Shown: one piece after another, positions 1 through 64,000 of the stretch
Layout of the letters: every line of letters begins with the position of its first letter
Position numbering within the stretch: position 1 is the stretch's first letter
Assembly (NCBI GenBank): GCA_944389555.1
Contig: CALXMU010000001.1
Coordinates: 2,406 to 66,405, forward strand
Reading direction: 5' to 3'
DNA from: an uncultured Alphaproteobacteria bacterium
GTDB lineage: Bacteria; Pseudomonadota; Alphaproteobacteria; Rs-D84
Length of the DNA: 64,000 nt
Made by a program: the position numbers and the translations under genes
The notes under the pieces: generated by a model
Seen by the model: the letters and a program-made list of their open reading frames with translations, nothing else
Database searches by the model: none
Told to the model about the DNA's origin: nothing

Positions 1-1
1 A

Positions 2-670
2 CTTCCTTCTCCGAAACCAGAATATGTGGCTCAAGACTTAACAAAATTAGTAACTGTAACATTTGGTCGCAGTGATGGATGCCCGTTTGAAACGGAAACG
101 GAATGTGAAATATGGCGCAGGAAACCTATAATCCGCGAAACAGTTTCTCCACGCAGCCCAAAAATTCGGGCGGACAAAATGAACGAATTTATTAGTGCCG
201 CTCGTTGCGATGAGGATATAACAGCGAACAATCCGTTGGCTGCACCATTGTTAGAACGTTATAAGATGCTTATGGGTTCTGCAAACGCTTGCTGTACAGA
301 CGGTATGGCATATGCATTAAAACAAGCAGGTGCCACAGATGGATTGGTATATAAATTCTTATCTGACGACGCTAACTTCTATGGTTTTGGGGCACGCTGC
401 TTGATGATGACAGATACGGAACTAGATACGAAATATCCTAACACCGCGACCGCAGCGGTTGCGGCGGACGTTCGTAACGGTTGCCTATGCCGTGGTCGCC
501 AATGGTTCTATGCGATGCTGGCACCGTTCCAGCAGGCATATAAAGAATTCCCAGAATTTGCAAATTATAAATTCAACTATACGTATACAGATGGGCTACA
601 ACGTGAAATTACAGTATCTGTAAACAACGACGTCCAGAACGTGTTAAAGCAGTTGGCTTTGTGCCCATAA
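2..670 (+). CDS. Hypothetical Cys-containing protein, 5'-partial (frame is open from the window edge)
   Basis: Frame reads LPSPKPEY-V from nt 2 with no stop upstream of the GTG at 26. It contains ACCTDG and GCLCRG Cys clusters and is followed by a terminator. Confidence 0.7.
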   Translation, partial: LPSPKPEYVAQDLTKLVTVTFGRSDGCPFETETECEIWRRKPIIRETVSPRSPKIRADKMNEFISAARCDEDITANNPLAAPLLERYKMLMGSANACCTDGMAYALKQAGATDGLVYKFLSDDANFYGFGARCLMMTDTELDTKYPNTATAAVAADVRNGCLCRGRQWFYAMLAPFQQAYKEFPEFANYKFNYTYTDGLQREITVSVNNDVQNVLKQLALCP

Positions 671-716
671 CACGGCACGGAGAGAGAACGTCTTCGGACG
701 AAAAGGAAAAGCCAAG

Positions 717-748
717 AAACGCCCCGACTCAACCCCGGGGCGTTTTTT
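717..748 (+). terminator. Intrinsic terminator
   Basis: AAACGCCCCG (717-726) pairs with CGGGGCGTTT (736-745), followed by a T-run. Confidence 0.8.
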
Positions 749-851
749 ATACTTGTAAACAACCTTTATTTTTAATTATTTAATTCGGTAAGAAAAAAAA
801 CGGCACCGAGTGGAATTATTCAAAGGGACAGAATAACTCGCCCCCTGCGGT

Positions 852-878
852 AAAAAAACACCGCTAATGCGATGTTTT
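852..878 (-). terminator. Intrinsic terminator of the 880-3759 operon
   Basis: Minus strand reads AAAACATCGC-ATTA-GCGGTGTTTTTTT immediately after the stop. Confidence 0.75.
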
Positions 879-879
879 A

Positions 880-1680
880 TTAACGAAACTGTTGATTATT
901 TTGTTGCTGAGTTTTTTGAGTCAAATTACTTGTAGCATTACGAATCTGAACATTCAACGCATCTAAACACTTCTGAAACTCAGTTCTGCCTTTTATATTA
1001 GAAAAATTTGTACAATCAATTTTATCGCTCCCGTTAGTAACTGCTGTCAAAGAACTTGAGTCTAAACCTGCACCAGAAGCATTTTGACGAACTACCTCAC
1101 AATCGTTAGCCAACTGCTTTCTAAGTTCGGTTGATATGTTTGTTCCGCTACTAGACATATTATAAATCAAATTATAATTATTTCGCAGACACGTAAAAAC
1201 GCCTGATATCGTACTTTCATTATTACAATTACTTGTTCCTGCCAAATAAATATTTCTATCGGTGTAACTAGCAGAAGTACTCCCAGAAGAAGACGTACCA
1301 GTTGATGCACCTGCCGCTTCTAATTTGGCCGTTAAAATTTCACGTTCTAATTGCGTTTTTAAGCGTTTTAATGTTGCATCAAGATACTCGTACTGCTTAT
1401 ACATCTGTTGCATCATTACAGTAGATTTTAATGCGACAACGTCACGCATTATTTGCTTATTTGCTTCATTATCAGAATTCTCTGTAAGTCCAATGTTATA
1501 AACATGAGTGCTGCATAACGCTAATTCTGGGGTTATATAATCGTTATCACTTTCATTGCAACCGTTATCTGTCGCTGCACGTACAGGTGCAACAACGCAT
1601 AACGCCACCAGCAGCATAACAGCAACTTTACGTTCTGCTTTTTGAACATTTGATAAAAATTTATTTTTCGTATTCATCAC
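880..1680 (-). CDS. Secreted Cys-rich, coiled-coil hypothetical protein
   Basis: Signal peptide ending VRA-A, central coiled coil (MMQQMYKQYEYLDATLKRLKTQLE), S/T linker and several Cys. Confidence 0.75.
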   Translation of the reverse strand: MMNTKNKFLSNVQKAERKVAVMLLVALCVVAPVRAATDNGCNESDNDYITPELALCSTHVYNIGLTENSDNEANKQIMRDVVALKSTVMMQQMYKQYEYLDATLKRLKTQLEREILTAKLEAAGASTGTSSSGSTSASYTDRNIYLAGTSNCNNESTISGVFTCLRNNYNLIYNMSSSGTNISTELRKQLANDCEVVRQNASGAGLDSSSLTAVTNGSDKIDCTNFSNIKGRTEFQKCLDALNVQIRNATSNLTQKTQQQNNQQFR

Positions 1681-1683
1681 TCT

Positions 1684-3759
1684 TTATTTCGCATTTGTCA
1701 AACACTTAACAAAATTTTCACCTGTACCAGAACAATCACAACTGTTATTTTCTATATCCCATGTACCACCGTAAGTCAGACAATAAGTAAACCGTGTATT
1801 TATTTCATTTGCCTCGGCAGTATTCTGCCAATCTGTCAATGTAGCCTGTACCCCAAAAGGATCATTCTTTTGAATCCAAGAGAAGTACGAAGAATCATTA
1901 CTTGTAGATGAATTCGTGCTTAATGTCACATTGCTAACATCTTTGGCGGTGTTTTCTTTATCGCTTACGCATTCTAACTTATTATAATCAAACGTCTCTG
2001 TTTCTGGGCCATGTTTGAAGCACTCACAAGATTTTTTCGAATCGTCCCAATAGTGCCATACACCAGATTTCGCATTACATAAACATTTTGCTAATTCTAC
2101 ACCCTTTACAGCGGAACACTGTTGATAATACCCCGCAACGGATTCACTATTCGTCTCTGCTATCAACGTACCTTCCGATGCTATTTTCTTCATCTCTGAT
2201 TCAGTTACGCAAATTTTATCTGGTAAATCTTTTAAAGCCGCTATTTTCTGTAAATCACGGTACGTTTTTTCATTTAATTTACAATACGGCAAACCATCAT
2301 TTTCGGGCGTTGTCGTGCCACCAAATATGCCATTTGAACCGTATGCAGATGGTGCATCCTGCTCTATGATTCTTTGTAAAGTTTCTATATCTATTGACGC
2401 CTGACCACGGCGATTACGAAATAAGGTTGAATTATCCAAAATCTCTGACGCACAACCTATACGAACCTGAACGCCGCCTTCGCCGGTTTCTGGATACAGC
2501 CAATTACGTTGAACCTCTGCCTCGTCTTCTAAAACTTTTATCAATTGACAACCGCCATCTGACATCGGTACAACCTGACCTATTTTACAATCTGCACCAC
2601 CGGATACAACGCCACCGTTCGTTTCAACGGGCACAGATTTACCATCCGGACAATTCTTATCGTTATAATGCATTACTTGACCTTCTGCGCACAGATATTG
2701 CCCCCATGCATTACATGTGCCGTTCAGCATCATATAAATATCTGTAATATCAACACCGACAGATTGCGCCAAAATCAAGGCATCATAAACTTCATCTAAA
2801 ACATCGTTATATGGGTCAAAGAACTCCATAGCCTTGTTCTTAAATGTAGAAACTCTTTTCGGTCCTGTACAATTACTGCCCGTAGAATTACATCCGGCAT
2901 ATGCAAACGCCGTATCCATTGCCGCCTTAGCCGATTTTAAAGCGACTTCCGCATTTTCAATTTTCGTTAAAATCTGTCCTGAAATCTGTTCACGAGCCAA
3001 TAAATCAGCAGAAATTCCGGATGCCGCAGCTAATTGTTGAGCCGTAGTTAAACCAGATGTATTTGTTGAACTTGTCGTTGCCGCAGAAGTTGTCGTAGCA
3101 CTACTTACACTTGAACTTGATTGCTGCGTTGGCATAGATGCAACTGTTGCCGCACTTGAAGCCGCCGCCGCATCCGCGATGGCCTGACTTGTAGCCTGCT
3201 GTTGTTGCGCTAGCGCTGCCTGAATTTGCGCCGCAGTATCTGCACTTTGTTGCTGCATTTGTTGTTGCATCTGTACCATTTGCTGCTGCATTTGAGCCAT
3301 TTGTTGTGCACTTTGCTGTGCCGCCGCATTAGCCGCAGCAACCTGAGCGTCTGCCGCCGCCTGCTGCGCCGCAGCGTTAGAATCCGCCACCAATTGCGCA
3401 GAAATATATTCTATTAAATTGTCACCGTATTGCTTACATGAAGAATTTGACTCAACACAACCAGAAACTATCGGTCGGGCAATTTCCAATGACGCACACC
3501 CACCATTTGCACATTTCGGCTGCGCACACCGCAAAATCACTGCATTACAATTACCAAAATCTGCCGTGGGCGTTGTGGTTGTGGCACTATTTGCCCTTGG
3601 GTTCATATAACTGTTCCACATTGCATTATTAGTAGCCCCGGAATTACCATTAAACGCCGTCAAATTACTGCCAACAGTCGTAGCCACGGGCGCCGCCGCA
3701 TAAGCGTTTACGCCACACAGTGCAAGCGCAACTAATAAAAATCTGGATATATTCTTCAT
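1684..3759 (-). CDS. Large secreted Cys-rich protein with Q/A-rich coiled coil and S/T linker
   Basis: Probable start MKNISRFLLVALALCGVNAYA at 3759 (signal peptide). Contains motif CNAVILRCAQPKC, a Q/A low-complexity tract and small Cys-rich C-terminal modules. Confidence 0.8.
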   Translation of the reverse strand: MKNISRFLLVALALCGVNAYAAAPVATTVGSNLTAFNGNSGATNNAMWNSYMNPRANSATTTTPTADFGNCNAVILRCAQPKCANGGCASLEIARPIVSGCVESNSSCKQYGDNLIEYISAQLVADSNAAAQQAAADAQVAAANAAAQQSAQQMAQMQQQMVQMQQQMQQQSADTAAQIQAALAQQQQATSQAIADAAAASSAATVASMPTQQSSSSVSSATTTSAATTSSTNTSGLTTAQQLAAASGISADLLAREQISGQILTKIENAEVALKSAKAAMDTAFAYAGCNSTGSNCTGPKRVSTFKNKAMEFFDPYNDVLDEVYDALILAQSVGVDITDIYMMLNGTCNAWGQYLCAEGQVMHYNDKNCPDGKSVPVETNGGVVSGGADCKIGQVVPMSDGGCQLIKVLEDEAEVQRNWLYPETGEGGVQVRIGCASEILDNSTLFRNRRGQASIDIETLQRIIEQDAPSAYGSNGIFGGTTTPENDGLPYCKLNEKTYRDLQKIAALKDLPDKICVTESEMKKIASEGTLIAETNSESVAGYYQQCSAVKGVELAKCLCNAKSGVWHYWDDSKKSCECFKHGPETETFDYNKLECVSDKENTAKDVSNVTLSTNSSTSNDSSYFSWIQKNDPFGVQATLTDWQNTAEANEINTRFTYCLTYGGTWDIENNSCDCSGTGENFVKCLTNAK

Positions 3760-3889
3760 ATTCTCTCTTACCTGCAATTTTAACATAAAAATTACAAACA
3801 GAAAAGATAAAAATCAACAATATTACCCACAATAAACTTTAACCTTATTAAATATTGACAAAATATAATTTTAGTATAATATATTGAAT

Positions 3890-5665
3890 ATGATTATTGA
3901 AAAAGGCACGCTTTTATACGTATCCAAAGATGACCTTGATGAACAGGGGGTACTGCGCATACCAGAAGGAGTAACCGATATACTAGAAGGCGTAGGTTCT
4001 GCCATTCCTGGATTACGTAAAATATATTTTCCAGATTCTATGTCAAAGATAAACACACCGATATTCGAAGACAATTATAAGTTGGACAGCATTTACTTCG
4101 GCAAAAACATAAGTTTTATCAATTACGCTCCTTTCAAGCGCTGCCCAAATATAAAAACCATTCATATTCCAAACAAACGTTTTAGACTATTTCCATTATC
4201 TTTATTTGAAAATCTTAAAACCATAGTCGTAAACGATAAAAATCTTCAGATAGTCCAACACCTAAAAAAATATTCCGGTAAATATTATTACGAATCAAAC
4301 GTTAGAAACATCGGTAATATAAGAATATCAAAGGTGCAAAAAGTAGACTTAACCACGTTCTATGACCCAAGCAGTAAAGTTTGTCTGAACGTGGGAGATA
4401 AAAAACAATACCGCTTTATAGAAGATACGTTATCTGAATCTATAAAAGCTTGCCGAAAGTATTTAATGTTGCAGGAATTTGACTATTATATGTGGAAATA
4501 TAAAGCGACGCATAAATCTGATGAAAGAATTGACCAATATCAAACAATTTTACGAGACGCTATATCTAAATACATATCAAATAAAGATTTTACTTTTACC
4601 AAAGCAAATATTAGCAAAGTAAAACAGCATATACAGAAAATACCAATTTATATTAAATATATTAAAAAATATTCAGAGGAATATACATCTGCACAAAATT
4701 GCTTTGGGGAACTTTCCGACATAACAATTGATAACCTATTAAGAAAAATAAAACCTGTTAAACGCAGCGCTGTAAAACAATCTTGTACCAGATGGTTAAA
4801 AAAACATCCTGTTTCATCAGAAGAACTTACTTCCATCGCTTTGGCAGGTTATAAAAATCCTGGTGCTTTCCCATATTCTTGGATAAAAAAGATACCCGCA
4901 ACAAAACGAGGAAGTGCAACTAAACAGCTGCATAAATTATTTAAGCAAACAACAACTCAATTATATACGCCAGACAATAATATGCTGCAACCGTATATAA
5001 ATAAAGACATATTAAGAAATTTTGCAGAACAAATATCAAAAATAATTAAACAAGAAATTGAAATTCGTTATTTGGGTTCTGGAACATTTTCAAAAACATA
5101 CACTTTACAAATCCCGGGCGATAAAAAATACGTATGGAAAATATACCATTGCGATACTAGCGAGGCCTCAATAAATTCATATTATCATGACACCGAATTA
5201 CAGAATTCTTTTCTAATTGGCGGTAAAAAATATTTAGGTCAAAAGAAGTTTCGAAAAATATCTACAGCTGGCATCAGTAATCAACGCGGTCAAATATATT
5301 TGATATATCCTTATACAGAAGCGAAACCTATAAAAAACAAAATACACAGACCATTTGAAGCTTTGCGTAAATACTCTCTATTAGATAAAAACTGCGCTAA
5401 CTTCCTTGGCAACACAATAATAGACCTTGGTGCACTACGTATAAATTATAGCAACTTGGGTCAATCAAAGCATATATCTAAAATAACAAATACTATATTG
5501 TATCACTCTAAAAACGAACTTGTATACGTTCTAAATAATTACACGTCTACTCAGATAAATGACGCATTAAATTTCATAAACGAACGAATATCTATAAACC
5601 ACATTGAATTTAGCGCTATAAAAGCAAAAATAGAATTCTTGAAACAGAAAGCGAACATACGATAA
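3890..5665 (+). CDS. BspA-type leucine-rich-repeat protein fused to a minimal protein-kinase-like domain
   Basis: N-terminal IPEGVTDI / LRKIYFPDSMSKI / LDSIYFGKNISFI / CPNIKTIHIP repeats. C-terminal LGSGTFSKTY (Gly loop), YVWK, DKNCAN, IIDLG. Visibly AT-rich. Confidence 0.65.
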   Translation: MIIEKGTLLYVSKDDLDEQGVLRIPEGVTDILEGVGSAIPGLRKIYFPDSMSKINTPIFEDNYKLDSIYFGKNISFINYAPFKRCPNIKTIHIPNKRFRLFPLSLFENLKTIVVNDKNLQIVQHLKKYSGKYYYESNVRNIGNIRISKVQKVDLTTFYDPSSKVCLNVGDKKQYRFIEDTLSESIKACRKYLMLQEFDYYMWKYKATHKSDERIDQYQTILRDAISKYISNKDFTFTKANISKVKQHIQKIPIYIKYIKKYSEEYTSAQNCFGELSDITIDNLLRKIKPVKRSAVKQSCTRWLKKHPVSSEELTSIALAGYKNPGAFPYSWIKKIPATKRGSATKQLHKLFKQTTTQLYTPDNNMLQPYINKDILRNFAEQISKIIKQEIEIRYLGSGTFSKTYTLQIPGDKKYVWKIYHCDTSEASINSYYHDTELQNSFLIGGKKYLGQKKFRKISTAGISNQRGQIYLIYPYTEAKPIKNKIHRPFEALRKYSLLDKNCANFLGNTIIDLGALRINYSNLGQSKHISKITNTILYHSKNELVYVLNNYTSTQINDALNFINERISINHIEFSAIKAKIEFLKQKANIR

Positions 5666-5692
5666 AAAAACCGCCAATTGGCGGTTTTTTTT
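5664..5692. terminator. Bidirectional intrinsic terminator
   Basis: A7-CCGCC-AATT-GGCGG-T8 between convergent genes. Confidence 0.9.
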
Positions 5693-5693
5693 A

Positions 5694-8600
5694 TTATTCC
5701 ATACTTACGCTTAAAATGTCACCATATTGTCCTGCTTCATCGGTACCGATATAGCACTTTATATGCTTACCGACATTATTCATCCATTCTTCGTAAGCTG
5801 CCTTCTCAGCGGCACTTAAATTAGACGCTTGGATATCACGTGTTGCCTTATTTACTAACAACCCACCTGCAACACCCGTAACCACAGCCCCCAATGTTGG
5901 CGCCAACCACTGATTCTTCGCTTCAGATGAAGAATCTGTATTTTCACAAGCCGTCTTCAAAACGCCCAGTGCATTTATGGCCTGAGTTTTAGCGTTTCCT
6001 AACGCTTGAGTTTGAGATTCTGTCACAGATTTACCAGCGTTATTTACTGCGGTTTGTGCAGAAATCCATGCTGCCACCGAATTCTTCGCAGCGCTAATGG
6101 TGCTATCAGCCACCTTTTGTTTTTTGGCTTCTGATTCCAAAGATGTCATCCAACCAGAAACATTGCTTAAGCTTACTGAATTTGCATTACCAGTATTGAT
6201 CTCTTTTTCTATAGCAGTTATAAATTTAACCGCCTTATTTTCATTATTTTTATTTTCATTCAACCCGGTGATACCGCCAAATACATTTCCCTTCTGGATG
6301 CCGCTGCCTAAATACGCACCGCCAACTATACCGCCAACACTGCCCAATAATGTCGTCCAGAACGCGGTTCTATTCTGACTTTCGCGTTGAGATGCAGTTG
6401 CTTCGTCTACAGCCGCATTTGCCAATTCTTCCAATGTATCTGCTGGTATCCAGCTGCCGCAAGTAAAGGTATCGCCAACCGCAAAGTATGCCGTTGCCCA
6501 ATCCGCTCCGTTCATTGCTTTCTGAATATCCATGTCATCAGACTGTAACCTTACCTGAACGCTGCAGAAAGAACCATATAATTCATTACTTGGATTAAAG
6601 TCGCTACGTTCCAATCCCATTATACTATAATCGCTTGGTACGTTTTTGCCCTTTAACTTTACCCACATATATGTGCTGCCTGTATCATTAGCGCCCATTA
6701 TGCCGCCGCTATTTGCTGCCAAGCACATATTCTGTTCTTCTGTCAGTTTCTTGTTGTATATAGCCTGAGCCTCTTTTTCCAGGTCATATACCAAATCACG
6801 GAACAATGTAGATGCCGCCTGCGTCTGCAGATATGTAGAATATGAAGTGTATACAGGTGTATCGTATACCTTTCCAGTTGCATCTACTGAATAGCAAACG
6901 CCTTGGCTGCCATCAGATGCCGTACACAATGGATTACCGCTATCATCAGTTGCTTGAACTTGATTTAGCGTAGCCGTAACCTGAGTCGCTGCACCAGCAT
7001 CAATCCAACCTTCACGAACATTCGTCGCCGCACCCCATGAAGATGCACTATTTGAAGACTCTGCAATTTTCAATTTGTTCTGTTCAATGGCCAAATGTTC
7101 CTGACATACAGATGCATTTTTAACAGTATCCAAACACAACCCCAGAACAACAGTATAATCCAACACACCGCCCACTTTATTCATACTGGAATCAAACGAA
7201 GAATCGCCAGATTGGGTCAATGATGAATAAATATCAGTACGATTACGATAACAACTGCTGTAATCAGAACCGCACATAGAACGAACGCAACTTTTTGCGA
7301 CCGCTTCGCACTGCGTGCGCATCTGAGCGATTGCCGCATCGCTATAACTTGTCGCCAAAGAAGCGTTCAATGCGGCAATTACACCGATTGGGTCACCGCT
7401 ATTACTGCTGTACTTTGGGAACAAAGTATCAAATGCGTCATTATTTATATACGTATATGTATAACCACCAGTACTATCTGGATTTGCCGCGGCATACTTA
7501 CAATACGGATCTGTATTTACGATATCAGAACATCCCGTTTTGATTTCTTCATAACTTACAGCATTATTGATAGTCTTATCAATTGTACCAAACACTTGTG
7601 AGTAACATGCGGCACCACTGCCACCACCACAAACACGCATGGCACAAGATTTTATTGTGTTCATACAATTAGATTTCGCTTCGCTATCAAATTGTTCTAT
7701 CAATTCTGCAATACGAGCCTTCATTGAAGAATTCATACGAGACGCATATGCATCACCAAAAATATCTTCTTGATTCATTTCGTCGCTTAACTGAGAAGAC
7801 GAAGGCATTGCACCATTACCCAAGAATGTTGCATAGCAATACTTATTTGAACCAATTGTATTCAAACAAGCGTTTTTAATATAAGACTGAACTGCTGAGC
7901 TGCTATTGGTGTCAACAGACGCTGTTATAGTCGCCGCATCAACTTCTGTTCCACTGTTTATAGCGTCAACCAGATCAATTGTGCTAACGGTTGATTCTTC
8001 GTTACATTTATATGGATTTGTTGCGCAAGCATTCAAAATACACTGGTCAACGACCTTGTAACAGGTAGATACAGCATTTACCGCCGCCAAGGCTGCACCT
8101 TCACTAATCATTATACCAACGCGACTATCAGCTGCTGGATTGCCGGTTACAGTTGCGGAACCAAACAGTTCTATTTTACCCTCACTCTGGCAGCGTGCTA
8201 ATGTAGAATCACAGTATACCATTTGCTTTCTGAATTCTGTATTTGTCGTGCACAATTCAAAATCTGCACCGCATACATTGTCACGTTGTAAGCAAGTCGT
8301 ATAACGACGCACGCAGTCACCGGTACTATACATATTTGAAATTGCGGCCCCCGTAATCATCTGTCCCAATACACTGCCGTCTGTTGGATATGTATAATCC
8401 GTAACTTCGCCGTATGAATTTTTAGACGCAACATTTGATAAAGATGTAGTCGAAGAAGTTCCAAATAATGCGTTTACACCAGATGCAGAACATTGCGCCA
8501 ATGTACTTAAGCATAACGGCATTTTCCCATGGAATAAAACTTTCGTCGTACATTCTTCAAAATTAGCGCCACAGACATCAGTCCCCTTCAAGCAAGATGT

Positions 8601-8798
8601 ATACGCATCAATGCATTCTGCATTATCCAACAAATTTGATGTTGAAGATGAAGAATTTGAACTGTTTATATACGCAGTCATTGTCGGCAATCTAGACGAA
8701 GCCGTTCCGACAATGCTGGGACGCGCAGTCAAAGCATACGCCGCAGGTACAACGCCACAAACGGCTAAGAAACCAATTGATTTTTTCAGAAAGTTCAT
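5694..8798 (-). CDS. Large secreted Cys-rich repeat protein with C-terminal glycine-zipper hydrophobic helices
   Basis: GGAG RBS before ATG 8798 and a signal peptide (..PAAYA). Repeated C-x6-C-x4/6-C-x6/7-C units. Hydrophobic segments TLLGSVGGIVGGAYLG and TLGAVVTGVAGGLLV. Confidence 0.8.
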   Translation of the reverse strand: MNFLKKSIGFLAVCGVVPAAYALTARPSIVGTASSRLPTMTAYINSSNSSSSTSNLLDNAECIDAYTSCLKGTDVCGANFEECTTKVLFHGKMPLCLSTLAQCSASGVNALFGTSSTTSLSNVASKNSYGEVTDYTYPTDGSVLGQMITGAAISNMYSTGDCVRRYTTCLQRDNVCGADFELCTTNTEFRKQMVYCDSTLARCQSEGKIELFGSATVTGNPAADSRVGIMISEGAALAAVNAVSTCYKVVDQCILNACATNPYKCNEESTVSTIDLVDAINSGTEVDAATITASVDTNSSSAVQSYIKNACLNTIGSNKYCYATFLGNGAMPSSSQLSDEMNQEDIFGDAYASRMNSSMKARIAELIEQFDSEAKSNCMNTIKSCAMRVCGGGSGAACYSQVFGTIDKTINNAVSYEEIKTGCSDIVNTDPYCKYAAANPDSTGGYTYTYINNDAFDTLFPKYSSNSGDPIGVIAALNASLATSYSDAAIAQMRTQCEAVAKSCVRSMCGSDYSSCYRNRTDIYSSLTQSGDSSFDSSMNKVGGVLDYTVVLGLCLDTVKNASVCQEHLAIEQNKLKIAESSNSASSWGAATNVREGWIDAGAATQVTATLNQVQATDDSGNPLCTASDGSQGVCYSVDATGKVYDTPVYTSYSTYLQTQAASTLFRDLVYDLEKEAQAIYNKKLTEEQNMCLAANSGGIMGANDTGSTYMWVKLKGKNVPSDYSIMGLERSDFNPSNELYGSFCSVQVRLQSDDMDIQKAMNGADWATAYFAVGDTFTCGSWIPADTLEELANAAVDEATASQRESQNRTAFWTTLLGSVGGIVGGAYLGSGIQKGNVFGGITGLNENKNNENKAVKFITAIEKEINTGNANSVSLSNVSGWMTSLESEAKKQKVADSTISAAKNSVAAWISAQTAVNNAGKSVTESQTQALGNAKTQAINALGVLKTACENTDSSSEAKNQWLAPTLGAVVTGVAGGLLVNKATRDIQASNLSAAEKAAYEEWMNNVGKHIKCYIGTDEAGQYGDILSVSME

Positions 8799-8923
8799 TC
8801 GACTCACTCCATACTTATTACATTAAGTATAACATAAAATCAAAAACAGACAAAGGAAAAATACACGAATTTATAAACATTTGATAAAAAATTGGGGGAT
8901 AAAACCCCATTTATTTTTTTTCA

Positions 8924-9883
8924 TTACCCTATTTCATCTAATATTGCTTTTAAATCCGACATATCTTCTGGTAACCGAGCCTTAAAGTGCATCTTTTCAC
9001 CTGTAACAGGGTGCTCAAAATCCAGAACTTCCGCATGCAACATCTGACCGTCATGATTTTTCAAAAAATCTAATAAATCTTGATTCTTTACGCTTGCCAA
9101 TCTATTTGAAGCCCGCCCATATACAGGGTCACATAACACAGGAAAACCATGTGCCGATAAATGAACGCGAATTTGATGAGTACGCCCCGTTAATAAAGTA
9201 CATCTAAATTCCGAAACCCCGGCCCGAGTCCAAACATCTGCAACAGAAACTTTTGTATAAGCCGGTTTCCCGCCAGTCTTCACCATTGTCATCTTCTGAC
9301 GGTTTCGTGACGAACGTGCTATATTACCTGTAATATCCGCCCCATCCCAATTTGGTACCCCCCATACAAACGCAATATACTTTCGCGTCAAATCGTGCGC
9401 GGTAAAAATTTTTACCAAACCGCGAAATGCGGCATCAGATTTAGCAAATACCATTACGCCGCTGGTATCTTTATCCAATCTATGAACGACACCTGGACGC
9501 GTTTCACCACCCAGCGCAGATAAATTTGTGTGCCCTAAAATATTCTGCACAAGAGTACCCGTTTGATTACCTGCAGACGGATACATTACAACACCGCGCG
9601 GTTTGTTTATAACAATGATATCCTTATCCTCGTATAAAATATCTAAATCAAAATCTTTTGAAATATTTTCTGCGGCAACGTTGGTTTTTCTTTCCGGAAT
9701 AATAACCTCTATTTTATCTCCGCGACGCAATTTATAAGAAAACTTTTCCGCATTTCCATTTACCGTGACATTAAAACGCTGAATTTCACTACGAGAAAAA
9801 TCTGACATATTCACCGCCAGAAGTTTATCTAATCTACTGCCGGCCTCTGAATCAGACACAATAAAATCACGAACTTCTGACAT
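8924..9883 (-). CDS. rluD: 23S rRNA pseudouridine synthase RluD
   Basis: S4 domain (RLDKLL..SRSEIQ), NKPRG, VHRLDKDTSG, TGRTHQIRVH. Start taken at MSEVRDF. Confidence 0.92.
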   Translation of the reverse strand: MSEVRDFIVSDSEAGSRLDKLLAVNMSDFSRSEIQRFNVTVNGNAEKFSYKLRRGDKIEVIIPERKTNVAAENISKDFDLDILYEDKDIIVINKPRGVVMYPSAGNQTGTLVQNILGHTNLSALGGETRPGVVHRLDKDTSGVMVFAKSDAAFRGLVKIFTAHDLTRKYIAFVWGVPNWDGADITGNIARSSRNRQKMTMVKTGGKPAYTKVSVADVWTRAGVSEFRCTLLTGRTHQIRVHLSAHGFPVLCDPVYGRASNRLASVKNQDLLDFLKNHDGQMLHAEVLDFEHPVTGEKMHFKARLPEDMSDLKAILDEIG

Positions 9884-9890
9884 ACAAAAC

Positions 9891-10421
9891 CTATTTATAT
9901 TCAGACCAATCTGGACCTTTTTCACACTTTTCTAAATCTATGGTCAACTCGCGCCCAGAACTTTCAACTGGACAAATAAGTATTCCTGTACTTTCTGCTT
10001 GATCCGCTTCACGCGTAGCATTACGCCAAGTAAACTTTATTTCTTCTGGGGCATACAAACATGCAATTCTTAGTTCTCCCTCATGCTTATTATTAGGACC
10101 AACCCAAACACGCACCCCTTCACCTAAACCATAACAAGGGAACCCATCTAAATAATACAAAACTAAACCGCGACCAACTAACTTAGAAGACGGTATAAAT
10201 TTTCCGCGATATTCAGAATATCTTAATCCAGTTAAACCTTCCCAGTCAGTACTGGTAGAAAAAATACTTATGCGAGGTTGACTTGGCGTCGGGTCACGAC
10301 CAGGTTTTTGCCCCTGTGAATAACCGGGATTTTGAGTTGGTGTCGTGGCACCACCGTCTTCCGCGAACGCCCCCCCAAAAGATACACAAATAGCCACAAG
10401 AATGAATAAAAATCGTTTCAT
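9891..10421 (-). CDS. Secreted hypothetical protein
   Basis: Signal peptide MKRFLFILVAICVSFGGAFA; tightly packed in the operon. Confidence 0.65.
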   Translation of the reverse strand: MKRFLFILVAICVSFGGAFAEDGGATTPTQNPGYSQGQKPGRDPTPSQPRISIFSTSTDWEGLTGLRYSEYRGKFIPSSKLVGRGLVLYYLDGFPCYGLGEGVRVWVGPNNKHEGELRIACLYAPEEIKFTWRNATREADQAESTGILICPVESSGRELTIDLEKCEKGPDWSEYK

Positions 10422-10422
10422 T

Positions 10423-10932
10423 TTATTTCCTCTGGTTTTCTATTTCAACGGCAATCTTTTCAACATTTTCAGTAGGTACAGACAATTTATGGTTAAATTT
10501 TACATCATTGCCAGCATCTAACAATGTCGCAGACGGTAAAAAACGTTGACGCGCAACAACATTACCTTTTGCATCATATGAAACGATTACCAAACCAGGG
10601 GCACCATAAATTTGCTCTGACCTATTCACAACACGCCCAGAAACCACGAAAAATTTTCGCCCATTTTCATCGGTATCTATTTGCACATCACTAATTTCTG
10701 CAATAACGGGTTTCTCACGAATTTCTTTGGCCTTATATTGATATAAAACAGCAACTGCAAAAACCAATGCCGCCAACAAAGCACATAATGCAGCTATAAA
10801 AACCAAGATAGAATTACGACGAGGCGGCCGCTGTACAGTCCATGTATGACCGCAAACCGCGCATTTCACAGGTCCATTAGGAGCCATATCTAACGAATAT
10901 TCTGTTTTACAAAAATCACATACTGTTTTCAT
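10423..10932 (-). CDS. Zinc-ribbon + TM + DUF3426-like protein (ZitP-like)
   Basis: CDFC-x-CAVCGHTW zinc ribbon, single TM, C-terminal VVSGRVVNRS..P.L....YD..G beta domain. Confidence 0.75.
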   Translation of the reverse strand: MKTVCDFCKTEYSLDMAPNGPVKCAVCGHTWTVQRPPRRNSILVFIAALCALLAALVFAVAVLYQYKAKEIREKPVIAEISDVQIDTDENGRKFFVVSGRVVNRSEQIYGAPGLVIVSYDAKGNVVARQRFLPSATLLDAGNDVKFNHKLSVPTENVEKIAVEIENQRK

Positions 10933-10952
10933 ATTACGATTTATACCACATT

Positions 10953-12275
10953 TTATTCCAAATTCAACTGACTATATTTTGCTCTTACGGTTCTTTGTAT
11001 TTCATTTATAGCATTCATATAATCTGATGCTGTCGCATTCTTATTTGATACGACAGTTTTAAATATACGTTCTGTTTCTGTATTTGTGGTTTTTTCTTCG
11101 TACACTGCCATCTGAGACATACGATTTAATTCTTGTAACGAAACGTCCATAAAACTAGCAACACCAGTTGCAGCATCCCAATAAAAGTTTGAATTAATTG
11201 AATCTTCTATTCTATCGTAAACGACTAAACGAGGCGTAATAGACCCGGCAAAACCAACCGTAACAAACATCGCGTCAATATTACCAGCATTCATATCTAA
11301 AGATTTATTTATATTTAATACAGCGGGGCCATCATCAGAATTAATGGATAAACTTGGTAACGTCATATTCGTCACCCATAAATCACCGGTTGTGAAACTA
11401 GTAAATTTCCCCACATCTGCTAATGATAAATTTTTGGTAACTTCCATTGTTCTTGAATCCGAAGACAAAGTTCCAGCAACAGTTGCATTTTGAACTTCAA
11501 AAACCTTATCCAAGGTAGTTCTGTTTTGAAAAACTACGTCTGTAGAAACAGTTTCCCCCAAGATTAAAGTCTCTGCAAATTCAGTATTAGCAGCGTTAAA
11601 AAATGTCGCATTTATTATATCATGCCCCCCCAGATTTAAACCCGACAGCATCGTCGCATCAGATTCACTATCCGTTGGAACTCTATATAAGTACAAAGCA
11701 TTATCACGATTAACCGAAGTTGTTTCAACTAATCCATCAGTTACATTTAACCCCAAATCTATCGCATCAGTACGCCACGCACCGAAAGTACCATATGCAC
11801 GATTACCTTCGATAAACCCCATAGAATCACCGCCCATTGCGACTATTTCACGCGTTCTCATAGGTGTTATTTCTTCCGATGAATATACTATTATCCCCTG
11901 AAGAGTGGCACGATCTTCTATATCGCTAGACTTCAAAACTCGTAATTGATATTGACCAGAAGCATCTGCCACCAAATCCGGATTTAAACCATATTCTTCC
12001 AAATCGGATAAATTTATACGAGTTATATTACGTCCAACAGTTGTAAGTAATTCTTCGCGATGATCAACTATATATCTTTCCAAGGAAGATTGTATGTCTT
12101 CCATTTGTTCGGTAATAGCCTTGTTTTCTGCCCGCTGAACAACGCTTTGCTGATATTTGAAAATGAAAGGCATTATTATTGCGGCCAATGCAACACTCAT
12201 CAATAATTCTACTAACATAGAACCTTGCTGACTGACATCTTCTGCGTTAAAAATTTTATTCAAACGCCTCTTCAT
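10953..12275 (-). CDS. PilV-like (shufflon N-domain) type IV minor pilin/adhesin, copy 3
   Basis: QQG|SMLVE prepilin site; MGFIEGNRAYGTFGAW and YLYRVP..M..LNLGGHDIINA motifs; ATGA overlap with the upstream gene. Confidence 0.75.
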   Translation of the reverse strand: MKRRLNKIFNAEDVSQQGSMLVELLMSVALAAIIMPFIFKYQQSVVQRAENKAITEQMEDIQSSLERYIVDHREELLTTVGRNITRINLSDLEEYGLNPDLVADASGQYQLRVLKSSDIEDRATLQGIIVYSSEEITPMRTREIVAMGGDSMGFIEGNRAYGTFGAWRTDAIDLGLNVTDGLVETTSVNRDNALYLYRVPTDSESDATMLSGLNLGGHDIINATFFNAANTEFAETLILGETVSTDVVFQNRTTLDKVFEVQNATVAGTLSSDSRTMEVTKNLSLADVGKFTSFTTGDLWVTNMTLPSLSINSDDGPAVLNINKSLDMNAGNIDAMFVTVGFAGSITPRLVVYDRIEDSINSNFYWDAATGVASFMDVSLQELNRMSQMAVYEEKTTNTETERIFKTVVSNKNATASDYMNAINEIQRTVRAKYSQLNLE

Positions 12276-13474
12276 TGCGCATCCTTTGGCATCACAAATT
12301 CCCAATCTTCAGACATAATAGCAGAAAACTCTTTATCTGAAGGCATCGCCGGAACAGAACTTCGTGATAAATATAATTCATAAAACATCGGCGGTGTTAA
12401 AGAAGGGAAAACCCAATTACCTATTTTTAACGGCGCAGTAGTTGACATCAATAATTCGCCCGATATTGTAAGACCGAAATTTTCATAGAACACAATTTCT
12501 TCTGTTGATATGAATGAAGTATACACGGTATGAGCAACTATACCAGAGAAACCGCTTACTGTACGAGAATCATCAGATTTCAGCGTTAAAACGTTACCTA
12601 TGTTTATAGAATTTAGAATAGTCGCTCTATCCGTAATAATCCGACCCGACGTGGTATACTTATTACCATTCAAACTATCTGCATATATATTTCTAAAACC
12701 AGAAATGTCACCGGTAACGCGCATAGAATTTAACCACGCATTTTCACCGTCTAAATTAGCACCAGATGAAAAATACAACGTATTTGCGACTAAATTATTA
12801 GTTTCTATGAACTGCCCAGAAACGTTTTTTATCTTTGCAGACTTTGCGCTTATTCCCCCGACATCATAGACTCGATTATTATTCATGTTCAAATCGCGTA
12901 ACATCACATTAAGTTTTTCTTCGCCCGTCTCCGTACGATGTAGGTAACGCGTCTTATCATCGCCGTTTAAAGCACCTGATATTCTATATATTAAATTCCC
13001 CTCTTTGAAATCTGGCGCAGATACAGCCCACGTCCGACCATACGCAATTCCGTCGCTACCGACAACCGCCGCATCAGAACCTATATGCCTAGCAATCTTA
13101 GACGTCTGTAAATCCGTACCATCTATATCAAACGCCAGATACACATCTGTTATTGTTGCGCCATTTACAACGTACTTATCTATGAAACCTGATTCTGGGA
13201 TTTCTGATATTTCATCTAGTTCTTCGTCTGATAGTTTTATCTGCGCAACATTTGGCCAGTCGTTCTGGTTCAAACGAACGAAATTCAAAACAGGATTACG
13301 CAATTCTATAATCTTGTTTGCCGCCGCTATATTACGCAAACTATCATTTGTATCGGAAATTTGGCTATATAATAAAGGCGTAGCCATGGCGACGATCGCC
13401 ATTGCTAGTAAAACTTCTAGCATACTGGCACCACGTTCACAATCCGTAAAAAATCTATCTTTACATGCAGTCAC
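12272..13474 (-). CDS. PilV-like type IV minor pilin/adhesin, copy 2
   Basis: ERG|ASMLE prepilin site; IARHIG..AYGRTW and YLHR...LNVMLRDLNMNNN motifs. Confidence 0.75.
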   Translation of the reverse strand: MTACKDRFFTDCERGASMLEVLLAMAIVAMATPLLYSQISDTNDSLRNIAAANKIIELRNPVLNFVRLNQNDWPNVAQIKLSDEELDEISEIPESGFIDKYVVNGATITDVYLAFDIDGTDLQTSKIARHIGSDAAVVGSDGIAYGRTWAVSAPDFKEGNLIYRISGALNGDDKTRYLHRTETGEEKLNVMLRDLNMNNNRVYDVGGISAKSAKIKNVSGQFIETNNLVANTLYFSSGANLDGENAWLNSMRVTGDISGFRNIYADSLNGNKYTTSGRIITDRATILNSINIGNVLTLKSDDSRTVSGFSGIVAHTVYTSFISTEEIVFYENFGLTISGELLMSTTAPLKIGNWVFPSLTPPMFYELYLSRSSVPAMPSDKEFSAIMSEDWEFVMPKDAQ

Positions 13475-14816
13475 TGCGCCCTTCCAATAAACACTGTTTT
13501 ATATTTATTCTTTGTTCTAACCGCCGCCAGAAATAGTACTGACAAACGATGTACTGTGATAAAGACTTTGCATTATAACGACCATCTAATTTAGATATAA
13601 CATCTCTACAACTTTGAATTTTTCCGTCATCCGAAGACGGATTACTGATTATAGCAAAACCATCATTACTAATTGTGCTTAATAAAACGTCGGGTAAAAT
13701 AGAAGTACCAGCAGGTCTAATATCTAAAACCACCGCACCTGTTTCACCCTGATTCAAAGCATCTGAAGTCTGATCCCGCATGGTTATATTTGATGTAATA
13801 ACTCTATTCGCCTCAATACCGCTACGAGAACTGTACTCTAAATCATCCGGGTCAATGTAAACGTCTTGCCCACGCGAAGCATCTATATAAGAATCTATAT
13901 CTAAACGTTCTACACTAAAGTTTATATTTTGGCTTATGACATCACCGTTTACTTTCCAATCCAGCGGTCCGGAAAAACTATTTCTTCCGGCAGTCATTGC
14001 GAAGTCATATACGGCCGCCACATTTGACGTAAAATTACCGGTATCTCCGAACGCAGAAATTGTTCTAGCAGAAACATCACCTGCATATAAAGAACCCCGA
14101 GTCAAAGATAAGGCTGATTCACCAAGTGCGCTTTGAAACACTGCCCGTTCTGCCATCATAACGTCAATTGTGTTACGAACTTTTCTGCCGTCTTCAAGCC
14201 CATATATAGACAACATATTAAATTGACCGCTATCAAATTCGCCCCGTCGCGCAAATATTTCACCACCGTTATTAAAAGAAAAACCACCCATATCTAAATT
14301 AGTAAGAAAAGCATTATTATCTAAATTCTGTTCGTTTCTACGTACTACATCTGAATAAGCAGCGTCCAAAGCCAAACCAACCATAATAGTATCGCCGGAA
14401 ACAGACGCATAATACCCTATACGACGAGCCAATTCTGCCAGTTCCACTGGCGACAAATTCCCTCCTGTCAGTTGCAAATACGCACTAACTGCCATAGGCG
14501 TTTTATTTATAACTAACGAAATATCTTGCCCAAGCGCTGTCCGCGGGATAAAACCAAGCGGCAAACCATATGATTCTAATAAATCGGCAAACGTATCACC
14601 AGAAACTACAGTTGTATTATAAGGCAAATCATTTGCACGTTCACGAACGAAAATTCTTGCTGCAGTTTGAGCAACCTCAACTTTTTGCGTAGAAGCATAC
14701 ATCTGAGAATCAACGTCACGAGCAGACAACCGCTGTGCAAAGAACGGTATGAACGAAAATATCAGCGTCAAGGCAAGTAACGCCTGTAATAAAAAATTTC
14801 CGTTTTGTTGGCGCAA
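13461..14816 (-). CDS. PilV-like type IV minor pilin/adhesin, copy 1 (Q instead of E at +5)
   Basis: AGGAGG RBS then TTG at 14816, reading MRQQNG|NFLLQALLAL. Contains L.SYGLP.GF, LARRIG and FLTNLDMGG motifs. Confidence 0.7.
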   Translation of the reverse strand: MRQQNGNFLLQALLALTLIFSFIPFFAQRLSARDVDSQMYASTQKVEVAQTAARIFVRERANDLPYNTTVVSGDTFADLLESYGLPLGFIPRTALGQDISLVINKTPMAVSAYLQLTGGNLSPVELAELARRIGYYASVSGDTIMVGLALDAAYSDVVRRNEQNLDNNAFLTNLDMGGFSFNNGGEIFARRGEFDSGQFNMLSIYGLEDGRKVRNTIDVMMAERAVFQSALGESALSLTRGSLYAGDVSARTISAFGDTGNFTSNVAAVYDFAMTAGRNSFSGPLDWKVNGDVISQNINFSVERLDIDSYIDASRGQDVYIDPDDLEYSSRSGIEANRVITSNITMRDQTSDALNQGETGAVVLDIRPAGTSILPDVLLSTISNDGFAIISNPSSDDGKIQSCRDVISKLDGRYNAKSLSQYIVCQYYFWRRLEQRINIKQCLLEGRSDCM

Positions 14817-14960
14817 ATTAAACTTCCCTCCTACACGGGGAATATTAGCAAGTGAAAAAAAATATTGCAATCGCTTTTAAGATTCATTATTATTTAACAT
14901 GTTGAATAAGCGATAGTGATAAAACACTATTAAACATTTCCTGAAACAAAAAAAACGAAT

Positions 14961-15269
14961 ATGCAAAACAAAAAAAATCAATCGTCTGTCGGGCTGATGA
15001 TTCAGCGCTGTCACAAATGGCGTCAAAAAAGAAAGCAATATATGGACCAAGCACGTCAAACAACCGATGAAATTGAACGTGAACGTTTAATGCAAGCGGC
15101 TGAGCACTATGGTCGCATAGTTAATGCTGAACAAGGTAAAATAGACTCTTCTCGTGATCCAAAGGATAAAACGCCTGTAATTGAAGAAAACACTGACGTT
15201 GTTGACGCAATGGACTCTTCTGACGACGAAGATACTACTTTCCCAGATTTCATCACGAATGAAAAATAA
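14961..15269 (+). CDS. DUF4167-like protein
   Basis: QYMDQAR...ERLMQAAEHYGRIV resembles the alphaproteobacterial DUF4167 core. Confidence 0.65.
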   Translation: MQNKKNQSSVGLMIQRCHKWRQKRKQYMDQARQTTDEIERERLMQAAEHYGRIVNAEQGKIDSSRDPKDKTPVIEENTDVVDAMDSSDDEDTTFPDFITNEK

Positions 15270-15350
15270 AAAACTAGGTCGTAAAATCATACTTTACTGC
15301 TTGAAATTTTACTGTGTTTTGCTATGCTTGCCCCAAAGGAAGTTTAAGCA

Positions 15351-16886
15351 ATGGATAGCAGTTACACAGTTTTAGCACGAAAATATCGCAGTCAAGATTT
15401 CAAATCCCTTATCGGTCAAGATGTATTAGTCAAAACATTGACAACGGCAATCAATACGGGTCGTATTGCACATGCTTACATTTTTACCGGTATTCGTGGT
15501 ACGGGTAAAACAAGTACTGCTCGTATTTTAGCGAAGGCGCTTAATTGTTTATCGTCCGATGGACCAACTGCATCGCCATGCGGTGTATGTGAAAATTGTC
15601 GTGCCATTGCGGCGGGGCAACATATTGACGTCTTAGAAATTGACGCCGCATCACATACAGGCGTTGATAATATGCGCGACATATTAGATGCTGCCCAATA
15701 TCGTCCGACAAACGGTCGTTATAAAGTTTATATAATTGACGAAGTCCATATGCTTTCTACCAGCGCATTTAATGCGTTACTAAAAACGTTAGAAGAACCA
15801 CCAGCACACGTAATTTTTATATTGGCGACAACAGAAATTCGTAAAGTTCCAGTAACCATCTTATCTCGTTGCCAACGTTTCGATTTAGTTCGCGTACCAG
15901 TTGAAACATTAAAGCAACATTTTGCTTGGATTGCAGGGCAAGAAAAAATAGAACTAAGCGACGCAGCAAACGAACTTCTTGCACGTGCAGCGGACGGTTC
16001 TGTACGTGATGGACTATCTTTATTAGACCAGGCAATTGCGCAAACAGGTGGTCATGTTGACGAACAGGCTGTTTTAGACATGCTGAAACGTGCCGACCGT
16101 GGCGTTGTCGTAAACTTTATGGAAACTTTATTATCAGGCGACACATCCGCAGCGTTAAGTAAAGCAGATGAAATTTATACTAACGGTGCGGATTTAGCAA
16201 TGTTGCTAAACGATATGATGGAATGGACACATTGGGCAACGCGTATGCACCCAGCAATTCACGCAGGGGAAGTTACTAATTCCCCGTATACGGCAGACCA
16301 GCGCGAACAAATTAAAAAGATTGATGCAAACGTATCACTAAATACTTTATCAAGAATATGGCAAGTTATGGTTGCTGCGGTACCAGAAATGCAAGCGTCC
16401 GGGAATCAAAAGCAATGTTTTGATATGCTAATTGTACGTTTAATGCACATTGCCGATATGCCATCTGTAACAGACATATTAAAAAATCAGCGTTCTGCGC
16501 AACCGCAAACAAAAAATCCAGAACCCAAAGAGCAAACGGTTCAAAAATCTAAATTGTCTGTTGAAACAGCAAATGATTTAGCAACGGCGCTACAAAGTTC
16601 AAAGGAAATATTATTATATTCTTATTACACAAGTAACATAGAAGTAATAGAAATATCAAATAATACTATAAAATATTTTGATAGACGTGGTGATGCAGAC
16701 TTTGCGCATAAAATGGCGACTTGGTTAAACGAAAAAACAGGTCATATTTGGACTTTGGAGCGCATTCAAGAATCTCAGAACACACATACCATCACTGAAC
16801 AAAAGAAAGAAGAATTAGAATCAGATCCAATGGTTGCTAGTGCTATGGATTTATTCGCCGACGCAGAAATTGTGGGTGTAAAATAA
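15351..16886 (+). CDS. dnaX: DNA polymerase III subunit gamma/tau
   Basis: LARKYR, GIRGTGKTS, IIDEVHMLS, LKTLEEPP, SRCQRF. Confidence 0.97.
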   Translation: MDSSYTVLARKYRSQDFKSLIGQDVLVKTLTTAINTGRIAHAYIFTGIRGTGKTSTARILAKALNCLSSDGPTASPCGVCENCRAIAAGQHIDVLEIDAASHTGVDNMRDILDAAQYRPTNGRYKVYIIDEVHMLSTSAFNALLKTLEEPPAHVIFILATTEIRKVPVTILSRCQRFDLVRVPVETLKQHFAWIAGQEKIELSDAANELLARAADGSVRDGLSLLDQAIAQTGGHVDEQAVLDMLKRADRGVVVNFMETLLSGDTSAALSKADEIYTNGADLAMLLNDMMEWTHWATRMHPAIHAGEVTNSPYTADQREQIKKIDANVSLNTLSRIWQVMVAAVPEMQASGNQKQCFDMLIVRLMHIADMPSVTDILKNQRSAQPQTKNPEPKEQTVQKSKLSVETANDLATALQSSKEILLYSYYTSNIEVIEISNNTIKYFDRRGDADFAHKMATWLNEKTGHIWTLERIQESQNTHTITEQKKEELESDPMVASAMDLFADAEIVGVK

Positions 16887-16899
16887 TACGGAGAGAAAA

Positions 16900-17358
16900 A
16901 TGATTCAAGAACGTGGTGCATCAATGATTGAAATTATCGGAGTACTTGCCATTGCCGGTCTTATGAGTGCCGCCGCAATAGGAATGTATAACGTAATAAG
17001 AAATAATCAAACGCGCAAAATAGCATCCGTTGAAATAGAACAAATTGCAAAAAAAACTAACTTATTGATGGGCATGCGCGGTGATTACACTGGTCTATCG
17101 GTGGATTACTTAGTATCGGCGGGCGCATTAAATAATACAAATGCACCGATTGGCGGAAACGATTGGTCTGTTACAGCGACAAACGGTGGAAAGGGTTATT
17201 CAATAAACCTAACGCAGTTAACTGAAGGCGAATGCCAATATTTTACATCGGCTCTTCCTAAATGGGCGACGCGTGTAACAGTAAATGGGATAGAAGTAAC
17301 TTCTTCATCTAACTGCTTTTCTACAGATACAAATCAAATTTCTTTCATAGTAGAATAA
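16900..17358 (+). CDS. Type IV prepilin, PilS-like major pilin candidate
   Basis: MIQERG|ASMIEIIGVLAIAG; DYTGL, NAPIGG and a C-terminal Cys pair; 152 aa. Confidence 0.8.
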   Translation: MIQERGASMIEIIGVLAIAGLMSAAAIGMYNVIRNNQTRKIASVEIEQIAKKTNLLMGMRGDYTGLSVDYLVSAGALNNTNAPIGGNDWSVTATNGGKGYSINLTQLTEGECQYFTSALPKWATRVTVNGIEVTSSSNCFSTDTNQISFIVE

Positions 17359-17366
17359 TGGTATAA

Positions 17367-18041
17367 ATGAACCTAAAGAAATATATTATTTTATCGTTAC
17401 TACTTTTAACAACGGCGTGCGTTCAATATCACAGCCCAGAACGGTCAACGTGGTCACAATACTTGCGTGGGGCAAGTTTTACAGACATGACAGAAACCGC
17501 AAGAATTGCCAAACGACCGGTATTTTTAGGTGCGGGTGGGACTCTTATAAGTTCTATAGATACATCAAACAAAATGGACTATGGCGACAAAGTTCAAAAC
17601 GATACCGCCGTCAGCGTAAATTATATGACTAACTTAGAATACGAACTATACGATTCTTTGCGCAAACCTGGTATTTCCGTCCAACGCGCAGGTACAGATG
17701 TAGTCATAATCTTAGTACGAGACGCAATAATGGAATTAAATATTGCGGACATATCAGCAGACGGTGCTGATACTTTGAATATAATATCCAAGATATTAAA
17801 AAAATATGATGCCACATTCATGGAAATCGCCGGTTATACAGATGCAATGGCAGACAAACAAGCACAAGCATTGTCTTTAGACATGGCTCAACGAGTCGGG
17901 GTATTCTTTTCCCAACATGGGATAAGTACGGCACGTATGTTTATAGTTGGGCGCGGTGCGGCAAGACCTATTGCAGCCCAAGATGACATCGGGCGACTAA
18001 CCAACAGACGTATAGAAATACGCTTAGTCCCCGCCAGATAA
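17367..18041 (+). CDS. OmpA-family peptidoglycan-binding lipoprotein
   Basis: Lipobox TTAC; GYTD...LS..MAQRV, G.GAARPIA, NRRIEI. Confidence 0.85.
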   Translation: MNLKKYIILSLLLLTTACVQYHSPERSTWSQYLRGASFTDMTETARIAKRPVFLGAGGTLISSIDTSNKMDYGDKVQNDTAVSVNYMTNLEYELYDSLRKPGISVQRAGTDVVIILVRDAIMELNIADISADGADTLNIISKILKKYDATFMEIAGYTDAMADKQAQALSLDMAQRVGVFFSQHGISTARMFIVGRGAARPIAAQDDIGRLTNRRIEIRLVPAR

Positions 18042-18068
18042 AGTGTAAAAAATAGTCTAACTTTCACT

Positions 18069-18097
18069 TTGAATTTTATATTTTTTGTTGTTATACT
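18069..18097 (+). promoter_or_regulatory. Sigma70-type promoter for skp
   Basis: TTGAAT-17 nt-TATACT with an extended TG. Confidence 0.55.
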
Positions 18098-18127
18098 GCC
18101 AACATAACATAAAAAAGGATGGAAATC

Positions 18128-18790
18128 ATGGCAAACAAAAAACCAGTCGACCCGGCTGTAAAGAAGTATGTAAAATTCGGTGTAATTGCTGCTGCTGTAA
18201 TCGTAGTTGCGGCTCTTGGGGCTTGGGGAATTAGCGCTTTGCGCGGTAACGGCGCGACCGTCGAAGAAGCAATGGAAGTTGTGTCTACTGACGCGGCAAA
18301 CGCTGCTGATTTACGTATTGCGGTAATTCGCATGGACGCAATTCAAACAGATGCTGCTGTGCTAAAAGATTTGGCAAAGCAACGCGAAACATATGAAAAT
18401 AAACTACGTGACGAATTAGAAAAGAAACAAAAAGAACTAGAAGCGGAAAAAGCCGAAATAGAAAAATCTCAAGATGTTTTATCTCGTGACGCTTTGCAGC
18501 GCCGCATCGCAGATTATCAAAACCGCGTGACGGAATTGCAACGTAGTTTGACAGAACGCGCTCAAAGCATTGAAATTTCATTTCAAAAGGCTTTGAACGA
18601 AGTTCAGAACGAACACTTGAACCCAATCATTGAGGGTGTAATTGCGAAGAAAAACCTATCTATGGTATTGGACGGTCGTTTCACCCGTGTCGGTGCGAAC
18701 GCATTGAACTTAGATATTACAGACGAAGTAATTTCTGCTTTGGATAAAAAAGTATCAAAAGTTAAAATGGATACTCCGCAAGGTTTCTAA
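18128..18790 (+). CDS. skp: OmpH/Skp outer-membrane chaperone
   Basis: RIAVIRMDAI, long coiled coil, LDITDEVISALD; lies upstream of lpxD. Confidence 0.85.
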   Translation: MANKKPVDPAVKKYVKFGVIAAAVIVVAALGAWGISALRGNGATVEEAMEVVSTDAANAADLRIAVIRMDAIQTDAAVLKDLAKQRETYENKLRDELEKKQKELEAEKAEIEKSQDVLSRDALQRRIADYQNRVTELQRSLTERAQSIEISFQKALNEVQNEHLNPIIEGVIAKKNLSMVLDGRFTRVGANALNLDITDEVISALDKKVSKVKMDTPQGF

Positions 18791-18795
18791 AAAAC

Positions 18796-18826
18796 AAAAA
18801 TACCGCCTTTTCGGCGGTATTTTTTT
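18796..18826 (+). terminator. Intrinsic terminator
   Basis: AAAAATACCGCC-TTTTC-GGCGGTATTTTT. Confidence 0.85.
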
Positions 18827-18873
18827 AACTAATATTTACTTTCCTTTTGAATAAAAACGGGTATAATCGCGAT

Positions 18874-19917
18874 ATGTTAAACAAAATAAAAGGTTGGTTT
18901 ATGCCGGCGGCCACCCAAACAACAGCCGGTCAGTTGGCCGAAAAATTCGGTCTTGAATTAAAAGGTAACCCAGACACAGTAGTGCGTGGGGTTGCCCCTA
19001 TTGCTGACGCTCGTCCTGGTCAATTGGCTTTTTATTCAACAGAACAAAATAGTTCTGCGTTTAAAATATTGCCCATTGAAGTTTTGAAAAATACCCGCGC
19101 TAGCGTTATTTTAGTTCAACCAGAACAAGTAGAAAATGCACCAGCGGGGGCAACGTTACTAATTACGGAAACGCCACGTGGAAATATCGTAAAGATATTG
19201 GGTGAAATATATCGCGAACCACCACGCTTTGGAATCAATAAAAAATCTACTATTGAACGCGGTGTATTCTTTCGGCGTCGCAGCACAGTTTATGTTGGGC
19301 AATATGCAACCATAGAACGTGGTGCCGTAATAGAAGAAGATGTAAAAATTTATCCCGGGGCATATATTGGGCGCAACGTAACAATCGGACGTGGAACAAT
19401 AATACAAACAGGGGCTCATATTGAGAATGCTACTATCGGTTCAGACTGCATAATACATTCTGGGGCAGTTATCGGCAAGGATGGTTTCGGTTATACCCGT
19501 CAAAATGGGCATAATGTTTTCATTCCGCACGTTGGTCGCGTTGTGATAGGCAACCGCGTATCAATTGGCGCCAATACCTGCATTGATCGTGGTGCCATGA
19601 CAGATACCCGCATTGGTGACGGTACAAAAATTGATAATTTATGCCAGATTGCGCATGGCGTGGTTATTGGGTCTGAATGTTTCTTGGCCTCTGGCGTAGG
19701 ATTGGCTGGCGGGACAGTCATCGGTGACAGGGCTTTATTAGCCGGTCAAGTCGGCATTGCAAATGGCGTGCACATAGGTAACGATGCCGAAGTCGGTGCA
19801 CATAGCGGCGTTTTCAGAAATGTTCCAGACGGTCAGCGTCACATGGGTTATCCGGCTGGACCTGGTACAGAATTTATGCGTCATTATGCTTGGTTACGCA
19901 AAAACGCAAAAAATTAA
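18874..19917 (+). CDS. lpxD: UDP-3-O-acylglucosamine N-acyltransferase
   Basis: Hexapeptide repeats, [29 protein letters not shown]. Confidence 0.95.
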
Positions 19918-19934
19918 ACGTAGGAGAAAAATAA

Positions 19935-20375
19935 ATGGTAGATGCAAAAGGTATAGAAAAAGTTATTCCACATCGTGGTCATATGCGATTAGTAGATGAA
20001 ATACGCGAATACAACGAGACAAGTGGCGTTGGCATAAAGTACGTACGAGATGACGAATTCTGGTGTGCAGGCCATTTCCCTGGTAATCCTATTATGCCGG
20101 GTGTATTGATTATCGAAGCACTGGCTCAGACGGCTTGCTTTATTGCGATGTCTCAATTAGGTATAACCAACGGAAAAAATTTGGGTTATTTTACAACTAT
20201 GGAAAAAATTAAATTTTCCCATATGGTAAAACCTGGTGACGTGTTGGAATTACACGTTGAATTGGTCATGTCCAAAATGCGTTTGTACAAATTCCACGGT
20301 ATCGCTATGGTTAGCGGGAAAAAAGTATCAGAAGCAACATTTACAGCCATCATTGATGCTGGTGCACAAGACTAA
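19935..20375 (+). CDS. fabZ: 3-hydroxyacyl-ACP dehydratase
   Basis: IPHR, GHFPGNPIMPGVLIIEALAQ. Confidence 0.95.
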   Translation: MVDAKGIEKVIPHRGHMRLVDEIREYNETSGVGIKYVRDDEFWCAGHFPGNPIMPGVLIIEALAQTACFIAMSQLGITNGKNLGYFTTMEKIKFSHMVKPGDVLELHVELVMSKMRLYKFHGIAMVSGKKVSEATFTAIIDAGAQD

Positions 20376-20384
20376 AATTACACA

Positions 20385-20420
20385 CAATAAAAAATCCCGC
20401 GGTCGCGGGATTTTTTATTG
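20385..20420. terminator. Bidirectional intrinsic terminator
   Basis: CAATAAAAAATCCCGCG / CGCGGGATTTTTTATTG inverted repeat. Confidence 0.9.
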
Positions 20421-20430
20421 TCTTTGTTTT

Positions 20431-21417
20431 TTATTGCAATTCTGCAATCAGATTTTGAATTCTTGTCATGCTGGCATCGTCAACTAAGGCCGTCGCAATT
20501 GTGTACGCAGACTCTAAATCGCTACGTGCCGCATCCGCGTTTCCAATTGCCAAATTCAAAGCCGCAGATTTTTCAAAGTAGGACATTGCATTGCTAGACA
20601 GACTTTCACGTTCTGCCGTGCTTGTGGCACCTTGTATCTGTTCGGATATGACCCTAATTGCAGATGCATAATCATTTATAGCATCGGCATAATTTCCTAA
20701 CTGAGTATACGCCTCTGCCCTTTCGGCATAAACAGCTGGACTTACCGAACCGTCTGGACGAGCCAACGAATTAGTATAGTCGGCAACCGCCCCTTCCCAA
20801 TTTTTTAACCATAAATTCAACTGACCACGTTTAGCATATAAATCACGAGTCTGTAAAATAGGCGTCGGATTCGCAGTTTGAGCCGCCAGCGCATTGTTTA
20901 TATCATTCAAAGCCGTTGAATAATCTTCTAAACGAATATTTAATAAAGCCCTATCATAATATGCAACCGCGTTTACTTGGTCAATTTCAATTGCGTTATT
21001 GAAATCCGTTAATGCGTTACGATAGTCTGCCGTTTGCATATATGCCTCACCACGCAAAATATACATATCCGCAGTAGCGTTACCTGCATCAATTGCCGTC
21101 GTTAAATCTGCAATCGCTTCTGCTATATTACCAGCAACTAATTTCGCTTTCGCGTTTTCGTAATAATCAGACGCTTGCAATAAAGCCTCTTCAGTAATTT
21201 CAACATTATTCACACCAGACATAGCGTTATCACACGTTCCCTGACTACGTCCCAGCGTATAAAAAGCCGCGGCAATAAAGAACAAAATTATGAACCAGTA
21301 AACATAAATTGATAAAGACCAAGGATGAAAGGCTTGCTTTGAATTTGCATTTTTTGAGGCAACGTTTATTGCACCTTTCTTTGAACTATTATTCTTGCTG
21401 GTAGTATTTTTTTTCAT
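20431..21417 (-). CDS. Membrane-anchored TPR protein
   Basis: N-terminal TM followed by repeated Y..RG.A......Y..A..D...AI TPR units. Confidence 0.85.
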   Translation of the reverse strand: MKKNTTSKNNSSKKGAINVASKNANSKQAFHPWSLSIYVYWFIILFFIAAAFYTLGRSQGTCDNAMSGVNNVEITEEALLQASDYYENAKAKLVAGNIAEAIADLTTAIDAGNATADMYILRGEAYMQTADYRNALTDFNNAIEIDQVNAVAYYDRALLNIRLEDYSTALNDINNALAAQTANPTPILQTRDLYAKRGQLNLWLKNWEGAVADYTNSLARPDGSVSPAVYAERAEAYTQLGNYADAINDYASAIRVISEQIQGATSTAERESLSSNAMSYFEKSAALNLAIGNADAARSDLESAYTIATALVDDASMTRIQNLIAELQ

Positions 21418-21447
21418 AATGAAACTCCCTCTTCCTTTTACTTGATT

Positions 21448-22146
21448 CTAGAGAGTTTTTAACAACGCGTCAACCGTTTTCTGTTCTATTTCACGTATTT
21501 CCCCAACAGATAGATTTCCCAATTTTATCGGACCGAAAGAAACGCGCTGCAACTTAATCACAGGGCAACCACACGAGCGTAAAACTATACGCACTTCGTT
21601 CTTTTTTCCTTCCGTTACACGAACGCGCAAAACATTATCTTTCATAACATCTATTACCATAGGTCTGTAAACTATACCATCAACAGTTACGCCGCTTCGT
21701 GCGCGATTTATACCTTGCTCATCTACCTTCAAAACTTTTGCCATATACTCCCGCGGTATGTGCGAAGAAGGCAACGTTAAACGACGCGCCAAATCACCGT
21801 CGTTTGTAAGTAATAGCAAACCAGTTGTTTTATAATCTAAACGACCGATGTACTTTAAGTTTTTATACTCATCGTCCAAACAATCATATATGGTACGTCT
21901 TCCTTCTGGATCGCGCCTTGTCGTCATAACGTTTATAGGTTTATGAAACGCATAAAGTTTCGTATTCTGCCGCACATTTATGTGTAGGCCGTCTACTGTA
22001 ACTTTGTCGTTGTCTTCAACGAAAAAGACGGGTGTATTTATAACATTGCCGTTTACTGCAACCCGCCCGTTTGCAATCATATCCTCTGCCGCACGGCGCG
22101 AAGCAATGCCACTATCTGCAATAAATTTTGCTATACGAACGCTCAT
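21448..22146 (-). CDS. rluB: RluB/RsuA-family pseudouridine synthase
   Basis: RIAKFIADSGIASRR S4 domain, IGRLDY.TTGLLLLTNDG, EGKKNEVR. Confidence 0.88.
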   Translation of the reverse strand: MSVRIAKFIADSGIASRRAAEDMIANGRVAVNGNVINTPVFFVEDNDKVTVDGLHINVRQNTKLYAFHKPINVMTTRRDPEGRRTIYDCLDDEYKNLKYIGRLDYKTTGLLLLTNDGDLARRLTLPSSHIPREYMAKVLKVDEQGINRARSGVTVDGIVYRPMVIDVMKDNVLRVRVTEGKKNEVRIVLRSCGCPVIKLQRVSFGPIKLGNLSVGEIREIEQKTVDALLKTL

Positions 22147-22799
22147 AACACAATCCAACTAATTGCAATTGCGGCTGCCAACTCTGCCCGCAATATAGTT
22201 TTACCTAAACTTATACCGATTGCTCCAGCCGCATCAAATGCCGCAAATTCTTTATCAGAAAAACCACCTTCTGGCCCGACAAAAATCGCTTTTACATCAT
22301 GTACAACCGTTGTCAAATCAGCACCATACGCAGCGCGTTCATCGGCAAAAGCAATATCCGATAAGTTAATATCAATAAATTTTTTTACCGGTAAAATTTG
22401 TGGAACACTGTTACGTCCAGATTGTTCAGACGCCTCAACAACTATTTTTTGCATACGTTCCCAATTGATGTGTTGGGTAACAGTATGTTCTGTAATAACA
22501 GGTTGGAAAGTTTTCACACCTAACTGAGTCGCCATATTTAATAAATCATCAGTTCTTTTTATCGGCGAGAACATCAAGGTTAAATCATTTGAAGGGTCGA
22601 CGTGTTTCGTCTGTTCACAGATAAAAATAAATTTTCCGTCATCAGTCAATTTAGCGTTGAATTCACGGCCGCCACCAAAACCAAGAAATTCACTCTGACG
22701 CATAACGTGACTTAAATAATGAGCAATATCTTTAACCGCCGGAATTTTTAATCCGGTTTCTATTTTTTCGCCAAGATATATACGCGGGATATTTTTCAT
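22143..22799 (-). CDS. rsmE: 16S rRNA m3U1498 methyltransferase
   Basis: HYLSHVMR, EASEQSGR, VGPEGGFS, LGKTILRAE. Confidence 0.93.
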   Translation of the reverse strand: MKNIPRIYLGEKIETGLKIPAVKDIAHYLSHVMRQSEFLGFGGGREFNAKLTDDGKFIFICEQTKHVDPSNDLTLMFSPIKRTDDLLNMATQLGVKTFQPVITEHTVTQHINWERMQKIVVEASEQSGRNSVPQILPVKKFIDINLSDIAFADERAAYGADLTTVVHDVKAIFVGPEGGFSDKEFAAFDAAGAIGISLGKTILRAELAAAIAISWIVL

Positions 22800-22855
22800 A
22801 AACTTTTTTAATTCTGATTTATAATCTTGTAAAATTCTGATATAATCATAACACA

Positions 22856-25078
22856 ATGGTCGAAAAGTTCAAGATTTTATCAGCCGGTGGCAAGTCAAAG
22901 GGCTTGAATATATTCAAGTCTAGCGCATACAAAGAACACCAACGAAAACCAATGGCTTCTTTATTTTGGTCTTTGCGTTGGGCAATTGGTATTTGGTTGG
23001 TATGCGCGCTTGCGTTCGCTTTATCTTTCTGGATAGAACATATCTGGCGTTATGGTTGGTCACCGGCAACTGCAAAATGGACCAGTCTATATTTCCACAA
23101 CATGATATCAAGTGGTGGAATGTCTGTTATTGCGGAAATTCCGGCTTGGTTCGTACGTACTTTATTACGCACAGATATAGCCTGTCTGACACCTTTATTG
23201 CCTATAATCGCGTACTTTTTTATGGCCGACAGCACTTTGGTAAAAGAATTTAACCCATATGGAAACGATAAATTTGACGAAAAGTCATCCAATAAAGCAA
23301 CCAAAGAAGACATTGAAAAAATGGGGCTGTTAAAAGGTTTTATGATGGTTTTGGGCTACTTTAAGAAAAAACCGTTGATGATGAATGAATGCTTGTCTGC
23401 CCTATGCGTTGCTCCTCCGGGGACCGGTAAAACGCAAGGTGTCGTTATACCAAGTATTCTTGAATGTAATGACGTTTCAATGATTATAAATGACCCTAAA
23501 CCAGAATTGTATCAATGTACATCTGCATATCGGTCAACGGTTGGCCCTGTGTTTATTATGAACTGGGCTGGGCAAGATGATCCTGAACGCGGTATTTATT
23601 ACCCTTCGTGGAATCCGCTGTCACCAGAACATGTGCCTTTTAACCAAGAACAGCGCGATTTGTATGTTGACTCTATTTGTAACGTTTTAGTTGCAGATAA
23701 AACTTCTTCATCTGCTGACCCACACTGGACTATATCTGGACGCGCCGGTTTGTCTGGTTTAATTCAGTTTATGATTTCAAAAGTTGAGCGCGCCAAAGCA
23801 GATGATTATTTTTATGCCCGCATAACATCAGGCACTTTTGACCAAGAAGATGCGGCTGTCTTGGGGGACTATTACTTGTCAATGATGAGTGACCCTAATG
23901 CCTATGCTGCATATGCATTATTGCAAAAAGGCGAATTAAATGCGATGAACTATGTTCATATCGGAACATGGGAACACATACCAGATGCATGGCGCGGACA
24001 CGAAGCATCTTTGTCCATGATTTTAGACTGGATAAACGCCAGTCAAATAAACTTGGCTCAACAACAAGAAGAACGCCGTCGTCAGGGCGATCAAATGGTT
24101 ATGATGGAAGATCCTATGCACGATTTGTTTATGAATGCTGTAGAAGAAGCACGTAGATACGCATACGCACATCGTGCTGTATTAGAATTGACCCAACTTG
24201 CAAACACACCAGATAAAGAACGTGGATCTATCATATCTACTATTATGGCGGGTTTGTCCATATTCCGTAACGCGGCTGTTCGCAATCGCACAAGTCATTC
24301 TGATTTCCACTTTGCAGATTTACGCGGATTACGCGACCCAAGAGACGGTAAGATAAAACCTGTTACTGTCTACTTATCTATTAACATGGTGGATGCAGAG
24401 GCATTAAACCCAATTACCGGTATATTTATTGAATTGATGACAAACTTTTTATTGGCAAACAAACCAGAACAAGATCATAACGGTGAAAAATTAGGACCTT
24501 ATCCTGTATTATTCATATTGGACGAAATGCCGAAAATGCAAAAATTGCAAGCGGTTATTCAAGGCCCAGACCTTGGTCGCGGTCAGAAAGTATCATACTT
24601 AATAATCGGTCAGGACTTACACCAGATTCAAGAAAAGTACGGTGCCGACGCAGCGGCAACCATTATATCAACGACCGCGGCGAAAATCGTATTACGTCAA
24701 AACGACCCAGACACAGCAAGTAAATTCTCAGGAATGATGGGTTATAAAATGAAACTAAAAACTGTAAAGGGGGCAGACGGTAAAGACAAAGAGGAAAAAA
24801 GCGAAGAACTGTTGTATTCACCTATGGACATTATGAAATTAGACGACAAAAAACAGTTAGTTATATTCCAAGGTTGGTATCATAGACCAATTGAAGCAGA
24901 TAAACAAATGGCTTTTGCTGATTCTCGTTTAGCGGGCTATATGGCTATGGGAGAATGCACGCCATTACCTGAATTCTTGATACCAGCGCATCATGAAGCG
25001 CTTGGTTATTCTGGCAATCCACGAATATACATTCCGCAAACAAAAGAAACGAAAGAATTAGAGCCCATAAAAAAATAA
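22856..25078 (+). CDS. virD4: VirD4/TraG-family type IV secretion coupling protein
   Basis: Two N-terminal TMs, Walker A APPGTGKT-GVVIP, INDPKPEL, SWNPL, Walker B LFILDE, QDLHQI..KYG, LDDKKQLV. Confidence 0.9.
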   Translation: MVEKFKILSAGGKSKGLNIFKSSAYKEHQRKPMASLFWSLRWAIGIWLVCALAFALSFWIEHIWRYGWSPATAKWTSLYFHNMISSGGMSVIAEIPAWFVRTLLRTDIACLTPLLPIIAYFFMADSTLVKEFNPYGNDKFDEKSSNKATKEDIEKMGLLKGFMMVLGYFKKKPLMMNECLSALCVAPPGTGKTQGVVIPSILECNDVSMIINDPKPELYQCTSAYRSTVGPVFIMNWAGQDDPERGIYYPSWNPLSPEHVPFNQEQRDLYVDSICNVLVADKTSSSADPHWTISGRAGLSGLIQFMISKVERAKADDYFYARITSGTFDQEDAAVLGDYYLSMMSDPNAYAAYALLQKGELNAMNYVHIGTWEHIPDAWRGHEASLSMILDWINASQINLAQQQEERRRQGDQMVMMEDPMHDLFMNAVEEARRYAYAHRAVLELTQLANTPDKERGSIISTIMAGLSIFRNAAVRNRTSHSDFHFADLRGLRDPRDGKIKPVTVYLSINMVDAEALNPITGIFIELMTNFLLANKPEQDHNGEKLGPYPVLFILDEMPKMQKLQAVIQGPDLGRGQKVSYLIIGQDLHQIQEKYGADAAATIISTTAAKIVLRQNDPDTASKFSGMMGYKMKLKTVKGADGKDKEEKSEELLYSPMDIMKLDDKKQLVIFQGWYHRPIEADKQMAFADSRLAGYMAMGECTPLPEFLIPAHHEALGYSGNPRIYIPQTKETKELEPIKK

Positions 25079-25103
25079 CACCAGACAATCTGGTGTTATT
25101 TTT
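25071..25103. terminator. Bidirectional intrinsic terminator
   Basis: AAAATAACACCAGA-CAA-TCTGGTGTTATTTT. Confidence 0.85.
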
Positions 25104-26125
25104 TAGAAGGTTAAACGCAACCCGACGGCCACAAACGGCGTTTCCGTCGTCATACCAAGCGACATCCAACCATCAACGTTTTCACTATACTTATACCTAA
25201 ATGAAGCGATTACTGTATGGTCTAGATAATCATCAACATCTCGGTTCCAAACCCCTGTATCAGAGAATATATAAGTCAATGATACACTATAATTTAAGAT
25301 ATCATAACTAATACCGCTGCCAACCGCTAAACCATCTGATATAGGCCCTAGCGGATTTTCATCATAAATCAATCGTGCTGTCAGACCCCACATCCAACTA
25401 TTATATTGCAGGTTGATTCCGCCAGACACTTGCGCACGCCAATCTGCATATACCCGTGGCGTATACGCGTCCGTACGATATCCGTCTGGATGAGACATAA
25501 AAGATGCACCAAACGCATATGCGGTTTTTACTTTTCCTGATGGCTGCCGAATTTTTAAGGCAGCGTCAACCGCGTAATCATAATCATCTGTTATACCAGA
25601 AATAGACAAACCGTACTGCGCTGTCCCGATGGGCATCGTAGCTAAATTTAATCGCAAAGCGCTGCGACCAGTTGTAATCGTCGTATCAGAAATTACTGGA
25701 CCTGTCGGATGTATTTTCTTATAAAACAGCGGTTTATCGTTTACACGTAACCCGCCAACATCTGGCAAACCAACACCTAACTTACGCGCAATGGAATCTG
25801 TAAACCCAATCTCTGCGCGCCCATAGGTACTATTTTGCCAATAAGAAAAAGCCTCTCGCATAAATTTATCTTCATCAACGGCGGCCGCATCAATAGCATA
25901 AACCAAGCCTAACTTATTACCATCTGTAACCAAGTAATCCATTTCACCGCGAATCCGCCAATCGCCTATGAAATCCGGCGTTTCAAAATCGAGTTCTAAA
26001 ACACCACCAGTAGCATAGCCATTAAGCTTTAAACCAAACCTACCGTTATCATATTCTAATGCGTTCGCAGAACCAGAAACTAATGCAACTGAAAAAAATA
26101 AAAATGCAGGAACTGAAATTCTCAT
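25103..26125 (-). CDS. Outer-membrane porin
   Basis: Signal peptide MRISVP..ANA, amphipathic beta-strands, YGRAEIG, C-terminal GLRLTF. Confidence 0.8.
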   Translation of the reverse strand: MRISVPAFLFFSVALVSGSANALEYDNGRFGLKLNGYATGGVLELDFETPDFIGDWRIRGEMDYLVTDGNKLGLVYAIDAAAVDEDKFMREAFSYWQNSTYGRAEIGFTDSIARKLGVGLPDVGGLRVNDKPLFYKKIHPTGPVISDTTITTGRSALRLNLATMPIGTAQYGLSISGITDDYDYAVDAALKIRQPSGKVKTAYAFGASFMSHPDGYRTDAYTPRVYADWRAQVSGGINLQYNSWMWGLTARLIYDENPLGPISDGLAVGSGISYDILNYSVSLTYIFSDTGVWNRDVDDYLDHTVIASFRYKYSENVDGWMSLGMTTETPFVAVGLRLTF

Positions 26126-26129
26126 ATTC

Positions 26130-27041
26130 TTACGCTTCCTCGGCTTCTTTAAGTATTGCTTCACGTAATTTATTATACGCACGTTCTTCTATTTGGCGCA
26201 CCCGCTCACGCGATATACCGTATTTCTGCGACAAAGATTCCAACGTTGCAACAGGGTCAGATAAACGGCGCGCCCGAAGTATTTCCCTATCGCGTTCGGG
26301 TAATTTTTCTAAATTCTTACGCAAAAGATCATACCCACGGCGTCTAAACTCTAATTGTTCCATATCATCTTCAACGCTGCTGCGTTCGTCCGGCATATTA
26401 GACAAAACATCTCTGGCATCATCATCGGAATGGGCCGGCGCATTCAAAGACACATCTCTTGCGGACAAACGCGTTGACATACGACGAACATCGTTTTCAG
26501 GTACTTTCAAATAATCTGCAATTTGCTTCGTCTGGTCGTCAGATAAATTACCGTCCATTATACCCAAAGCGCGTTTAGCCCTATTCAGATTAAAAAACAC
26601 TCTTTTTTGATTTGCGGAAGTCCCTATTTTTACGATGGACCAATTATTCAAAATCGTCTCGTATATTTCCGCCTTTATCCAGAACATGGCATACGTAGAA
26701 AATCTAAAACCTTTTTCTGGGTCAAACTTCTGTAAAGCCTGCATCAACCCCATATTACCGCTGGCGATAAGTTCTGCAAAAGGGACGCCATAATTACGAA
26801 AATCATAAGCAACAGATACAACCATACGCAAATGGCTGGCCACAAGTTTTTCAGCAGCCTCTTTATCCTGGTCTTTTACCCACTTTTTTGCATATTCGTA
26901 TTCTTCTTCGGCCGACAGAATCGGAAATTTTTGTATATTCTGAATATATTGAGCCAGGCTGGTTTCGTCGTTTACACCACGAGCCACAACCAAGCTTTGA
27001 TTTTGTACTGCCGGTAAAGCGTTCTTGATTTGCTTTTTCAT
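26130..27041 (-). CDS. rpoH: RNA polymerase sigma-32 factor
   Basis: SHLRMVV, GNMGLMQA, FDPEKGFRFSTYAMFWI, RpoH box QKRVFFNL, ISRERVRQIE. Confidence 0.93.
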   Translation of the reverse strand: MKKQIKNALPAVQNQSLVVARGVNDETSLAQYIQNIQKFPILSAEEEYEYAKKWVKDQDKEAAEKLVASHLRMVVSVAYDFRNYGVPFAELIASGNMGLMQALQKFDPEKGFRFSTYAMFWIKAEIYETILNNWSIVKIGTSANQKRVFFNLNRAKRALGIMDGNLSDDQTKQIADYLKVPENDVRRMSTRLSARDVSLNAPAHSDDDARDVLSNMPDERSSVEDDMEQLEFRRRGYDLLRKNLEKLPERDREILRARRLSDPVATLESLSQKYGISRERVRQIEERAYNKLREAILKEAEEA

Positions 27042-27105
27042 AACTTTTATAGTATAGCAATAAAATAAGATTTATCAAGCCACCATAATAGAGGAGATTT
27101 TTCAA

Positions 27106-27756
27106 ATGGCATCCATCTTGGAAAGAAATAAAAAGTTAAAACCGACCAAAAAAACGCGCGAAGAATATGCCGAAGACGCCCTATATCGCGAAGTCTGGGA
27201 AGAAGTTAATAATGAAAAGACACAGGCATTCATTAAGAAATATTCCCGCTATATAATTGCTGGGGCTTTACTTATAATGATTATCGCAACTGCAGTTGTA
27301 ATTGGTGTACGTACACATCGCGCACATAAAATTGCCATTGCTGAAAACTATGAATTAGCCGTACAAAAATTGGACGCAAATATGTTGGCTTCCGTTGCAG
27401 AGAATTCAAGCGGTGCAACATCTGATTTGGCTTTGTTTCAGGCATACCTATTAGATAACGATATAGAAAAACTGGAACAGTTGGCAAATGACGGGTATTC
27501 ACGTGACTTCCGTGATTTAGCACGTCTGCACATAGTCGGTTTACGTGGCGATGAAATGACGGCCCAAGAAATAGAAAACTATTTGGCGCCATTAAACACG
27601 AAAAAATCGCCTTACTACTATACCGGTCGGTTAAAAGTAGCACAGAAATACTTATCCGAAGGCGACCGCAAAAATGCCAACAAGTGGTTGGACGTAATAA
27701 TATCAGATAAAGATGCGCCGGCATCAATATCTGCCAGTGCCCAAGCGTTGAGATAA
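27106..27756 (+). CDS. YfgM-like membrane TPR protein
   Basis: LYREVWEEV...TM...helical repeats; located upstream of a bamB-like gene. Confidence 0.7.
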   Translation: MASILERNKKLKPTKKTREEYAEDALYREVWEEVNNEKTQAFIKKYSRYIIAGALLIMIIATAVVIGVRTHRAHKIAIAENYELAVQKLDANMLASVAENSSGATSDLALFQAYLLDNDIEKLEQLANDGYSRDFRDLARLHIVGLRGDEMTAQEIENYLAPLNTKKSPYYYTGRLKVAQKYLSEGDRKNANKWLDVIISDKDAPASISASAQALR

Positions 27757-27775
27757 AAAATAGAAAGATACTAAT

Positions 27776-28507
27776 ATGCGTAAACTCATTGGAATGCTTT
27801 GTTGTCTTATGTTTATGTGCGGCTGCGCAGAACATGACCCCATATTACCCGGTGAGCGAACGCCTATTTTTAATTCTTCTAACATAAAAATATTAAACAC
27901 AAGCGTTAAAAATCTTCCCGAAACCGCGACAGAATTATCTATAGAAAATTGTCCGTATACTCAAGACTCTTCTAATGTAATTCGTAATGGAGATAGAAAA
28001 ATTTTTAGCGGTTTTCCGACAAATAATGCAGTTGCAAGCAAACAAACACCGGTTTGCAAAGACGGTTATGTTTATGCTGGGCTGACAACGGGAGAAGTTG
28101 TAAAAATAGCTCCTAAAAGCCGTAAAATAATGTGGATTGTAGACGTATTTCGCGCCAGCAATATGACAGGTGGCGCATCAATAGTAGATATAGTTGCCCC
28201 ACTTATAATAAAAGACGGCGCCGTATTCGCTGGCGGATTAGGCGACGCGTTTTGTCGCATAAACTCAACATCAGGTGAAAAGAAATGGTGCATAGAAATA
28301 GGAACCGCCGTTCCATTCATAATAATTGACCAAACTGCGTTCGTTGTCGGTACCGATAATTACTTATACGCTGTACGTACCTCAGACGGTGCCGTTTATT
28401 GGCGCACAGAAATAAATACCCAGAAAGCACCAGAATATGAAAATAAAATAATAAAAATAGGAAAAGAAAAAATAAACGCAGAAACTGGTGAAATTATTTC
28501 TAAATAA
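27776..28507 (+). CDS. bamB: PQQ-repeat beta-propeller lipoprotein (short BamB-like)
   Basis: Lipobox CGC, ILPGER.PI, repeated G...W propeller blades. Confidence 0.65.
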   Translation: MRKLIGMLCCLMFMCGCAEHDPILPGERTPIFNSSNIKILNTSVKNLPETATELSIENCPYTQDSSNVIRNGDRKIFSGFPTNNAVASKQTPVCKDGYVYAGLTTGEVVKIAPKSRKIMWIVDVFRASNMTGGASIVDIVAPLIIKDGAVFAGGLGDAFCRINSTSGEKKWCIEIGTAVPFIIIDQTAFVVGTDNYLYAVRTSDGAVYWRTEINTQKAPEYENKIIKIGKEKINAETGEIISK

Positions 28508-28536
28508 AAAGCCCACAATTACGTGGGCTTTTTATT
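28503..28536. terminator. Bidirectional intrinsic terminator
   Basis: AATAAAAAGCCCAC-AATTAC-GTGGGCTTTTTATT. Confidence 0.85.
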
Positions 28537-28540
28537 AAAC

Positions 28541-28879
28541 TTACTGATTGTATTCTTCAAACGTCTTTATTTCCATATTCGGAAAATTTTGTTGTTCTGG
28601 TATATCACGTAAATATTGTCGATATGCTTTGTATCTTTCTTTTTCTTCTTCTGTAATTGGAAAGTCTGATATCATATATTTATCAGTCTGACGCAACAAA
28701 TAATTTCTTTCATTACGTTTTACTTGCTTTAATTCGTCCTCCGTTGGCGTTTTCAAGGCTTCTAAACGGTACATCCCATTTCCCAGAGAAACGCTATACA
28801 TTTTACCACCGTTTACATTATTCCATGACGCGAATTTAATGTGTTCTTCTTTGTTTATTATTTGACCAGATGTATACAT
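28541..28879 (-). CDS. Phage tail fibre assembly chaperone
   Basis: RNERNYLLRQTDKYMISDFP...YRQYLRDIP motif; GGAGG RBS before ATG 28879. Confidence 0.85.
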   Translation of the reverse strand: MYTSGQIINKEEHIKFASWNNVNGGKMYSVSLGNGMYRLEALKTPTEDELKQVKRNERNYLLRQTDKYMISDFPITEEEKERYKAYRQYLRDIPEQQNFPNMEIKTFEEYNQ

Positions 28880-28890
28880 TTTAAACCTCC

Positions 28891-29835
28891 TTATTGCGCA
28901 GCCATACCACAAACACGCCATGTCATACGCCTAAAATTCCTTGTTGCTTCATATGCTCCTAAATGTATTTGAAAACTTGTAGTGGTTAAAGCCTCAGCCA
29001 TTATCATAAACCATACAATACCGGTAGAAAAACCTGTATTATTCATCCAGTTTACGCAATAATTAGAATCTGCCATTTCAATTGGTATACTTATAATTAC
29101 TGTCGCATTACTATCACCAACAACAGATAAAGAACCAGACCAGACGCCGCCCTGCTCTACCCAACCAGACTTATATAATCTATACCAAGAATAATTATTC
29201 TCCGCACTTGGCAGCTGCATTTTTACTATCGCATCGGTTGTATCTTCTGGTCCAAACTTTATTGGAAAAGCATTTTCTTCTATTTCTTTGCTTAAATCAA
29301 ACTCTACGCCCTCTAGCGCCATTTTTGTTGCATACGCAGACATGTTATGAGTATGATTTATTGGTGCAAAACCGCTTGTATCTGGTATCTCATCCTTTCG
29401 GGCTAATTCTCCGAAATCCCCAAGTTTTTCAATCTGTTCTTGTATGCTATCCAAAAATTGCAATCCATTTTGAATATTAGCGACATCACCATCTAATTCA
29501 TATAAGTCTTTCAAATATTCTAATACGAAATTAAAATCCGCGTTAAGATTTTCTGGCTGTATCGGTAATGTCGGTTGATAGTCTATCACACGACTTAACG
29601 AAATCTTCCTCCATATACAAATCTCGGCACCAGATGCCGGAGCCTCGGAAAAAATCACGTTTCCGCCAGAATACATTCCATCGTGTTGCACATCTTCAGT
29701 TATATTTACATTAAATGAACCTGACGGTAATATTTCAGAGTTTACGGATACTATGACATCGGCAGACTTAAAAAAAGGGAAGACAAAATTAAACTCGGTC
29801 GTTTGTCCGTCCCCAGTATATTTAATTAAATACAT
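28891..29835 (-). CDS. Phage tail fibre protein (T7 gp17-like N-terminus, gp53-like C-terminal domain)
   Basis: YTGDGQTTEFNFVFPF..GGNVIFSEAPASG..I.R..LNADF head-attachment motif; WYRLYKSGWVEQGG and W.V.G C-terminal domain. Confidence 0.8.
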   Translation of the reverse strand: MYLIKYTGDGQTTEFNFVFPFFKSADVIVSVNSEILPSGSFNVNITEDVQHDGMYSGGNVIFSEAPASGAEICIWRKISLSRVIDYQPTLPIQPENLNADFNFVLEYLKDLYELDGDVANIQNGLQFLDSIQEQIEKLGDFGELARKDEIPDTSGFAPINHTHNMSAYATKMALEGVEFDLSKEIEENAFPIKFGPEDTTDAIVKMQLPSAENNYSWYRLYKSGWVEQGGVWSGSLSVVGDSNATVIISIPIEMADSNYCVNWMNNTGFSTGIVWFMIMAEALTTTSFQIHLGAYEATRNFRRMTWRVCGMAAQ

Positions 29836-29862
29836 CTATAATCCTTTTATTTTGAAATAAAA

Positions 29863-29917
29863 ACCCATGCGTTAAAACGCATGGGTGATTAAAAAAAGAG
29901 TCCGCCGACGGCGGACT
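29863..29917 (-). terminator. Two tandem terminator-like hairpins upstream of the tail fibre gene
   Basis: Minus strand AGTCCGCC-GTC-GGCGGACT-CTTTTTTT, then ACCCATGCGTT-TT-AACGCATGGGT-TTTT. Confidence 0.75.
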
Positions 29918-29942
29918 GAAACTTTTCTTTTATGTGATTTTA

Positions 29943-29971
29943 ATTATATCACAAAATGTGATAAAAATCAA
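29943..29971 (-). promoter_or_regulatory. Sigma70-type promoter with palindromic operator
   Basis: TTGATT-17-TATAAT on the minus strand; TATCACA-N3-TGTGATA at 29947-29963. Confidence 0.6.
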
Positions 29972-29979
29972 GTATACAA

Positions 29980-30576
29980 TTACAATAAGCAAGCCAACGT
30001 TGCACTGGTATTTTTAAGCATGAACCAACCGATACGATAATCCGTAGAATAAACCGTTACCAAGAACAATGCTAATATAGCAATTACTATTATTACATTA
30101 CTACGTTTACCGCGCATGCAGTAAAGCGCAATGTTATAGAACAAGAATAACACATATGCATCTACCAGCAGGCTAATTATCCACATTGATGTGCAATTAA
30201 ACGCCAACGCATTCAGCACCAAGACAACTGGATAAATAAAGAATACAGAAGCAAGCCCCTTTATTGCAATTTCCCAATCGCGTTCACCGCCTGTTATTTC
30301 AGAAACCAACATCATCAGACCGCCGAATACGAATAACAAAGCAACTGCCAGAACGGGAACTATTATCAACGCTGTAAACACAGCCCCGATAGTAATGGTT
30401 GCCCCACCTAACAACTTTAATAACAATACTAAGCAGCCGCCAAGTAAACCATATATAAACGCCTTTAACATAGATTCTTCCATGTTACCGTCTGCAACAA
30501 TTTTAGTAAAATAGCGTTTCGGGTTTATCAATAAATCTTTCAGACGCTTTAAGCCCTTTTTGATTTTCTTCATCAT
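29980..30576 (-). CDS. YIP1-family membrane protein
   Basis: LLINPKRYF..I motif followed by about five TM helices, with GG in the loop. Confidence 0.75.
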   Translation of the reverse strand: MMKKIKKGLKRLKDLLINPKRYFTKIVADGNMEESMLKAFIYGLLGGCLVLLLKLLGGATITIGAVFTALIIVPVLAVALLFVFGGLMMLVSEITGGERDWEIAIKGLASVFFIYPVVLVLNALAFNCTSMWIISLLVDAYVLFLFYNIALYCMRGKRSNVIIVIAILALFLVTVYSTDYRIGWFMLKNTSATLACLL

Positions 30577-30630
30577 TTTTACCCCCAATTTGATTATTTA
30601 TATTTTTGCTTTATAATAAAAAAAAAATCA

Positions 30631-31980
30631 ATGGAAAAAGTTATGCTGAAACTAACAATTGCGGGTCGACCGAATACAGGAAAATCTACATTATTTAACG
30701 CCCTAACGGGAACGCGTGACGCGCTAGTTCACGACCGGCCAGGGGTTACACGCGACACAATTAGCGGCGTTTTACGGGAACGCAATTGGACTATTTTTGA
30801 TACAGCCGGACTGGAAACCGCTAAATCTGGTATTGCGGCGGACTCTACAAATATGGCTTTAGAGGCAATCTCTTCTTCCGACGCGGTTTTATTTGTGGTT
30901 GATGGACGCGTTGGTTTAACTCCTGCCGACATTGAATGGGCACGCCTGGTTCGCAGAAAAACAAAAGCGCCTGTATTACTATTAGCAAACAAATCCGAAT
31001 CCGGTAAACGTATGGCGGACGTCCACGAATTTTATAAACTGGGTTTTGGTGAACCTTTTCTAATTTCTGCAGAACATAAAACCGGTTTTGAACAAATATA
31101 TGATTTTTTAGACAAAATCGCACCGGACGCGCAAAAAAGTGAAGCGGACAATGCCATACCGCAAAAATTAAAAATCGCTATTATGGGTCAACCAAACGTT
31201 GGTAAATCAACATTAGTAAATAAAGTACTGGGCGAAAAACGTCAAATCGTCATTGACGCCCCCGGTATTACGCGCGATACGATAAAAATACCAACTAAAT
31301 TTTATGGGCGAGATATTGTTTTAATGGATACGGCGGGATTACGTCGTAAGGCAGGCGTTACAGACGATGTAGAAACATTATCTGCCTTAAAATCACTAGA
31401 CGCGATTGAAAAAGCCGACGTTGTTATATTGGTCGTTGATGCAACTAAAAACATAGAAAATCAGGCTCTTGGCATTGCTGCACGCGTTTATGACGCAGGT
31501 AAGATTCTTTGCGTAGCGCTTAACAAATGGGATTTAGTTGAACCTGAACTTCGCGATGACAAGTTATTAAAACTAAAACATCAATTCACGAATTCGTTTC
31601 ATCAGATAATAAAACCCATAATTTTGGCTATATCTGCAGAAACGGGTACCGGTGTTCAAAATATGTTTCGTCGTATATATGAGCAATGGGACATATCTAA
31701 CTCAGATGCGCCGACAAGCCTGATCAATCGCATCATTGAAAAGTTGGTAGAAGCACGGCACCCCCCTATGTCTCGTTTGAAACGCCCAATGAAAATAAAG
31801 TTTGCTCGTCAAACCGGCAGACATCCTATGAAAATAACGATAAACGTTGGCGGCGCATCAGACATTCCAGAGTCGTATACAAGATATTTACGACGCGGGT
31901 TAGCAGAAGCACTACATTGGGAACACCTGCCCGTTGTTATAGAATACAAAAAAGACGAAAACCCTTTTGATGAAAAATAA
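30631..31980 (+). CDS. der: Ribosome biogenesis GTPase Der (EngA)
   Basis: Two G domains (GRPNTGKS, GQPNVGKS, DTAGL, NKWD) plus a KH-like domain. Confidence 0.96.
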   Translation: MEKVMLKLTIAGRPNTGKSTLFNALTGTRDALVHDRPGVTRDTISGVLRERNWTIFDTAGLETAKSGIAADSTNMALEAISSSDAVLFVVDGRVGLTPADIEWARLVRRKTKAPVLLLANKSESGKRMADVHEFYKLGFGEPFLISAEHKTGFEQIYDFLDKIAPDAQKSEADNAIPQKLKIAIMGQPNVGKSTLVNKVLGEKRQIVIDAPGITRDTIKIPTKFYGRDIVLMDTAGLRRKAGVTDDVETLSALKSLDAIEKADVVILVVDATKNIENQALGIAARVYDAGKILCVALNKWDLVEPELRDDKLLKLKHQFTNSFHQIIKPIILAISAETGTGVQNMFRRIYEQWDISNSDAPTSLINRIIEKLVEARHPPMSRLKRPMKIKFARQTGRHPMKITINVGGASDIPESYTRYLRRGLAEALHWEHLPVVIEYKKDENPFDEK

Positions 31981-32010
31981 AAAACACCGGCAAATACCGG
32001 TGTTTTTTTA
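31979..32010. terminator. Bidirectional intrinsic terminator
   Basis: AAAAAACACCGG-CAAATA-CCGGTGTTTTTT. Confidence 0.85.
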
Positions 32011-32020
32011 CAAAGTTAAA

Positions 32021-34414
32021 TTATAACTTTGCACGAACCTCTTCTACTTCATAGCATTCAACGCGGTCACCTTCTTTCAGGTCGTTATATTTATCAAACG
32101 ACATACCGAATTCGACCCCTGCGCCAGATACTTCTTTTACCTCATTCTTTTCACGACGTAACTCTCCGATTTTACCGTCGTAAATGACAACATTATTACG
32201 CAATAAGCGGACAAACGCATCTTTCTTTATAACACCCTCACTAACACGGCAACCGGCGACACGAATACCCTTACCAACCGTGAATAATGCGATTACATCA
32301 GCATAACCTATAAAGTTTTCCTTTCTTTCGGGTGCTAATTTACCAGACAGAATTTCTTTTATTTCATCCGTTATACGATATACAACGCTGTGATACCTAA
32401 TATCCACCCCAGAAGCGCGCGCCATATCACGAACCATTGCGTCTGCACGAACATTAAAAGCAATTATTACCGCACCAGATGCCGCCGCCAAACGAATGTC
32501 TCCTTCGGTAATTTGTCCAACACCCGAAGAAAGAACCTCGACAGCAACTTTGTCTGTATTTATTTCTTTTAACATATCATTAATTGCTTCAACGCTGCCC
32601 TGAACGTCTGCCCGTAATACGATAGGCAATACTAACTTCTTGCTTTCATCACGTTTAGCAAACAATTCTTGTAAAGAAGAACGCTTAACAGCATTCGCTC
32701 TATCTTTTGCCTTTTGCGTACGATAGGCTGCGACTTCACGTGCCTGAGCCTCTGTTTCCATAACATGCAATTCATCACCTGCGCTTGGCACAGAATCCAA
32801 CCCTAACACTACTGCTGGTTGTCCTGGTTTTACAGACTTTACACGCTCACCAGCAGAATTTATCAAACCACGTACACGACCAAACGTTTCACCTACGACA
32901 AAAACGTCACCGATAGCCAAAGTACCTTGACGCATCAATATCGTAGCAGTAGCCCCAAGACCGCGTTCCATCTTTGCTTCAACGACATAAGCAACCGCAG
33001 GCATATCTGGATCCGCCTTTAAGTCCATTATACCGGCTTGCAATAAAATGGCTTCTTCTAACTTCTCTAAACCTATATGCTTTGTCGCAGAAATTTCAAC
33101 GCATTGAACATCGCCGCCTAAATCTTCAACCTGAACCTCTTGTTGTAATAAATCCGTCTTTACGCGTTGAGGGTCTGCATCAGGTAAATCAATTTTGTTT
33201 ATTGCAACAATAAAAGGAACTTTTGCTGCCCGTATGTGATTTATCGCTTCTATCGTCTGGGGCATAATAGAATCATTAGCGGCAACAACTAACACAACAA
33301 TATCTGCGATTTGAGCACCACGTGCACGCATTGCTGTAAACGTTTCATGTCCCGGCGTGTCCAAAAACGTTATCATCGCCCCGGATTTAGTCTTTACATC
33401 ATACGCAGAAATGTGTTGAGTAATACCACCAGCTTCACGCGCTGCAACGTTTGCGTGACGAAACGCATCAAGCAACGATGTTTTACCATGGTCAACGTGC
33501 CCCACAACTGTTACAACAGGTGAACGAGGTTGTAAATGCGCAGGGTCTGGTTGACGTTCTAACTGATCAGCATAAGGTTTTACGTCTACGCGTTTTACTT
33601 TCGCCCCAAATTCACCGGCAATAAGTTCCGCCGTATCCGCATCAATTGACTGATTCTGAGAAACCATCATTCCCATTTCCATCAATTTCTTAATCACGTT
33701 ACCAACTTTTTCTGCCATTGCCGCCGCTAAATCTTTAACTGTAATCGTATCCCCTAACGTGACAACGTGTTCCACTTTCTGCGGAGCTGTAAATATAGCG
33801 CGAGCCTTTTCACGAAAACGTTTCAAAGACGCCTCTGAACGACGACGGTTTGCACCACGCAAAGCAATTTCGTCATCGTCATCGTCACCACCTATAACAA
33901 TATCATGTAGTGATATTTTCCCAGATTTTTTGAAATCTTTTTTAGAATTACCGAATTTTGACGAGCGCCCCATATCTAAATCTTCGTCATCACGGTTTTG
34001 CCGAGCCTTTGCTTGCGGTGCAGAATACTGCTTTTTCTGCCCGCCAGAATTTGTTTTTTCTGCGGGCATAACGGGCGCATCATCTACGATGCTTTCCCGT
34101 GCGGCCAATTGTTCTTTTACCTGTTCGTATTCACGGTTTTCACGAGCAATTTCTGCCTCTCGTGCAGCACGTTGCGCCGCTTCTTCCGCAGCACGTTTTT
34201 GACGCTCTTCTTCACGGGCACGCGCCGCTTCTAATACAGCACGCAATTTTTCGTCCGCAGCACTTTTCGGTGCAGCCGGCGTAATAGGTTCTTCACGCAA
34301 CTCTTTACTGCCAGGTGCAACAACACGACGACGGCGTTCAACGAACACCGCGTCGCCTTTTTTGCTTTGAACCGCGTCTATTGTTACAGATTTTCCAAGT
34401 GTCAATGTCGCCAT
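32021..34414 (-). CDS. infB: Translation initiation factor IF-2
   Basis: GHVDHGKTSLLD, EAGGITQHI, DTPGHE, NKID. Confidence 0.97.
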   Translation of the reverse strand: MATLTLGKSVTIDAVQSKKGDAVFVERRRRVVAPGSKELREEPITPAAPKSAADEKLRAVLEAARAREEERQKRAAEEAAQRAAREAEIARENREYEQVKEQLAARESIVDDAPVMPAEKTNSGGQKKQYSAPQAKARQNRDDEDLDMGRSSKFGNSKKDFKKSGKISLHDIVIGGDDDDDEIALRGANRRRSEASLKRFREKARAIFTAPQKVEHVVTLGDTITVKDLAAAMAEKVGNVIKKLMEMGMMVSQNQSIDADTAELIAGEFGAKVKRVDVKPYADQLERQPDPAHLQPRSPVVTVVGHVDHGKTSLLDAFRHANVAAREAGGITQHISAYDVKTKSGAMITFLDTPGHETFTAMRARGAQIADIVVLVVAANDSIMPQTIEAINHIRAAKVPFIVAINKIDLPDADPQRVKTDLLQQEVQVEDLGGDVQCVEISATKHIGLEKLEEAILLQAGIMDLKADPDMPAVAYVVEAKMERGLGATATILMRQGTLAIGDVFVVGETFGRVRGLINSAGERVKSVKPGQPAVVLGLDSVPSAGDELHVMETEAQAREVAAYRTQKAKDRANAVKRSSLQELFAKRDESKKLVLPIVLRADVQGSVEAINDMLKEINTDKVAVEVLSSGVGQITEGDIRLAAASGAVIIAFNVRADAMVRDMARASGVDIRYHSVVYRITDEIKEILSGKLAPERKENFIGYADVIALFTVGKGIRVAGCRVSEGVIKKDAFVRLLRNNVVIYDGKIGELRREKNEVKEVSGAGVEFGMSFDKYNDLKEGDRVECYEVEEVRAKL

Positions 34415-34434
34415 AAAACGTACTCCGTTAAATA

Positions 34435-35973
34435 TTATTCTTCACCCTGAGTAATACCATAAGCCAATTCACGGGCCTTCATAATAACACGCCCAGCCAA
34501 ACGTTGACTCATCGTGTCTTCACCTAAGATTTCAATCAATTCATCCGTAGATAAATCCGCCAAATCTTCCAAAGACTTTATTCCGGCCTTGCCCAATTGC
34601 ATTATAATAGGACGTTTTATAAAATCAAACTCTAACAAATCGTCCTTCATACCCAATTTATGTCCTTCCTCTTTATATTGCTCTTCTTGACGAGTTAAAT
34701 ATGATTTAGCACGATTCTGCAATTCTGCCGCCAACTCAGCGTTAAAGCCTTCGATACCCTGTAATTCAGACGCATCAACAAAAGCAATTTCTTCAATCGT
34801 TCTAAAACCTTCGGTAATTAACAAGTGCGCCAACATTTCGTCTACGTCCAGTGCACTTATAAATAATTCTGTCTTTTCTTTGACTTCTTTTGCCCGACGT
34901 TCTTGTTCTTCGGCTTCGTTCATAACGTCAATGTTCCAGCCTGTCAATTGAGACGCTAAACGAACGTTCTGCCCACGACGACCAATTGCCAAAGATTGTT
35001 GGTCTTCGTTCACGACAACCGCTGCACTGCGTGTATCTTCATCAACAATGATTTTAGCAACTTTTGCAGGCTGCATGGCGTTTACGATGAATACAGCCGG
35101 GTCATCTGAATACAAAATCACGTCAATCTTTTCACCATGACATTCATTTATAACTGGCTGAATACGAGTTCCTTTTATACCAACCGTCATACCAACAGCG
35201 TCTATAGAAGGATCCTGCGTTTCAACCGCTATCTTCGCGTGGCTACCTGGAGCCCGAGCAACAGATTTAATTTTAATAATCCCTTCATAAATCTCTGGCA
35301 CTTCTTGAACGAACAATTTTTCCATAAACATAGGATGTGTACGAGTCAAGAAAATCTGAGGTCCAGAATTAGAGCGCGCAACGTCCATAATTAAAGCGCG
35401 AACACGATCACCAACCGCCAAACGTTCACCTGGTATCAATTCTGTGCTTTTAATATACCCTTCGGCCTTGCCATTTATGTCAACGAACACGTTACCAAAC
35501 TCAATACGTTTAACAACACCGCTGACGATATCACCAATATTATCTTTGAATTCTTCATATTGACGACCTTTTTCTGCGTCACGAACGCGTGCCGTCATAA
35601 TTTGTTTCGCCGTCTGAAACGCCATACGACCAAATTCTGGTTCTGGTAACGGGTCTTCTACAACATCACCGACCTTAGGATCTTTTGCATATTTTTTTGC
35701 TTTTTCAATCGTTAACATCGTATTTGCGTCGTATTCATCACCCTTAGATTCAGGAGATTCAATGACCTCAAACAAACGCTTTACGTGAATTGCACCGTTT
35801 TTACGGTCAATTTCTGCCGTTATATTAAATTCTTCACCATATTTATGTTTCGCAATTTTCGCTATGGCGGCTTCTAATGAATCAATAACTATTTCACGGT
35901 CAATTTGCTTTTCCTGAGCCAACGAATCAATCGCCAGTAACAAATCTTGACGGGGCATAGAAACAAAAGACAT
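34435..35973 (-). CDS. nusA: Transcription termination/antitermination factor NusA
   Basis: AGGAG RBS before ATG 35973; FGRMAFQTAKQ, S1 domain, KH domains, AIGRRGQNVRLASQL and C-terminal acidic repeats. Confidence 0.96.
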   Translation of the reverse strand: MSFVSMPRQDLLLAIDSLAQEKQIDREIVIDSLEAAIAKIAKHKYGEEFNITAEIDRKNGAIHVKRLFEVIESPESKGDEYDANTMLTIEKAKKYAKDPKVGDVVEDPLPEPEFGRMAFQTAKQIMTARVRDAEKGRQYEEFKDNIGDIVSGVVKRIEFGNVFVDINGKAEGYIKSTELIPGERLAVGDRVRALIMDVARSNSGPQIFLTRTHPMFMEKLFVQEVPEIYEGIIKIKSVARAPGSHAKIAVETQDPSIDAVGMTVGIKGTRIQPVINECHGEKIDVILYSDDPAVFIVNAMQPAKVAKIIVDEDTRSAAVVVNEDQQSLAIGRRGQNVRLASQLTGWNIDVMNEAEEQERRAKEVKEKTELFISALDVDEMLAHLLITEGFRTIEEIAFVDASELQGIEGFNAELAAELQNRAKSYLTRQEEQYKEEGHKLGMKDDLLEFDFIKRPIIMQLGKAGIKSLEDLADLSTDELIEILGEDTMSQRLAGRVIMKARELAYGITQGEE

Positions 35974-36013
35974 CTGCGTTCTCCTTCTATTTGTTTTTTT
36001 ATGTCTCTTTATC

Positions 36014-36096
36014 AAAAGAGCGGGGTTTTTCAACCCCGCCCTTAAAAAATCTTTTAAGAACATCAATATTATGTATTCCGAATCGAGTAAATGCAA
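36014..36096 (-). promoter_or_regulatory. nusA promoter and leader attenuator hairpin
   Basis: TTGCAT-17-CATAAT (36096-36068), then a GCGGGGTT/AACCCCGC hairpin followed by TCTTTT. Confidence 0.6.
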
Positions 36097-36184
36097 GAAA
36101 ATTCTGCAACTTATACCAATTTATACTTAATTACATATTAAATAAGATTTGACGCTATGGGTTTTGGGCTTTATACTTCGAAAT

Positions 36185-37243
36185 ATGAAAATAATAAACA
36201 GATATTTCGCGCGCCAATTGGTCGTTATATTTATTATGCTATTGCTGGTATTGACCGGCTTGGCGTGGATGTTGCAAATCATGTCCATGATGAAGTTTCT
36301 GTTAAATTATGGCGTGGACCTACTTAGTTTCATCGGTATGACTATGCTAATGATACCTTTCATCATATCAATCATCATACCGTTCGTAACATTCATAGCC
36401 ATCATTTTCGTATATAACAAAATGATTTCGGATAACGAAGTAACCGTTATGGCTGCATCGGGTTTATCACCAAAACAACTGGCTCGCCCGGCTTTGAGCC
36501 TTGCTATTATATTGATGATATTACATTTCATATTAAATGTTTGGATAGTTCCTCAAAGTCAATCTTTATTCTATGCAACTCAATGGAATCTACGATATGG
36601 TTTAGCTCATTTGAAGTTGCAAGAATCCGCCTTTACAAAACTAGCCGATGGTTTGGTTGTATACGTAGACAAAGTTTCTGGTCATGATTTAAGCCAACTG
36701 ATGCTATCTGATATGCGGGATGAGGCATCACCAGTAACAATATTTGCAGAAAAAGGTAAATTGGTCTCAACAGAACGTGGTCTATCTATCGTTATGTCAA
36801 ATGGATCTCTGCAAACTAAGGGGGAAACTTTAACAACGGGTACTTTTGATACCTTTGATATGGATTTAAACGTAGAAGATAAAGACGGGGAAAATTCTTT
36901 CCGGGTACGTCGCGTACCAACGGGATTATTGCTACGTTCAGTTCTAGATTCTCCGTCAGAGAAACAGCATAAAATGGTATTAGCCGAATTAAGCACAAGA
37001 TTTTTTGGTCCAATTATGAACTTAATACTTGCTGCTTTATGCGCAACCATTTTATTAAAGTCGTCGCTGCTGCGTCGTCGGGCAAGTCTTGCACCTGCTT
37101 TGGCAGTCGCAGCAATGGCGGTGGTAATGTCTTTATATATGTCAACTTCTAATATGATAAGCAGTTTGACAGAATTTATTTTATTGCTATTGGCGATATT
37201 GGTAACCTTAGGTGGAATATTACTAGTACTATTTAAAAAATGA
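36185..37243 (+). CDS. lptF: LPS export ABC permease LptF/LptG family
   Basis: IINRYF, DNEVTVMAASGLS, six TM helices with a periplasmic jellyroll domain. Confidence 0.85.
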   Translation: MKIINRYFARQLVVIFIMLLLVLTGLAWMLQIMSMMKFLLNYGVDLLSFIGMTMLMIPFIISIIIPFVTFIAIIFVYNKMISDNEVTVMAASGLSPKQLARPALSLAIILMILHFILNVWIVPQSQSLFYATQWNLRYGLAHLKLQESAFTKLADGLVVYVDKVSGHDLSQLMLSDMRDEASPVTIFAEKGKLVSTERGLSIVMSNGSLQTKGETLTTGTFDTFDMDLNVEDKDGENSFRVRRVPTGLLLRSVLDSPSEKQHKMVLAELSTRFFGPIMNLILAALCATILLKSSLLRRRASLAPALAVAAMAVVMSLYMSTSNMISSLTEFILLLLAILVTLGGILLVLFKK

Positions 37244-39252
37244 AAAAACTTACCACTATTTTGATGTGCTCTTTTATTCCCGGTATCGCTTATGCCGTTG
37301 CTCTTGATACAGAAACACCAAAAACCATAACATCAGAAAAAATTGAATATAACGTAAAAACAGAAACCATTAAAACATCTGGTGAAACAGAAATAGTAAA
37401 TCAAACAGGTCAAAGAATGACTTTGACAGATTCTTATATTTCACCAGACGGAGAAAGCCTTTCGGGAAATGATATAAAGTTATGGTTGGGCGACCATGTA
37501 TACATTGAATCTGACAACATCGTTCGCGAAGGTGTTAAAACTATTGCATATGACTCTCTATTCACAGCCTGTCAAGATTGTGATCCATATGGAAACGCTT
37601 GGGAAATAACCGCTAAGAAAATAATACATAACGAAGATACACATATGCTGAGATTCTTTAACCCTGTATTATGGACTTATGATATTCCTGTTATGTGGTT
37701 ACCTTTTTACCAAATGCCTGACCCAAGCGTAAAATATAAAACGGGTTTTTTAATGCCTGACTTTGAATCCACTAATAATATGGGAACACAGATAAACGTT
37801 CCGTTTTATATAAACTTTTCTGACACGCATGATTTAACTGTAACCGCATCATACCTGACGCAAGAAAATCCTTTATTCCAGATAGAACATCGTCTAAATA
37901 TGGATCACTCTGAATATCGTACTCATGGCGCCTTTACCCGCAATAAAGACGGGGAAAATCGTTGGTACATATTTAACGATGATGTAATTCAGTTAGGTGA
38001 ATATGCGCGGGCATCTGTTTTCTTAGAACGGGCATCGGATAAAACGTTCTTGCAGAAATATGGTTTCTATGATGATCAACCATATTTGGATTCTGGGGCA
38101 AAATTAGAGGTATTCGGTCAATCTAGTTATGTGGTTGCAGACGCCCATATATTCCAAGAACTTCGTCGTTCAACGGGAATTTATGCGGCTCCATCAGGTA
38201 ACATATTGCCTAATATACGAGGAACATATCAAACTGCCCCTATATTCAAAGAAACATATCTTACTTTTGACGCGGACGTTTTAGGAATTTCTGGTGACGG
38301 GACTTCGTCACAACGTCTAATTGGTGACGCCAGAATAGTATCCCCATGGACGCTGTGGGGTGGAAATAGAATAACTGCCAGCGTATCTGCACGTTATGAT
38401 GTTTATAATTTTTATAAATCTGAAATGATAGATACCTCTGAATTTTCTGGCTTAAAAGACAGATTTTTACCAAGTGGGTATGTAGAATGGGGCTTACCGT
38501 TATTCAAAACTACGTCTAATTGGACACAAGTTATAGAACCTAAAGCCAGATTTACTGTTATGCAAAAAACAGACGATGAACAATTTACGTTAAATAACGA
38601 TTCTGCAGGTACGTTCTTATCTGATACAACGCTGTTTTCTGACAATCGCTTTGCAGGTTTAGACTTATGGGAAAACGGTACTTATGCTGACTATGGTGTG
38701 CGTTATTCTGCTTTTAATACGAAAGGTAAAACCTTTGAATTATTCTTAGGTCAAACGTATGATTTTTATGACCGTGCAGACACCAACCCAAATAGCGGAT
38801 TTCACAACGGCGCATCTGATTACGTTGGAAGAATCAGTTACAATAATAATAAATGGTTAAATTTTGCAACCCGTTTCAGAATTGACCAAGAGAACTTTTC
38901 GCTACAACATTTAGAAACCTCTGCATATTTACGCAAAGGTAAGAACTTCATAAACATCGGTCACATATGGTCGCAACAATTCATTGATGAGTATACTGTT
39001 GGTGACGATATAAACGAAATAAATGCTGGGGTAGGTGTACAACTAAGTGAACGTTGGTCTGTACGTTTTAATGCGGTCTATAACGCAACGTACGATAGAT
39101 TCCAGCGCCATACAGGTGGTATATTCTATACCCACCCCTGTTACTACTTATCTTTGCAATATCGTCGTGATAACGCGGTAAAATACGATTACGTAGGTAA
39201 TACTACTTTCCAATTCAAATTCGGTATGAGCATCAACGGTCAAAAATATTAA
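37240..39252 (+). CDS. lptD: LPS assembly protein LptD
   Basis: FTAC..C...WEI.A, PDPSVKYKTGFL.P, IEPKA, LFSDNRFAGLD, C-terminal Cys. Confidence 0.92.
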   Translation: MKKLTTILMCSFIPGIAYAVALDTETPKTITSEKIEYNVKTETIKTSGETEIVNQTGQRMTLTDSYISPDGESLSGNDIKLWLGDHVYIESDNIVREGVKTIAYDSLFTACQDCDPYGNAWEITAKKIIHNEDTHMLRFFNPVLWTYDIPVMWLPFYQMPDPSVKYKTGFLMPDFESTNNMGTQINVPFYINFSDTHDLTVTASYLTQENPLFQIEHRLNMDHSEYRTHGAFTRNKDGENRWYIFNDDVIQLGEYARASVFLERASDKTFLQKYGFYDDQPYLDSGAKLEVFGQSSYVVADAHIFQELRRSTGIYAAPSGNILPNIRGTYQTAPIFKETYLTFDADVLGISGDGTSSQRLIGDARIVSPWTLWGGNRITASVSARYDVYNFYKSEMIDTSEFSGLKDRFLPSGYVEWGLPLFKTTSNWTQVIEPKARFTVMQKTDDEQFTLNNDSAGTFLSDTTLFSDNRFAGLDLWENGTYADYGVRYSAFNTKGKTFELFLGQTYDFYDRADTNPNSGFHNGASDYVGRISYNNNKWLNFATRFRIDQENFSLQHLETSAYLRKGKNFINIGHIWSQQFIDEYTVGDDINEINAGVGVQLSERWSVRFNAVYNATYDRFQRHTGGIFYTHPCYYLSLQYRRDNAVKYDYVGNTTFQFKFGMSINGQKY

Positions 39253-39270
39253 CGCAAAGGAAGGAATTAT

Positions 39271-40092
39271 ATGAGAAAACTATTTATGATTATAATATCT
39301 GCGGTTCTTGCATTTCCGGCACATGCGGCATCAGTCGTAGCGTCTGTAAACGGAACGCCCATAACAGATGCTGATATAACGGCTCGTACAACTTTAATGA
39401 ATAAACAAGGCAATTCATCTACGAACAACCGTCGCGTGGCTTTACAAAACATTATAGATGACAGCGTAAAATTGGCTTACGCCCAAAACTTTAACGCCGT
39501 ACCAGATGATGAAGCCGTTGAAAAAGAATTAAAGAAAATGAATTTAGGTACTTTGTCTGAAACGGAAAAGGCAATGGCCATGTCTGCTATGAGAGCCGAA
39601 ATCGCTTGGCAGATAATAGTTGCCAGAACCATTCTTCCAACCGTTGACGTTACAGATGCTGATATTGCCGCAGAACGCGCAGAAATTGCTAAGGAACAAG
39701 GTTTGCCAATTGAAATGACACTTATACGTCTAGTTGATATACCTGCTGATGTGGCAACAAAACTTACGAAACCGAATAGTTGTGATGATGCTTTACAAAT
39801 GGCTCGTAATTTAGGTGGAATGCCACAAAAGTTTACGGCTTTACAATATGAACTTGCCCCAGAAATTCGTGAACGCGTTGCAAATTTACCTAAACTTACT
39901 TGGTCTCCGGTCGTAGACCGCTCTGTATTACTGGTATGCGATACAAAAAAAACATCTGAGTATGGTAAGTTAGACGACATGATTGAACAGAATGCTTTAT
40001 TCAAACAAGCAATGTTCATTGCAGATCAACAGCTAAAACAACTTCGTCGTAAAGCCGTAGTTGTAATAAACGATGATAGATATAAATTATGA
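39271..40092 (+). CDS. surA: SurA-like periplasmic chaperone
   Basis: VASVNGTPITDADI..R N-domain, C-terminal LKQLRRKAVV; follows lptD. Confidence 0.8.
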   Translation: MRKLFMIIISAVLAFPAHAASVVASVNGTPITDADITARTTLMNKQGNSSTNNRRVALQNIIDDSVKLAYAQNFNAVPDDEAVEKELKKMNLGTLSETEKAMAMSAMRAEIAWQIIVARTILPTVDVTDADIAAERAEIAKEQGLPIEMTLIRLVDIPADVATKLTKPNSCDDALQMARNLGGMPQKFTALQYELAPEIRERVANLPKLTWSPVVDRSVLLVCDTKKTSEYGKLDDMIEQNALFKQAMFIADQQLKQLRRKAVVVINDDRYKL

Positions 40093-41195
40093 AACCTGTG
40101 TTATTCAATTTTACAGACACCGAGTTAGTCGAATTTATGACAGAACTTGGGCAACCTAAATTTAGAGCAAATCAAGTAAAAGAATGGTTAAATCGTGGCG
40201 CCCCAAGTTTTAACGTCATGAAAAATCTGCCAGAAAATCTAAGGTACGATTTAGATGAACGGGCTCAGACCCTGCCCGTACGCATAGTAAAAAAATTAGA
40301 ATCGTCAGACGGGCAAACGACTAAATTTTTATTGGAGCTGAATGACGCAGAACAAATAGAATGCGTTCTTATGCGTACAAGTTACGGAAATAGCGTTTGC
40401 GTCAGTTCTCAGGCCGGTTGCGCAATGGGATGTAAATTCTGTGCCAGTACTTTGTTAGGGTTAAAAAGAAACCTGACTGTAAATGAAATATATTCACAAA
40501 TTCTGGTAGCGCAATGGGAATTACGGAACGACAAATTTTCCGATCGCCCAATTCGTCCAAACGGTGACGCCAATAATGATGATGTATCACATATAGTAAT
40601 AATGGGAACGGGAGAGCCTTTACAAAACGTTGAAAACGTCATTGGTTTTATAGAAAAAGCAAATTCAGATATGGGAATAGGTTGGCGAAAAATAACCGTT
40701 TCTACGTGTGGCATTGTACCTGGTATAAAAGAATTAACAAAATGGGGGCGCCCAATAAACTTGGCAATATCATTGCATGCGCCAACAAACGAATTACGCA
40801 GTCAAATAATGCCGATAAATAACAAATATAAGTTAGAAGAAGTGCTTAATGCGGCATTTGAATTCTCAGACCTGCACAACCGTCAATTGATGATAGAATA
40901 TATATTACTCGGCAAGAAAGCGCAAAACGGAGAAACAGAACTATTTAATTGCACATCAGAATATGCAGAAAAATTATCGTTATTGTTAAAAAACAAAAAC
41001 TGTATGGTAAATCTAATACCTTGGAATGCCGTTGACGAACGCGATTTTGCCGCACCATCTGGAAATGCGGTACATAGATTTCAAGATACTTTGATTAAAA
41101 ATGGTATTCATACCAGAATACGTCGTGAACGCGGTCAGGATATAGGGAGTGCCTGCGGTCAATTACGTCTAAATAATGCGAAGGGGAAAAAATGA
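40089..41195 (+). CDS. rlmN: 23S rRNA/tRNA m2A methyltransferase
   Basis: CVSSQAGCAMGCKFC, MGTGEPL, ISLHAP, NLIPWN, ACGQL. Confidence 0.96.
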   Translation: MKPVLFNFTDTELVEFMTELGQPKFRANQVKEWLNRGAPSFNVMKNLPENLRYDLDERAQTLPVRIVKKLESSDGQTTKFLLELNDAEQIECVLMRTSYGNSVCVSSQAGCAMGCKFCASTLLGLKRNLTVNEIYSQILVAQWELRNDKFSDRPIRPNGDANNDDVSHIVIMGTGEPLQNVENVIGFIEKANSDMGIGWRKITVSTCGIVPGIKELTKWGRPINLAISLHAPTNELRSQIMPINNKYKLEEVLNAAFEFSDLHNRQLMIEYILLGKKAQNGETELFNCTSEYAEKLSLLLKNKNCMVNLIPWNAVDERDFAAPSGNAVHRFQDTLIKNGIHTRIRRERGQDIGSACGQLRLNNAKGKK

Positions 41196-41935
41196 AATTA
41201 CGATATATAACTTGTTCTGATCCAAGAGAAAACGTTCCCGTAGAAGCGTTATTACGTTTATCACAACACGCATCCGTCGTGGAAATAGCCGTACAAGCGC
41301 ATCCTTCTAAAATGTCTATCGGTATGCCACGTAATCAGTGGTTTAATAGACTTTTAAAAGAAACTTTATGTATGCCAAAGGCTCCTAACTTAGCCGTTCA
41401 CGTAAACATGGAATGGTGTGATAATTTCTGTAAGGGAGTTATTGTCCCAGAAATAAAAGATTGGTTATTTCTAACCCGTACGGACGGCACACCTGTAATT
41501 CGTCGATGGCAAATAAATATTTATGGCAGTAAAACTAAAAATTTTTATGCGGAAGAAATTGCAAAATTATTGAACGAATTTCCAGATAATGAATTCATTT
41601 TCCAATACGGAAATTCAGAATATCACAGAATGAAAAATTTAGATAAGACAGGAGCTAAGTTCTCAATATTATACGACACATCTGGCGGAAAAGGGGAACT
41701 TGCAAAAACGTGGTCTTCACCGCTGTTTGAAAACCATTTTCAGGGTTATGCCGGTGGACTTTCTCCAGAAAACGTAACTGAAAACCTTGGAAAAATTGCG
41801 CGGGCTGCCGGCACCAGAACAGACATATGGATTGATGCAGAAGGCAAATTAAAAAATCCAAAGACTAAAATATTTGATATAAATAGAGCAAAACAATACA
41901 TAAATGCCGCACTAAAATGGCAAAATTCTAAATAA
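41192..41935 (+). CDS. TrpF/PRAI-like TIM-barrel protein, paralogue 1
   Basis: YITCSD, AVHVN, RWQIN, LYDTSGGKG, GYAGGLSPENV, WIDAEG. Confidence 0.6.
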   Translation: MKLRYITCSDPRENVPVEALLRLSQHASVVEIAVQAHPSKMSIGMPRNQWFNRLLKETLCMPKAPNLAVHVNMEWCDNFCKGVIVPEIKDWLFLTRTDGTPVIRRWQINIYGSKTKNFYAEEIAKLLNEFPDNEFIFQYGNSEYHRMKNLDKTGAKFSILYDTSGGKGELAKTWSSPLFENHFQGYAGGLSPENVTENLGKIARAAGTRTDIWIDAEGKLKNPKTKIFDINRAKQYINAALKWQNSK

Positions 41936-41946
41936 AGAGAAAACAA

Positions 41947-42702
41947 ATGAAAGAATTACGTTACATAACTTGCTCTGACATTAGAGAAAACATACCTGAA
42001 GACAAAATCATAGATTTATTACATCAATATCCAAAAGCAGAAATCGGTATTCAAGCGCATTGCCCTTGTATGAACGAAGGTATGCCACGAAACATTTGGT
42101 TAAATAAAATTTTAGACGAATCCGATTCTTTTTGCTATCCGTTAAATATAGCGATTCATGTAAATTATGATTGGTGTTCTGCTTTTTGTTTGGGTCAAAT
42201 TCCGGAAGCATTAAGAAATATATTAAACAGAAAACACGAAGTAACTGGATTACCAATAGTAAAAAGGTGGCAATTAAATATCGGCGATGGAACAATTATT
42301 CCCAGTGCAAAGGCGGTATCAGAGATAATCAAATCTTACCCGTATCAAGAATTTATATTTCCTTATAACGACAACCCATATATTCAAGATTTTATAAACA
42401 GACTAGATAAAACGGGCGCTAAATTTTCTTTACTTTTTGACGCATCATACGGTGCAGGGATAAGCCCAGATTATTGGAAAGCGCCTATATACGAAAATCA
42501 TTATCAAGGCTATGCGGGTGGCCTATCCCCAGAAAACGTTACCGAAAACCTTAAAAAAATCAATAATGTTACAGGAGCACGTAAAGATATATGGATTGAT
42601 GCAGAAGGTAAACTAATGAAACCAGGGACCAGAATTTTTGATTTAGATCGCGCAAAAGCATATATAATGAACGCCCTAAAATGGCACCAAAACCAAAAAT
42701 AA
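41947..42702 (+). CDS. TrpF/PRAI-like TIM-barrel protein, paralogue 2
   Basis: YITCSD, AIHVN, RWQLN, LFDASYGAG, GYAGGLSPENV, WIDAEG. Confidence 0.6.
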   Translation: MKELRYITCSDIRENIPEDKIIDLLHQYPKAEIGIQAHCPCMNEGMPRNIWLNKILDESDSFCYPLNIAIHVNYDWCSAFCLGQIPEALRNILNRKHEVTGLPIVKRWQLNIGDGTIIPSAKAVSEIIKSYPYQEFIFPYNDNPYIQDFINRLDKTGAKFSLLFDASYGAGISPDYWKAPIYENHYQGYAGGLSPENVTENLKKINNVTGARKDIWIDAEGKLMKPGTRIFDLDRAKAYIMNALKWHQNQK

Positions 42703-42729
42703 AAACCCGCAAATGCGGGTTTTTATTTA
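42697..42729. terminator. Bidirectional intrinsic terminator
   Basis: AAATAAAAACCCGC-AAAT-GCGGGTTTTTATTT. Confidence 0.85.
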
Positions 42730-43374
42730 CTTGTTAGGTATAATTTTTATTTCAACACGACGATTTTGTTGACGTCCCTCCGCCGTTGAGTTTGATGCTA
42801 TCGGGTTAGATGAACCTAAACCCATAATTTCAAATCTAGACGCTTTTACACCCTGCCCTTGCAAATATGCCGCAACGGCATTTGCACGTTGTTGTGACAA
42901 AGTCTGATTATATTCTGCGCTACCCGTACTATCTGTATAGCCAAGAACCATCACAGTTGAGTTATCATATTTGTTTAATACTTTTGCAACAGAATTTAAT
43001 GTAGCATAAAAACCTGCGTTTATATCTGAAGAATCAGTTTTAAACGTAATATTTCCCGGCATAATTAAACGAATGCTGTCTCCATCACGAACGACACTTA
43101 CACCCGTAGAGGCTAATTCTTGACGTAATTCGGCTTCTTGTACATCCAAATAGTAACCGACGCCCGTACCAACGGCGGCACCAGCCAAACCACCAACCAA
43201 TGCACCAGCGCCGCTATTTTTTGCAACTATTGCACCGGTTGCTGCACCTGTTGCAGCACCAATTGCGGTTCCCCATACCGCCTTTGACGTCTGCGCTTCA
43301 CCCGTATAAGGGTTTACCGTTGCGCATGCGCTTAACATAGAAACTATCGCCATAATAGATAAAAGTTTTTTCAT
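42727..43374 (-). CDS. OmpA-family lipoprotein with glycine zipper (YiaD-like)
   Basis: LSAC lipobox, NPYTG, Gly-zipper, GYTDSTG..YNQTLSQQRA, NRRVEI. Confidence 0.9.
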   Translation of the reverse strand: MKKLLSIMAIVSMLSACATVNPYTGEAQTSKAVWGTAIGAATGAATGAIVAKNSGAGALVGGLAGAAVGTGVGYYLDVQEAELRQELASTGVSVVRDGDSIRLIMPGNITFKTDSSDINAGFYATLNSVAKVLNKYDNSTVMVLGYTDSTGSAEYNQTLSQQRANAVAAYLQGQGVKASRFEIMGLGSSNPIASNSTAEGRQQNRRVEIKIIPNK

Positions 43375-43528
43375 AAATTCTTCTCCTTTTTTACTTCGTA
43401 ACATTATAAACATAATAAAAATAAACCGCAATTAAAGACAAGTTTTTTTAATTCTTATCAAGGTTGACAATATATTAAAATTTGTACTAGCATAAATATA
43501 CACAAATATCTAATTTAAGGGTTATTAC

Positions 43529-44275
43529 ATGAAATTACGTTACATAACTTGCTCTGGTGCAAACGAAGAAACTTCCCATGAAAAATTGATAAATTTGGCA
43601 AAACTATCAGATTTAATAGAAATAGGTATCGTGGCTAATTCTAGTATAATGCGTAAGGGAACACCGCAAAATGAATGGTTTGAACAATTATTATCCTTAA
43701 ACGAAATAAAAAACATAAATCTTGCATTGCATATAAACAGCGATTGGTGTACAGACTTTTGCAATGGGTCTATTGCCCCAGAATTAAAAAAATGGTTAAA
43801 AATTTATACATCAAATAAACAGCCTGTAATAAAACGTTGGCAATTTAATATCGGAAACGGTATGCGATTACAAGGTGTAAAAGATTTAGAAAGTATAATA
43901 AAAGATAATTCAGATAAAGAATTCATATTTTCATTTAATAAAAACCCCATAGTTGTAAATTACATGACAAAACTTTACAAAACAGGGGTTCCGTTTTCAT
44001 TATTGTATGATTCTTCTTATGGGACAGGTCGCAACCCAAAATATTGGGAAGAACCTTATTTTGCGGGTCGCACCCATGGTTACGCCGGCGGTCTTTGTGG
44101 TGAAAACATCTATCAAAACCTAGATAAGATATCCAGTGTTGTACCATATCTATATGAAACTTGGGTTGATGCCGAGTACAAACTGAAAACTCCAGAAACA
44201 AATAAATTTGATGTATCTCTTGCAAAAAATTATGTTAACAATGCTATAAAATGGCAGCAACTACATACAAGATAA
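43529..44275 (+). CDS. TrpF/PRAI-like TIM-barrel protein, paralogue 3
   Basis: YITCSG, ALHIN, RWQFN, LYDSSYGTG, GYAGGLCGENI, WVDAE. Confidence 0.6.
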   Translation: MKLRYITCSGANEETSHEKLINLAKLSDLIEIGIVANSSIMRKGTPQNEWFEQLLSLNEIKNINLALHINSDWCTDFCNGSIAPELKKWLKIYTSNKQPVIKRWQFNIGNGMRLQGVKDLESIIKDNSDKEFIFSFNKNPIVVNYMTKLYKTGVPFSLLYDSSYGTGRNPKYWEEPYFAGRTHGYAGGLCGENIYQNLDKISSVVPYLYETWVDAEYKLKTPETNKFDVSLAKNYVNNAIKWQQLHTR

Positions 44276-44312
44276 ACCAATAAAAAACCACCCAACAGGG
44301 TGGTATTTTTCT

Positions 44313-44389
44313 TGGTGGATGTTGAGGGACTCAAACCCCCGACCCTCTCGGTGTAAACGAGATGCTCTAATCAACTGAGCTAAACATCC
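44313..44389 (-). tRNA. tRNA-Val (anticodon TAC), CCA encoded
   Basis: GGATGTT-TA-GCTC-AGTTGATTA-GAGC-A-TCTCG-TTTACAC-CGAGA-GGGTC-GGGGG-TTTGAGT-CCCTC-AACATCC-A-CCA folds into a full cloverleaf. Confidence 0.93.
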
Positions 44390-44437
44390 GAAACAGCGGG
44401 TAAATGATAAACCATTTTTTTTGATTTGTCCAGTTTT

Positions 44438-44737
44438 TTATTCTGGCATAGGCATACCTGCTGTGGCTTCGCCCATTACTTTGTCAATTAAATCATCTGC
44501 TTTGCTTTTTGCATCGTTATACGCCGCGGCAACCAAAGCCGCAACGCCACTTGCACCACGAGTCATAACATCTTCGCGTATTGTTATGTCCGCTAAATCA
44601 TATTTACCGGTCATATCAATTATAACGGCACCGCTATCAGCAATCCCTTTTACATGCATAGATGCCAATTTTTCTTGAGCTGCTGTAACTTTGTTCTGTA
44701 AAGCGCTTGCTTGCGCCATCAAGGCTTCCATATCCAT
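44438..44737 (-). CDS. ybaB: YbaB/EbfC nucleoid-associated protein
   Basis: MEALMAQASALQ..VTAAQEKL, G.V...MTG, LVAAAYNDA. Confidence 0.88.
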   Translation of the reverse strand: MDMEALMAQASALQNKVTAAQEKLASMHVKGIADSGAVIIDMTGKYDLADITIREDVMTRGASGVAALVAAAYNDAKSKADDLIDKVMGEATAGMPMPE

Positions 44738-44787
44738 TTTGGGCTCCAACGGTTATAAATGCGCCCCTTTTGGGGGCGCTTTTATTA

Positions 44788-46968
44788 TTATTTTTCGATT
44801 TCTTTACCTGTCTTCTGATCAATACCAACCATAGACATACGGGTCTTACCACGTTTGTCTGGGCCTAAGTATTTAACAAATACTTTATCGCCTTCTTTAA
44901 TCTTGGTATCTTCAATCTTCGCGATTCTTTCACCGGTAATTTCAGAAATATGAACCATCGATTCAAAACCGTTTAAGATTTTTACGAACAAACCGAAATC
45001 TTTTACACCAGATACAACACCTGGATAGATGACACCGACTTCCGGTTCGGCAACGATGTCTTTTATGCGAGCCATTGCTGCATCAGCATCTTCTTTTGAT
45101 GTCGCCATAATTTTTATCGTTCCATCATCATCCAAATCTATCTGAGTGTTTGTATCGCGAGTCAACGCTTGAATAACAGCACCTCCCTTACCTATAACAT
45201 CACGAACTTTATCTGGGTTGATTTTCATTGTGTAAGCCTGCGGAGCAAATTCAGAAACATGCTTACGTGGGGCTTTGATAGCCTTTTCAATCTTCCCCAA
45301 AATGTGCATACGCCCATCTTTTGCCTGAGCCAGCGCATATTCCATAATCTCAAACGTTATTGATGTAATCTTAATATCCATCTGTAACGCAGTTATACCA
45401 CGGTCTGTACCTGTTACCTTAAAGTCCATATCACCAAGATGATCTTCGTCACCTAAAATATCTGTTAAAATGGCGTAATCATCACCTTCTTTTATCAAGC
45501 CCATTGCGATACCTGCAACCGGACGCTTCAAAGGAACACCGCCGTCCATCATTGCCAATGTCGCACCGCAAGTAGTAGCCATAGATGAAGAACCATTAGA
45601 TTCCAAAATATCAGACACAACGCGAATCACGTAATCAAATTCTTCACGGCTTGGCACCATTGGATGCAAAGCGCGCCATGCTAAATTACCGTGTCCAATT
45701 TCACGGCGACCAGGTGACTTCAAACCTTTGCATTCACCGACAGAATAACCCGGGAAATTATAATTTAAAATGAAGTCGCGTTCTTCTGCGCCATCCAAAG
45801 ATTCAATAGGCAACGCATCCTTCCCGCCCCCAAGCGTCAAAGAAACTAACGCCTGAGTTTCACCACGAGTAAACAACGCAGAACCATGTGCGCGCGGCAG
45901 AATGCCTAATTCAATTTCAATCGGGCGAACTGTTTTATTATCACGACCGTCAATACGTGGTTTACCCGCCAATATGTTCCCGCGCATAATACGCGCTGTT
46001 AAATTTTCAACAATTTCATCTGCCCAAGATTCTAATGTAGATGTTGCGGTTACCGTTTCTGGGAACAATTCAGGTATACGTGCCTTTGCTTCGGCATGTA
46101 TATTACCCAATGTTTCCAAGCGAACTAACTTTTCCTTAATCTGCAGCGCTGCCTCTATTTCACCGGCAAAAGATTCAAAATTCTGTTCCATAGCAACATA
46201 TTCTGCTGATTTTTCTGGAACAGCCCAACGTTCTTTACCTGCTTTTTCGGCCAATTCGTTGATTGCCTTGATAACATCTTGTTGTGCATCGAAACCGAAC
46301 TTAACGGCCCCCAAAGTGGTTGCTTCGTCTAATTCGCCAATTTCTGATTCAACCATCAATACGCCGTCTTTCGTTGCAGCGACAACTAAATCCATTTCTG
46401 AATCTTCCGTCATTTTCTTTGAAGGATTCAAAATATATTTACCGTCCATATATCCAACGCGCGCTGCACCAATAGGTCCCGCGAACGGCACACCAGATAA
46501 TGCCAACGCAGCAGAAGCCGCAATCATAGACAAAATGTCCGGTTGATTTTTACGGTCATAAGAAAACACCTGAACGACAATCTGAACTTTGTTCTTAAAA
46601 GTTTCTGGGAATAACGGGCGAATAGGACGATCAATCAAACGAGCAATCAATGTTTCACCTGTTGAAGCCTTTCCTTCACGTCTATCGCGAGACCCTGGAA
46701 TACGACCGGCAGAGGCAAATTTTTCTTGATAATCCACTGTCAAAGGGAAAAAGTCTTGACCTTCAACCGCTGCTTTTTCTGCGCACACAGTCGCCAAAAC
46801 CATTGTTCCGCCCATTGTTGCCAAAACAGAACCATTAGCCTGTTTTGCCATACGACCTGTTTCTAAACGTAACACTTCGTCGCCATACGGTATTTCAACC
46901 GCCACGGGATTATTTAAGTGTGTCTTTTCGTCTTTGTTAAATAAACCAAATAACATATATTTCTCCAT
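44788..46968 (-). CDS. pnp: Polyribonucleotide nucleotidyltransferase
   Basis: ETGRMAKQANG, FFPLTVDY, RREIGHG, SNGSSSMA, GDMDFKV, KH and S1 domains. Confidence 0.98.
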   Translation of the reverse strand: MEKYMLFGLFNKDEKTHLNNPVAVEIPYGDEVLRLETGRMAKQANGSVLATMGGTMVLATVCAEKAAVEGQDFFPLTVDYQEKFASAGRIPGSRDRREGKASTGETLIARLIDRPIRPLFPETFKNKVQIVVQVFSYDRKNQPDILSMIAASAALALSGVPFAGPIGAARVGYMDGKYILNPSKKMTEDSEMDLVVAATKDGVLMVESEIGELDEATTLGAVKFGFDAQQDVIKAINELAEKAGKERWAVPEKSAEYVAMEQNFESFAGEIEAALQIKEKLVRLETLGNIHAEAKARIPELFPETVTATSTLESWADEIVENLTARIMRGNILAGKPRIDGRDNKTVRPIEIELGILPRAHGSALFTRGETQALVSLTLGGGKDALPIESLDGAEERDFILNYNFPGYSVGECKGLKSPGRREIGHGNLAWRALHPMVPSREEFDYVIRVVSDILESNGSSSMATTCGATLAMMDGGVPLKRPVAGIAMGLIKEGDDYAILTDILGDEDHLGDMDFKVTGTDRGITALQMDIKITSITFEIMEYALAQAKDGRMHILGKIEKAIKAPRKHVSEFAPQAYTMKINPDKVRDVIGKGGAVIQALTRDTNTQIDLDDDGTIKIMATSKEDADAAMARIKDIVAEPEVGVIYPGVVSGVKDFGLFVKILNGFESMVHISEITGERIAKIEDTKIKEGDKVFVKYLGPDKRGKTRMSMVGIDQKTGKEIEK

Positions 46969-46984
46969 TTGTTAGTTAATAAAC

Positions 46985-47083
46985 GCGAAGAAAAATCATT
47001 CGTTTTTGCATTCACTAAAAATGCAAGAATGAACAATTTCCCCTTCGCCCTGCTGATTATAAAAGATATTTAACCGTTTGCAA
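46985..47083 (-). promoter_or_regulatory. pnp promoter and long 5'-UTR stem-loop
   Basis: TTGCAA-16-TATAAT (47083-47056); nested pairs GCGAAG/CTTCGC, CATTC/GAATG and TTGCATT/AATGCAA. Confidence 0.6.
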
Positions 47084-47088
47084 ATAAA

Positions 47089-47118
47089 AATAAAGACCGG
47101 TAAGCACCGGTCTTTATT
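47089..47118 (-). terminator. rpsO terminator
   Basis: AATAAAGACCGGT-AAGC-ACCGGTCTTTATT. Confidence 0.85.
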
Positions 47119-47390
47119 TATTTACGTAAACCTAATTTCTTAATCAGATCTTCGTATTCCGCCGAATTGCGCTTTTTAATATACGCTAATAATTTCTTGC
47201 GGCGATTTACCATCAATAACAGACCACGTTTTGAATGTTCATCTTTGTGATTATTCTTCATATGTTCTGTTAAATTGCGAATGCGTTCCGTTAAAACTGC
47301 AACTTGCGATGCAGCAGAACCACCATTATCTTTTTCAGTCGTTTTATACGCCTGAATCAGTTCGCTCTTTTTTTCTTTTGTAACGGACAT
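47118..47390 (-). CDS. rpsO: 30S ribosomal protein S15
   Basis: [13 protein letters not shown]...HKD.HS.RGLL.MV.RR..LL.Y. Confidence 0.96.
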
Positions 47391-47409
47391 TACTTTTTCC
47401 TTTTTTATA

Positions 47410-48291
47410 TTAAATTGTTCGTTTTGGTCGCAAAACACCGTCCGTAACTATACCAATTCCAATAAAACAAGAACCGCTATATACACGACATAAACCGTCT
47501 TGCGCTCCCACATCGATAAACCCGCCATTTTTATACAATAAAGCTTGCTTATCTTTCAGATTCTGAACCGGAATGTCCCCCAGTCCAAAATCAACCGGTT
47601 TCAAGAATTCCTTGAAATCTGCCTTATTATTAAACAGATTTTCCAAAAAATCAAGTTGTACAGTATCTTTTATGTTAAAACCTATACTTTCTGTACGACG
47701 TATCATATCCACGGTCGCGTTTGTTCCGCATAAATTCGCTATATCGCGCGCAATAGCGCGAATATATGTTCCACGACTACACCTTACCATAAACGTCCAG
47801 TCGTCCCCTTTTATCTCTAATAGTTCTAGAGCTTCTATACGAACGTTACGTGAAGGCATAGCCTCTATTTTCTTGCCCCGACGCGCTAATTCATATGCAC
47901 GTTTACCACCTATATGTACCGCACTATAAATTGGCGGTACTTGCTTTATATCTCCAACCAATGTCGGTAATACTGATAAGACTTCTTTTTCGTTTGGTAT
48001 TATATTCGTTCTTGATATTTCTTTACCAGTTATGTCCAAGGTATCCGTTTCAAAACCAAACTGTAGCGAAAACAAATACTCTTTGACCCCAGGTCTGATT
48101 TCTTCCACAAAAGGAATCATTTTGGTTGCGTCACCAAGTGCTATCGGCAACACCCCTGAAGCCATAGGGTCCAAAGTACCAATATGACCGAAAGTTTTTA
48201 CACCAAACATATGGGCAACACGCGCCCCAGCAGTTCTGCTAAACATTCCAGAAGGTTTATCTAATAAAATAAAACCAGACGAATATGACAT
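47410..48291 (-). CDS. truB: tRNA pseudouridine(55) synthase
   Basis: [36 protein letters not shown]. Confidence 0.95.
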
Positions 48292-48385
48292 GTTATCAGT
48301 ATTAAACTCTTTTTTTACTTTTGTACAGGAAATATATCCTATATAATGATATAAAATACATAATTGGTCATCATAGGCAAAAATT

Positions 48386-49009
48386 ATGAAGAATTTAATA
48401 ATTATCGGCATTCCACGGGCAGGCAAAACAACATTAGCCAAATGCGTAGCACAAGAAATCGGAAAAAATGGCTATCCAGTATCTGTCGTATCTGCCGACG
48501 CAATACTTGGCGGTCTAACACAAATTCGCAAAAAAAGCTTTTTTTATACAGCCGTAGTTAGACCTTGTAAACATATATTACCTTTCATATCAACGGCTTA
48601 TAAAATAAAGCTGATGAGTGATTTATATAAATTTGTTCCACGTTTTTTATCGGAACAATCTGAGGTTTTAACCGTCATATATGAAGATCCTTATTTATCT
48701 ATTGATACAGCAAAACAAATTTTTAATAAGAAAAAATTCAAAATTGTTGCAATAGGTTATCCAAATGCAGATATAGATAAGAAAATCGCAGACATTAGAA
48801 AATTTGACGGCAACACACCCGCCAATCGCAAAAATGACGAAAAATTACATATTTTCGTTCAAACAATGATTAACAATAGCCGTAATCTGGCCGCAAAAGC
48901 AAAAAAACATAAAATACTTTTCATAGATACGTAAAATAACTACAACGCCGAAATAAAAAAATTTGCAAAAAGTGCCACGCAATTTTTATGCAACGCAGAA
49001 GCAAATTAA
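48386..49009 (+). pseudogene. P-loop NTPase (nucleoside kinase-like), probably truncated by an in-frame TAA at 48932-48934
   Basis: IIIGIPRAGKTT Walker A. After FIDT-TAA the frame continues for 24 more codons to TAA at 49007-49009, 2 nt from the convergent gene. Confidence 0.55.
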
Positions 49010-49011
49010 CA

Positions 49012-49512
49012 TTAGCGCCCCAGCCTTCTACGCAGTTTAGACTCTATTTTATTAACTGATTTTATAAATCTTACCCATTCTGTTTTATTAAACGGGCGTC
49101 TTGGCCAAACCTGATAAAAATTATTTAAGTTTATGACGGCGTTTGCCATACTTTCATTAAATGATATTTCTTTATATTCTCTATTTACTACCTTAGCGCT
49201 GCTTTTCTCTATAGTTTTATCCATTGGAACAGTTACAAACATCTTACCGGAATCGGTCTTTCTTAAATAAAGACCACACAAAAAAGCGCTAATCCATTTA
49301 ATATCAGATTTATACAATTCTTCTTCAAAACGCACTTCGTATCGTACGCCCAACCGAAATATAGGCAATCCTGTAGATAATTTACTACGTTTATGTGAAC
49401 GCATAAAATCAAAATCTTTTAAAAAATACCGCAAAGAATCAAAATTATAAAATTCACGATATGATGGTTTATAAAACGGGGTTTTGAATACAATTATTGG
49501 GCGTACATACAT
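49012..49512 (-). CDS. Hypothetical basic protein
   Basis: AAGGA RBS before ATG 49512; AT-rich; no recognisable domain; ends KLRRRLGR. Confidence 0.6.
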   Translation of the reverse strand: MYVRPIIVFKTPFYKPSYREFYNFDSLRYFLKDFDFMRSHKRSKLSTGLPIFRLGVRYEVRFEEELYKSDIKWISAFLCGLYLRKTDSGKMFVTVPMDKTIEKSSAKVVNREYKEISFNESMANAVINLNNFYQVWPRRPFNKTEWVRFIKSVNKIESKLRRRLGR

Positions 49513-49523
49513 AGTTATTCCTT

Positions 49524-52076
49524 TCATCCGAATAAATTCAATTGTGTCTTCCCAGCGTTTGGTTCAGACACTTTTGCTTCTTTTCTCTCCCCTTTTTTAT
49601 TTTCTGCTTTTTTCTCTACCGGTGCAATATCCGCGCATAACGTTTCATTATGAGACTCTAAACCAGACAAGACCTCTTCGGCACGTTCTACGACCGATTT
49701 CGGCATACCCGCCATCTTAGCAACTTGTATTCCATATGAACGATTGGCTACACCCGCAACTATCTTATGCATAAAGATTATTTCGTTGTTATGTTCGCGA
49801 ACATCTATTGTTAAACACGATACATTTTGCAACTGCCCCTGATTGCAACCTACCAGTGCTGTCAATTCATGGTAATGCGTTGCGAAAAGAGTTCTTGGTT
49901 GTAACTTGTTCAAATATTCCAATACGGCCTGCGCAATGGCCATGCCATCGTATGTGGAAGTTCCGCGCCCTATTTCATCAAAAATTATAAAAGAGGCCTT
50001 CGTCGCCCGACTTAAAATATTTGCTGTTTCACTCATTTCCACCATAAATGTAGATTGACCTGCGGCAAGGTTATCCGACGCACCAACGCGACTAAATAGT
50101 TGATCACAAACGCCGATTGTTGCACGCACCGCAGGAACGAAAGAACCTAAATGAGCCAACACAACCAATAGTGCATTTTGCCGTAAATATGTAGATTTAC
50201 CGGCCATATTCGGCCCCGTCAATAACGCAATAGATTTTACATTTAAGTTGCAATCGTTCTTAACAAAGTTATCGCCACGACTTCTTAACACAAAGTCAAT
50301 AACAGGATGTCGACCGCCGACCACATCAAACGCGACATCATTTGTTATTTCGGGTCTTACCCAAGAATATTTATCAGCGACAACAGCCAATGAATACCAT
50401 ACATCTAGGTCTGCTAATAATTCTGCCGTTGCTAATAAATCATCAGAAACGTTGCGTATTTTTTCAATCAATCTAGATATTATTTCGGTTTCTATCGCGG
50501 CAGATTTCTCAGCCGCGCTTCGAACATCGTTATCTAAATCAATCAATCGTGCAGTGGTAAAGCGCATATTACCAGCCATGGTTTGTCGATGGATAAAACC
50601 AGATTCTGGTTTCATCAAAGATTCTGCTCTAGTACTTGGAACTTCTATAAAATACCCCAAAATATTATTATATTTTATTTTAAGATTATGTACGCCAGTT
50701 GCTGCGGCATACTCTGCCTGCATTCCAGCAATTGTTTCTTTTGCACCATGCGCCAAACCACGCATATTATCCAAAGTTACGTCAAACCCCATACGAATTA
50801 CATCACCATCACGAAAGAACGTAGGTAATTCATCGCTTAAAGCAGAATTTAACTCTAACGCTAATTCGTCGTGAGTATTTATATTTGCAAACCGTACAGC
50901 CAAATCTGAGTCTAATCTAGTACCTAAAATTTTTGCATTTGGTAATTCAATTAAAAAATCTGCGATATGACGCATGTCTCTTGGAGTCCCGCGCCCAGAC
51001 AACAATCTTGACAAACTACGCCCTACGTCTGGAACAGAAGATAACGTTGATGAAACAGTTCCCATAACATCAGTATTTATCATAAGATGCCCAATATGTC
51101 CCTGCCGACGCTTTATTTCGTCCACATCACCAGATAACGTACGTAAATACGCCCGTAATTTACGCGCGCCAGCCGCCGTTTTTGTATTGTCCAAAACATC
51201 TGTTAAGCATACCCCACCGTCATTTATAGGGGCGTCTATTTCTAAGCTTTTCCACGTTGCAGAATCTATCAACAATTGCCGACCGGATTTATATACATAA
51301 GGCGCACGAAAAGTAATTGATGCACCGCGTTGAGTATTAAATAAATATCCGGCCAATAATCTAATTGCACTATCAGAATCAGACGCAACTGCATCATCTG
51401 GTTTCACAGCAGCACCAAAAACGCTAGAAACAATTTTATCTATATCTGTACGATGATATAATTTTTCATATACCGGTGTGGTTTTAAAAACGTCACGTAA
51501 ATGCATAATCGTTTCGTTTTCTGCCAATCCTTCCGGATATATTACTTCCGCAGGGTTTATGCGAACCAAATCATCCAGAACATCTGCAGTTTTCCCTATA
51601 AAAAACTCACCCGTAGAAATATCACAACCTGCAATATCAAATTGCCCGTCACTTGTTAAAACTACCGCAATCAAAAAATTAGAGTTCTTAGGCGTCAGTA
51701 AATTTTCATCTGTCAAAGTACCTGGAGTTAAAACACGAATTATTTTTCTATCTATAAATTTATGACCGCGAGCCTTTGCTTCCGCCGGTGTTTCCATCTG
51801 TTCTACTAATGCGACCCTAAAACCCGCACGAACAAGTCTGCCGAAATAATTATCCGCAGCATGCCACGGGATCCCACACATAGGGATATTTTCGCCGTCC
51901 GCGTCAGTTCCACGTTGCGTTAATACCAAACCTAAATTCTGACTTATTGTCTTTGCGTCTTCAAAAAAAGCCTCATAAAAATCCCCCAAACGAAACATCA
52001 ACAACGCGTCAGGATTTTCTTCCTTCATATCAACGTATTGTTGCATAACTGGGGTCAACTTACTTTTATCTGCCAC
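49524..52076 (-). CDS. mutS: DNA mismatch repair protein MutS
   Basis: TPVMQQY, FRLGDFYE, TGPNMAGKST, QSTFMVEM, DEIGRGTST, SYGIQVA. Confidence 0.98.
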   Translation of the reverse strand: MADKSKLTPVMQQYVDMKEENPDALLMFRLGDFYEAFFEDAKTISQNLGLVLTQRGTDADGENIPMCGIPWHAADNYFGRLVRAGFRVALVEQMETPAEAKARGHKFIDRKIIRVLTPGTLTDENLLTPKNSNFLIAVVLTSDGQFDIAGCDISTGEFFIGKTADVLDDLVRINPAEVIYPEGLAENETIMHLRDVFKTTPVYEKLYHRTDIDKIVSSVFGAAVKPDDAVASDSDSAIRLLAGYLFNTQRGASITFRAPYVYKSGRQLLIDSATWKSLEIDAPINDGGVCLTDVLDNTKTAAGARKLRAYLRTLSGDVDEIKRRQGHIGHLMINTDVMGTVSSTLSSVPDVGRSLSRLLSGRGTPRDMRHIADFLIELPNAKILGTRLDSDLAVRFANINTHDELALELNSALSDELPTFFRDGDVIRMGFDVTLDNMRGLAHGAKETIAGMQAEYAAATGVHNLKIKYNNILGYFIEVPSTRAESLMKPESGFIHRQTMAGNMRFTTARLIDLDNDVRSAAEKSAAIETEIISRLIEKIRNVSDDLLATAELLADLDVWYSLAVVADKYSWVRPEITNDVAFDVVGGRHPVIDFVLRSRGDNFVKNDCNLNVKSIALLTGPNMAGKSTYLRQNALLVVLAHLGSFVPAVRATIGVCDQLFSRVGASDNLAAGQSTFMVEMSETANILSRATKASFIIFDEIGRGTSTYDGMAIAQAVLEYLNKLQPRTLFATHYHELTALVGCNQGQLQNVSCLTIDVREHNNEIIFMHKIVAGVANRSYGIQVAKMAGMPKSVVERAEEVLSGLESHNETLCADIAPVEKKAENKKGERKEAKVSEPNAGKTQLNLFG

Positions 52077-52086
52077 GGTAAATCCA

Positions 52087-52290
52087 TTATGCTTGTGCAG
52101 GGGTAACTTTTAATGTTTCAATTTTCAATTCTGCTTCTTTTAACAATTGTTCGCAATAAGCCTTTAATTTTATTCCCTGCTCATACGCAGCAACAGAATC
52201 AGCCAACGGCAATTCACCGGATTCCATTTTTTTTACTAATTCCGTTAATTGTTTATAAGCTTCTTCAAAAGATAATTTTTTATCGTCCAT
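52087..52290 (-). CDS. xseB: Exodeoxyribonuclease VII small subunit
   Basis: SFEEAY.QL..LV.KMESGELPLADS..AYEQG..L...C...L..AE. Confidence 0.93.
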   Translation of the reverse strand: MDDKKLSFEEAYKQLTELVKKMESGELPLADSVAAYEQGIKLKAYCEQLLKEAELKIETLKVTPAQA

Positions 52291-52388
52291 AAATAAACCT
52301 TTTATTACAAACCAACCATACAAAAACAAACACAAAAAGGCAAAGATTTTTTGAACCAGACCGATAAAAAACCGCCAAACGGCGGTTT

Positions 52389-52937
52389 TTATTTTGCTGG
52401 CGCAATTATTATGGATTTCGTTCTTTCGTCTGGTTTTGACTTAGATTCCAACGTACCTTTATCGCCGACAATTTCCATTATTTTGGCAAATAATTCTGGT
52501 ACAGCGTCTTTACCGCGTGCAAGAACCTTTTTAGAACCACGGGTCATGACGGCGATTTTTACTTTGTTGCCCTCACCCAAGAATTCAAAAACTTTTTTCA
52601 TTTTAATGTTTAGGTCGTTTTCTTCAATAAACGGTTTAACCCAAACTTCTTTCATTTCAACGGTTTTCTGATTTTTACGAGCCTCCGAAGCGCGTTTCTT
52701 TTGCTCGTATTTGAACTTACCAAAATCCATTATTTTGGTTATTGTGATATCACCGTTAGTACTAATTTCAACCAAATCTAACCCTTCATCTGCGGCCATT
52801 TGCAAAGCCTGAGATGTCGGCATCATTCCCAGATTCTGTCCGGTTGAACTGATTACCTGAACGGATTTAGCAAAAATCCGATTATTTATGCGCGGGCCCG
52901 TATCCCGGCGATTATCTCGGTTAAATGACGTTTTAAT
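52389..52937 (-). CDS. infC: Translation initiation factor IF-3 (ATT start)
   Basis: AAGGAG-6 nt-ATT at 52937, in frame with PRINNRI, GLDLVEIS, KIMDFGKFKYE and GNKVKI. Confidence 0.95.
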   Translation of the reverse strand: MKTSFNRDNRRDTGPRINNRIFAKSVQVISSTGQNLGMMPTSQALQMAADEGLDLVEISTNGDITITKIMDFGKFKYEQKKRASEARKNQKTVEMKEVWVKPFIEENDLNIKMKKVFEFLGEGNKVKIAVMTRGSKKVLARGKDAVPELFAKIMEIVGDKGTLESKSKPDERTKSIIIAPAK

Positions 52938-52974
52938 TTTACGCTCCTTTTAAAGGTTATGACGCAATTATGAT

Positions 52975-53772
52975 CTATTTATTAGTGCTTTTCAACAAAT
53001 TTTGAACTTCCTGCAACGCGTTCCATGCGTCTCGTTTAGCTGCTGGTTTCAATATCAAATAATTAGGATGATAAATTGGCATAACAGTTACCCCAGACAC
53101 CAAAGTTACCGCCATACCGTGACCACGAGGCAAAGAAACTTCCGCAATTTCTGCGGCGGATAAAGTTCCCAACGTTAAAATTAAATCTGGTTTTAACAAT
53201 TCTAAAACGCGGTTTACGAACGGACGCGCCAAATCTAATTCATCGCGCGTCGGAGTACGACCACCAGGTGTACGCCAAAAAACCAACGGAACAATAGATA
53301 CTACTTCCCTTCCCATACCGATTGCAGATAACATTTTGTCTAACAACTCTCCTGCGGCCCCTGATAAAATATGTCCGGTTGCGTCGTCTTCACCACCTGG
53401 CACATCAGTAACTATTACTAAACCATTAGGTTTCTGTGCGACATGCGGTAAAACCACGCGCGTCACTCCGGCACGCAAAGGATGATTAAACTCTGAAATC
53501 ATACGACATAAAGCCCCCATATCCGCAGGTCGCGCAGCCATTGCGGCCGCCGTATCAATTGTTATTGCTTGCTGTGGCGCTATTGGTGGAACTATAGAAG
53601 TCTGAGTACGTCCCACATTATTGGTCGCATCTTGCGTAACTATTTTAGGATTTCTTTCTGAATCAGAAGAAACAAACGCGGCTTTCGCCACAGGTGCCAA
53701 CGCCATTGGTATGTCTGTCAATTCCCATTTGACGCCAGACAAAACTAAATCCCTTAAATCATACTCGTTCAT
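52975..53772 (-). CDS. Uracil-DNA glycosylase family 4-like protein (degenerate motifs)
   Basis: PGGEDD..G..LSGAAGELLDKML.AIG, FWRTPGGRTP, LILTLG, IYHPNYL. Confidence 0.85.
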   Translation of the reverse strand: MNEYDLRDLVLSGVKWELTDIPMALAPVAKAAFVSSDSERNPKIVTQDATNNVGRTQTSIVPPIAPQQAITIDTAAAMAARPADMGALCRMISEFNHPLRAGVTRVVLPHVAQKPNGLVIVTDVPGGEDDATGHILSGAAGELLDKMLSAIGMGREVVSIVPLVFWRTPGGRTPTRDELDLARPFVNRVLELLKPDLILTLGTLSAAEIAEVSLPRGHGMAVTLVSGVTVMPIYHPNYLILKPAAKRDAWNALQEVQNLLKSTNK

Positions 53773-53850
53773 AACGCGTTTTTCCTTGCTTTTACAAACC
53801 TTTTATTCTAAAATAGAACACGAGCAACAGAAACTCAAGGGAGTATTTTC

Positions 53851-54267
53851 ATGAAAATCAAAAACTTTGCTATGTTGGCTGGTGTTGCAGGTTTGTTGGC
53901 CGCTTGTGGTGGCTCTTCAATCGTAGAACCAGCTGATTTGAACGATCAACGTGTATTCTTCGCGTTCAATTCATCTGAAATTTCTGATGAAGCGCGTGAT
54001 AACCTGTTGGGTCAATCTTTGTACATGAAGAATCATGGTGATGTAAAAATCCAAATTGCTGGTAACTGCGACGAACGCGGTTCCACAGAATACAACTTGG
54101 CATTGGGCGCACGTCGTGCAAACGCAGCCAAAGAAGTATTGGTAAAAGACGGTATTGATTCATCACGTATTTCCACAATTTCTTATGGTAAAGAACGTCC
54201 ATTGGTCCAGGGTACTGGCGAAGAAGTTTGGAAATGGAATCGTAACGCCACAACAACAGTTAAATAA
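53851..54267 (+). CDS. pal: Peptidoglycan-associated lipoprotein Pal
   Basis: LAAC lipobox, VFFAFNSS, GNCDERGSTEYNLALGARRA, ISYGKERP. Confidence 0.95.
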   Translation: MKIKNFAMLAGVAGLLAACGGSSIVEPADLNDQRVFFAFNSSEISDEARDNLLGQSLYMKNHGDVKIQIAGNCDERGSTEYNLALGARRANAAKEVLVKDGIDSSRISTISYGKERPLVQGTGEEVWKWNRNATTTVK

Positions 54268-54368
54268 TTATAATTTAATTGTAAAAAAACACCGGCAAAT
54301 GTCGGTGTTTTTTATTCGTATTCTTTGATAATAAAATTAGTAAAAAATACCGGCGAAAGCCGGTTTAT

Positions 54369-55244
54369 TTATTTTGTTAATTTATCAATTAGTTCTTGCA
54401 TTTGAACGCGCGTTGCAAAAGATAATATTATCTGCCCTGCCCCGCCACGTCTTTCCTGCAGTTTTACTTTTACCCCCAATGCATCCGATATTTTAAATTC
54501 AATATCCCGAACGACTTTCGGATCCATAGTTTTAGCAACGTATGCGCGACTTGTCGTCTTACGCGCGGCGCCCTTTACTAATTTTTCTGCTTCAACCACA
54601 GACATCTTATTATTAACTATCTGTTTCGCTAATTCCGTTGGTTTTTCAGCTACAACCAGTAAACGAGCCTGTGACGCTGACAAATTCCCCTTCTCTACCA
54701 TACTTTTGACATCTGCCGGTAAGGTATCTAAACGCATTGTATTTTTTATATAACTTTCCGACTTACCTATTAAACGTGCAACATCAGATAACTCATAACC
54801 ACACTTATCCATAATGTTTTTATATGCGTTGCTTTCTTCTATAGGATTCAAATTCTCGCGTTGAACATTTTCAATCAACGCTATTTCCATCGCGCTTTCT
54901 GGTGTAATTTGTTTTACTAACGCAGGGATTTCTGTTAATCCAGCCAATTTGCTGGCACGAAAACGACGTTCACCAGCAACAATTTCATACATATAAGGCT
55001 TTCCAGAAACGGCGCGTAATAAAATAGGTTGCAAAACCCCCTTCTCTTTTATAGACGCGGCCAAATCTGCTAATTCATCTTCTGTAAATGTTTTACGCGG
55101 CTGGTCTGGATTAGCCCCAATCTGAGTTAACGGAATTTGCTTTACAACAACGCGCTCTGTTCCAGTTAAAATGGATATATCAGGTATAGCCCCCATTTCT
55201 TTATTCAAATCGGCCAAACCACGCCCTAGACCAAATTTAGACAT
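54369..55244 (-). CDS. parB: Chromosome partition protein ParB
   Basis: GLGRGL, NPDQPRK, YEIVAGERRFRA, LIENVQRENL, HTH. Confidence 0.96.
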   Translation of the reverse strand: MSKFGLGRGLADLNKEMGAIPDISILTGTERVVVKQIPLTQIGANPDQPRKTFTEDELADLAASIKEKGVLQPILLRAVSGKPYMYEIVAGERRFRASKLAGLTEIPALVKQITPESAMEIALIENVQRENLNPIEESNAYKNIMDKCGYELSDVARLIGKSESYIKNTMRLDTLPADVKSMVEKGNLSASQARLLVVAEKPTELAKQIVNNKMSVVEAEKLVKGAARKTTSRAYVAKTMDPKVVRDIEFKISDALGVKVKLQERRGGAGQIILSFATRVQMQELIDKLTK

Positions 55245-55247
55245 AAA

Positions 55248-56018
55248 TTATTCCCCCTGTAATTTCTGAACAACCTCTGTTGCGACACGCAAATAAGCCT
55301 GAGCCCCACTAGAATTAAAATCATAAAACAGTGCCGGTTTCCCATGACTTGGTGCCTCTGACACCCGTATATTGCGCGGTATCACAGTCTTAAAAACAGC
55401 ATCACCAAACGTCTTTCTAACATCATCTTCGACTATACGCGTAATGCCGTAACGTTTATCGTACATTGTTAACAAAACCCCAAGTATCTCTAATTCAGGA
55501 TTCCATTTGTTTTTTATTTCACCGATAGAACGCACCAAATGACTTATTCCTTCCAACGCATAAAATTCACATTGCAGCGGAATTATAACATTATTCGCTG
55601 TCGTTAAAGCGTTCAAAGTTAAAAAACCCATTGCCGGCGGACAATCTAACAAAATATAATCGTAATATTCATATAGCGGCATCAAAGCATCGCGCAAACG
55701 ATACTCACGATTTTCCATATCTAACAAATCAACCTCTGCCCCGGACAACGCCATTGAAGAAGGCATAATATGCAACCCCGGTACAGCAGTAGACAAAACA
55801 TTGTCGGCCGCGCTGGCGGTTCCCATTAAAACACCATAAACACTTTGTGGATGCGCAGCACGAACAAAACCCAACCCTGTACCGGCATTTCCCTGCGGAT
55901 CTAAATCAACCAGTAAAACTTGTTTTTTTATTGTTGCCAACGACGCCGCAATGTTTATCGCCGTAGTAGTCTTGCCAACGCCGCCCTTTTGATTAGCAAA
56001 TGCAATTATTTGTACCAT
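55248..56018 (-). CDS. parA: Chromosome partition ATPase ParA/Soj
   Basis: NQKGGVGKTTT, DLDPQGNA, DCPP, QCEFYALEG, EAPSHG. Confidence 0.97.
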   Translation of the reverse strand: MVQIIAFANQKGGVGKTTTAINIAASLATIKKQVLLVDLDPQGNAGTGLGFVRAAHPQSVYGVLMGTASAADNVLSTAVPGLHIMPSSMALSGAEVDLLDMENREYRLRDALMPLYEYYDYILLDCPPAMGFLTLNALTTANNVIIPLQCEFYALEGISHLVRSIGEIKNKWNPELEILGVLLTMYDKRYGITRIVEDDVRKTFGDAVFKTVIPRNIRVSEAPSHGKPALFYDFNSSGAQAYLRVATEVVQKLQGE

Positions 56019-56135
56019 ATTATTATATCCTACATAAAATTATTCTTGGTTAAAGAATAGAATAAACCAAACGATTCGGTCAAGATAATAATATTTACAA
56101 AAATAAAAACGCACTAAAAACAATATATTATTGTT

Positions 56136-56151
56136 TGTTTCACATGAAACA
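56136..56151. other. parS site 1
   Basis: TGTTTCACATGAAACA; one mismatch to the consensus TGTTTCACGTGAAACA; upstream of parA. Confidence 0.9.
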
Positions 56152-56230
56152 AAAAGCAAAAAATTTATCGTCAAAAAGTCTTTTCGACTTTTAACACTAT
56201 AAAATACACTATTTTCAATATGTTATTTTT

Positions 56231-56246
56231 TATTTCACATGAAACT
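56231..56246. other. parS site 2
   Basis: TATTTCACATGAAACT, overlapping the rsmG stop codon. Confidence 0.75.
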
Positions 56247-56802
56247 ACCGGCAATTTTTTATTATTATGATAGACCCGTCGCCGGTCTTTGACGGGTGTA
56301 ATTCATAATCAAATTTATACTTATGTTGTGCTTCTTCTATTTCTGCCGGTATTTCCCGGCCTTTTAATAAATACATTGACCGATTGGTTTTGGCCACGTA
56401 ATCCATAATTTTTATTAGCGGAGCAAATGCGCGTGCCGTAAAAACAATTTTCTGATTACGGGGTAGGGTGGATACATAATTTTCTACTCGCCCATGATAA
56501 ATAGTCAGATTATCAAGTCCAAGTTCTTTCTTTACCGCTGTTAAAAAAGCAACTTTTTTACCAATCGATTCAACACAAACCACATTCCAGCCAAGAATAG
56601 CCAAAACAACACCTGGGAACCCTGCGCCGCTTCCTAGGTCAACTACATTTGCATCTTGTGGTAAATATTCGGCCAATTGAGCACTATCAGCAAAATGCCT
56701 TTGCTCTATATCGTTCAACGTACTTGGCGCAACTAAATTCATGCGTTTTGACCAATCGCGCAACAGTTCCGCGTATTTATTAAATTTTGCTTTATTATTC
56801 AT
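56245..56802 (-). CDS. rsmG: 16S rRNA m7G527 methyltransferase
   Basis: NLVA, RHFADS, DLGSGAGFPG, TARAFAPL. Confidence 0.95.
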   Translation of the reverse strand: MNNKAKFNKYAELLRDWSKRMNLVAPSTLNDIEQRHFADSAQLAEYLPQDANVVDLGSGAGFPGVVLAILGWNVVCVESIGKKVAFLTAVKKELGLDNLTIYHGRVENYVSTLPRNQKIVFTARAFAPLIKIMDYVAKTNRSMYLLKGREIPAEIEEAQHKYKFDYELHPSKTGDGSIIIIKNCR

Positions 56803-56828
56803 AAAGATTATTGTAGCATAAATTCACT

Positions 56829-58445
56829 ATGAAAAAAGTAGAAACATTATTTATTGGTGGGGCGTTGGTTGCTGTTATAGCAATCGCGACTGGTGCTTTT
56901 TGGTATGAACATTACTCGGCAAACGCCGGTAAAAATCATACGTATCCAGAATCTAAATACGGCGCTTTTTTGGCTGCGCAGCATGCAATTTATGTAAATG
57001 ATTTTGAAAACGCGTCAAAATATTCTGCTAAATTGACGGATACAGACTATCCCATTGTTCAATCGACAAAGTTTTTATCCGACTTTTTAAGCGGTAAATT
57101 ACCTGATGAAGTAGTGGTTTTAGAAGAAGAAAAAACTGCTGCGTCACGTTTAATTTATGACGCATATCTTGTTCAAAAAGATGATTGGAATTCTTTATAT
57201 CAGCGGCACAAAAAAGATGATTCTGCACTTGCGGCGCCGTTACGAATTTGGGCTTCTGTTGCCAATGACAAAGAAAAAGATGCCTTAAAATTCGTGAAAG
57301 ATTTACCAACAAATGAATCATGGCAAAACTTTGTCACTGGACAAATATATGCCGAAAGCGGCGATATTACCAAGGCTGCAGAGGCATTTGCAAAAGTTCG
57401 CGTAGATTTTATGAATATAAATGACTATTTGTACCTTATGTCTTTTTATCATCATAATAATCTAATGGATGCGGCTCATAAATTACATGATGATTTCACT
57501 GCGCGCCCGGGTGGCATGTATATGTTAGATTATGAAAACATACCAGATTGGTCAATGTTTTCTGGGCTAAAAAATGAATTGGCATTCAGTCTTGTTCAGA
57601 CGGTATCGCACACTCAGATTATGATGTACTCTGATTTATCAATTTTGCTGCTTCGTTTTGCTCAGATAACCAGCCCCGATTTCGGTAAAAACAGTGATGC
57701 CATAAACTACTATTTAGGTCAGTTTTTCTATAACAATGTGGGCGATTACGAAAAATATTTTGGCAGCATATCAAAAGATAGCCCGTTTTATCTTTTCGCT
57801 GTACTACGTCAAGCCGAAAAAAGCGGTGATGTGAAAGTATTAGAAAATGCAATTAAAGAAAATCCTTTGTTTGTACCGGCCATCAATAAACTTATCGCAT
57901 ACAACGTTCAAAACGGTTCAAAACGCGCGGCTTTACGCGTTGTGAACATGACCCTAGAAGACGAGAATTTAACCGAATTAGGACGAGCGTTTTTCTTAAA
58001 GAGCAGGGCACACGTATATTATGTTTTTGACGAGTTGGATAAAGCGCAAGCAGACTTGCATGAAGCATCAAAAGATCTGCCATTAGACGGTGAAATTTTA
58101 GCGTTACAAGCAAAAATATGGGCAGCTCAGGGAAGAGAAATTGAAAATGCGTACGATTACGCGATGACTTTAGTAAAACAAGACCCTACAGATATTATTG
58201 CGTGGGATACATTGGCGCGCGTAATAACTGTACGAGAAGGAATAGAACCGGCTCTTGACGTACTTGTACGAGTCGGTGAAGTTTCTGCGTCTTGTTCTTC
58301 TTTATTTGAACAATTAGGTGACTTATACGTTGCCGCAGGGGACAAAAAATTAGCATATGATGCATATTTACGTGCTATTGAACTGTCTGATGACGGGTTG
58401 GTAGTTGTCCCAAAAATCCAAAAGAAATTAAGGGAAGTAAAATGA
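56829..58445 (+). CDS. Membrane-anchored/periplasmic TPR protein
   Basis: N-terminal TM, YGAFLAA..A....D, C-terminal TPRs (EQLGDLY..AG..A...Y.RA). Confidence 0.8.
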   Translation: MKKVETLFIGGALVAVIAIATGAFWYEHYSANAGKNHTYPESKYGAFLAAQHAIYVNDFENASKYSAKLTDTDYPIVQSTKFLSDFLSGKLPDEVVVLEEEKTAASRLIYDAYLVQKDDWNSLYQRHKKDDSALAAPLRIWASVANDKEKDALKFVKDLPTNESWQNFVTGQIYAESGDITKAAEAFAKVRVDFMNINDYLYLMSFYHHNNLMDAAHKLHDDFTARPGGMYMLDYENIPDWSMFSGLKNELAFSLVQTVSHTQIMMYSDLSILLLRFAQITSPDFGKNSDAINYYLGQFFYNNVGDYEKYFGSISKDSPFYLFAVLRQAEKSGDVKVLENAIKENPLFVPAINKLIAYNVQNGSKRAALRVVNMTLEDENLTELGRAFFLKSRAHVYYVFDELDKAQADLHEASKDLPLDGEILALQAKIWAAQGREIENAYDYAMTLVKQDPTDIIAWDTLARVITVREGIEPALDVLVRVGEVSASCSSLFEQLGDLYVAAGDKKLAYDAYLRAIELSDDGLVVVPKIQKKLREVK

Positions 58446-59308
58446 AAGTTGGTGTAATAGGAGCAGGGGCGTGGGGGACCGCGCTGGCTGTTATCTCCGC
58501 TCGCGGAGGCTCTGATGTTGTTTTATGGTCATATGATGGCAGTTTCAAAGAATTTGACGGCGTTGAAATGCCTGAAACAATTCAAATAACAAATGATATG
58601 AAGGAAATCGGGGAATGTGAAGCCTGGTTAATCGTAACACCAGCCGCGTATTTCCGTGAAACGTTACGTAAAGCGAAACTAGTATATAATGATCAGCCAA
58701 TAATTATATGTACGAAGGGTGCTGAAAGTTCAACCGGTGATTTTATGTCAGAAATTATGGCAAGTGAACTGCCTGATGCGAAAGACTTTGGCGTACTATC
58801 TGGTCCACAATTTGCGGCAGAGGTTGCACGTGGCGTCCCGACCGGCAGTACTTTGGCTGGTAACGAAAAAGCAATAGAAACGGGTAGGGCGATATTAAAT
58901 AAACTGCTTATCAACCCAAGCGATGACGTTATCGGGGCAGAGATTTGCGGAGTTGGTAAAAACGCTGTCGCGTTAATTTGCGGATATAACTCCATTGCTG
59001 CGGCCGGTGAAAATGAACGCGCCATGCTGTTTACACGCGCTTGGAATGAAGTTATGGGAATAGGGCTGAAAAGCGGCGCAAAAATGGCTACATTCTTAGA
59101 TTTATGCGGAATAGGGGACTTGTTTTTATCCGCAACATCTGCAACAAGCCGTAACTTTGCTGGCGGAATGGCAATTGCTCGCGGCGAAGAACCTGCTGGC
59201 ACAGTTGAGGGTATTTTCGCGCTGGCCGGTTTAATTCATCGCGCTAAAGAAACAAACGTTCCTACGCCCGTACTGATAGAAATGCAGAAAAAAATGAAAC
59301 TTATATAA
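58442..59308 (+). CDS. gpsA: NAD(P)H-dependent glycerol-3-phosphate dehydrogenase
   Basis: GAGAWGTALA, TKG, LSGP.FA.EV, KN, GIGDL...S..SRN. Confidence 0.93.
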   Translation: MKVGVIGAGAWGTALAVISARGGSDVVLWSYDGSFKEFDGVEMPETIQITNDMKEIGECEAWLIVTPAAYFRETLRKAKLVYNDQPIIICTKGAESSTGDFMSEIMASELPDAKDFGVLSGPQFAAEVARGVPTGSTLAGNEKAIETGRAILNKLLINPSDDVIGAEICGVGKNAVALICGYNSIAAAGENERAMLFTRAWNEVMGIGLKSGAKMATFLDLCGIGDLFLSATSATSRNFAGGMAIARGEEPAGTVEGIFALAGLIHRAKETNVPTPVLIEMQKKMKLI

Positions 59309-59334
59309 AAAATCCCGCAAAAGCGGGATTTTTT
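59306..59334. terminator. Bidirectional intrinsic terminator
   Basis: TAAAAAATCCCGC-AAAA-GCGGGATTTTTTA. Confidence 0.85.
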
Positions 59335-60550
59335 ATTCGTAACGTAAACTATCAATAGGATTCAATTTTGCCGCTTTCATTGCCGGCATCACCCCAGAAG
59401 CAAGCCCGACAACCACTGCAACAGTAACAGATACAACCACCGGCCAAGCACTAAACGGTACATTATAACCTAAAACAAAGCGCCCAATTCCTTGCGATAA
59501 ACCAACACCTAATATTAGCCCGGCCATAGACCCTATAAACGATATTAATATGGCTTCTGATAAAAATTGAACAATTATATGCCTTTCTCTGGCACCAATT
59601 GCTTTTCTTATGCCTATTTCACGCGTTCTTTCCGCAACCGATACCAACATCATATTCATAATACCAATGGAACCAACCAATAACGATACCGCAGCAATAG
59701 CAACTAACAATAGTGTCATATAACCAGTAACCGTATCCATTGCTTCCATAACTTGTTTCATGTCCATAATTTGAAAGTCGTCGGCTGTACCCTCTGCCAG
59801 TTTATGCCGTTCTCGCAATAAAGCAGTTATCTGTTCTATAACTAATGCATTATCAGCACCTTCGTGTAATTTTAATGTTATCATACTTACTGCGTCGGGG
59901 AACCGGCTACCTTGCAAACGTTTTTTCAACGTTGTTATCGGGATTATTATCATATCGTCCTGACTTCCCATTGCAGAATCGCCGCGCTCTTTTGTCATTC
60001 CAATTATAGTAAATGGGGTGTTTTGAACACGAATTATTTCGCCAACTGGATTTTCTGGCATCTGCAATTCTTCCGCCGTCTGCGGTCCAATTATAGCGTA
60101 AGTAGAACCATTTCGAACGGCAGATTGATTAAAGAATGTACCATATTCCATCTCAAGATTCTGAACCTGTTCATATCCAGGATATGCGCCCACCATAGAT
60201 GTTGCCCAGTTCTGGTTACCATAAATAACCTGAGCCGCTGCATTTTGAACGGGGCTATATGATGCCACGTCCGGTAACTTACCTATAAATTCCGCGTCTT
60301 GAATGGTTAAGGTTTGACGATTACCGGTTCTTACACCGGCACTTTGAGCCGCACCAGCACGTATCATTATGGTATTCGTACCTAAAGAAGAAAATTGGTC
60401 ACTAATCTGTTTTGAAACCGTTTCACCTACGGCGACCATTATCACAACAGCCATAACCCCGATAACAATGCCCAAAACCGTTAAAAAAGAACGAATTTTA
60501 TTTCCGCTGATGGACAACCAAGATTCTTTAAAAATATCACTCAATGTCAT
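59333..60550 (-). CDS. MacB-like ABC transporter permease
   Basis: NKIRSFLTVLGIVIGV, GIMNMMLVSVAERTREIGIRKAIGA, NPIDSLRYE. Confidence 0.93.
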   Translation of the reverse strand: MTLSDIFKESWLSISGNKIRSFLTVLGIVIGVMAVVIMVAVGETVSKQISDQFSSLGTNTIMIRAGAAQSAGVRTGNRQTLTIQDAEFIGKLPDVASYSPVQNAAAQVIYGNQNWATSMVGAYPGYEQVQNLEMEYGTFFNQSAVRNGSTYAIIGPQTAEELQMPENPVGEIIRVQNTPFTIIGMTKERGDSAMGSQDDMIIIPITTLKKRLQGSRFPDAVSMITLKLHEGADNALVIEQITALLRERHKLAEGTADDFQIMDMKQVMEAMDTVTGYMTLLLVAIAAVSLLVGSIGIMNMMLVSVAERTREIGIRKAIGARERHIIVQFLSEAILISFIGSMAGLILGVGLSQGIGRFVLGYNVPFSAWPVVVSVTVAVVVGLASGVMPAMKAAKLNPIDSLRYE

Positions 60551-60576
60551 TTTTATGCCTATTATTTGTTTATTAA

Positions 60577-61320
60577 CTATTTTTGCAACACTCTTTCATC
60601 GCGCGGAACTTTACCGTCATAAGTTATTCTTCCGTCATAAATGTGAATTAAGCGATTAGAATACTTAGCGATTTCAAATTCATGCGTTATCATAACAATG
60701 GTAATGCCCATTTCTTCATTTAATTTCTTAAAAAATTGCAGAATGTCGTTACCCATTTTACTGTCCAAGGCACCCGTAGGTTCGTCTGCTAAAATCAATT
60801 TTGGGTTTCCCGCCAAGGCACGCGCAATTGCAACGCGCTGTTTCATACCACCGGATAGTTGTGTCGGCAGATAAGATTCAAACTTTTCTAACCCGACGCG
60901 CTTTAACATTTCGCGAGCACGGCTTATACGTTCCCCCATCGGCAAACCACGATACATCAAAGGCAACATAACATTATCCAACACACTGCGCTTGGATAAT
61001 AAATTAAACTGCTGGAATACGAAACCTATATATTCATTTCTAACAATAGCTAATTCGTCCGAAGATAAATGAGTTACATCTTTACCATAAAGTTTATAAG
61101 TACCGCTTGTCGGTGTATCTAGCGCACCAATTATATTCATACATGTAGACTTTCCACTACCAGAGGGGCCCATAATAGATACAAATTCACCTTGGTTAAC
61201 ATCAAAAGTTATATCAAACAAAACCTGCTGCTCTCCACCCATTTCAACTGGGAAACTCTTGCAAATTTTGTTCATAGAAATAATATTTACGTCTGATTTT
61301 TTTCCACTGGCTTTTTTCAT
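60577..61320 (-). CDS. MacB/LolD-type ABC ATP-binding protein
   Basis: GPSGSGKST, LSGG.KQRVAIARAL, LADEPTGALD. Confidence 0.93.
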   Translation of the reverse strand: MKKASGKKSDVNIISMNKICKSFPVEMGGEQQVLFDITFDVNQGEFVSIMGPSGSGKSTCMNIIGALDTPTSGTYKLYGKDVTHLSSDELAIVRNEYIGFVFQQFNLLSKRSVLDNVMLPLMYRGLPMGERISRAREMLKRVGLEKFESYLPTQLSGGMKQRVAIARALAGNPKLILADEPTGALDSKMGNDILQFFKKLNEEMGITIVMITHEFEIAKYSNRLIHIYDGRITYDGKVPRDERVLQK

Positions 61321-61412
61321 ATTTCATTCTCTCTTTACCCGTAAAATTATATCATTTATGTTGAAAAAAATTACAAAAAAATAATGGGGCTTTCGCCCCA
61401 TTGTTTTCATCT

Positions 61413-62600
61413 TTACATTGGAGGTCCCATCCGCATACTAGACGAACCAGACGATGTCATACCATATTTTCCAAATATCACTCTATCACCTTCTTGGATT
61501 TCATCCGATATGATTTCTGTTTCTGTTGCGGTTACCAAACCCTTTTGATAAGGAACCAATACAACCGTCGGTTGACCGTCAACCATACGTTGTATCGCCA
61601 AATGAGTACTTGGTGTTGCTTCCCCAGCGTCTTCTACAATTCCATCGAAATTACGCAAAATCAATGCAGAATTCTGAACTTTCCATATATCATTTCTTTC
61701 CGAAATCAAAATCGTGACGAAAGCCGTCATACCAGGTTTTAGACGCAAATCACTATTATCAACGTCAATCACAACCGTGTAAACAACAACGTTTGAAGTA
61801 ACGGTAGGTGATAAACGTACCTGACGCACAGAACCTTCAAAAGTCTGCGTTGGATATGCATCAACGGTAAAGGTTACTTTCTGCCCCTCTGTAATCATAC
61901 CAATATCCGCCTCAGATACCGCTGTTTCTATCTGCATTTTCGAAAGATCTTCCGCAATTTCAAACAAATCTGGCGTTTGGAAAGATGCAGCAACTGTTTG
62001 CCCGACGTCTACCTGACGTGAAATTACAGTACCGTCAACTGGTGAAGTAATCGTTGCATAACCCAAATTTGTAACGGCTCTATCATACTGAGACTGCATC
62101 TTATTTACAGACTGTTCTGCTTGTTCATACGTAGTCTGAGACTGCTCCAACTCAGCCCTAGAAATAAATCCTGCATCAAACAACGTCTTATTACGTTCAT
62201 ATTCACTTTTAGCATAATTGCGTTGAGATTCTGCACTTACTAATGATGCATACGCCTCATCAACCGATGCTTGTAAAACAGACGGTTCTATTTCCAATAA
62301 AATATCGCCTTTCTTTACCTTAGAATTATAGTCGACATATATTGCTTCAATAGTACCACTTACTTGAGAACCAACGTTGATCGTATTCAAAGGTTGAATT
62401 TCACCTGTTGCCGTAACAACTTGACTTAAATTACCGCGGCTAATCGTTGCAGTTGCGAAACCCATGCCTTGCTTATTACTATTGCCGCCCATAAAATAAA
62501 AGACGCCACCAACGATAAGTAATAAAAGAATAATCCACCATTTACGGCGCTTTATCCAAGCCCACAAACCACTTTTTCTCTTTTTTTCTTCGTTATTCAT
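61413..62600 (-). CDS. MacA-like periplasmic adaptor subunit
   Basis: TM, VGSQVSGTI, ITSPVDGTV..R.VDVGQTV, LKPGMTA. Confidence 0.92.
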   Translation of the reverse strand: MNNEEKKRKSGLWAWIKRRKWWIILLLLIVGGVFYFMGGNSNKQGMGFATATISRGNLSQVVTATGEIQPLNTINVGSQVSGTIEAIYVDYNSKVKKGDILLEIEPSVLQASVDEAYASLVSAESQRNYAKSEYERNKTLFDAGFISRAELEQSQTTYEQAEQSVNKMQSQYDRAVTNLGYATITSPVDGTVISRQVDVGQTVAASFQTPDLFEIAEDLSKMQIETAVSEADIGMITEGQKVTFTVDAYPTQTFEGSVRQVRLSPTVTSNVVVYTVVIDVDNSDLRLKPGMTAFVTILISERNDIWKVQNSALILRNFDGIVEDAGEATPSTHLAIQRMVDGQPTVVLVPYQKGLVTATETEIISDEIQEGDRVIFGKYGMTSSGSSSMRMGPPM

Positions 62601-63921
62601 CTACTTCTCCCTCCATTAAACCGTCTTTTATATCACCTATAGCCAATGCCAGCGCAGCACGTTTGGTAAATAAATCGTATTTTGCGGCATTGTTTTGTTT
62701 GTGCGCATCTGCTAAATCAGCCAATGCCGTTTGCCAATCTAGCATTGTTGCTTTACCAACTTTATACATACCAGCAGTAACGTTTTCTGACTCTTTTGCA
62801 GAAGTCAACAACGTCTCAGTCTGTTTCAAAACCATCTGAGCTGTTTTATAGTTCTGATATGCTGTAAAGACATCCAACATCGCATTATCGGTTGTTAAAC
62901 GTTCTTGCTCTTTGGCTTTTTCATAATTTGCTTGTGCCGCACGTACGTTATACATGTTTGAAAACCCAGCAAATATCGGCATAGAAGCCCTTATTCCTAT
63001 ACTACCGCTCCATTCATCCTGACCGGCATTAAATACGTCAGATGGAATATTATTCCACGATAAACTACCGCTAGCAGAAATGCTTGGTAAATTAGATAAA
63101 AAAGCGCTGTTTCTGCGATGCCAAGCTGCATCTTTATTTGCAGAAGCACGCAATAAATCTGGACGCTTTTCACGAGCCTGAGCAATTAAATCATCAATAT
63201 TTTTATTTTCTGATTCAGCACCAAAATCTGATGGCATATCCGCAATTTTTATTTCTTGATCCGCAGGAAATGATAATTTTGCTAATAAATTACCTTTAGC
63301 TATTTCCCTATTATTTTTTGCTCTTTCTAAATCTAAAATACTACTAGATAAAGTAACGTCAGCTTTTAGTACATCTGCCTTTGCTACGGCGCCTGCTTTA
63401 AATTTTGTATCTGCTGTATTCTTTGCCGTTTGCGACACGTCTTTTACCGCCTGAGCAGTAATAACGTCCGCGTCCGCATTCAATAACGCATAATACGCCC
63501 CTATAATTCCATATACATAATTCTGTACAGATTCACTATAATCAAAACCTGTCGCACGCCAAGTATCTATCAATTGGTTAACATCTGATAACCTTTTACC
63601 AAAGTCAAAGATTAAATATGACGCTGAAATGGACGCCCCGTAAGACCAATCAGACCATTCTTTGTTACGATAAGGCAGGCTTGCAGAACCAGATGCACTG
63701 ACACTTGGCAAATATTGCGCATAACCCGCATTTTTATTAAACCTTGCAGATTCCAATGACAAGTATGCCGAAGCGGTTTCCGGATTTCTGCACAGTCCCA
63801 ATTCAATCACTTCTTGTAATGTCAATTCATCATCTGGAACGGTTTCCATAGTAAGGCAATTATCTTCGGCAGCGAATACGCACGTCGGCAAAAAGCATAA
63901 TACAAATAGAAACTTTTTCAT
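62593..63921 (-). CDS. TolC-family outer-membrane efflux protein
   Basis: Signal peptide, LTLQEVI..L.RNP, duplicated P.VS.SG / FDFG / AY repeats. Confidence 0.9.
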   Translation of the reverse strand: MKKFLFVLCFLPTCVFAAEDNCLTMETVPDDELTLQEVIELGLCRNPETASAYLSLESARFNKNAGYAQYLPSVSASGSASLPYRNKEWSDWSYGASISASYLIFDFGKRLSDVNQLIDTWRATGFDYSESVQNYVYGIIGAYYALLNADADVITAQAVKDVSQTAKNTADTKFKAGAVAKADVLKADVTLSSSILDLERAKNNREIAKGNLLAKLSFPADQEIKIADMPSDFGAESENKNIDDLIAQAREKRPDLLRASANKDAAWHRRNSAFLSNLPSISASGSLSWNNIPSDVFNAGQDEWSGSIGIRASMPIFAGFSNMYNVRAAQANYEKAKEQERLTTDNAMLDVFTAYQNYKTAQMVLKQTETLLTSAKESENVTAGMYKVGKATMLDWQTALADLADAHKQNNAAKYDLFTKRAALALAIGDIKDGLMEGEVDE

Positions 63922-64000
63922 TATCCTCTCATTCCCTTATAAATATATTATATATTACAATTTTTCTGTTGAATTACAATTTTTTTTTGCTTAGTATAAT

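What the first reader, a model, noticed from the sequence alone, without database searches (positions are those of the whole stretch)
880..8798. Family of large secreted Cys-rich proteins sharing a C-x6-C-x4/6-C-x4-7-C module
The 1037-aa protein has two ~100-aa tandem repeats (CIDAYTSCLKGTDVCGANFEECTT / CVRRYTTCLQRDNVCGADFELCTT) and three related units (CYKVVDQCILNAC, CMNTIKSCAMRVC, CEAVAKSCVRSMC). The 700-aa protein carries the same module (CNAVILRCAQPKC). Three co-oriented signal-peptide proteins, plus a fourth Cys-containing ORF at the window edge, cluster next to the pilin genes. I recognise no family. Inference: a disulfide-stapled surface or periplasmic complex, by analogy with Cys-rich mating-pair stabilisation proteins.
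Basis: partly seen in the sequence, partly recalled or inferred. Interest (0 to 1): 0.7.

Follow-up and report, generated by a model that had tools for sequence, protein, structure and literature searches.

The report
Cysteine-stapled envelope proteins of Enterousia
These genes encode large exported, disulfide-rich proteins of no known family that every member of a tiny-genome gut bacterial lineage keeps, and the largest joins an almost unchanging scaffold to a fast-changing head that probably faces the outside world.

Summary
The Cys patterns are real, but the "one family" reading holds only in part. The window comes from an 882-kb genome whose closest named relatives are Candidatus Enterousia (Alphaproteobacteria, order Rs-D84; gut).

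**The 1037-aa protein** (5694-8807, minus strand):
- It has five 6-Cys helix-loop-helix units. Units 1 and 2 are clear duplicates; units 3 to 5 are weaker relatives.
- It is a full-length, single-copy core gene, found in 271 of 271 sampled genomes of its family.
- Cys counts (odd in the scaffold, made even by one invariant tail Cys, even in the head) point to disulfides throughout.
- A four-helix head between two Gly-rich hydrophobic segments is hypervariable: 29-44% identity, against 78-92% for the scaffold.

**The module** recurs in 12 proteins of this genome and was found in only 3 of 301 sampled Alphaproteobacteria, all in this order.

**The other proteins:**
- The 700-aa protein shares only the Cys spacing. 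A module profile built without it does not find it.
- The 266-aa and edge proteins carry no module.
- The 700-aa and 266-aa genes form one unit and are a single ORF in 5 of 80 related loci.

No Pfam, NCBIfam or PDB match explains any of them, and a UniRef "TraN" label on a homologue failed every test run here. The most likely role is envelope proteins with an exposed variable head. Function is inferred, not shown. The scan has already noted this family in other Enterousia genomes.

The parts
5694..8807 (-). 1037-aa core Cys-rich exported protein (called C1037 here)
   Evidence: ORF. 893 unnamed homologues with no Pfam domain. Found in 271 of 271 genomes of its family. AF2 model has mean pLDDT 78 and is mostly helical.
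8730..8807 (-). Signal peptide, residues 1-26, ending in A-Y-A; a conserved TARPS motif follows
   Evidence: Hydrophobic segment at residues 9-29. The AxA site and TARPS motif are conserved in the consensus of 51 homologues. The Cys in the signal peptide is not conserved (5 of 51), so this is not a lipobox.
8472..8633 (-). 6-Cys unit 1 (residues 59-112; spacing C-x6-C-x6-C-x6-C-x12-C-x6-C; core motif CG-x-[DN]-[FY]-x-x-C)
   Evidence: Recovered by a module HMM built without this protein, iE 1e-5 to 4e-6. Helix-loop-helix in the AF2 model.
8172..8333 (-). 6-Cys unit 2 (residues 159-212), a tandem duplicate of unit 1
   Evidence: hhalign 99.7% against unit 1. Leave-one-out HMM iE 1e-4 to 1e-7.
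7836..8063 (-). 6-Cys unit 3 (residues 249-324; C-x6-C-x4-C-x6-C, then C-x9-C)
   Evidence: Cys spacing. All six Cys present in 51 of 51 homologues. hhalign to unit 5 is 70%. Not significant against the module HMM.
7500..7667 (-). 6-Cys unit 4 (residues 381-436)
   Evidence: hhalign to unit 5 is 68%. Not significant against the module HMM.
7104..7310 (-). 6-Cys unit 5 (residues 500-568; contains CGSDYSSC)
   Evidence: hhalign to unit 1 is 81%. Module HMM iE 5e-7 in the iterated search; 0.002-0.15 in the leave-one-out tests.
6369..6740 (-). Alpha/beta domain (residues 690-813) with invariant C695, C748 and C783; shared with a 296-aa paralogue at G000:C1:232406-233296
   Evidence: AF2 strands at 713-782. 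Domain HMM hits the paralogue at E 7.8e-10.
6258..6362 (-). Gly-rich hydrophobic segment 1 (residues 816-850; GxxxGxxxGxxxG)
   Evidence: Read directly from the sequence. pLDDT below 50. Shared with the 296-aa paralogue, E 3e-6. No Pfam glycine-zipper match.
5922..6257 (-). Hypervariable four-helix head (residues 851-962)
   Evidence: Four helices in the AF2 model, with generic four-helix-bundle matches only. Identity is 29-44% against 29 of the 30 closest homologues, while the scaffold is 78-92%. Indel hot spots. Cys number is even in 47 of 51 homologues.
5838..5921 (-). Gly-rich hydrophobic segment 2 (residues 963-990)
   Evidence: Hydropathy peak at 967-986. pLDDT below 50.
5697..5837 (-). 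Conserved C-terminal tail (residues 991-1037) with invariant C1018
   Evidence: C1018 is present in 51 of 51 homologues. Scaffold Cys count is odd in 50 of 51; scaffold plus tail is even in 50 of 51. Identity is 70-96% among close homologues.
1684..3786 (-). 700-aa Cys-rich exported protein (called B700), a separate core family
   Evidence: ORF. 1124 homologues. Found in 57 of 61 family genomes, and in 43 of 43 high-quality ones. AF2 model is weak: pLDDT 60.5, pTM 0.26.
3430..3561 (-). B700 6-Cys stretch (residues 76-119; spacing 6,4,4,12,6)
   Evidence: Spacing. Helix-loop-helix with pLDDT about 80. Not recovered by module profiles built without it, and hhalign is 10% or less.
880..1680 (-). 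266-aa exported protein (called A266), partner of B700
   Evidence: Starts 3 nt after the B700 stop. Fused to B700 as one ORF in 5 of 80 loci. Six invariant Cys. No module.
2..670 (+). C-terminal 222 aa of a 473-aa Cys-rich exported protein (E473; the gene starts at G000:C1:1654)
   Evidence: No family match. Lies near C1037 in 43 of 80 loci.
3884..5665 (+). 593-aa BspA-type LRR protein on the opposite strand, with no signal sequence
   Evidence: Pfam LRR_5, E 2.5e-8. No hydrophobic N-terminus. Present in 20 of 80 loci.
8893..8909 (-). Terminator-like hairpin after rluD; a promoter-like site at 8826-8853 follows, ahead of C1037
   Evidence: These are consensus matches only, and the counts are not above shuffles.
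5664..5691 (.). 12-bp-stem hairpin flanked by T and A runs, between the convergent C1037 and LRR genes
10423..10932 (-). ZitP-like protein (MJ0042-type zinc ribbon, TM segment, DUF3426)
   Evidence: Pfam and NCBIfam matches and a TM segment. Same architecture as Caulobacter ZitP, which is needed for pilus biogenesis (PMC5182063, passages read).
10953..14870 (-). Three large (450, 400 and 469 aa) pseudopilin-like genes
   Evidence: N-terminal G-x-x-x-x-E hydrophobic segments. Weak N_methyl and GspI matches for the 400-aa protein. Co-linear with C1037 in 72-74 of 80 loci.
16900..17358 (+). 152-aa type IV pilin-like gene
   Evidence: N-terminus MIQERG/ASMIE followed by a hydrophobic helix. No Pfam match at E 0.01 or better.

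Best explanation
The region holds parts of a lineage-specific set of Sec-exported, disulfide-stapled envelope proteins of Candidatus Enterousia and its relatives (order Rs-D84).

**The 1037-aa protein.** It is a single-copy core protein with four parts:
- A scaffold of about 760 aa, mostly helical. It is built from five 6-Cys helix-loop-helix units plus an alpha/beta domain, and is almost invariant.
- Two glycine-zipper-like hydrophobic segments that flank a hypervariable four-helix head.
- A conserved tail that carries one Cys.

The tail Cys makes the scaffold's odd Cys count even, so the tail probably folds back and is disulfide-bonded to the scaffold (inferred).

Because scaffold, head and tail all look oxidised, the whole protein is extracytoplasmic. 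The Gly-rich pair most likely embeds it in a membrane, probably the outer one, with the head exposed (inferred). The head would then be the surface that meets partners, phages or host immunity, while the scaffold is a structural envelope part.

**The 700-aa and 266-aa proteins.** They form a second, unrelated core unit that acts as one protein.

**Shown versus inferred.** Shown: the Cys architecture, conservation, parity, hypervariability, lineage restriction and the fusion. Inferred: the disulfides themselves, the location, the topology and the role.
For: - **Export.** N-terminal hydrophobic segments with AxA sites. The organism is a diderm: LptD, LptF, LpxD, Skp, BamB and OmpA lie in the window.
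- **Oxidising machinery.** A Thioredoxin_4/DsbA-like gene and two ORFs with CPYC and CPHC motifs.
- **Structural Cys.** 27 of the 31 invariant alignment columns are Cys. Most Cys are present in 51 of 51 homologues.
- **Parity.** Scaffold Cys count is odd in 50 of 51. Scaffold plus tail is even in 50 of 51. The head has 0, 2, 4, 6 or 8 Cys in 47 of 51, at shifting positions.
- **Units.** Five motif sites against a shuffle mean of 0.016. Helix-loop-helix in the AF2 model. hhalign unit 1 versus unit 2 is 99.7%.
- **Module family.** 19 domains in 12 proteins, and 0 in reversed or shuffled controls. Leave-one-out profiles recover units 1 and 2.
- **Lineage restriction.** Module matches in 4 of 301 sampled Alphaproteobacteria. 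Three are in this order and one is a spurious 55-aa frame.
- **Core status.** 271 of 271 family genomes. B700: 57 of 61.
- **Variable head.** 29-44% identity against 78-92% for the scaffold in 29 of the 30 closest homologues; the 30th is 99-100% identical throughout. Lowest column conservation and indel hot spots.
- **Fusion.** B700 and A266 are one ORF in 5 of 80 loci.
- **No known family or fold.**
Against: - No coordinates of the models could be read, so no Cys-Cys distance was measured. Disulfides rest on parity and conservation alone.
- No DsbB or VKOR was found, and the lineage is reported to lack a respiratory chain (PMC12306168, passages). How DsbA would be re-oxidised is therefore open.
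- The Gly-rich segments gave no Pfam glycine-zipper match and are low-confidence coil in the model. They could be linkers, or inner-membrane spans.
- The query's own clade (4 of 51) has a single Cys in the head.
- The 51 sequences are related, so the parity counts are not independent events.
- The fold search effectively tested only residues 851-962 of the 1037-aa model. The scaffold's fold is 'no match found', not 'shown to be new'.
- The B700 model is poor (pLDDT 60.5).
Confidence: 0.55

Rival explanations
1. The 1037-aa protein and its 296-aa paralogue are accessory parts of the type IVb-like pilus. Possible roles are a tip or base factor, an alignment subunit, or a secretin partner. They would be recruited alongside the three giant pseudopilins and the ZitP-like protein.
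For: - C1037 lies downstream of pseudopilin x3, ZitP-like, a 176-aa exported protein and rluD, in the same direction, in 72-75 of 80 loci.
- The 296-aa paralogue lies two genes after TcpQ-like and secretin. That order is kept in 9 of 15 sampled genomes.
- The genome has a full pilus set: T2SSE, T2SSF, PAP_PilO, a prepilin peptidase, a secretin and a pilin.
- ZitP is needed for pilus biogenesis in Caulobacter (PMC5182063).
Against: - The conserved block also holds housekeeping genes (rluD and a DNA polymerase III tau gene; plsY and dnaA at the other locus). The order may therefore be general synteny of reduced genomes.
- A terminator-like and a promoter-like site separate rluD from C1037.
- In 5 of 80 loci no rluD or pilus-block gene was detected beside C1037; in three of these less than 4.5 kb was available on that side.
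- There is no match to PilY1/PilC or any pilus family.
Confidence: 0.2
2. The two hydrophobic segments span the inner membrane. The scaffold and tail are then periplasmic and the four-helix bundle is cytoplasmic, making this a bitopic hairpin membrane protein of the sensor or anchor type.
For: - A signal peptide followed by two hydrophobic segments is the classic hairpin topology.
- The bundle resembles four-helix sensor and adaptor bundles: TorS Z 12.2, PcaY Z 11.9, talin R3 Z 12.7.
- The tail Cys parity fits the tail and scaffold being on the same side.
Against: - The bundle gains and loses Cys in pairs, with an even count in 47 of 51. That is unexpected in the cytoplasm.
- It is the most variable, indel-rich part of the protein.
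- The bundle matches are at a level that the tool itself flags as a common arrangement for helical bundles.
- Segment 1 has modest hydropathy, below the 1.4 threshold used.
Confidence: 0.12
3. The invariant cysteines bind metal (zinc or iron-sulphur) rather than forming disulfides, and the proteins are periplasmic metal or redox proteins.
For: - No DsbB or VKOR was found.
- The habitat is the anaerobic gut, and the lineage is reported to have no respiratory chain.
- Regular clusters of four Cys exist in each unit.
Against: - The Cys sit at i and i+7 on paired helices rather than in CxxC knuckles.
- Strict even parity across parts that vary in Cys number.
- DsbA-like genes with CPHC and CPYC motifs are present.
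- No metal-binding family matched.
Confidence: 0.08
4. The 1037-aa protein is a released toxin or effector. Its C-terminal helical region would hide a hydrophobic hairpin that inserts into a target membrane, as in colicin-type or XaxA/YaxA-type pore formers.
For: - Weak sequence hits of residues 821-1024 to XaxA/YaxA (E 0.26-0.32) and to colicin E1 (E 2.4).
- Hydrophobic segments flank a helical bundle.
Against: - All of those hits are non-significant and fit coiled-coil composition.
- The gene is a single-copy core gene with an invariant scaffold in 271 of 271 genomes. That fits a structural part better than a weapon.
- No immunity-like neighbour was seen.
Confidence: 0.05

Closest known systems
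TraN, the mating-pair stabilisation protein of F-like plasmids (Pfam PF06986; PMC9246713, passages read)
   Same: An exported envelope protein with more than 20 conserved Cys, all thought to be in intramolecular disulfides. It has a conserved body plus one variable part that sets partner specificity. A UniRef record names a B700 homologue 'TraN'.
   Different: No PF06986 or NCBIfam match for B700, for its named homologue, or anywhere in the genome. No tblastn match to 72,556 plasmids. TraN is described as mostly beta with a beta-sandwich tip, whereas C1037 is mostly helical with a four-helix head. There is no F-type tra operon around these genes.
CHCH-type twin-Cx9C helical hairpins of the mitochondrial intermembrane space (recalled; also named in earlier scan note e1-1096365)
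   Same: Helix-loop-helix units with pairs of Cys on each helix, on one face, suited to two staples per hairpin. C-x9-C pairs do occur in units 3 to 5.
   Different: The spacing here is mainly C-x6-C. There are six Cys per unit, with two in the loop. The units are chained into a protein of about 760 aa exported by Sec in a bacterium. No sequence relation was found.
Glycine-zipper outer-membrane lipoproteins (Pfam Gly-zipper_Omp PF13488, Rick_17kDa_Anti PF05433; NCBIfam YiaD NF053611)
   Same: GxxxG-repeat hydrophobic segments in envelope proteins. A module-bearing paralogue (G000:C2:69337-71772) gives weak matches: Gly-zipper_Omp E 0.0016 and YiaD E 0.43.
   Different: C1037 itself gives no such match, has no lipobox, and its two segments are separated by a 110-330-aa variable bundle.
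Chlamydial cysteine-rich envelope proteins OmcA/OmcB (recalled)
   Same: Abundant Cys-rich exported proteins that cross-link the envelope of a reduced-genome, host-dependent, Gram-negative-type bacterium.
   Different: No sequence match. Enterousia is reported to keep rod-shape and peptidoglycan genes. C1037 has a hypervariable head.

Membership tests
TraN (F_T4SS_TraN, PF06986 / F-type TraN NCBIfam model) | Match to the family profile | tested here: not met
   No hit at E of 10 or better for B700, for its UniRef-named homologue P0282, or for a fused form. No hit in the whole genome, while the E. coli control was positive. No hit for C1037, A266 or E473 at E of 0.1 or better.
TraN (F_T4SS_TraN, PF06986 / F-type TraN NCBIfam model) | At least 20 conserved Cys in an exported envelope protein | tested here: met
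   B700 has 16 invariant and 6 nearly invariant Cys. C1037 has 27 invariant Cys columns. Both have signal sequences.
TraN (F_T4SS_TraN, PF06986 / F-type TraN NCBIfam model) | Mostly beta N-terminal domain with a beta-sandwich tip (PMC9246713) | tested here: not met
   The C1037 model is mostly helical and its variable part is a four-helix bundle. For B700 alone this remains inconclusive, because the model is poor (pLDDT 60.5; residues 450-548 below 50).
TraN (F_T4SS_TraN, PF06986 / F-type TraN NCBIfam model) | Encoded within an F-type tra/trb transfer operon | tested here: not met
   The neighbours are rluD, pilin-like genes, an LRR gene and housekeeping genes. The only transfer-type gene seen is a VirD4-like gene about 14 kb away.
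CHCH twin-Cx9C hairpin | Two helices each carrying C-x9-C | tested here: not met
   The helices carry C-x6-C in all five units. C-x9-C occurs only as the second pair of units 3 to 5.
CHCH twin-Cx9C hairpin | Helix-loop-helix stapled by two disulfides | not testable with these tools
   The helix-loop-helix is seen in the AF2 secondary structure.
Glycine-zipper membrane domains (PF13488, PF13436, PF13441, PF05433) | Profile match over the Gly-rich segment | tested here: not met
   No hit at E of 10 or better for C1037 residues 800-1037 or for either segment alone. The GxxxGxxxGxxxG pattern itself is visible in the sequence.
PilY1/PilC-type pilus tip adhesin | Large non-pilin protein encoded within the minor-pilin operon | tested here: inconclusive
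   Same strand and conserved order. However, three genes including rluD, and a terminator-like site, intervene.
PilY1/PilC-type pilus tip adhesin | C-terminal beta-propeller domain (PilC/PilY1 family profile) | tested here: not met
   No Pfam match at E of 0.1 or better. The model's C-terminal part is helical.
New 6-Cys module family (this report) | C-x6-C-x4-6-CG-x-[DN]-[FY]-x-x-C-x10-15-C-x5-7-C, recognised by a profile built from other proteins | tested here: met
   Met for C1037 units 1 and 2 (leave-one-out iE 1e-4 to 1e-7). Weak for unit 5. Not met for units 3 and 4, nor for B700.

The most novel reading that the evidence does not exclude
The 1037-aa protein may be a new kind of outer-membrane display protein. 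A pair of glycine-zipper segments, not a beta-barrel, would carry a disulfide-braced, cassette-like four-helix head across to the cell surface. A conserved periplasmic scaffold would hold it, locked by a tail-to-scaffold disulfide. The head would be the strain-specific contact organ by which these tiny-genome gut bacteria recognise the partner cells they depend on, possibly working with the type IVb-like pilus encoded next to it.
Probability: 0.15. Interest if true: 0.8.

Novelty: new variant of a known kind. Interest (0 to 1): 0.55.

Why it matters
Candidatus Enterousia and its relatives are common gut bacteria with genomes of about 0.9 Mb. They are reported to lack a TCA cycle, a respiratory chain and standard nutrient transporters (PMC12306168, passages read), so they must live off something else. 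How they do so is unknown.

By a crude filter, about 6% of this genome (27 ORFs) encodes Cys-rich proteins with an N-terminal hydrophobic segment, and most of them match no family. A core protein that pairs an invariant scaffold with a hypervariable head is a direct candidate for the contact surface. It gives a concrete target for antibodies, pull-downs and strain typing.

The 6-Cys helix-loop-helix module is also a candidate new domain family for the databases. In the papers found with the terms 'Enterousia' (16 papers) and 'Rs-D84' (12 papers), nothing in the titles or abstract openings concerns these proteins. The one paper searched inside has 0 occurrences of 'cysteine'. A 2023 Enterousia paper cited there is not in the library and was not seen.

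Tried and rejected
**Family and database searches**
- Pfam and NCBIfam on all four proteins and their neighbours gave no family. PHROGs gave only a compositional hit on B700's Gln/Ala-rich stretch.
- PDB sequence search with profiles A1 and A2 gave nothing significant. The best was E 0.0013, to a designed helical binder.
- The ESM Atlas gave no usable hit for C1037 or for B700 residues 255-700.
- The UniRef 'TraN' name for a B700 homologue was rejected.

**Fold searches**
- Foldseek against the PDB with the C1037 model gave 0 matches at E of 0.001 or better.
- VIA-align, wide and second look, matched only residues 851-962, and only to generic four-helix bundles.
- VIA-align wide with the B700 model matched only a generic long helical hairpin, residues 256-345, with Z of 9.4 or less.

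**Paralogy**
- phmmer and one-round profiles found no paralogy among the four proteins, and none to the other Cys-rich ORFs. The exception is the 296-aa paralogue of C1037.

- Complex prediction for B700 (255-700) with A266 (35-266) never ran. No verdict exists.
- Model coordinates do not reach the script machine, so no disulfide geometry was measured.

**Expression**
- No RNA holder was listed for 880-8807. The holders are gut metagenome DNA runs, mostly chicken.

**Weak leads**
- A tail-region profile gives weak hits to three other ORFs (E 5e-4 to 2e-3, against 0.15 for the best reversed control). This is too weak to call a shared anchor.

**Earlier scan notes**
- A look-up for this genome returned nothing.

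Full report
**What is there**

The region holds three minus-strand ORFs: 266 aa (880-1680), 700 aa (1684-3786) and 1037 aa (5694-8807). A plus-strand ORF runs off the window start (2-670). A 593-aa plus-strand ORF (3884-5665) lies between the 700-aa and 1037-aa genes.

The edge ORF is the last 222 aa of a 473-aa protein that starts upstream in the same contig. All four Cys-containing proteins begin with a hydrophobic segment of signal-peptide type. The 593-aa protein does not; it carries BspA-type leucine-rich repeats (Pfam LRR_5, E 2.5e-8).

**Organism**

- The window lies in an 882,323-bp genome of 5 contigs, 37-39% G+C per contig, rated 100% complete.
- Relatives of the 1037-aa protein were found at 222 places in the species-level genome collection. 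The 80 loci listed are uncultured gut Alphaproteobacteria, many titled Candidatus Enterousia.
- Passages of PMC12306168 describe Enterousia, of order Rs-D84, as gut bacteria with genomes under about 1 Mb. [quoted passage not shown]
- The cell is a diderm: LptD, LptF/G, LpxD, Skp, BamB-like and OmpA-family genes lie in the window.

**The observation**

Shuffles give a mean of 0.016, and 0 of 5000 reach five. It occurs once in the 700-aa protein (p about 0.012) and not at all in the other two.

Each site in the 1037-aa protein is really a six-Cys unit:
- Units 1 and 2 (Cys 65-106 and 165-206) have spacings 6,6,6,12,6.
- Units 3 to 5 (249-324, 381-436, 500-568) have 6,4,6/7 followed by a C-x9-C pair.

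Profile-profile comparison on a 51-sequence alignment gives 99.7% for unit 1 versus unit 2. It gives 70% and 68% for units 3 and 4 versus unit 5, and 81% for unit 1 versus unit 5 over 22 columns.

**Is it one family?**

Only in part. A stricter six-Cys pattern finds 11 real instances in 7 proteins of this genome, against a shuffle mean of 1.24. Four further pattern matches in one repeat-derived ORF were dropped. The instances share the core CG-x-[DN]-[FY]-x-x-C.

An iterated profile finds 19 domains in 12 proteins, and none in reversed or shuffled proteomes. Profiles built without the 1037-aa protein still recover its units 1 and 2 (iE 1e-4 to 1e-7). Unit 5 is recovered weakly (0.002-0.15), and units 3 and 4 are not recovered.

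Three tests fail to link the 700-aa protein to the module:
- A profile built without it gives no hit to it at all.
- A six-frame search with a module alignment lacking it misses it, while finding 15 other sites in the genome.
- hhalign of its stretch against any unit of the 1037-aa protein is 10% or less.

Its stretch (Cys 80-117, spacings 6,4,4,12,6) is predicted as helix-loop-helix at pLDDT of about 80, like unit 1. A very distant relation is therefore not excluded, but it is not shown. The 266-aa and 473-aa proteins have no module. No paralogy among the four was found. The true module relatives of the 1037-aa protein are large Cys-rich ORFs on contigs C2 and C4.

**Distribution**

- A profile of the 1037-aa protein matches 278 of 301 sampled genomes of the order. 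That includes 271 of 271 in its own family (17 genera, mostly full length) and 0 of 23 in two other families. Three small families give only weak matches.
- The 700-aa protein is found in 57 of 61 family genomes, and in 43 of 43 high-quality ones.
- The module matches 4 of 301 sampled genomes across the class. Three are in this order and one is a 55-aa frame containing a stop.
- Both proteins are therefore lineage-restricted core genes.
- The public protein collections hold 893 and 1124 homologues at E of 0.001 or better. Among those listed, none has a precomputed Pfam domain. The 50%-identity library holds 238 clusters for the 1037-aa protein.

**Anatomy of the 1037-aa protein**

The AF2 model has mean pLDDT 78 and pTM 0.53. 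It is mostly helical from residue 58 to 700 and has an alpha/beta domain at about 700-790. Four helices at 858-959 lie between two low-confidence Gly-rich hydrophobic segments (817-855 and 959-988). A helix and small strands follow at the C-terminus.

Segment 1 reads GxxxGxxxGxxxG. Within units 1 and 2 the first two Cys sit on one helix, the next two in the loop, and the fifth on the following helix.

**Cys parity**

All counts are from the 51 aligned homologues:
- The scaffold, from the signal peptide to segment 1, has an odd number of Cys in 50 of 51.
- The tail has one Cys in 48 of 51, and C1018 is present in 51 of 51.
- Scaffold plus tail is even in 50 of 51.
- The region between the two Gly-rich segments has 0, 2, 4, 6 or 8 Cys in 47 of 51, at positions that shift from sequence to sequence.
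- The four exceptions, each with one Cys, are the query and its three nearest relatives.

Gain and loss in pairs is what disulfides predict. I infer that the scaffold, head and tail all sit in an oxidising compartment, and that the tail Cys bonds back to the scaffold. The sequences are related, so these counts overstate the number of independent events.

A Thioredoxin_4/DsbA-like gene is present, and two ORFs carry CPYC and CPHC motifs behind hydrophobic N-termini. No DsbB or VKOR was found.

**Variable head**

Against 29 of the 30 closest homologues (73-83% identity overall), identity by part is:

| Part | Identity |
|---|---|
| Units 1-5 | 78-92% |
| Residues 601-815 | 72-85% |
| Tail | 70-96% |
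| Head (851-962) | 29-44% |

The remaining homologue is 99-100% identical everywhere. Across the 51-sequence alignment the head has the lowest column conservation (0.15-0.26) and most of the indel hot spots. Its length ranges from 82 to 265 aa.

**The 700-aa and 266-aa pair**

The 266-aa gene starts 3 nt after the stop of the 700-aa gene. In 5 of 80 related loci a single ORF carries the 700-aa family's positions 5-550, followed by the 266-aa family's positions 15-240 without its signal peptide. That is good evidence that they act together.

A complex prediction was planned but the tool never ran. The pair lies beside the 1037-aa gene in only 28-29 of 80 loci and is far from it in some genomes.

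**Context**

Upstream of the 1037-aa gene, on the same strand, are:
- three large pseudopilin-like genes;
- a ZitP-like gene (zinc ribbon, TM segment, DUF3426);
- a 176-aa exported protein;
- rluD.

This order is kept in 72-75 of 80 loci. A 152-aa type IV pilin-like gene lies nearby. Pilus machinery is encoded elsewhere in the genome.

A 296-aa paralogue shares the N-terminus, the alpha/beta domain (E 7.8e-10) and Gly-rich segment 1 (E 3e-6) with the 1037-aa protein. It lies two genes after the TcpQ-like and secretin genes, and that order is kept in 9 of 15 sampled genomes. ZitP is required for pilus biogenesis in Caulobacter (PMC5182063, passages).

This is a real lead, but there are reasons for caution:
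- Both blocks also contain housekeeping genes: rluD and a DNA polymerase III tau gene at one, plsY and dnaA at the other.
- A terminator-like and a promoter-like site separate rluD from the 1037-aa gene (these are consensus matches, and the counts are not above shuffles).
- In 5 of 80 loci none of rluD and the pilus-block genes was detected beside the 1037-aa gene, and in three of these the available flank was short.

**Comparison with known families**

No Pfam, NCBIfam, PHROGs, PDB-sequence, Foldseek or Atlas match explains any of the four proteins. VIA-align matched only the head, and only to generic four-helix bundles. The best were talin R3 (Z 12.7, rmsd 2.0, 101 aligned) and the TorS sensor (Z 12.2), a level the tool itself flags as a common arrangement. 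The scaffold was barely tested.

A UniRef record calls a 700-aa homologue 'IncF plasmid conjugative transfer protein TraN'. That label failed every test: the Pfam and NCBIfam scans, a whole-genome PF06986 search with a positive control, and tblastn against plasmids. TraN is an outer-membrane protein with 22 conserved Cys, mostly beta, with a variable tip that picks the recipient's receptor (PMC9246713, passages). The resemblance is one of design, not descent.

**Verdict**

These are real, uncharacterised, lineage-specific exported proteins. The most likely reading (0.55) is disulfide-stapled envelope proteins, with the 1037-aa protein presenting a hypervariable head. Location, topology and role are inferred.

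The scan has noted the same family before in other Enterousia genomes. Those notes agree on the conserved scaffold and variable head, and on the three genes not being relatives of one another.
- the Cys-parity argument;
- the leave-one-out module tests;
- the fusion of the 700-aa and 266-aa genes;
- the 296-aa paralogue beside the secretin.

Noticed in passing
window 3884-5665 (+): The 593-aa LRR protein has no signal sequence. After the BspA-type repeats it carries a stretch reading like a kinase glycine loop followed by a lysine (…YLGSGTFSKTY…KKYVWKIYH…). No Pfam kinase match appeared at E of 0.1 or better. It is present in only 20 of 80 related loci.
   Followed up: no
window 10953-14870 (-): The three pseudopilin-like proteins are unusually large (400-469 aa) for minor pilins. 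One has Q in place of the usual E at position +5 (…GNFLLQ…). Their genes overlap by 14 and 34 nt.
   Followed up: partly
G000:C1:228700-234500 (L097): The genes run TcpQ-like, secretin, plsY, the 296-aa paralogue of the 1037-aa protein, dprA, dnaA. A type IVb-like pilus next to dprA hints at DNA uptake in a genome said to lack many biosynthetic routes.
   Followed up: partly
G000, several contigs: Many of the Cys-rich exported ORFs begin, just after the signal peptide, with an Arg/Ser/Thr-rich stretch of similar style: A-[AT]-x-R…, and TARPS in the 1037-aa protein and its 296-aa paralogue. This could be a shared sorting or tethering signal.
   Followed up: no
G000:C2 38801-50358, 65750-74335, 98558-101830, 184626-187409, 219926-223687; C4 6066-11749: A second group of about nine proteins of 800-1090 aa shares the Cys spacing 6,4,9,1 … 43,6,6,6 (or 13,6) … 33,6. 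One neighbour ends in an OmpA domain (Pfam E 8e-19). By a crude filter, 27 ORFs (5.9% of the genome) are Cys-rich with an N-terminal hydrophobic segment.
   Followed up: partly
G000:C3:49537-56118: A 2193-aa ORF with 179 Cys (8%) and Listeria-Bacteroides (Flg_new) repeats, E 8e-18.
   Followed up: no
G000:C4:150000-162794 (L099): Phage- or gene-transfer-agent-like genes (portal, split terminase pieces, capsid) are interleaved with dnaB and an HTH regulator, beside a VirB11-like ATPase. A VirD4-like coupling protein sits in the window at 22856-25078.
   Followed up: no
G000:C2:1767-2129 (-): A 120-aa frame with 26 Cys made of repeated CSLTCC/CSIFRF words matched the Cys pattern. It looks like a translated DNA repeat, not a gene, and was dropped from the module counts.
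   Followed up: no

Follow-up and report, generated by a model that had tools for sequence, protein, structure and literature searches.

Three overlapping chromosomal genes for PilV-like minor pilins, and a dispersed type IVb pilus machinery, in Candidatus Enterousia

The window (the whole 64,000-nucleotide stretch of DNA that was analysed) contains three overlapping genes, here named C, B and A in their order on the minus strand, together with several neighbours listed in Table 1. The host, Candidatus Enterousia, is a gut bacterium with an 882-kb genome, and the trio is chromosomal. The longest open reading frames, all on the minus strand, run over 13461-14870, 12272-13474 and 10953-12305. 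We placed the start of gene C at a TTG at 14816, 8-9 nt downstream of a GGAGG; this start gives the leader MRQQNG and agrees with the end coordinate of the earlier note. For gene A, the ATG was preferred over a TTG at 12305 because homologues of A are 436-442 aa long. Gene B starts with GTG at 13474 and gene C stops with TAA at 13461-13463, giving a 14-nt overlap, while the ATG of gene A (12275-12273) and the TGA of gene B (12274-12272) share an ATGA. A prepilin cleavage motif is found in each product (G|NFLLQ in C, G|ASMLE in B and G|SMLVE in A), followed by about 20 hydrophobic residues. The glycine at -1 and the residue at +5, Gln in C and Glu in B and A, are invariant in alignments of 23-25 sequences, that is, across 22-24 orthologues. 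The earlier note had described an overlapping triplet, a prepilin signal in each gene, and Q at +5 in the first gene with E in the other two, and all of this holds.

Table 1. Features in and around the PilV-like trio. Positions refer to the window, except for the second small pilin.
Feature	Coordinates	Strand	Product	Remarks
Gene C	13461-14816	-	451-aa PilV-like minor pilin	Leader MRQQNG, mature N-terminus NFLLQ
Gene B	12272-13474	-	400-aa PilV-like minor pilin	Mature N-terminus ASMLE
Gene A	10953-12275	-	440-aa PilV-like minor pilin	Mature N-terminus SMLVE
ZitP-like gene	10423-10932	-	169 aa	MJ0042-type zinc ribbon, one transmembrane helix, DUF3426-like C-terminal domain
176-aa ORF	9891-10421	-	176 aa	Signal peptide, P/Q-rich stretch; next gene, same strand
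Small pilin	16900-17358	+	152 aa, MIQERG|ASMIE	2 kb from the trio, opposite strand, after dnaX
Second small pilin	G000:C1:243058-243537			Motif scan

The ZitP-like gene shares the strand of gene A, begins 20 nt past that gene's stop codon and probably forms one transcript with it. Its product scores 26.4 bits against Pfam DUF3426 (cut-off 27.7), 22 bits against Zn_ribbon_4 and 21.8 bits against the NCBIfam MJ0042 zinc finger (cut-off 20.9). Zinc ribbon, single transmembrane helix and periplasmic DUF3426 are shared with ZitP of Caulobacter crescentus, in which DUF3426 is reported to be required for pilus biogenesis (PMC5182063). The Caulobacter protein differs in being 311 aa long, in acting for the Tad/Cpa pilus via CpaM, and in that DUF3426 here falls just under the Pfam cut-off; we infer that the gene is a ZitP orthologue. 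The next gene, whose 176-aa product has no family match in Pfam or NCBIfam, may be transcribed together with the trio. Both genes are syntenic in 24/24 loci.

A genome-wide motif scan revealed two small pilins. The one near the trio has a cleavage motif of the same type as gene B and lies beside dnaX in 22 of the 24 loci, the other two (L008 and L026) being without the entire left flank; in L028 the flank is present and the small pilin was not matched. The Pfam PilS model matched neither small pilin, and BLASTP of the nearer one against a plasmid PilS-family pilin gave a weak match (E 0.023). We consider it a candidate for the major pilin.

The kinship of the trio to PilV was sought at several levels. 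An HMM search with Pfam Shufflon_N (PF04917), proposed as a check in the earlier note, gave no match to C, B or A at the Pfam threshold, nor any at E<=10; no other curated model of Pfam or NCBIfam matched them, and tblastn of gene B against 72,556 plasmids returned nothing at E<=0.01. Membership of the superfamily therefore rests on profile methods. A profile of gene B yielded 239 matches at E<=1e-3 among 1.84 billion representatives, and Pfam found Shufflon_N in 7 of the 67 matches scanned (library-wide E 8e-7 to 1e-5). With seven Shufflon_N proteins as the hhalign target set, and profile alignments that are small (Neff about 2), we obtained 99.2% (E 6.8e-20) for A and 99.3% (E 1.6e-20) for B, values that fell to 97.9% (E 5.6e-13) and 97.5% (E 6.1e-12) once the N-terminal helix was removed; gene C gave 97.0% (E 1e-10), which dropped to 85.4% (E 5.8e-6) when its first 45 residues were trimmed. 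The aligned motif is Y-L-[YH]-R...L-N-x-M...L-[ND]-[LM]-G-G-x-x-I-x-N, so that the PilV constant-region motifs claimed earlier are recovered by alignment to Shufflon_N proteins but not by the Pfam model. ESM Atlas leads agree: among its named clusters, those of Shufflon_N lie closest to gene A (score 0.95). Gene A has 971 homologues at E<=0.01, and none of the 120 listed is named or carries a Pfam domain. The three genes had also been called paralogues, which stands as remote kinship: BLASTP aligns A with B over about 200 N-terminal residues (E 3e-4), but C has no significant match to either. In a tree, the Enterousia genes fall outside the canonical Shufflon_N clade. In their pilin domains, C, B and A have diverged more among themselves than with respect to canonical Shufflon_N. 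Taken at the level of sequence profiles, these results support the placement of C, B and A as remote members of the PilV/Shufflon_N superfamily.

Structure prediction points the same way for gene B. Its AF2 model has pLDDT 84-92 at residues 10-160 and 45-76 beyond, where the strands at 220-290 look, with moderate confidence, like those of a beta-helix; the model of gene A is poor (pLDDT 50). In VIA-align, where all matches lie at Z<8, 'middling' by the tool's own scale, with C-terminal halves modelled at low to moderate confidence, residues 7-158 of B align with type IVb pilins and PilM (Z 6.1-6.6), the pilin domain with GspI (Z 5.1-5.2), and residues 209-320 with the beta-helix of a tapirin-type adhesin (Z 7.9). 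For gene B the prediction is thus a type IVb pilin domain with a beta-helix behind it, and the 'beta-rich shaft' of the earlier note is supported, with moderate confidence, for B. The nearest tapirin structure, from Caldicellulosiruptor, is 4wa0 (rmsd 2.6 A over 106 residues; 6n2b has Z 5.6). With an identity of 12%, a model region of pLDDT 55-76 and other beta-solenoids (bactofilin, LpxD-type) scoring nearly as high, we read it as a common fold class only.

The pilin likeness might be superficial, the three products being surface proteins that a signal-anchor helix fixes in the membrane, with no relation to pilus genes. The failure of the curated models would suit such proteins, as would the distance of the assembly genes, which lie 100-220 kb from the trio or on another contig. 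We find this highly improbable: G-1 and the residue at +5 are invariant, the two small pilins have the same cleavage motif, the Shufflon_N profile matches survive removal of the helix, and the N-terminal domain of B is confidently modelled, with type IVb pilins, PilM and GspI as its best matches.

The machinery required by a pilus is also encoded, as a dispersed R64-type type IVb set that comprises the two small pilins and several genes elsewhere on the genome. PilO (PF06864, 31.6 bits, cut-off 26.7), PilP (TIGR03021, 37.7 bits, cut-off 34.65), a PilQ-type ATPase (a T2SSE match) and a PilR-type platform protein (a T2SSF match) form one block. The secretin has PilN (TIGR02520, E 1.9e-73) as its best match, with a score that stays under the NCBIfam PilN cut-off in this genome as in each of the order's 101 genomes, and shares 25-28% identity with the PilN-family secretins found in 2,935 plasmid records. 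It adjoins a TcpQ-domain (PilL-like) gene, an arrangement that recurs on a Thalassospira plasmid, and a short PilU-type prepilin peptidase (Peptidase_A24) is found on another contig. The homologues of PilN, PilQ, PilR and PilU whose location had been proposed as a check are thus present. The genome has one assembly ATPase, and a search for a retraction ATPase found none.

Such a machine could serve mainly for DNA uptake (competence or nucleotide scavenging) or for protein export, as the TCP and CFA/III systems secrete TcpF and CofJ, the trio then making up a priming or pseudopilus tip with DNA or cargo as its ligand. DNA uptake comes into consideration because this 882-kb genome retains ComEC (699-aa frame) and DprA, the latter lying downstream of the secretin at a distance of about 2.3 kb; however, both genes occur in most bacteria, non-competent ones included, and in 11/14 and 12/14 control genomes. 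Also in favour of a use beyond adhesion are the secretion of TcpF driven by TCP retraction (PMC5207764), the automatic naming of the nearest unnamed ESM Atlas clusters as 'Type II secretion system protein family', and the mSphere paper's description of the order as being without standard transporters. On the other side, we saw no T2SS-specific parts among these genes, the accessory proteins PilO, PilP and TcpQ being type IVb; the closest characterised relatives of the trio, the PilV proteins, are adhesins; and the beta-helix finds its match in adhesin-type domains. We regard a main function other than adhesion as unlikely.

We detected no sfx-like repeats at the trio and no recombinase (Rci) adjoining it, and its gene order is collinear in 24/24 related loci, in line with the earlier description of a chromosomal trio without a shufflon. 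The trio is syntenic in all 24; gene C is present in 71/71 other genomes of the family, B-like genes in 101/101 genomes of the order and the PilN-like secretin in 100/101. The suggestion that the triplet be looked for in related genomes bore fruit: tandem trios were found in 4/4 other-family genomes examined, so that, its own family included, 5/5 sampled families of this reduced-genome order (genome sizes 0.5-1.1 Mb) retain exactly three genes in tandem. Trio members of different families group by position in the tree. The genes are under strong purifying selection (dN/dS 0.05-0.10 for the trio, 0.05-0.07 for gene C), and conservation is even along each protein, with no variable adhesin ends as in shufflon PilV. 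Glu5 has been lost from gene C throughout its family. The first gene of the trio has E5 in three of the four other families examined, which disfavours Q5 as a deep marker.

These patterns bear on whether the three products act together. They may be minor pilins of the same pilus and yet independent, alternative adhesins, each single or homotrimeric, either capping separate pili or inserted sporadically into the shaft, so that three fixed, co-expressed variants would do the job that recombination does in a shufflon. The C-termini of IncI plasmid PilV are reported to make alternative adhesins that bind different receptors (PMC9045228), and CofB has been reported as a homotrimer (PMC7248040). Moreover, all three genes have E5 in 3/4 other families, and an unrelated alphaproteobacterium (G185) carries three tandem canonical Shufflon_N genes, all E5, of which two are sister copies, resembling a recent adhesin expansion. 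We nevertheless hold independent adhesins to be rather unlikely, on the grounds that exactly three genes persist in the same order in all five sampled families despite small genomes, that redundant adhesins would be expected to diverge at their tips and not in their pilin domains as here, that purifying selection is uniform with no variable end, and that gene C is without Glu5 across its family.

We lean, with some reserve, towards the three products being anciently diverged minor pilins of the PilV superfamily, joined in one adhesive tip complex of a chromosomally encoded type IVb pilus akin to the 'thin pilus' of R64. For the heterotrimeric tip proposed in the earlier note, the support is indirect: the persistence of three tandem genes with their positional grouping, the strong purifying selection, and the tip trimer reported for the single minor pilin of other type IVb pili (PMC7248040). 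Against this reading count the missing Shufflon_N and PilS model matches, the sub-threshold PilN score of the secretin, E5 in the first gene of 3/4 other families, the low to moderate confidence of the modelled C-terminal halves, the even conservation along the proteins and the retention of ComEC and DprA. Co-produced from one translationally coupled operon, C, B and A would be cut by the prepilin peptidase after the conserved glycine and anchored by their hydrophobic N-terminal helix, each consisting of a type IVb pilin domain with the PilV-type constant-region motif and a beta-rich C-terminal module, beta-helix-like in B. They would assemble first, presumably 1:1:1, into a priming complex that ends at the pilus tip. 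In the type IVb pilus without a retraction ATPase described in PMC5207764, the first subunit needs no Glu5, which is needed for entering the growing pilus and for triggering retraction. Since C is without Glu5 and could be the first subunit only, it would be uppermost, with B and A docking under it via Glu5 and the small pilin then polymerising beneath C-B-A. Retraction, if it occurs, may be set off by one of the minor pilins with Glu5 (A or B), a part that TcpB plays in its own pilus. The adhesive surfaces would be the three fixed C-terminal modules, each perhaps meeting a receptor, with which a partner-dependent bacterium, as Enterousia is thought to be (PMC12306168), holds a cell or host surface. 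Kinship to PilV, an adhesin reported to pick recipient cells (PMC9045228), and the rest of the pilus machine on the same chromosome make it probable that the pilus is a means of gripping a partner or host surface.

Among known systems, PilV of IncI1/IncI2 plasmids (R64, TP114; PF04917) comes closest, sharing the prepilin N-terminus, a size of about 400-470 aa, the constant-region motif in the pilin domain (by profile comparison), a PilN/O/P/Q/R/S/U-type partner machine and, by published accounts, a role in choosing the target cell (PMC9045228). It is, however, a single gene of conjugative elements with invertible 3' cassettes, sfx repeats and Rci, within the canonical Shufflon_N clade, whereas the trio consists of three fixed genes that belong to the chromosomal core of an entire order, have diverged beyond the reach of the Pfam model and of plasmid tblastn, and have neither sfx repeats nor Rci next door. 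The T2SS capping subunit GspK, like gene C, is generally described as being without Glu5. GspK-GspI-GspJ and PilVWX/FimU are described as hetero-oligomeric priming complexes with a large capping subunit (PMC7248040), but here all three subunits are large and related via Shufflon_N, the machine is type IVb and not T2SS, and the NCBIfam GspI/XpsI models reach only E 0.014-0.017 against B, over the N-terminal helix. CofB (ETEC CFA/III) and TcpB (Vibrio cholerae TCP) are large minor pilins with beta-rich C-termini, each the single minor pilin of its pilus, reported to initiate assembly at the tip as a trimer (PMC7248040); their pili are described as having no retraction ATPase and as letting Glu5 decide entry (PMC5207764), and one assembly ATPase is likewise found here. 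We saw no sequence match between them and the trio (TcpB gives a weak Foldseek row, E 0.32), and one gene stands against three here, one of them naturally without Glu5. Type IVb PilL-to-PilV sets outside IncI plasmids occur on PAPI-1 (Pseudomonas aeruginosa) and SPI-7 (Salmonella Typhi), as compact operons of mobile islands with one pilV, whereas the set described here is dispersed, vertically inherited and triplicated. No shufflon is known at pilV2 of PAPI-1. The PAPI-1 pilus is reported to recognise recipient LPS (PMC5297154). Finally, gene C has four conserved cysteines near its C-terminus (C404, C426, C443 and C451), invariant in its 23-sequence alignment.

The three tandem PilV-like genes of the minus strand, named C, B and A in order of transcription, are listed in the table below with other features. 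Reading their open frames, starts and stops in the sequence showed that the coordinates and overlaps reported in the earlier note are right. An upstream TTG at 14870 likewise opens the frame of C, and the TTG at 14816 is most likely its start; for A, the ATG at 12275 was preferred over a TTG at 12305 because the homologues of A are 436-442 aa long. The class III (prepilin) signal claimed for each gene is also present (C, G/NFLLQ; B, G/ASMLE; A, G/SMLVE, with the slash between residues -1 and +1), and is followed in each case by about 20 hydrophobic residues. In alignments of orthologues drawn from 24 related loci, G-1 and the fifth mature residue are invariant, the latter being Q in C (23 sequences) and E in B (24) and A (25). 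Minor pilins of the PilV family usually have Glu at this position. That the three are membrane proteins other than pilins is very unlikely. A promoter scan was uninformative, since it found 27 promoter-like sites where 20.5 +/- 4.6 were expected. The gene rluD closes the unit of the trio, and a terminator-like hairpin 3' of it gives only a hint of where transcription ends.

Features of the three-gene locus and related genes (window coordinates unless a contig, C1-C4, of the source genome or a fetched locus, L041 or L044, is named)
Feature	Location	Strand	Details
Gene C	13461-14816	minus	start TTG 14816, 8-9 nt after GGAGG; leader MRQQNG; stop TAA 13461-13463
Gene B	12272-13474	minus	start GTG 13474; 14-nt overlap with C; stop TGA 12274-12272
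Gene A	10953-12275	minus	start ATG 12275-12273; ATGA overlap with stop of B
ZitP-like protein, 169 aa	20 nt after A	minus	MJ0042-type zinc ribbon, one membrane helix, DUF3426-like domain
Secreted P/Q-rich protein, 176 aa	9891-10421	minus	no known family; 3' end overlaps rluD start by 35 nt (9891-9925)
rluD	8924-9925	minus	RluD-family pseudouridine synthase
Terminator-like hairpin	8909-8893		3' of rluD
Cys-containing protein, 1037 aa	5694-8807	minus	signal peptide
BspA-type leucine-rich-repeat protein, 593 aa	3884-5665	plus	LRR_5, E 2.5e-8
Small pilin, 152 aa	16900-17358		MIQERG/ASMIE; prepilin motif scan
Second small pilin, 159 aa	C1:243058-243537		prepilin motif scan
Assembly-type T2SSE ATPase, 545 aa, then T2SSF platform, 357 aa	C1:117-120 kb		T2SSE E 1.5e-64; T2SSF E 2.6e-29
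PilO	directly upstream of ATPase		PAP_PilO PF06864, 31.6 bits (cut-off 26.7)
PilP	directly upstream of ATPase		TIGR03021, 37.7 bits (cut-off 34.65)
TcpQ-domain (PilL-like) gene, then secretin	C1:228.7-231.3 kb		TcpQ PF10671, 65.1 bits (cut-off 27)
Prepilin peptidase, short Peptidase_A24	contig 2		E 1.3e-16
ComEC (699-aa frame)	C4:50129-50944		
DprA	C1:233563-234183		
RluD-family gene by a pilin gene	L044:5563-6531		
RluD-family gene by a pilin gene	L041:17683-18654		
Four tandem lipoprotein genes	L044:13329-15231 = C1:251328-253230		about 150 aa each
Shufflon_N trio of G185, an unrelated alphaproteobacterium	L041:8740-14414		516, 478 and 900 aa; third also with He_PIG/Big_9 Ig domains; all Glu5

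The earlier note had taken these genes for PilV-like tip adhesin paralogues, to be checked by a search with Shufflon_N (PF04917), the Pfam family of PilV, which is the minor pilin and adhesin of R64-type type IVb pili. This model matched none of the three proteins at E<=10, and a six-frame search of the entire genome with the same threshold came back empty. At E<=10, A and B matched nothing in Pfam, and C only Imm10 (E 0.0026, below the cut-off), a match that we dismissed as chance. The family scans (Pfam E<=10, NCBIfam E<=1) otherwise returned just N-terminal-helix matches to GspI/XpsI/ComGE and N_methyl, with E from 0.014 to 0.46. A tblastn search of B against 72,556 plasmids found nothing at E<=0.01, and sequence searches of the PDB with profiles of B and of the Shufflon_N set hit generic pilin helices (geopilin, PilA) or chance matches only, with no solved PilV.

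The constant-region motifs of PilV to which the Pfam model is blind were nevertheless detected by profile-profile alignment. The profile of B matched 239 of 1.84 billion representative proteins at E<=1e-3, 60 of them at E<=1e-30. Pfam scans of 67 of these matches, mostly full-length, revealed Shufflon_N in seven, six of which exceed the gathering score; against the profile of B the seven have library-wide E values of 8e-7 to 1e-5, and their best-matched stretches fall on B positions 137-260, past the generic helix. In hhalign comparisons with an alignment of seven Shufflon_N proteins, A scored 99.2% (E 6.8e-20, 215 columns), B 99.3% (E 1.6e-20, 222 columns) and C 97.0% (E 1e-10, 199 columns). 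When both sides were trimmed of their first 45 residues, the scores were 97.9%, 97.5% and 85.4%, respectively, C being the weakest of the three links. The alignments span the PilV constant-region motif (A, ALYLYRVP...ATMLSGLNLGGHDIINA; B, YLHRTETGEEKLNVMLRDLNMNNN; C, VVRRNE...FLTNLDMGGFSFNN). In ESM Atlas feature searches the nearest named clusters were Shufflon_N for A (0.95; 11/30 hits) and C (0.94; 12/30 hits), matches that serve as leads only. Three independent kinds of sensitive comparison thus point to PilV.

Within the trio, profile scores without the helix were 92.9% for A-B, 68% for B-C and 23% for A-C, and BLASTP detected just the A-B pair (E 3e-4). By these profiles the three are more distant from one another than from Shufflon_N, and "PilV-like paralogues" is therefore right as remote kinship but wrong as close paralogy.

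We also modelled the proteins with AF2. For A, 25 sequences yielded only a poor model (pLDDT 50), which was left out of the fold search; the model of B, from 56 diverse sequences, reached a mean pLDDT of 72.4, with a long helix packed on a sheet at residues 10-160 (pLDDT 84-92) and a less certain part at residues 170-392 (pLDDT 45-76) with strands at 220-290. Foldseek of the B model found nothing in the PDB at E<=0.001. Its single row against the BFVD viral structures (E 2.5e-4) is not meaningful, having a TM of 0.14 and an rmsd of 20 A, and kinship with phage tail fibres is therefore not supported. VIA-align covered 48,161 chains, and all its matches have Z <8, rated middling by the tool. Residues 7-158 matched two type IVb pilins, TcpA (Z 6.2) and that of ETEC (Z 6.1), as well as GspI (Z 5.1) and a putative PilM (Z 6.6), and residues 209-320 matched beta-helices, among them a tapirin-type adhesin (Z 7.9, rmsd 2.6 A over 106 residues) and bactofilin (Z 6.2). 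For B, these beta-helix matches and the modelled strands bear out, with moderate confidence, the beta-rich shaft that had been proposed. From PilV, as described in the available text of PMC9045228, and from the beta-helix-like C-terminal model of B, we infer that the proteins may act as adhesins binding a receptor on the surface of a target cell; adhesion is somewhat more likely than not to be their main function.

The source genome (Candidatus Enterousia, order Rs-D84; 882,323 bases in 5 contigs, about 38% G+C, rated 100% complete), which holds the window at C1:2406-66405, encodes the genes to assemble such a pilus: a PilN-like secretin, an ATPase, a platform protein and a prepilin peptidase. 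The T2SSE, T2SSF and Peptidase_A24 families are generic to type IV filaments and not specific to R64. The secretin has PilN (TIGR02520) as its best NCBIfam model (E 1.9e-73), its 247.8 bits being below the cut-off of 287.65, and it matched 2,935 records of plasmid PilN-family secretins, with 25-28% identity over 95-99% of the length. Since the accessory genes (PilO, PilP and TcpQ) are type IVb ones, we dropped T2SS pseudopilins as the main reading of the trio. The sole other T2SSE match in the genome is a short VirB11-type one on C4, and no dedicated retraction ATPase was therefore seen in the genome. A genome-wide motif scan of open frames found five prepilin-type proteins, the trio and two small pilins. 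Neither small pilin matched Pfam PilS (PF08805), and the match of a small pilin to a plasmid PilS-family pilin is weak (BLASTP E 0.023).

A Thalassospira plasmid carries a compact series of peptidase, TcpQ, PilN, PilO2, a hypothetical protein, ATPase, platform, PilS pilin and a single weak Shufflon_N protein, and shares with Enterousia the pairing of a TcpQ gene with a PilN-type secretin. The arrangement in Thalassospira is the ancestral order, and the Enterousia set is the same operon split into at least five pieces. The trio very probably belongs to a type IVb pilus. Whether the machine serves DNA uptake or secretion was weighed as well: at 882 kb the genome still has ComEC and DprA, the latter some 2.3 kb downstream from the PilN-like secretin, but both genes are near-universal.

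The earlier note had also stated that no shufflon is present, and this holds. In a shufflon, an Rci recombinase swaps variable C-terminal cassettes at sfx repeats. Repeats within 9000-16000 are short, weak inverted ones only (at most 26 nt, 73-93%), all four tyrosine recombinases are encoded away from the trio (C1:102 kb, C1:172 kb and C3), and the order DUF4167-dnaX-pilin-ompA / C-B-A-zinc ribbon-176 aa-rluD-1037 aa is collinear in 24/24 related loci, as far as each contig extends. These loci come from metagenome-assembled genomes of animal guts, titled Candidatus Enterousia or uncultured Alphaproteobacteria. A mobile island was likewise considered and dropped, the trio lying between housekeeping genes with identical synteny in all 24 loci and no integrase nearby.

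The trio is thus present in 24/24 related loci, and its reach extends over the order. Of 101 genomes from Rs-D84, 75 have a match to C at E<=1e-5, including all 71 other genomes of its own family and, through N-terminal matches only, 3 of 29 in other families. B-like genes occur in 101/101 genomes of the order, each at least 90% complete, and the PilN-like secretin in 100/101. We examined one genome from each of four other families (G246, G301, G302 and G303), picked among genomes with hits, and all four have three tandem large prepilin genes (438-602 aa); the profile of the Shufflon_N set matches all 12 of these genes (E 1e-9 to 1e-25), and the successive genes of the G303 trio have C, B and A, respectively, as their best matches. 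A tree built from the N-terminal 240 residues (44 rows) has many long branches, so that placement is unsure; in it, A, B and C are each one clade (100%), and the canonical Shufflon_N proteins form a separate one (100/99). C is joined by the first gene of G303 and that of G246 (86-87%), B is joined weakly by the second genes of all four other-family genomes (88/76), and G301 and G302 pair gene by gene (97-98%). Because tandem trios occur in other families and group by position, the sequences indicate that the triplication is probably older than the families of the order. The three genes are inherited together as a fixed set, with grouping by position in part weakly supported.

Constraint on the trio is strong. 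Within the genus, against five close loci, C had a dN/dS of 0.05-0.07, B one of 0.06-0.10 and A one of 0.07-0.10, with dS saturated and four pairs giving no value; this is like rluD (0.07-0.09) and higher than dnaX (0.01-0.04). Conservation is even along the length of each protein. As for Shufflon_N proteins on other alphaproteobacterial chromosomes, they were found in 18 of 301 genomes sampled, 13 above the cut-off, a tally that includes one unpublished genome (G040).

The possibility that the three pilins form a heterotrimeric pilus tip, also raised earlier, has good precedent by analogy. As far as the available text of PMC5207764 goes, the TCP type IVb pilus has no retraction ATPase, and TcpB can start the pilus without Glu5 because it is the first subunit; Glu5 of TcpB is required to enter a growing pilus and trigger retraction, the E5Q variant being impaired. 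Tip trimers are reported for CofB and TcpB, and the GspIJK tip has GspK as its cap (PMC7248040, available text). The natural Q5 of C fits, by this analogy, a topmost position in the tip. In the other families the first gene has E5 in G303, G246 and G301 and Q5 in G302; with Q5 confined to the Enterousia family and G302, it is permitted but not required.

The three could instead be independent alternative adhesins, and in favour of this is G185, where three canonical Shufflon_N genes stand in tandem, each with E5 and two being sister copies, apparently through an independent multiplication of chromosomal PilV. A three-position complex accounts better than redundant adhesins do for a trio that is fixed, ordered and translationally coupled in genomes as small as these. 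Our own estimate for a joint tip complex is close to even. A more specific scheme, in which the tip is an obligate heterotrimer, is possible but rather doubtful. In it, a single type IVb tip minor pilin (homotrimeric in CofB/TcpB-type systems) would have triplicated in the ancestor of the Rs-D84 order, the three copies would have taken non-interchangeable positions in one C-B-A tip complex, and the topmost subunit would have been free to drop Glu5. The co-expressed ZitP-like factor would set the complex at the cell pole, as an organelle docking these tiny-genome, transporter-poor gut bacteria onto a partner cell.

The ZitP-like gene is syntenic in 24/24 loci, and its product has the same architecture as Caulobacter ZitP, whose periplasmic DUF3426 domain is required for pilus biogenesis in the available text of PMC5182063. 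By analogy it may connect the trio with the cell pole or with the machine. The available part of PMC12306168 places Enterousia in Rs-D84, describes the genomes of this order as mostly <1 Mb, with no respiration, incomplete glycolysis and no standard transporters, suggests a partner-dependent life for Enterousia and the order, and mentions type IV pili just for another lineage, UBA9783. Our literature search, to which Begmatov et al. 2023 (Microbiology 92:S50) was out of reach, found no pilus described in the order and nothing on this PilV-like branch.

PilV, the type IVb pilus and the minor-pilin tip are already known. The novelty lies in this branch and how it is configured: beyond the curated models, triplicated, fixed without a shufflon, chromosomally dispersed and core to a gut order of reduced genomes. 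Since the set of pilus genes appears complete, spans the order and is strongly conserved, with three fixed PilV-type pilins, it is a concrete, testable candidate for the attachment organelle of the Enterousia order. It also offers a natural case of a type IVb tip pilin kept as three diverged, co-inherited copies, which is relevant to the priming of assembly by tip complexes and to the purpose of Glu5. Pfam Shufflon_N and NCBIfam PilN miss the Rs-D84 branch, and its genes are therefore left hypothetical in the public records examined; none of the 120 listed homologues of A has a name or a Pfam domain.

Several other genes were noted. The 176-aa protein is conserved in 24/24 loci. The 1037-aa protein is rich in Cys, set in repeated C-x-x-C-like contexts, has hydrophobic, glycine-rich segments close to its C-terminus, and belongs to no Pfam or NCBIfam family; its gene lies just downstream of rluD in 22/24 related loci, and its 39-83% identity indicates faster divergence than that of its neighbours. 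The 593-aa leucine-rich-repeat gene lies where GC is lowest within the first 30 kb (0.33 vs about 0.40), and its product is a candidate surface or host-interaction protein. Pilin genes stand beside RluD-family pseudouridine synthase genes in three cases, which may be chance: besides rluD itself, the second small pilin is followed by a second PseudoU_synth_2 gene, and a PseudoU_synth_2+S4 gene comes about 3 kb after the trio of G185, a member of another alphaproteobacterial family in which the trio adjoins TamB/BamA-type genes. Finally, the last three of the four tandem lipoprotein paralogues are nearly identical, and the array is followed by a Cys-rich secreted protein of 443 aa and a 153-aa membrane protein, matched to no named family, which may be of the VirB2/TrbC kind.
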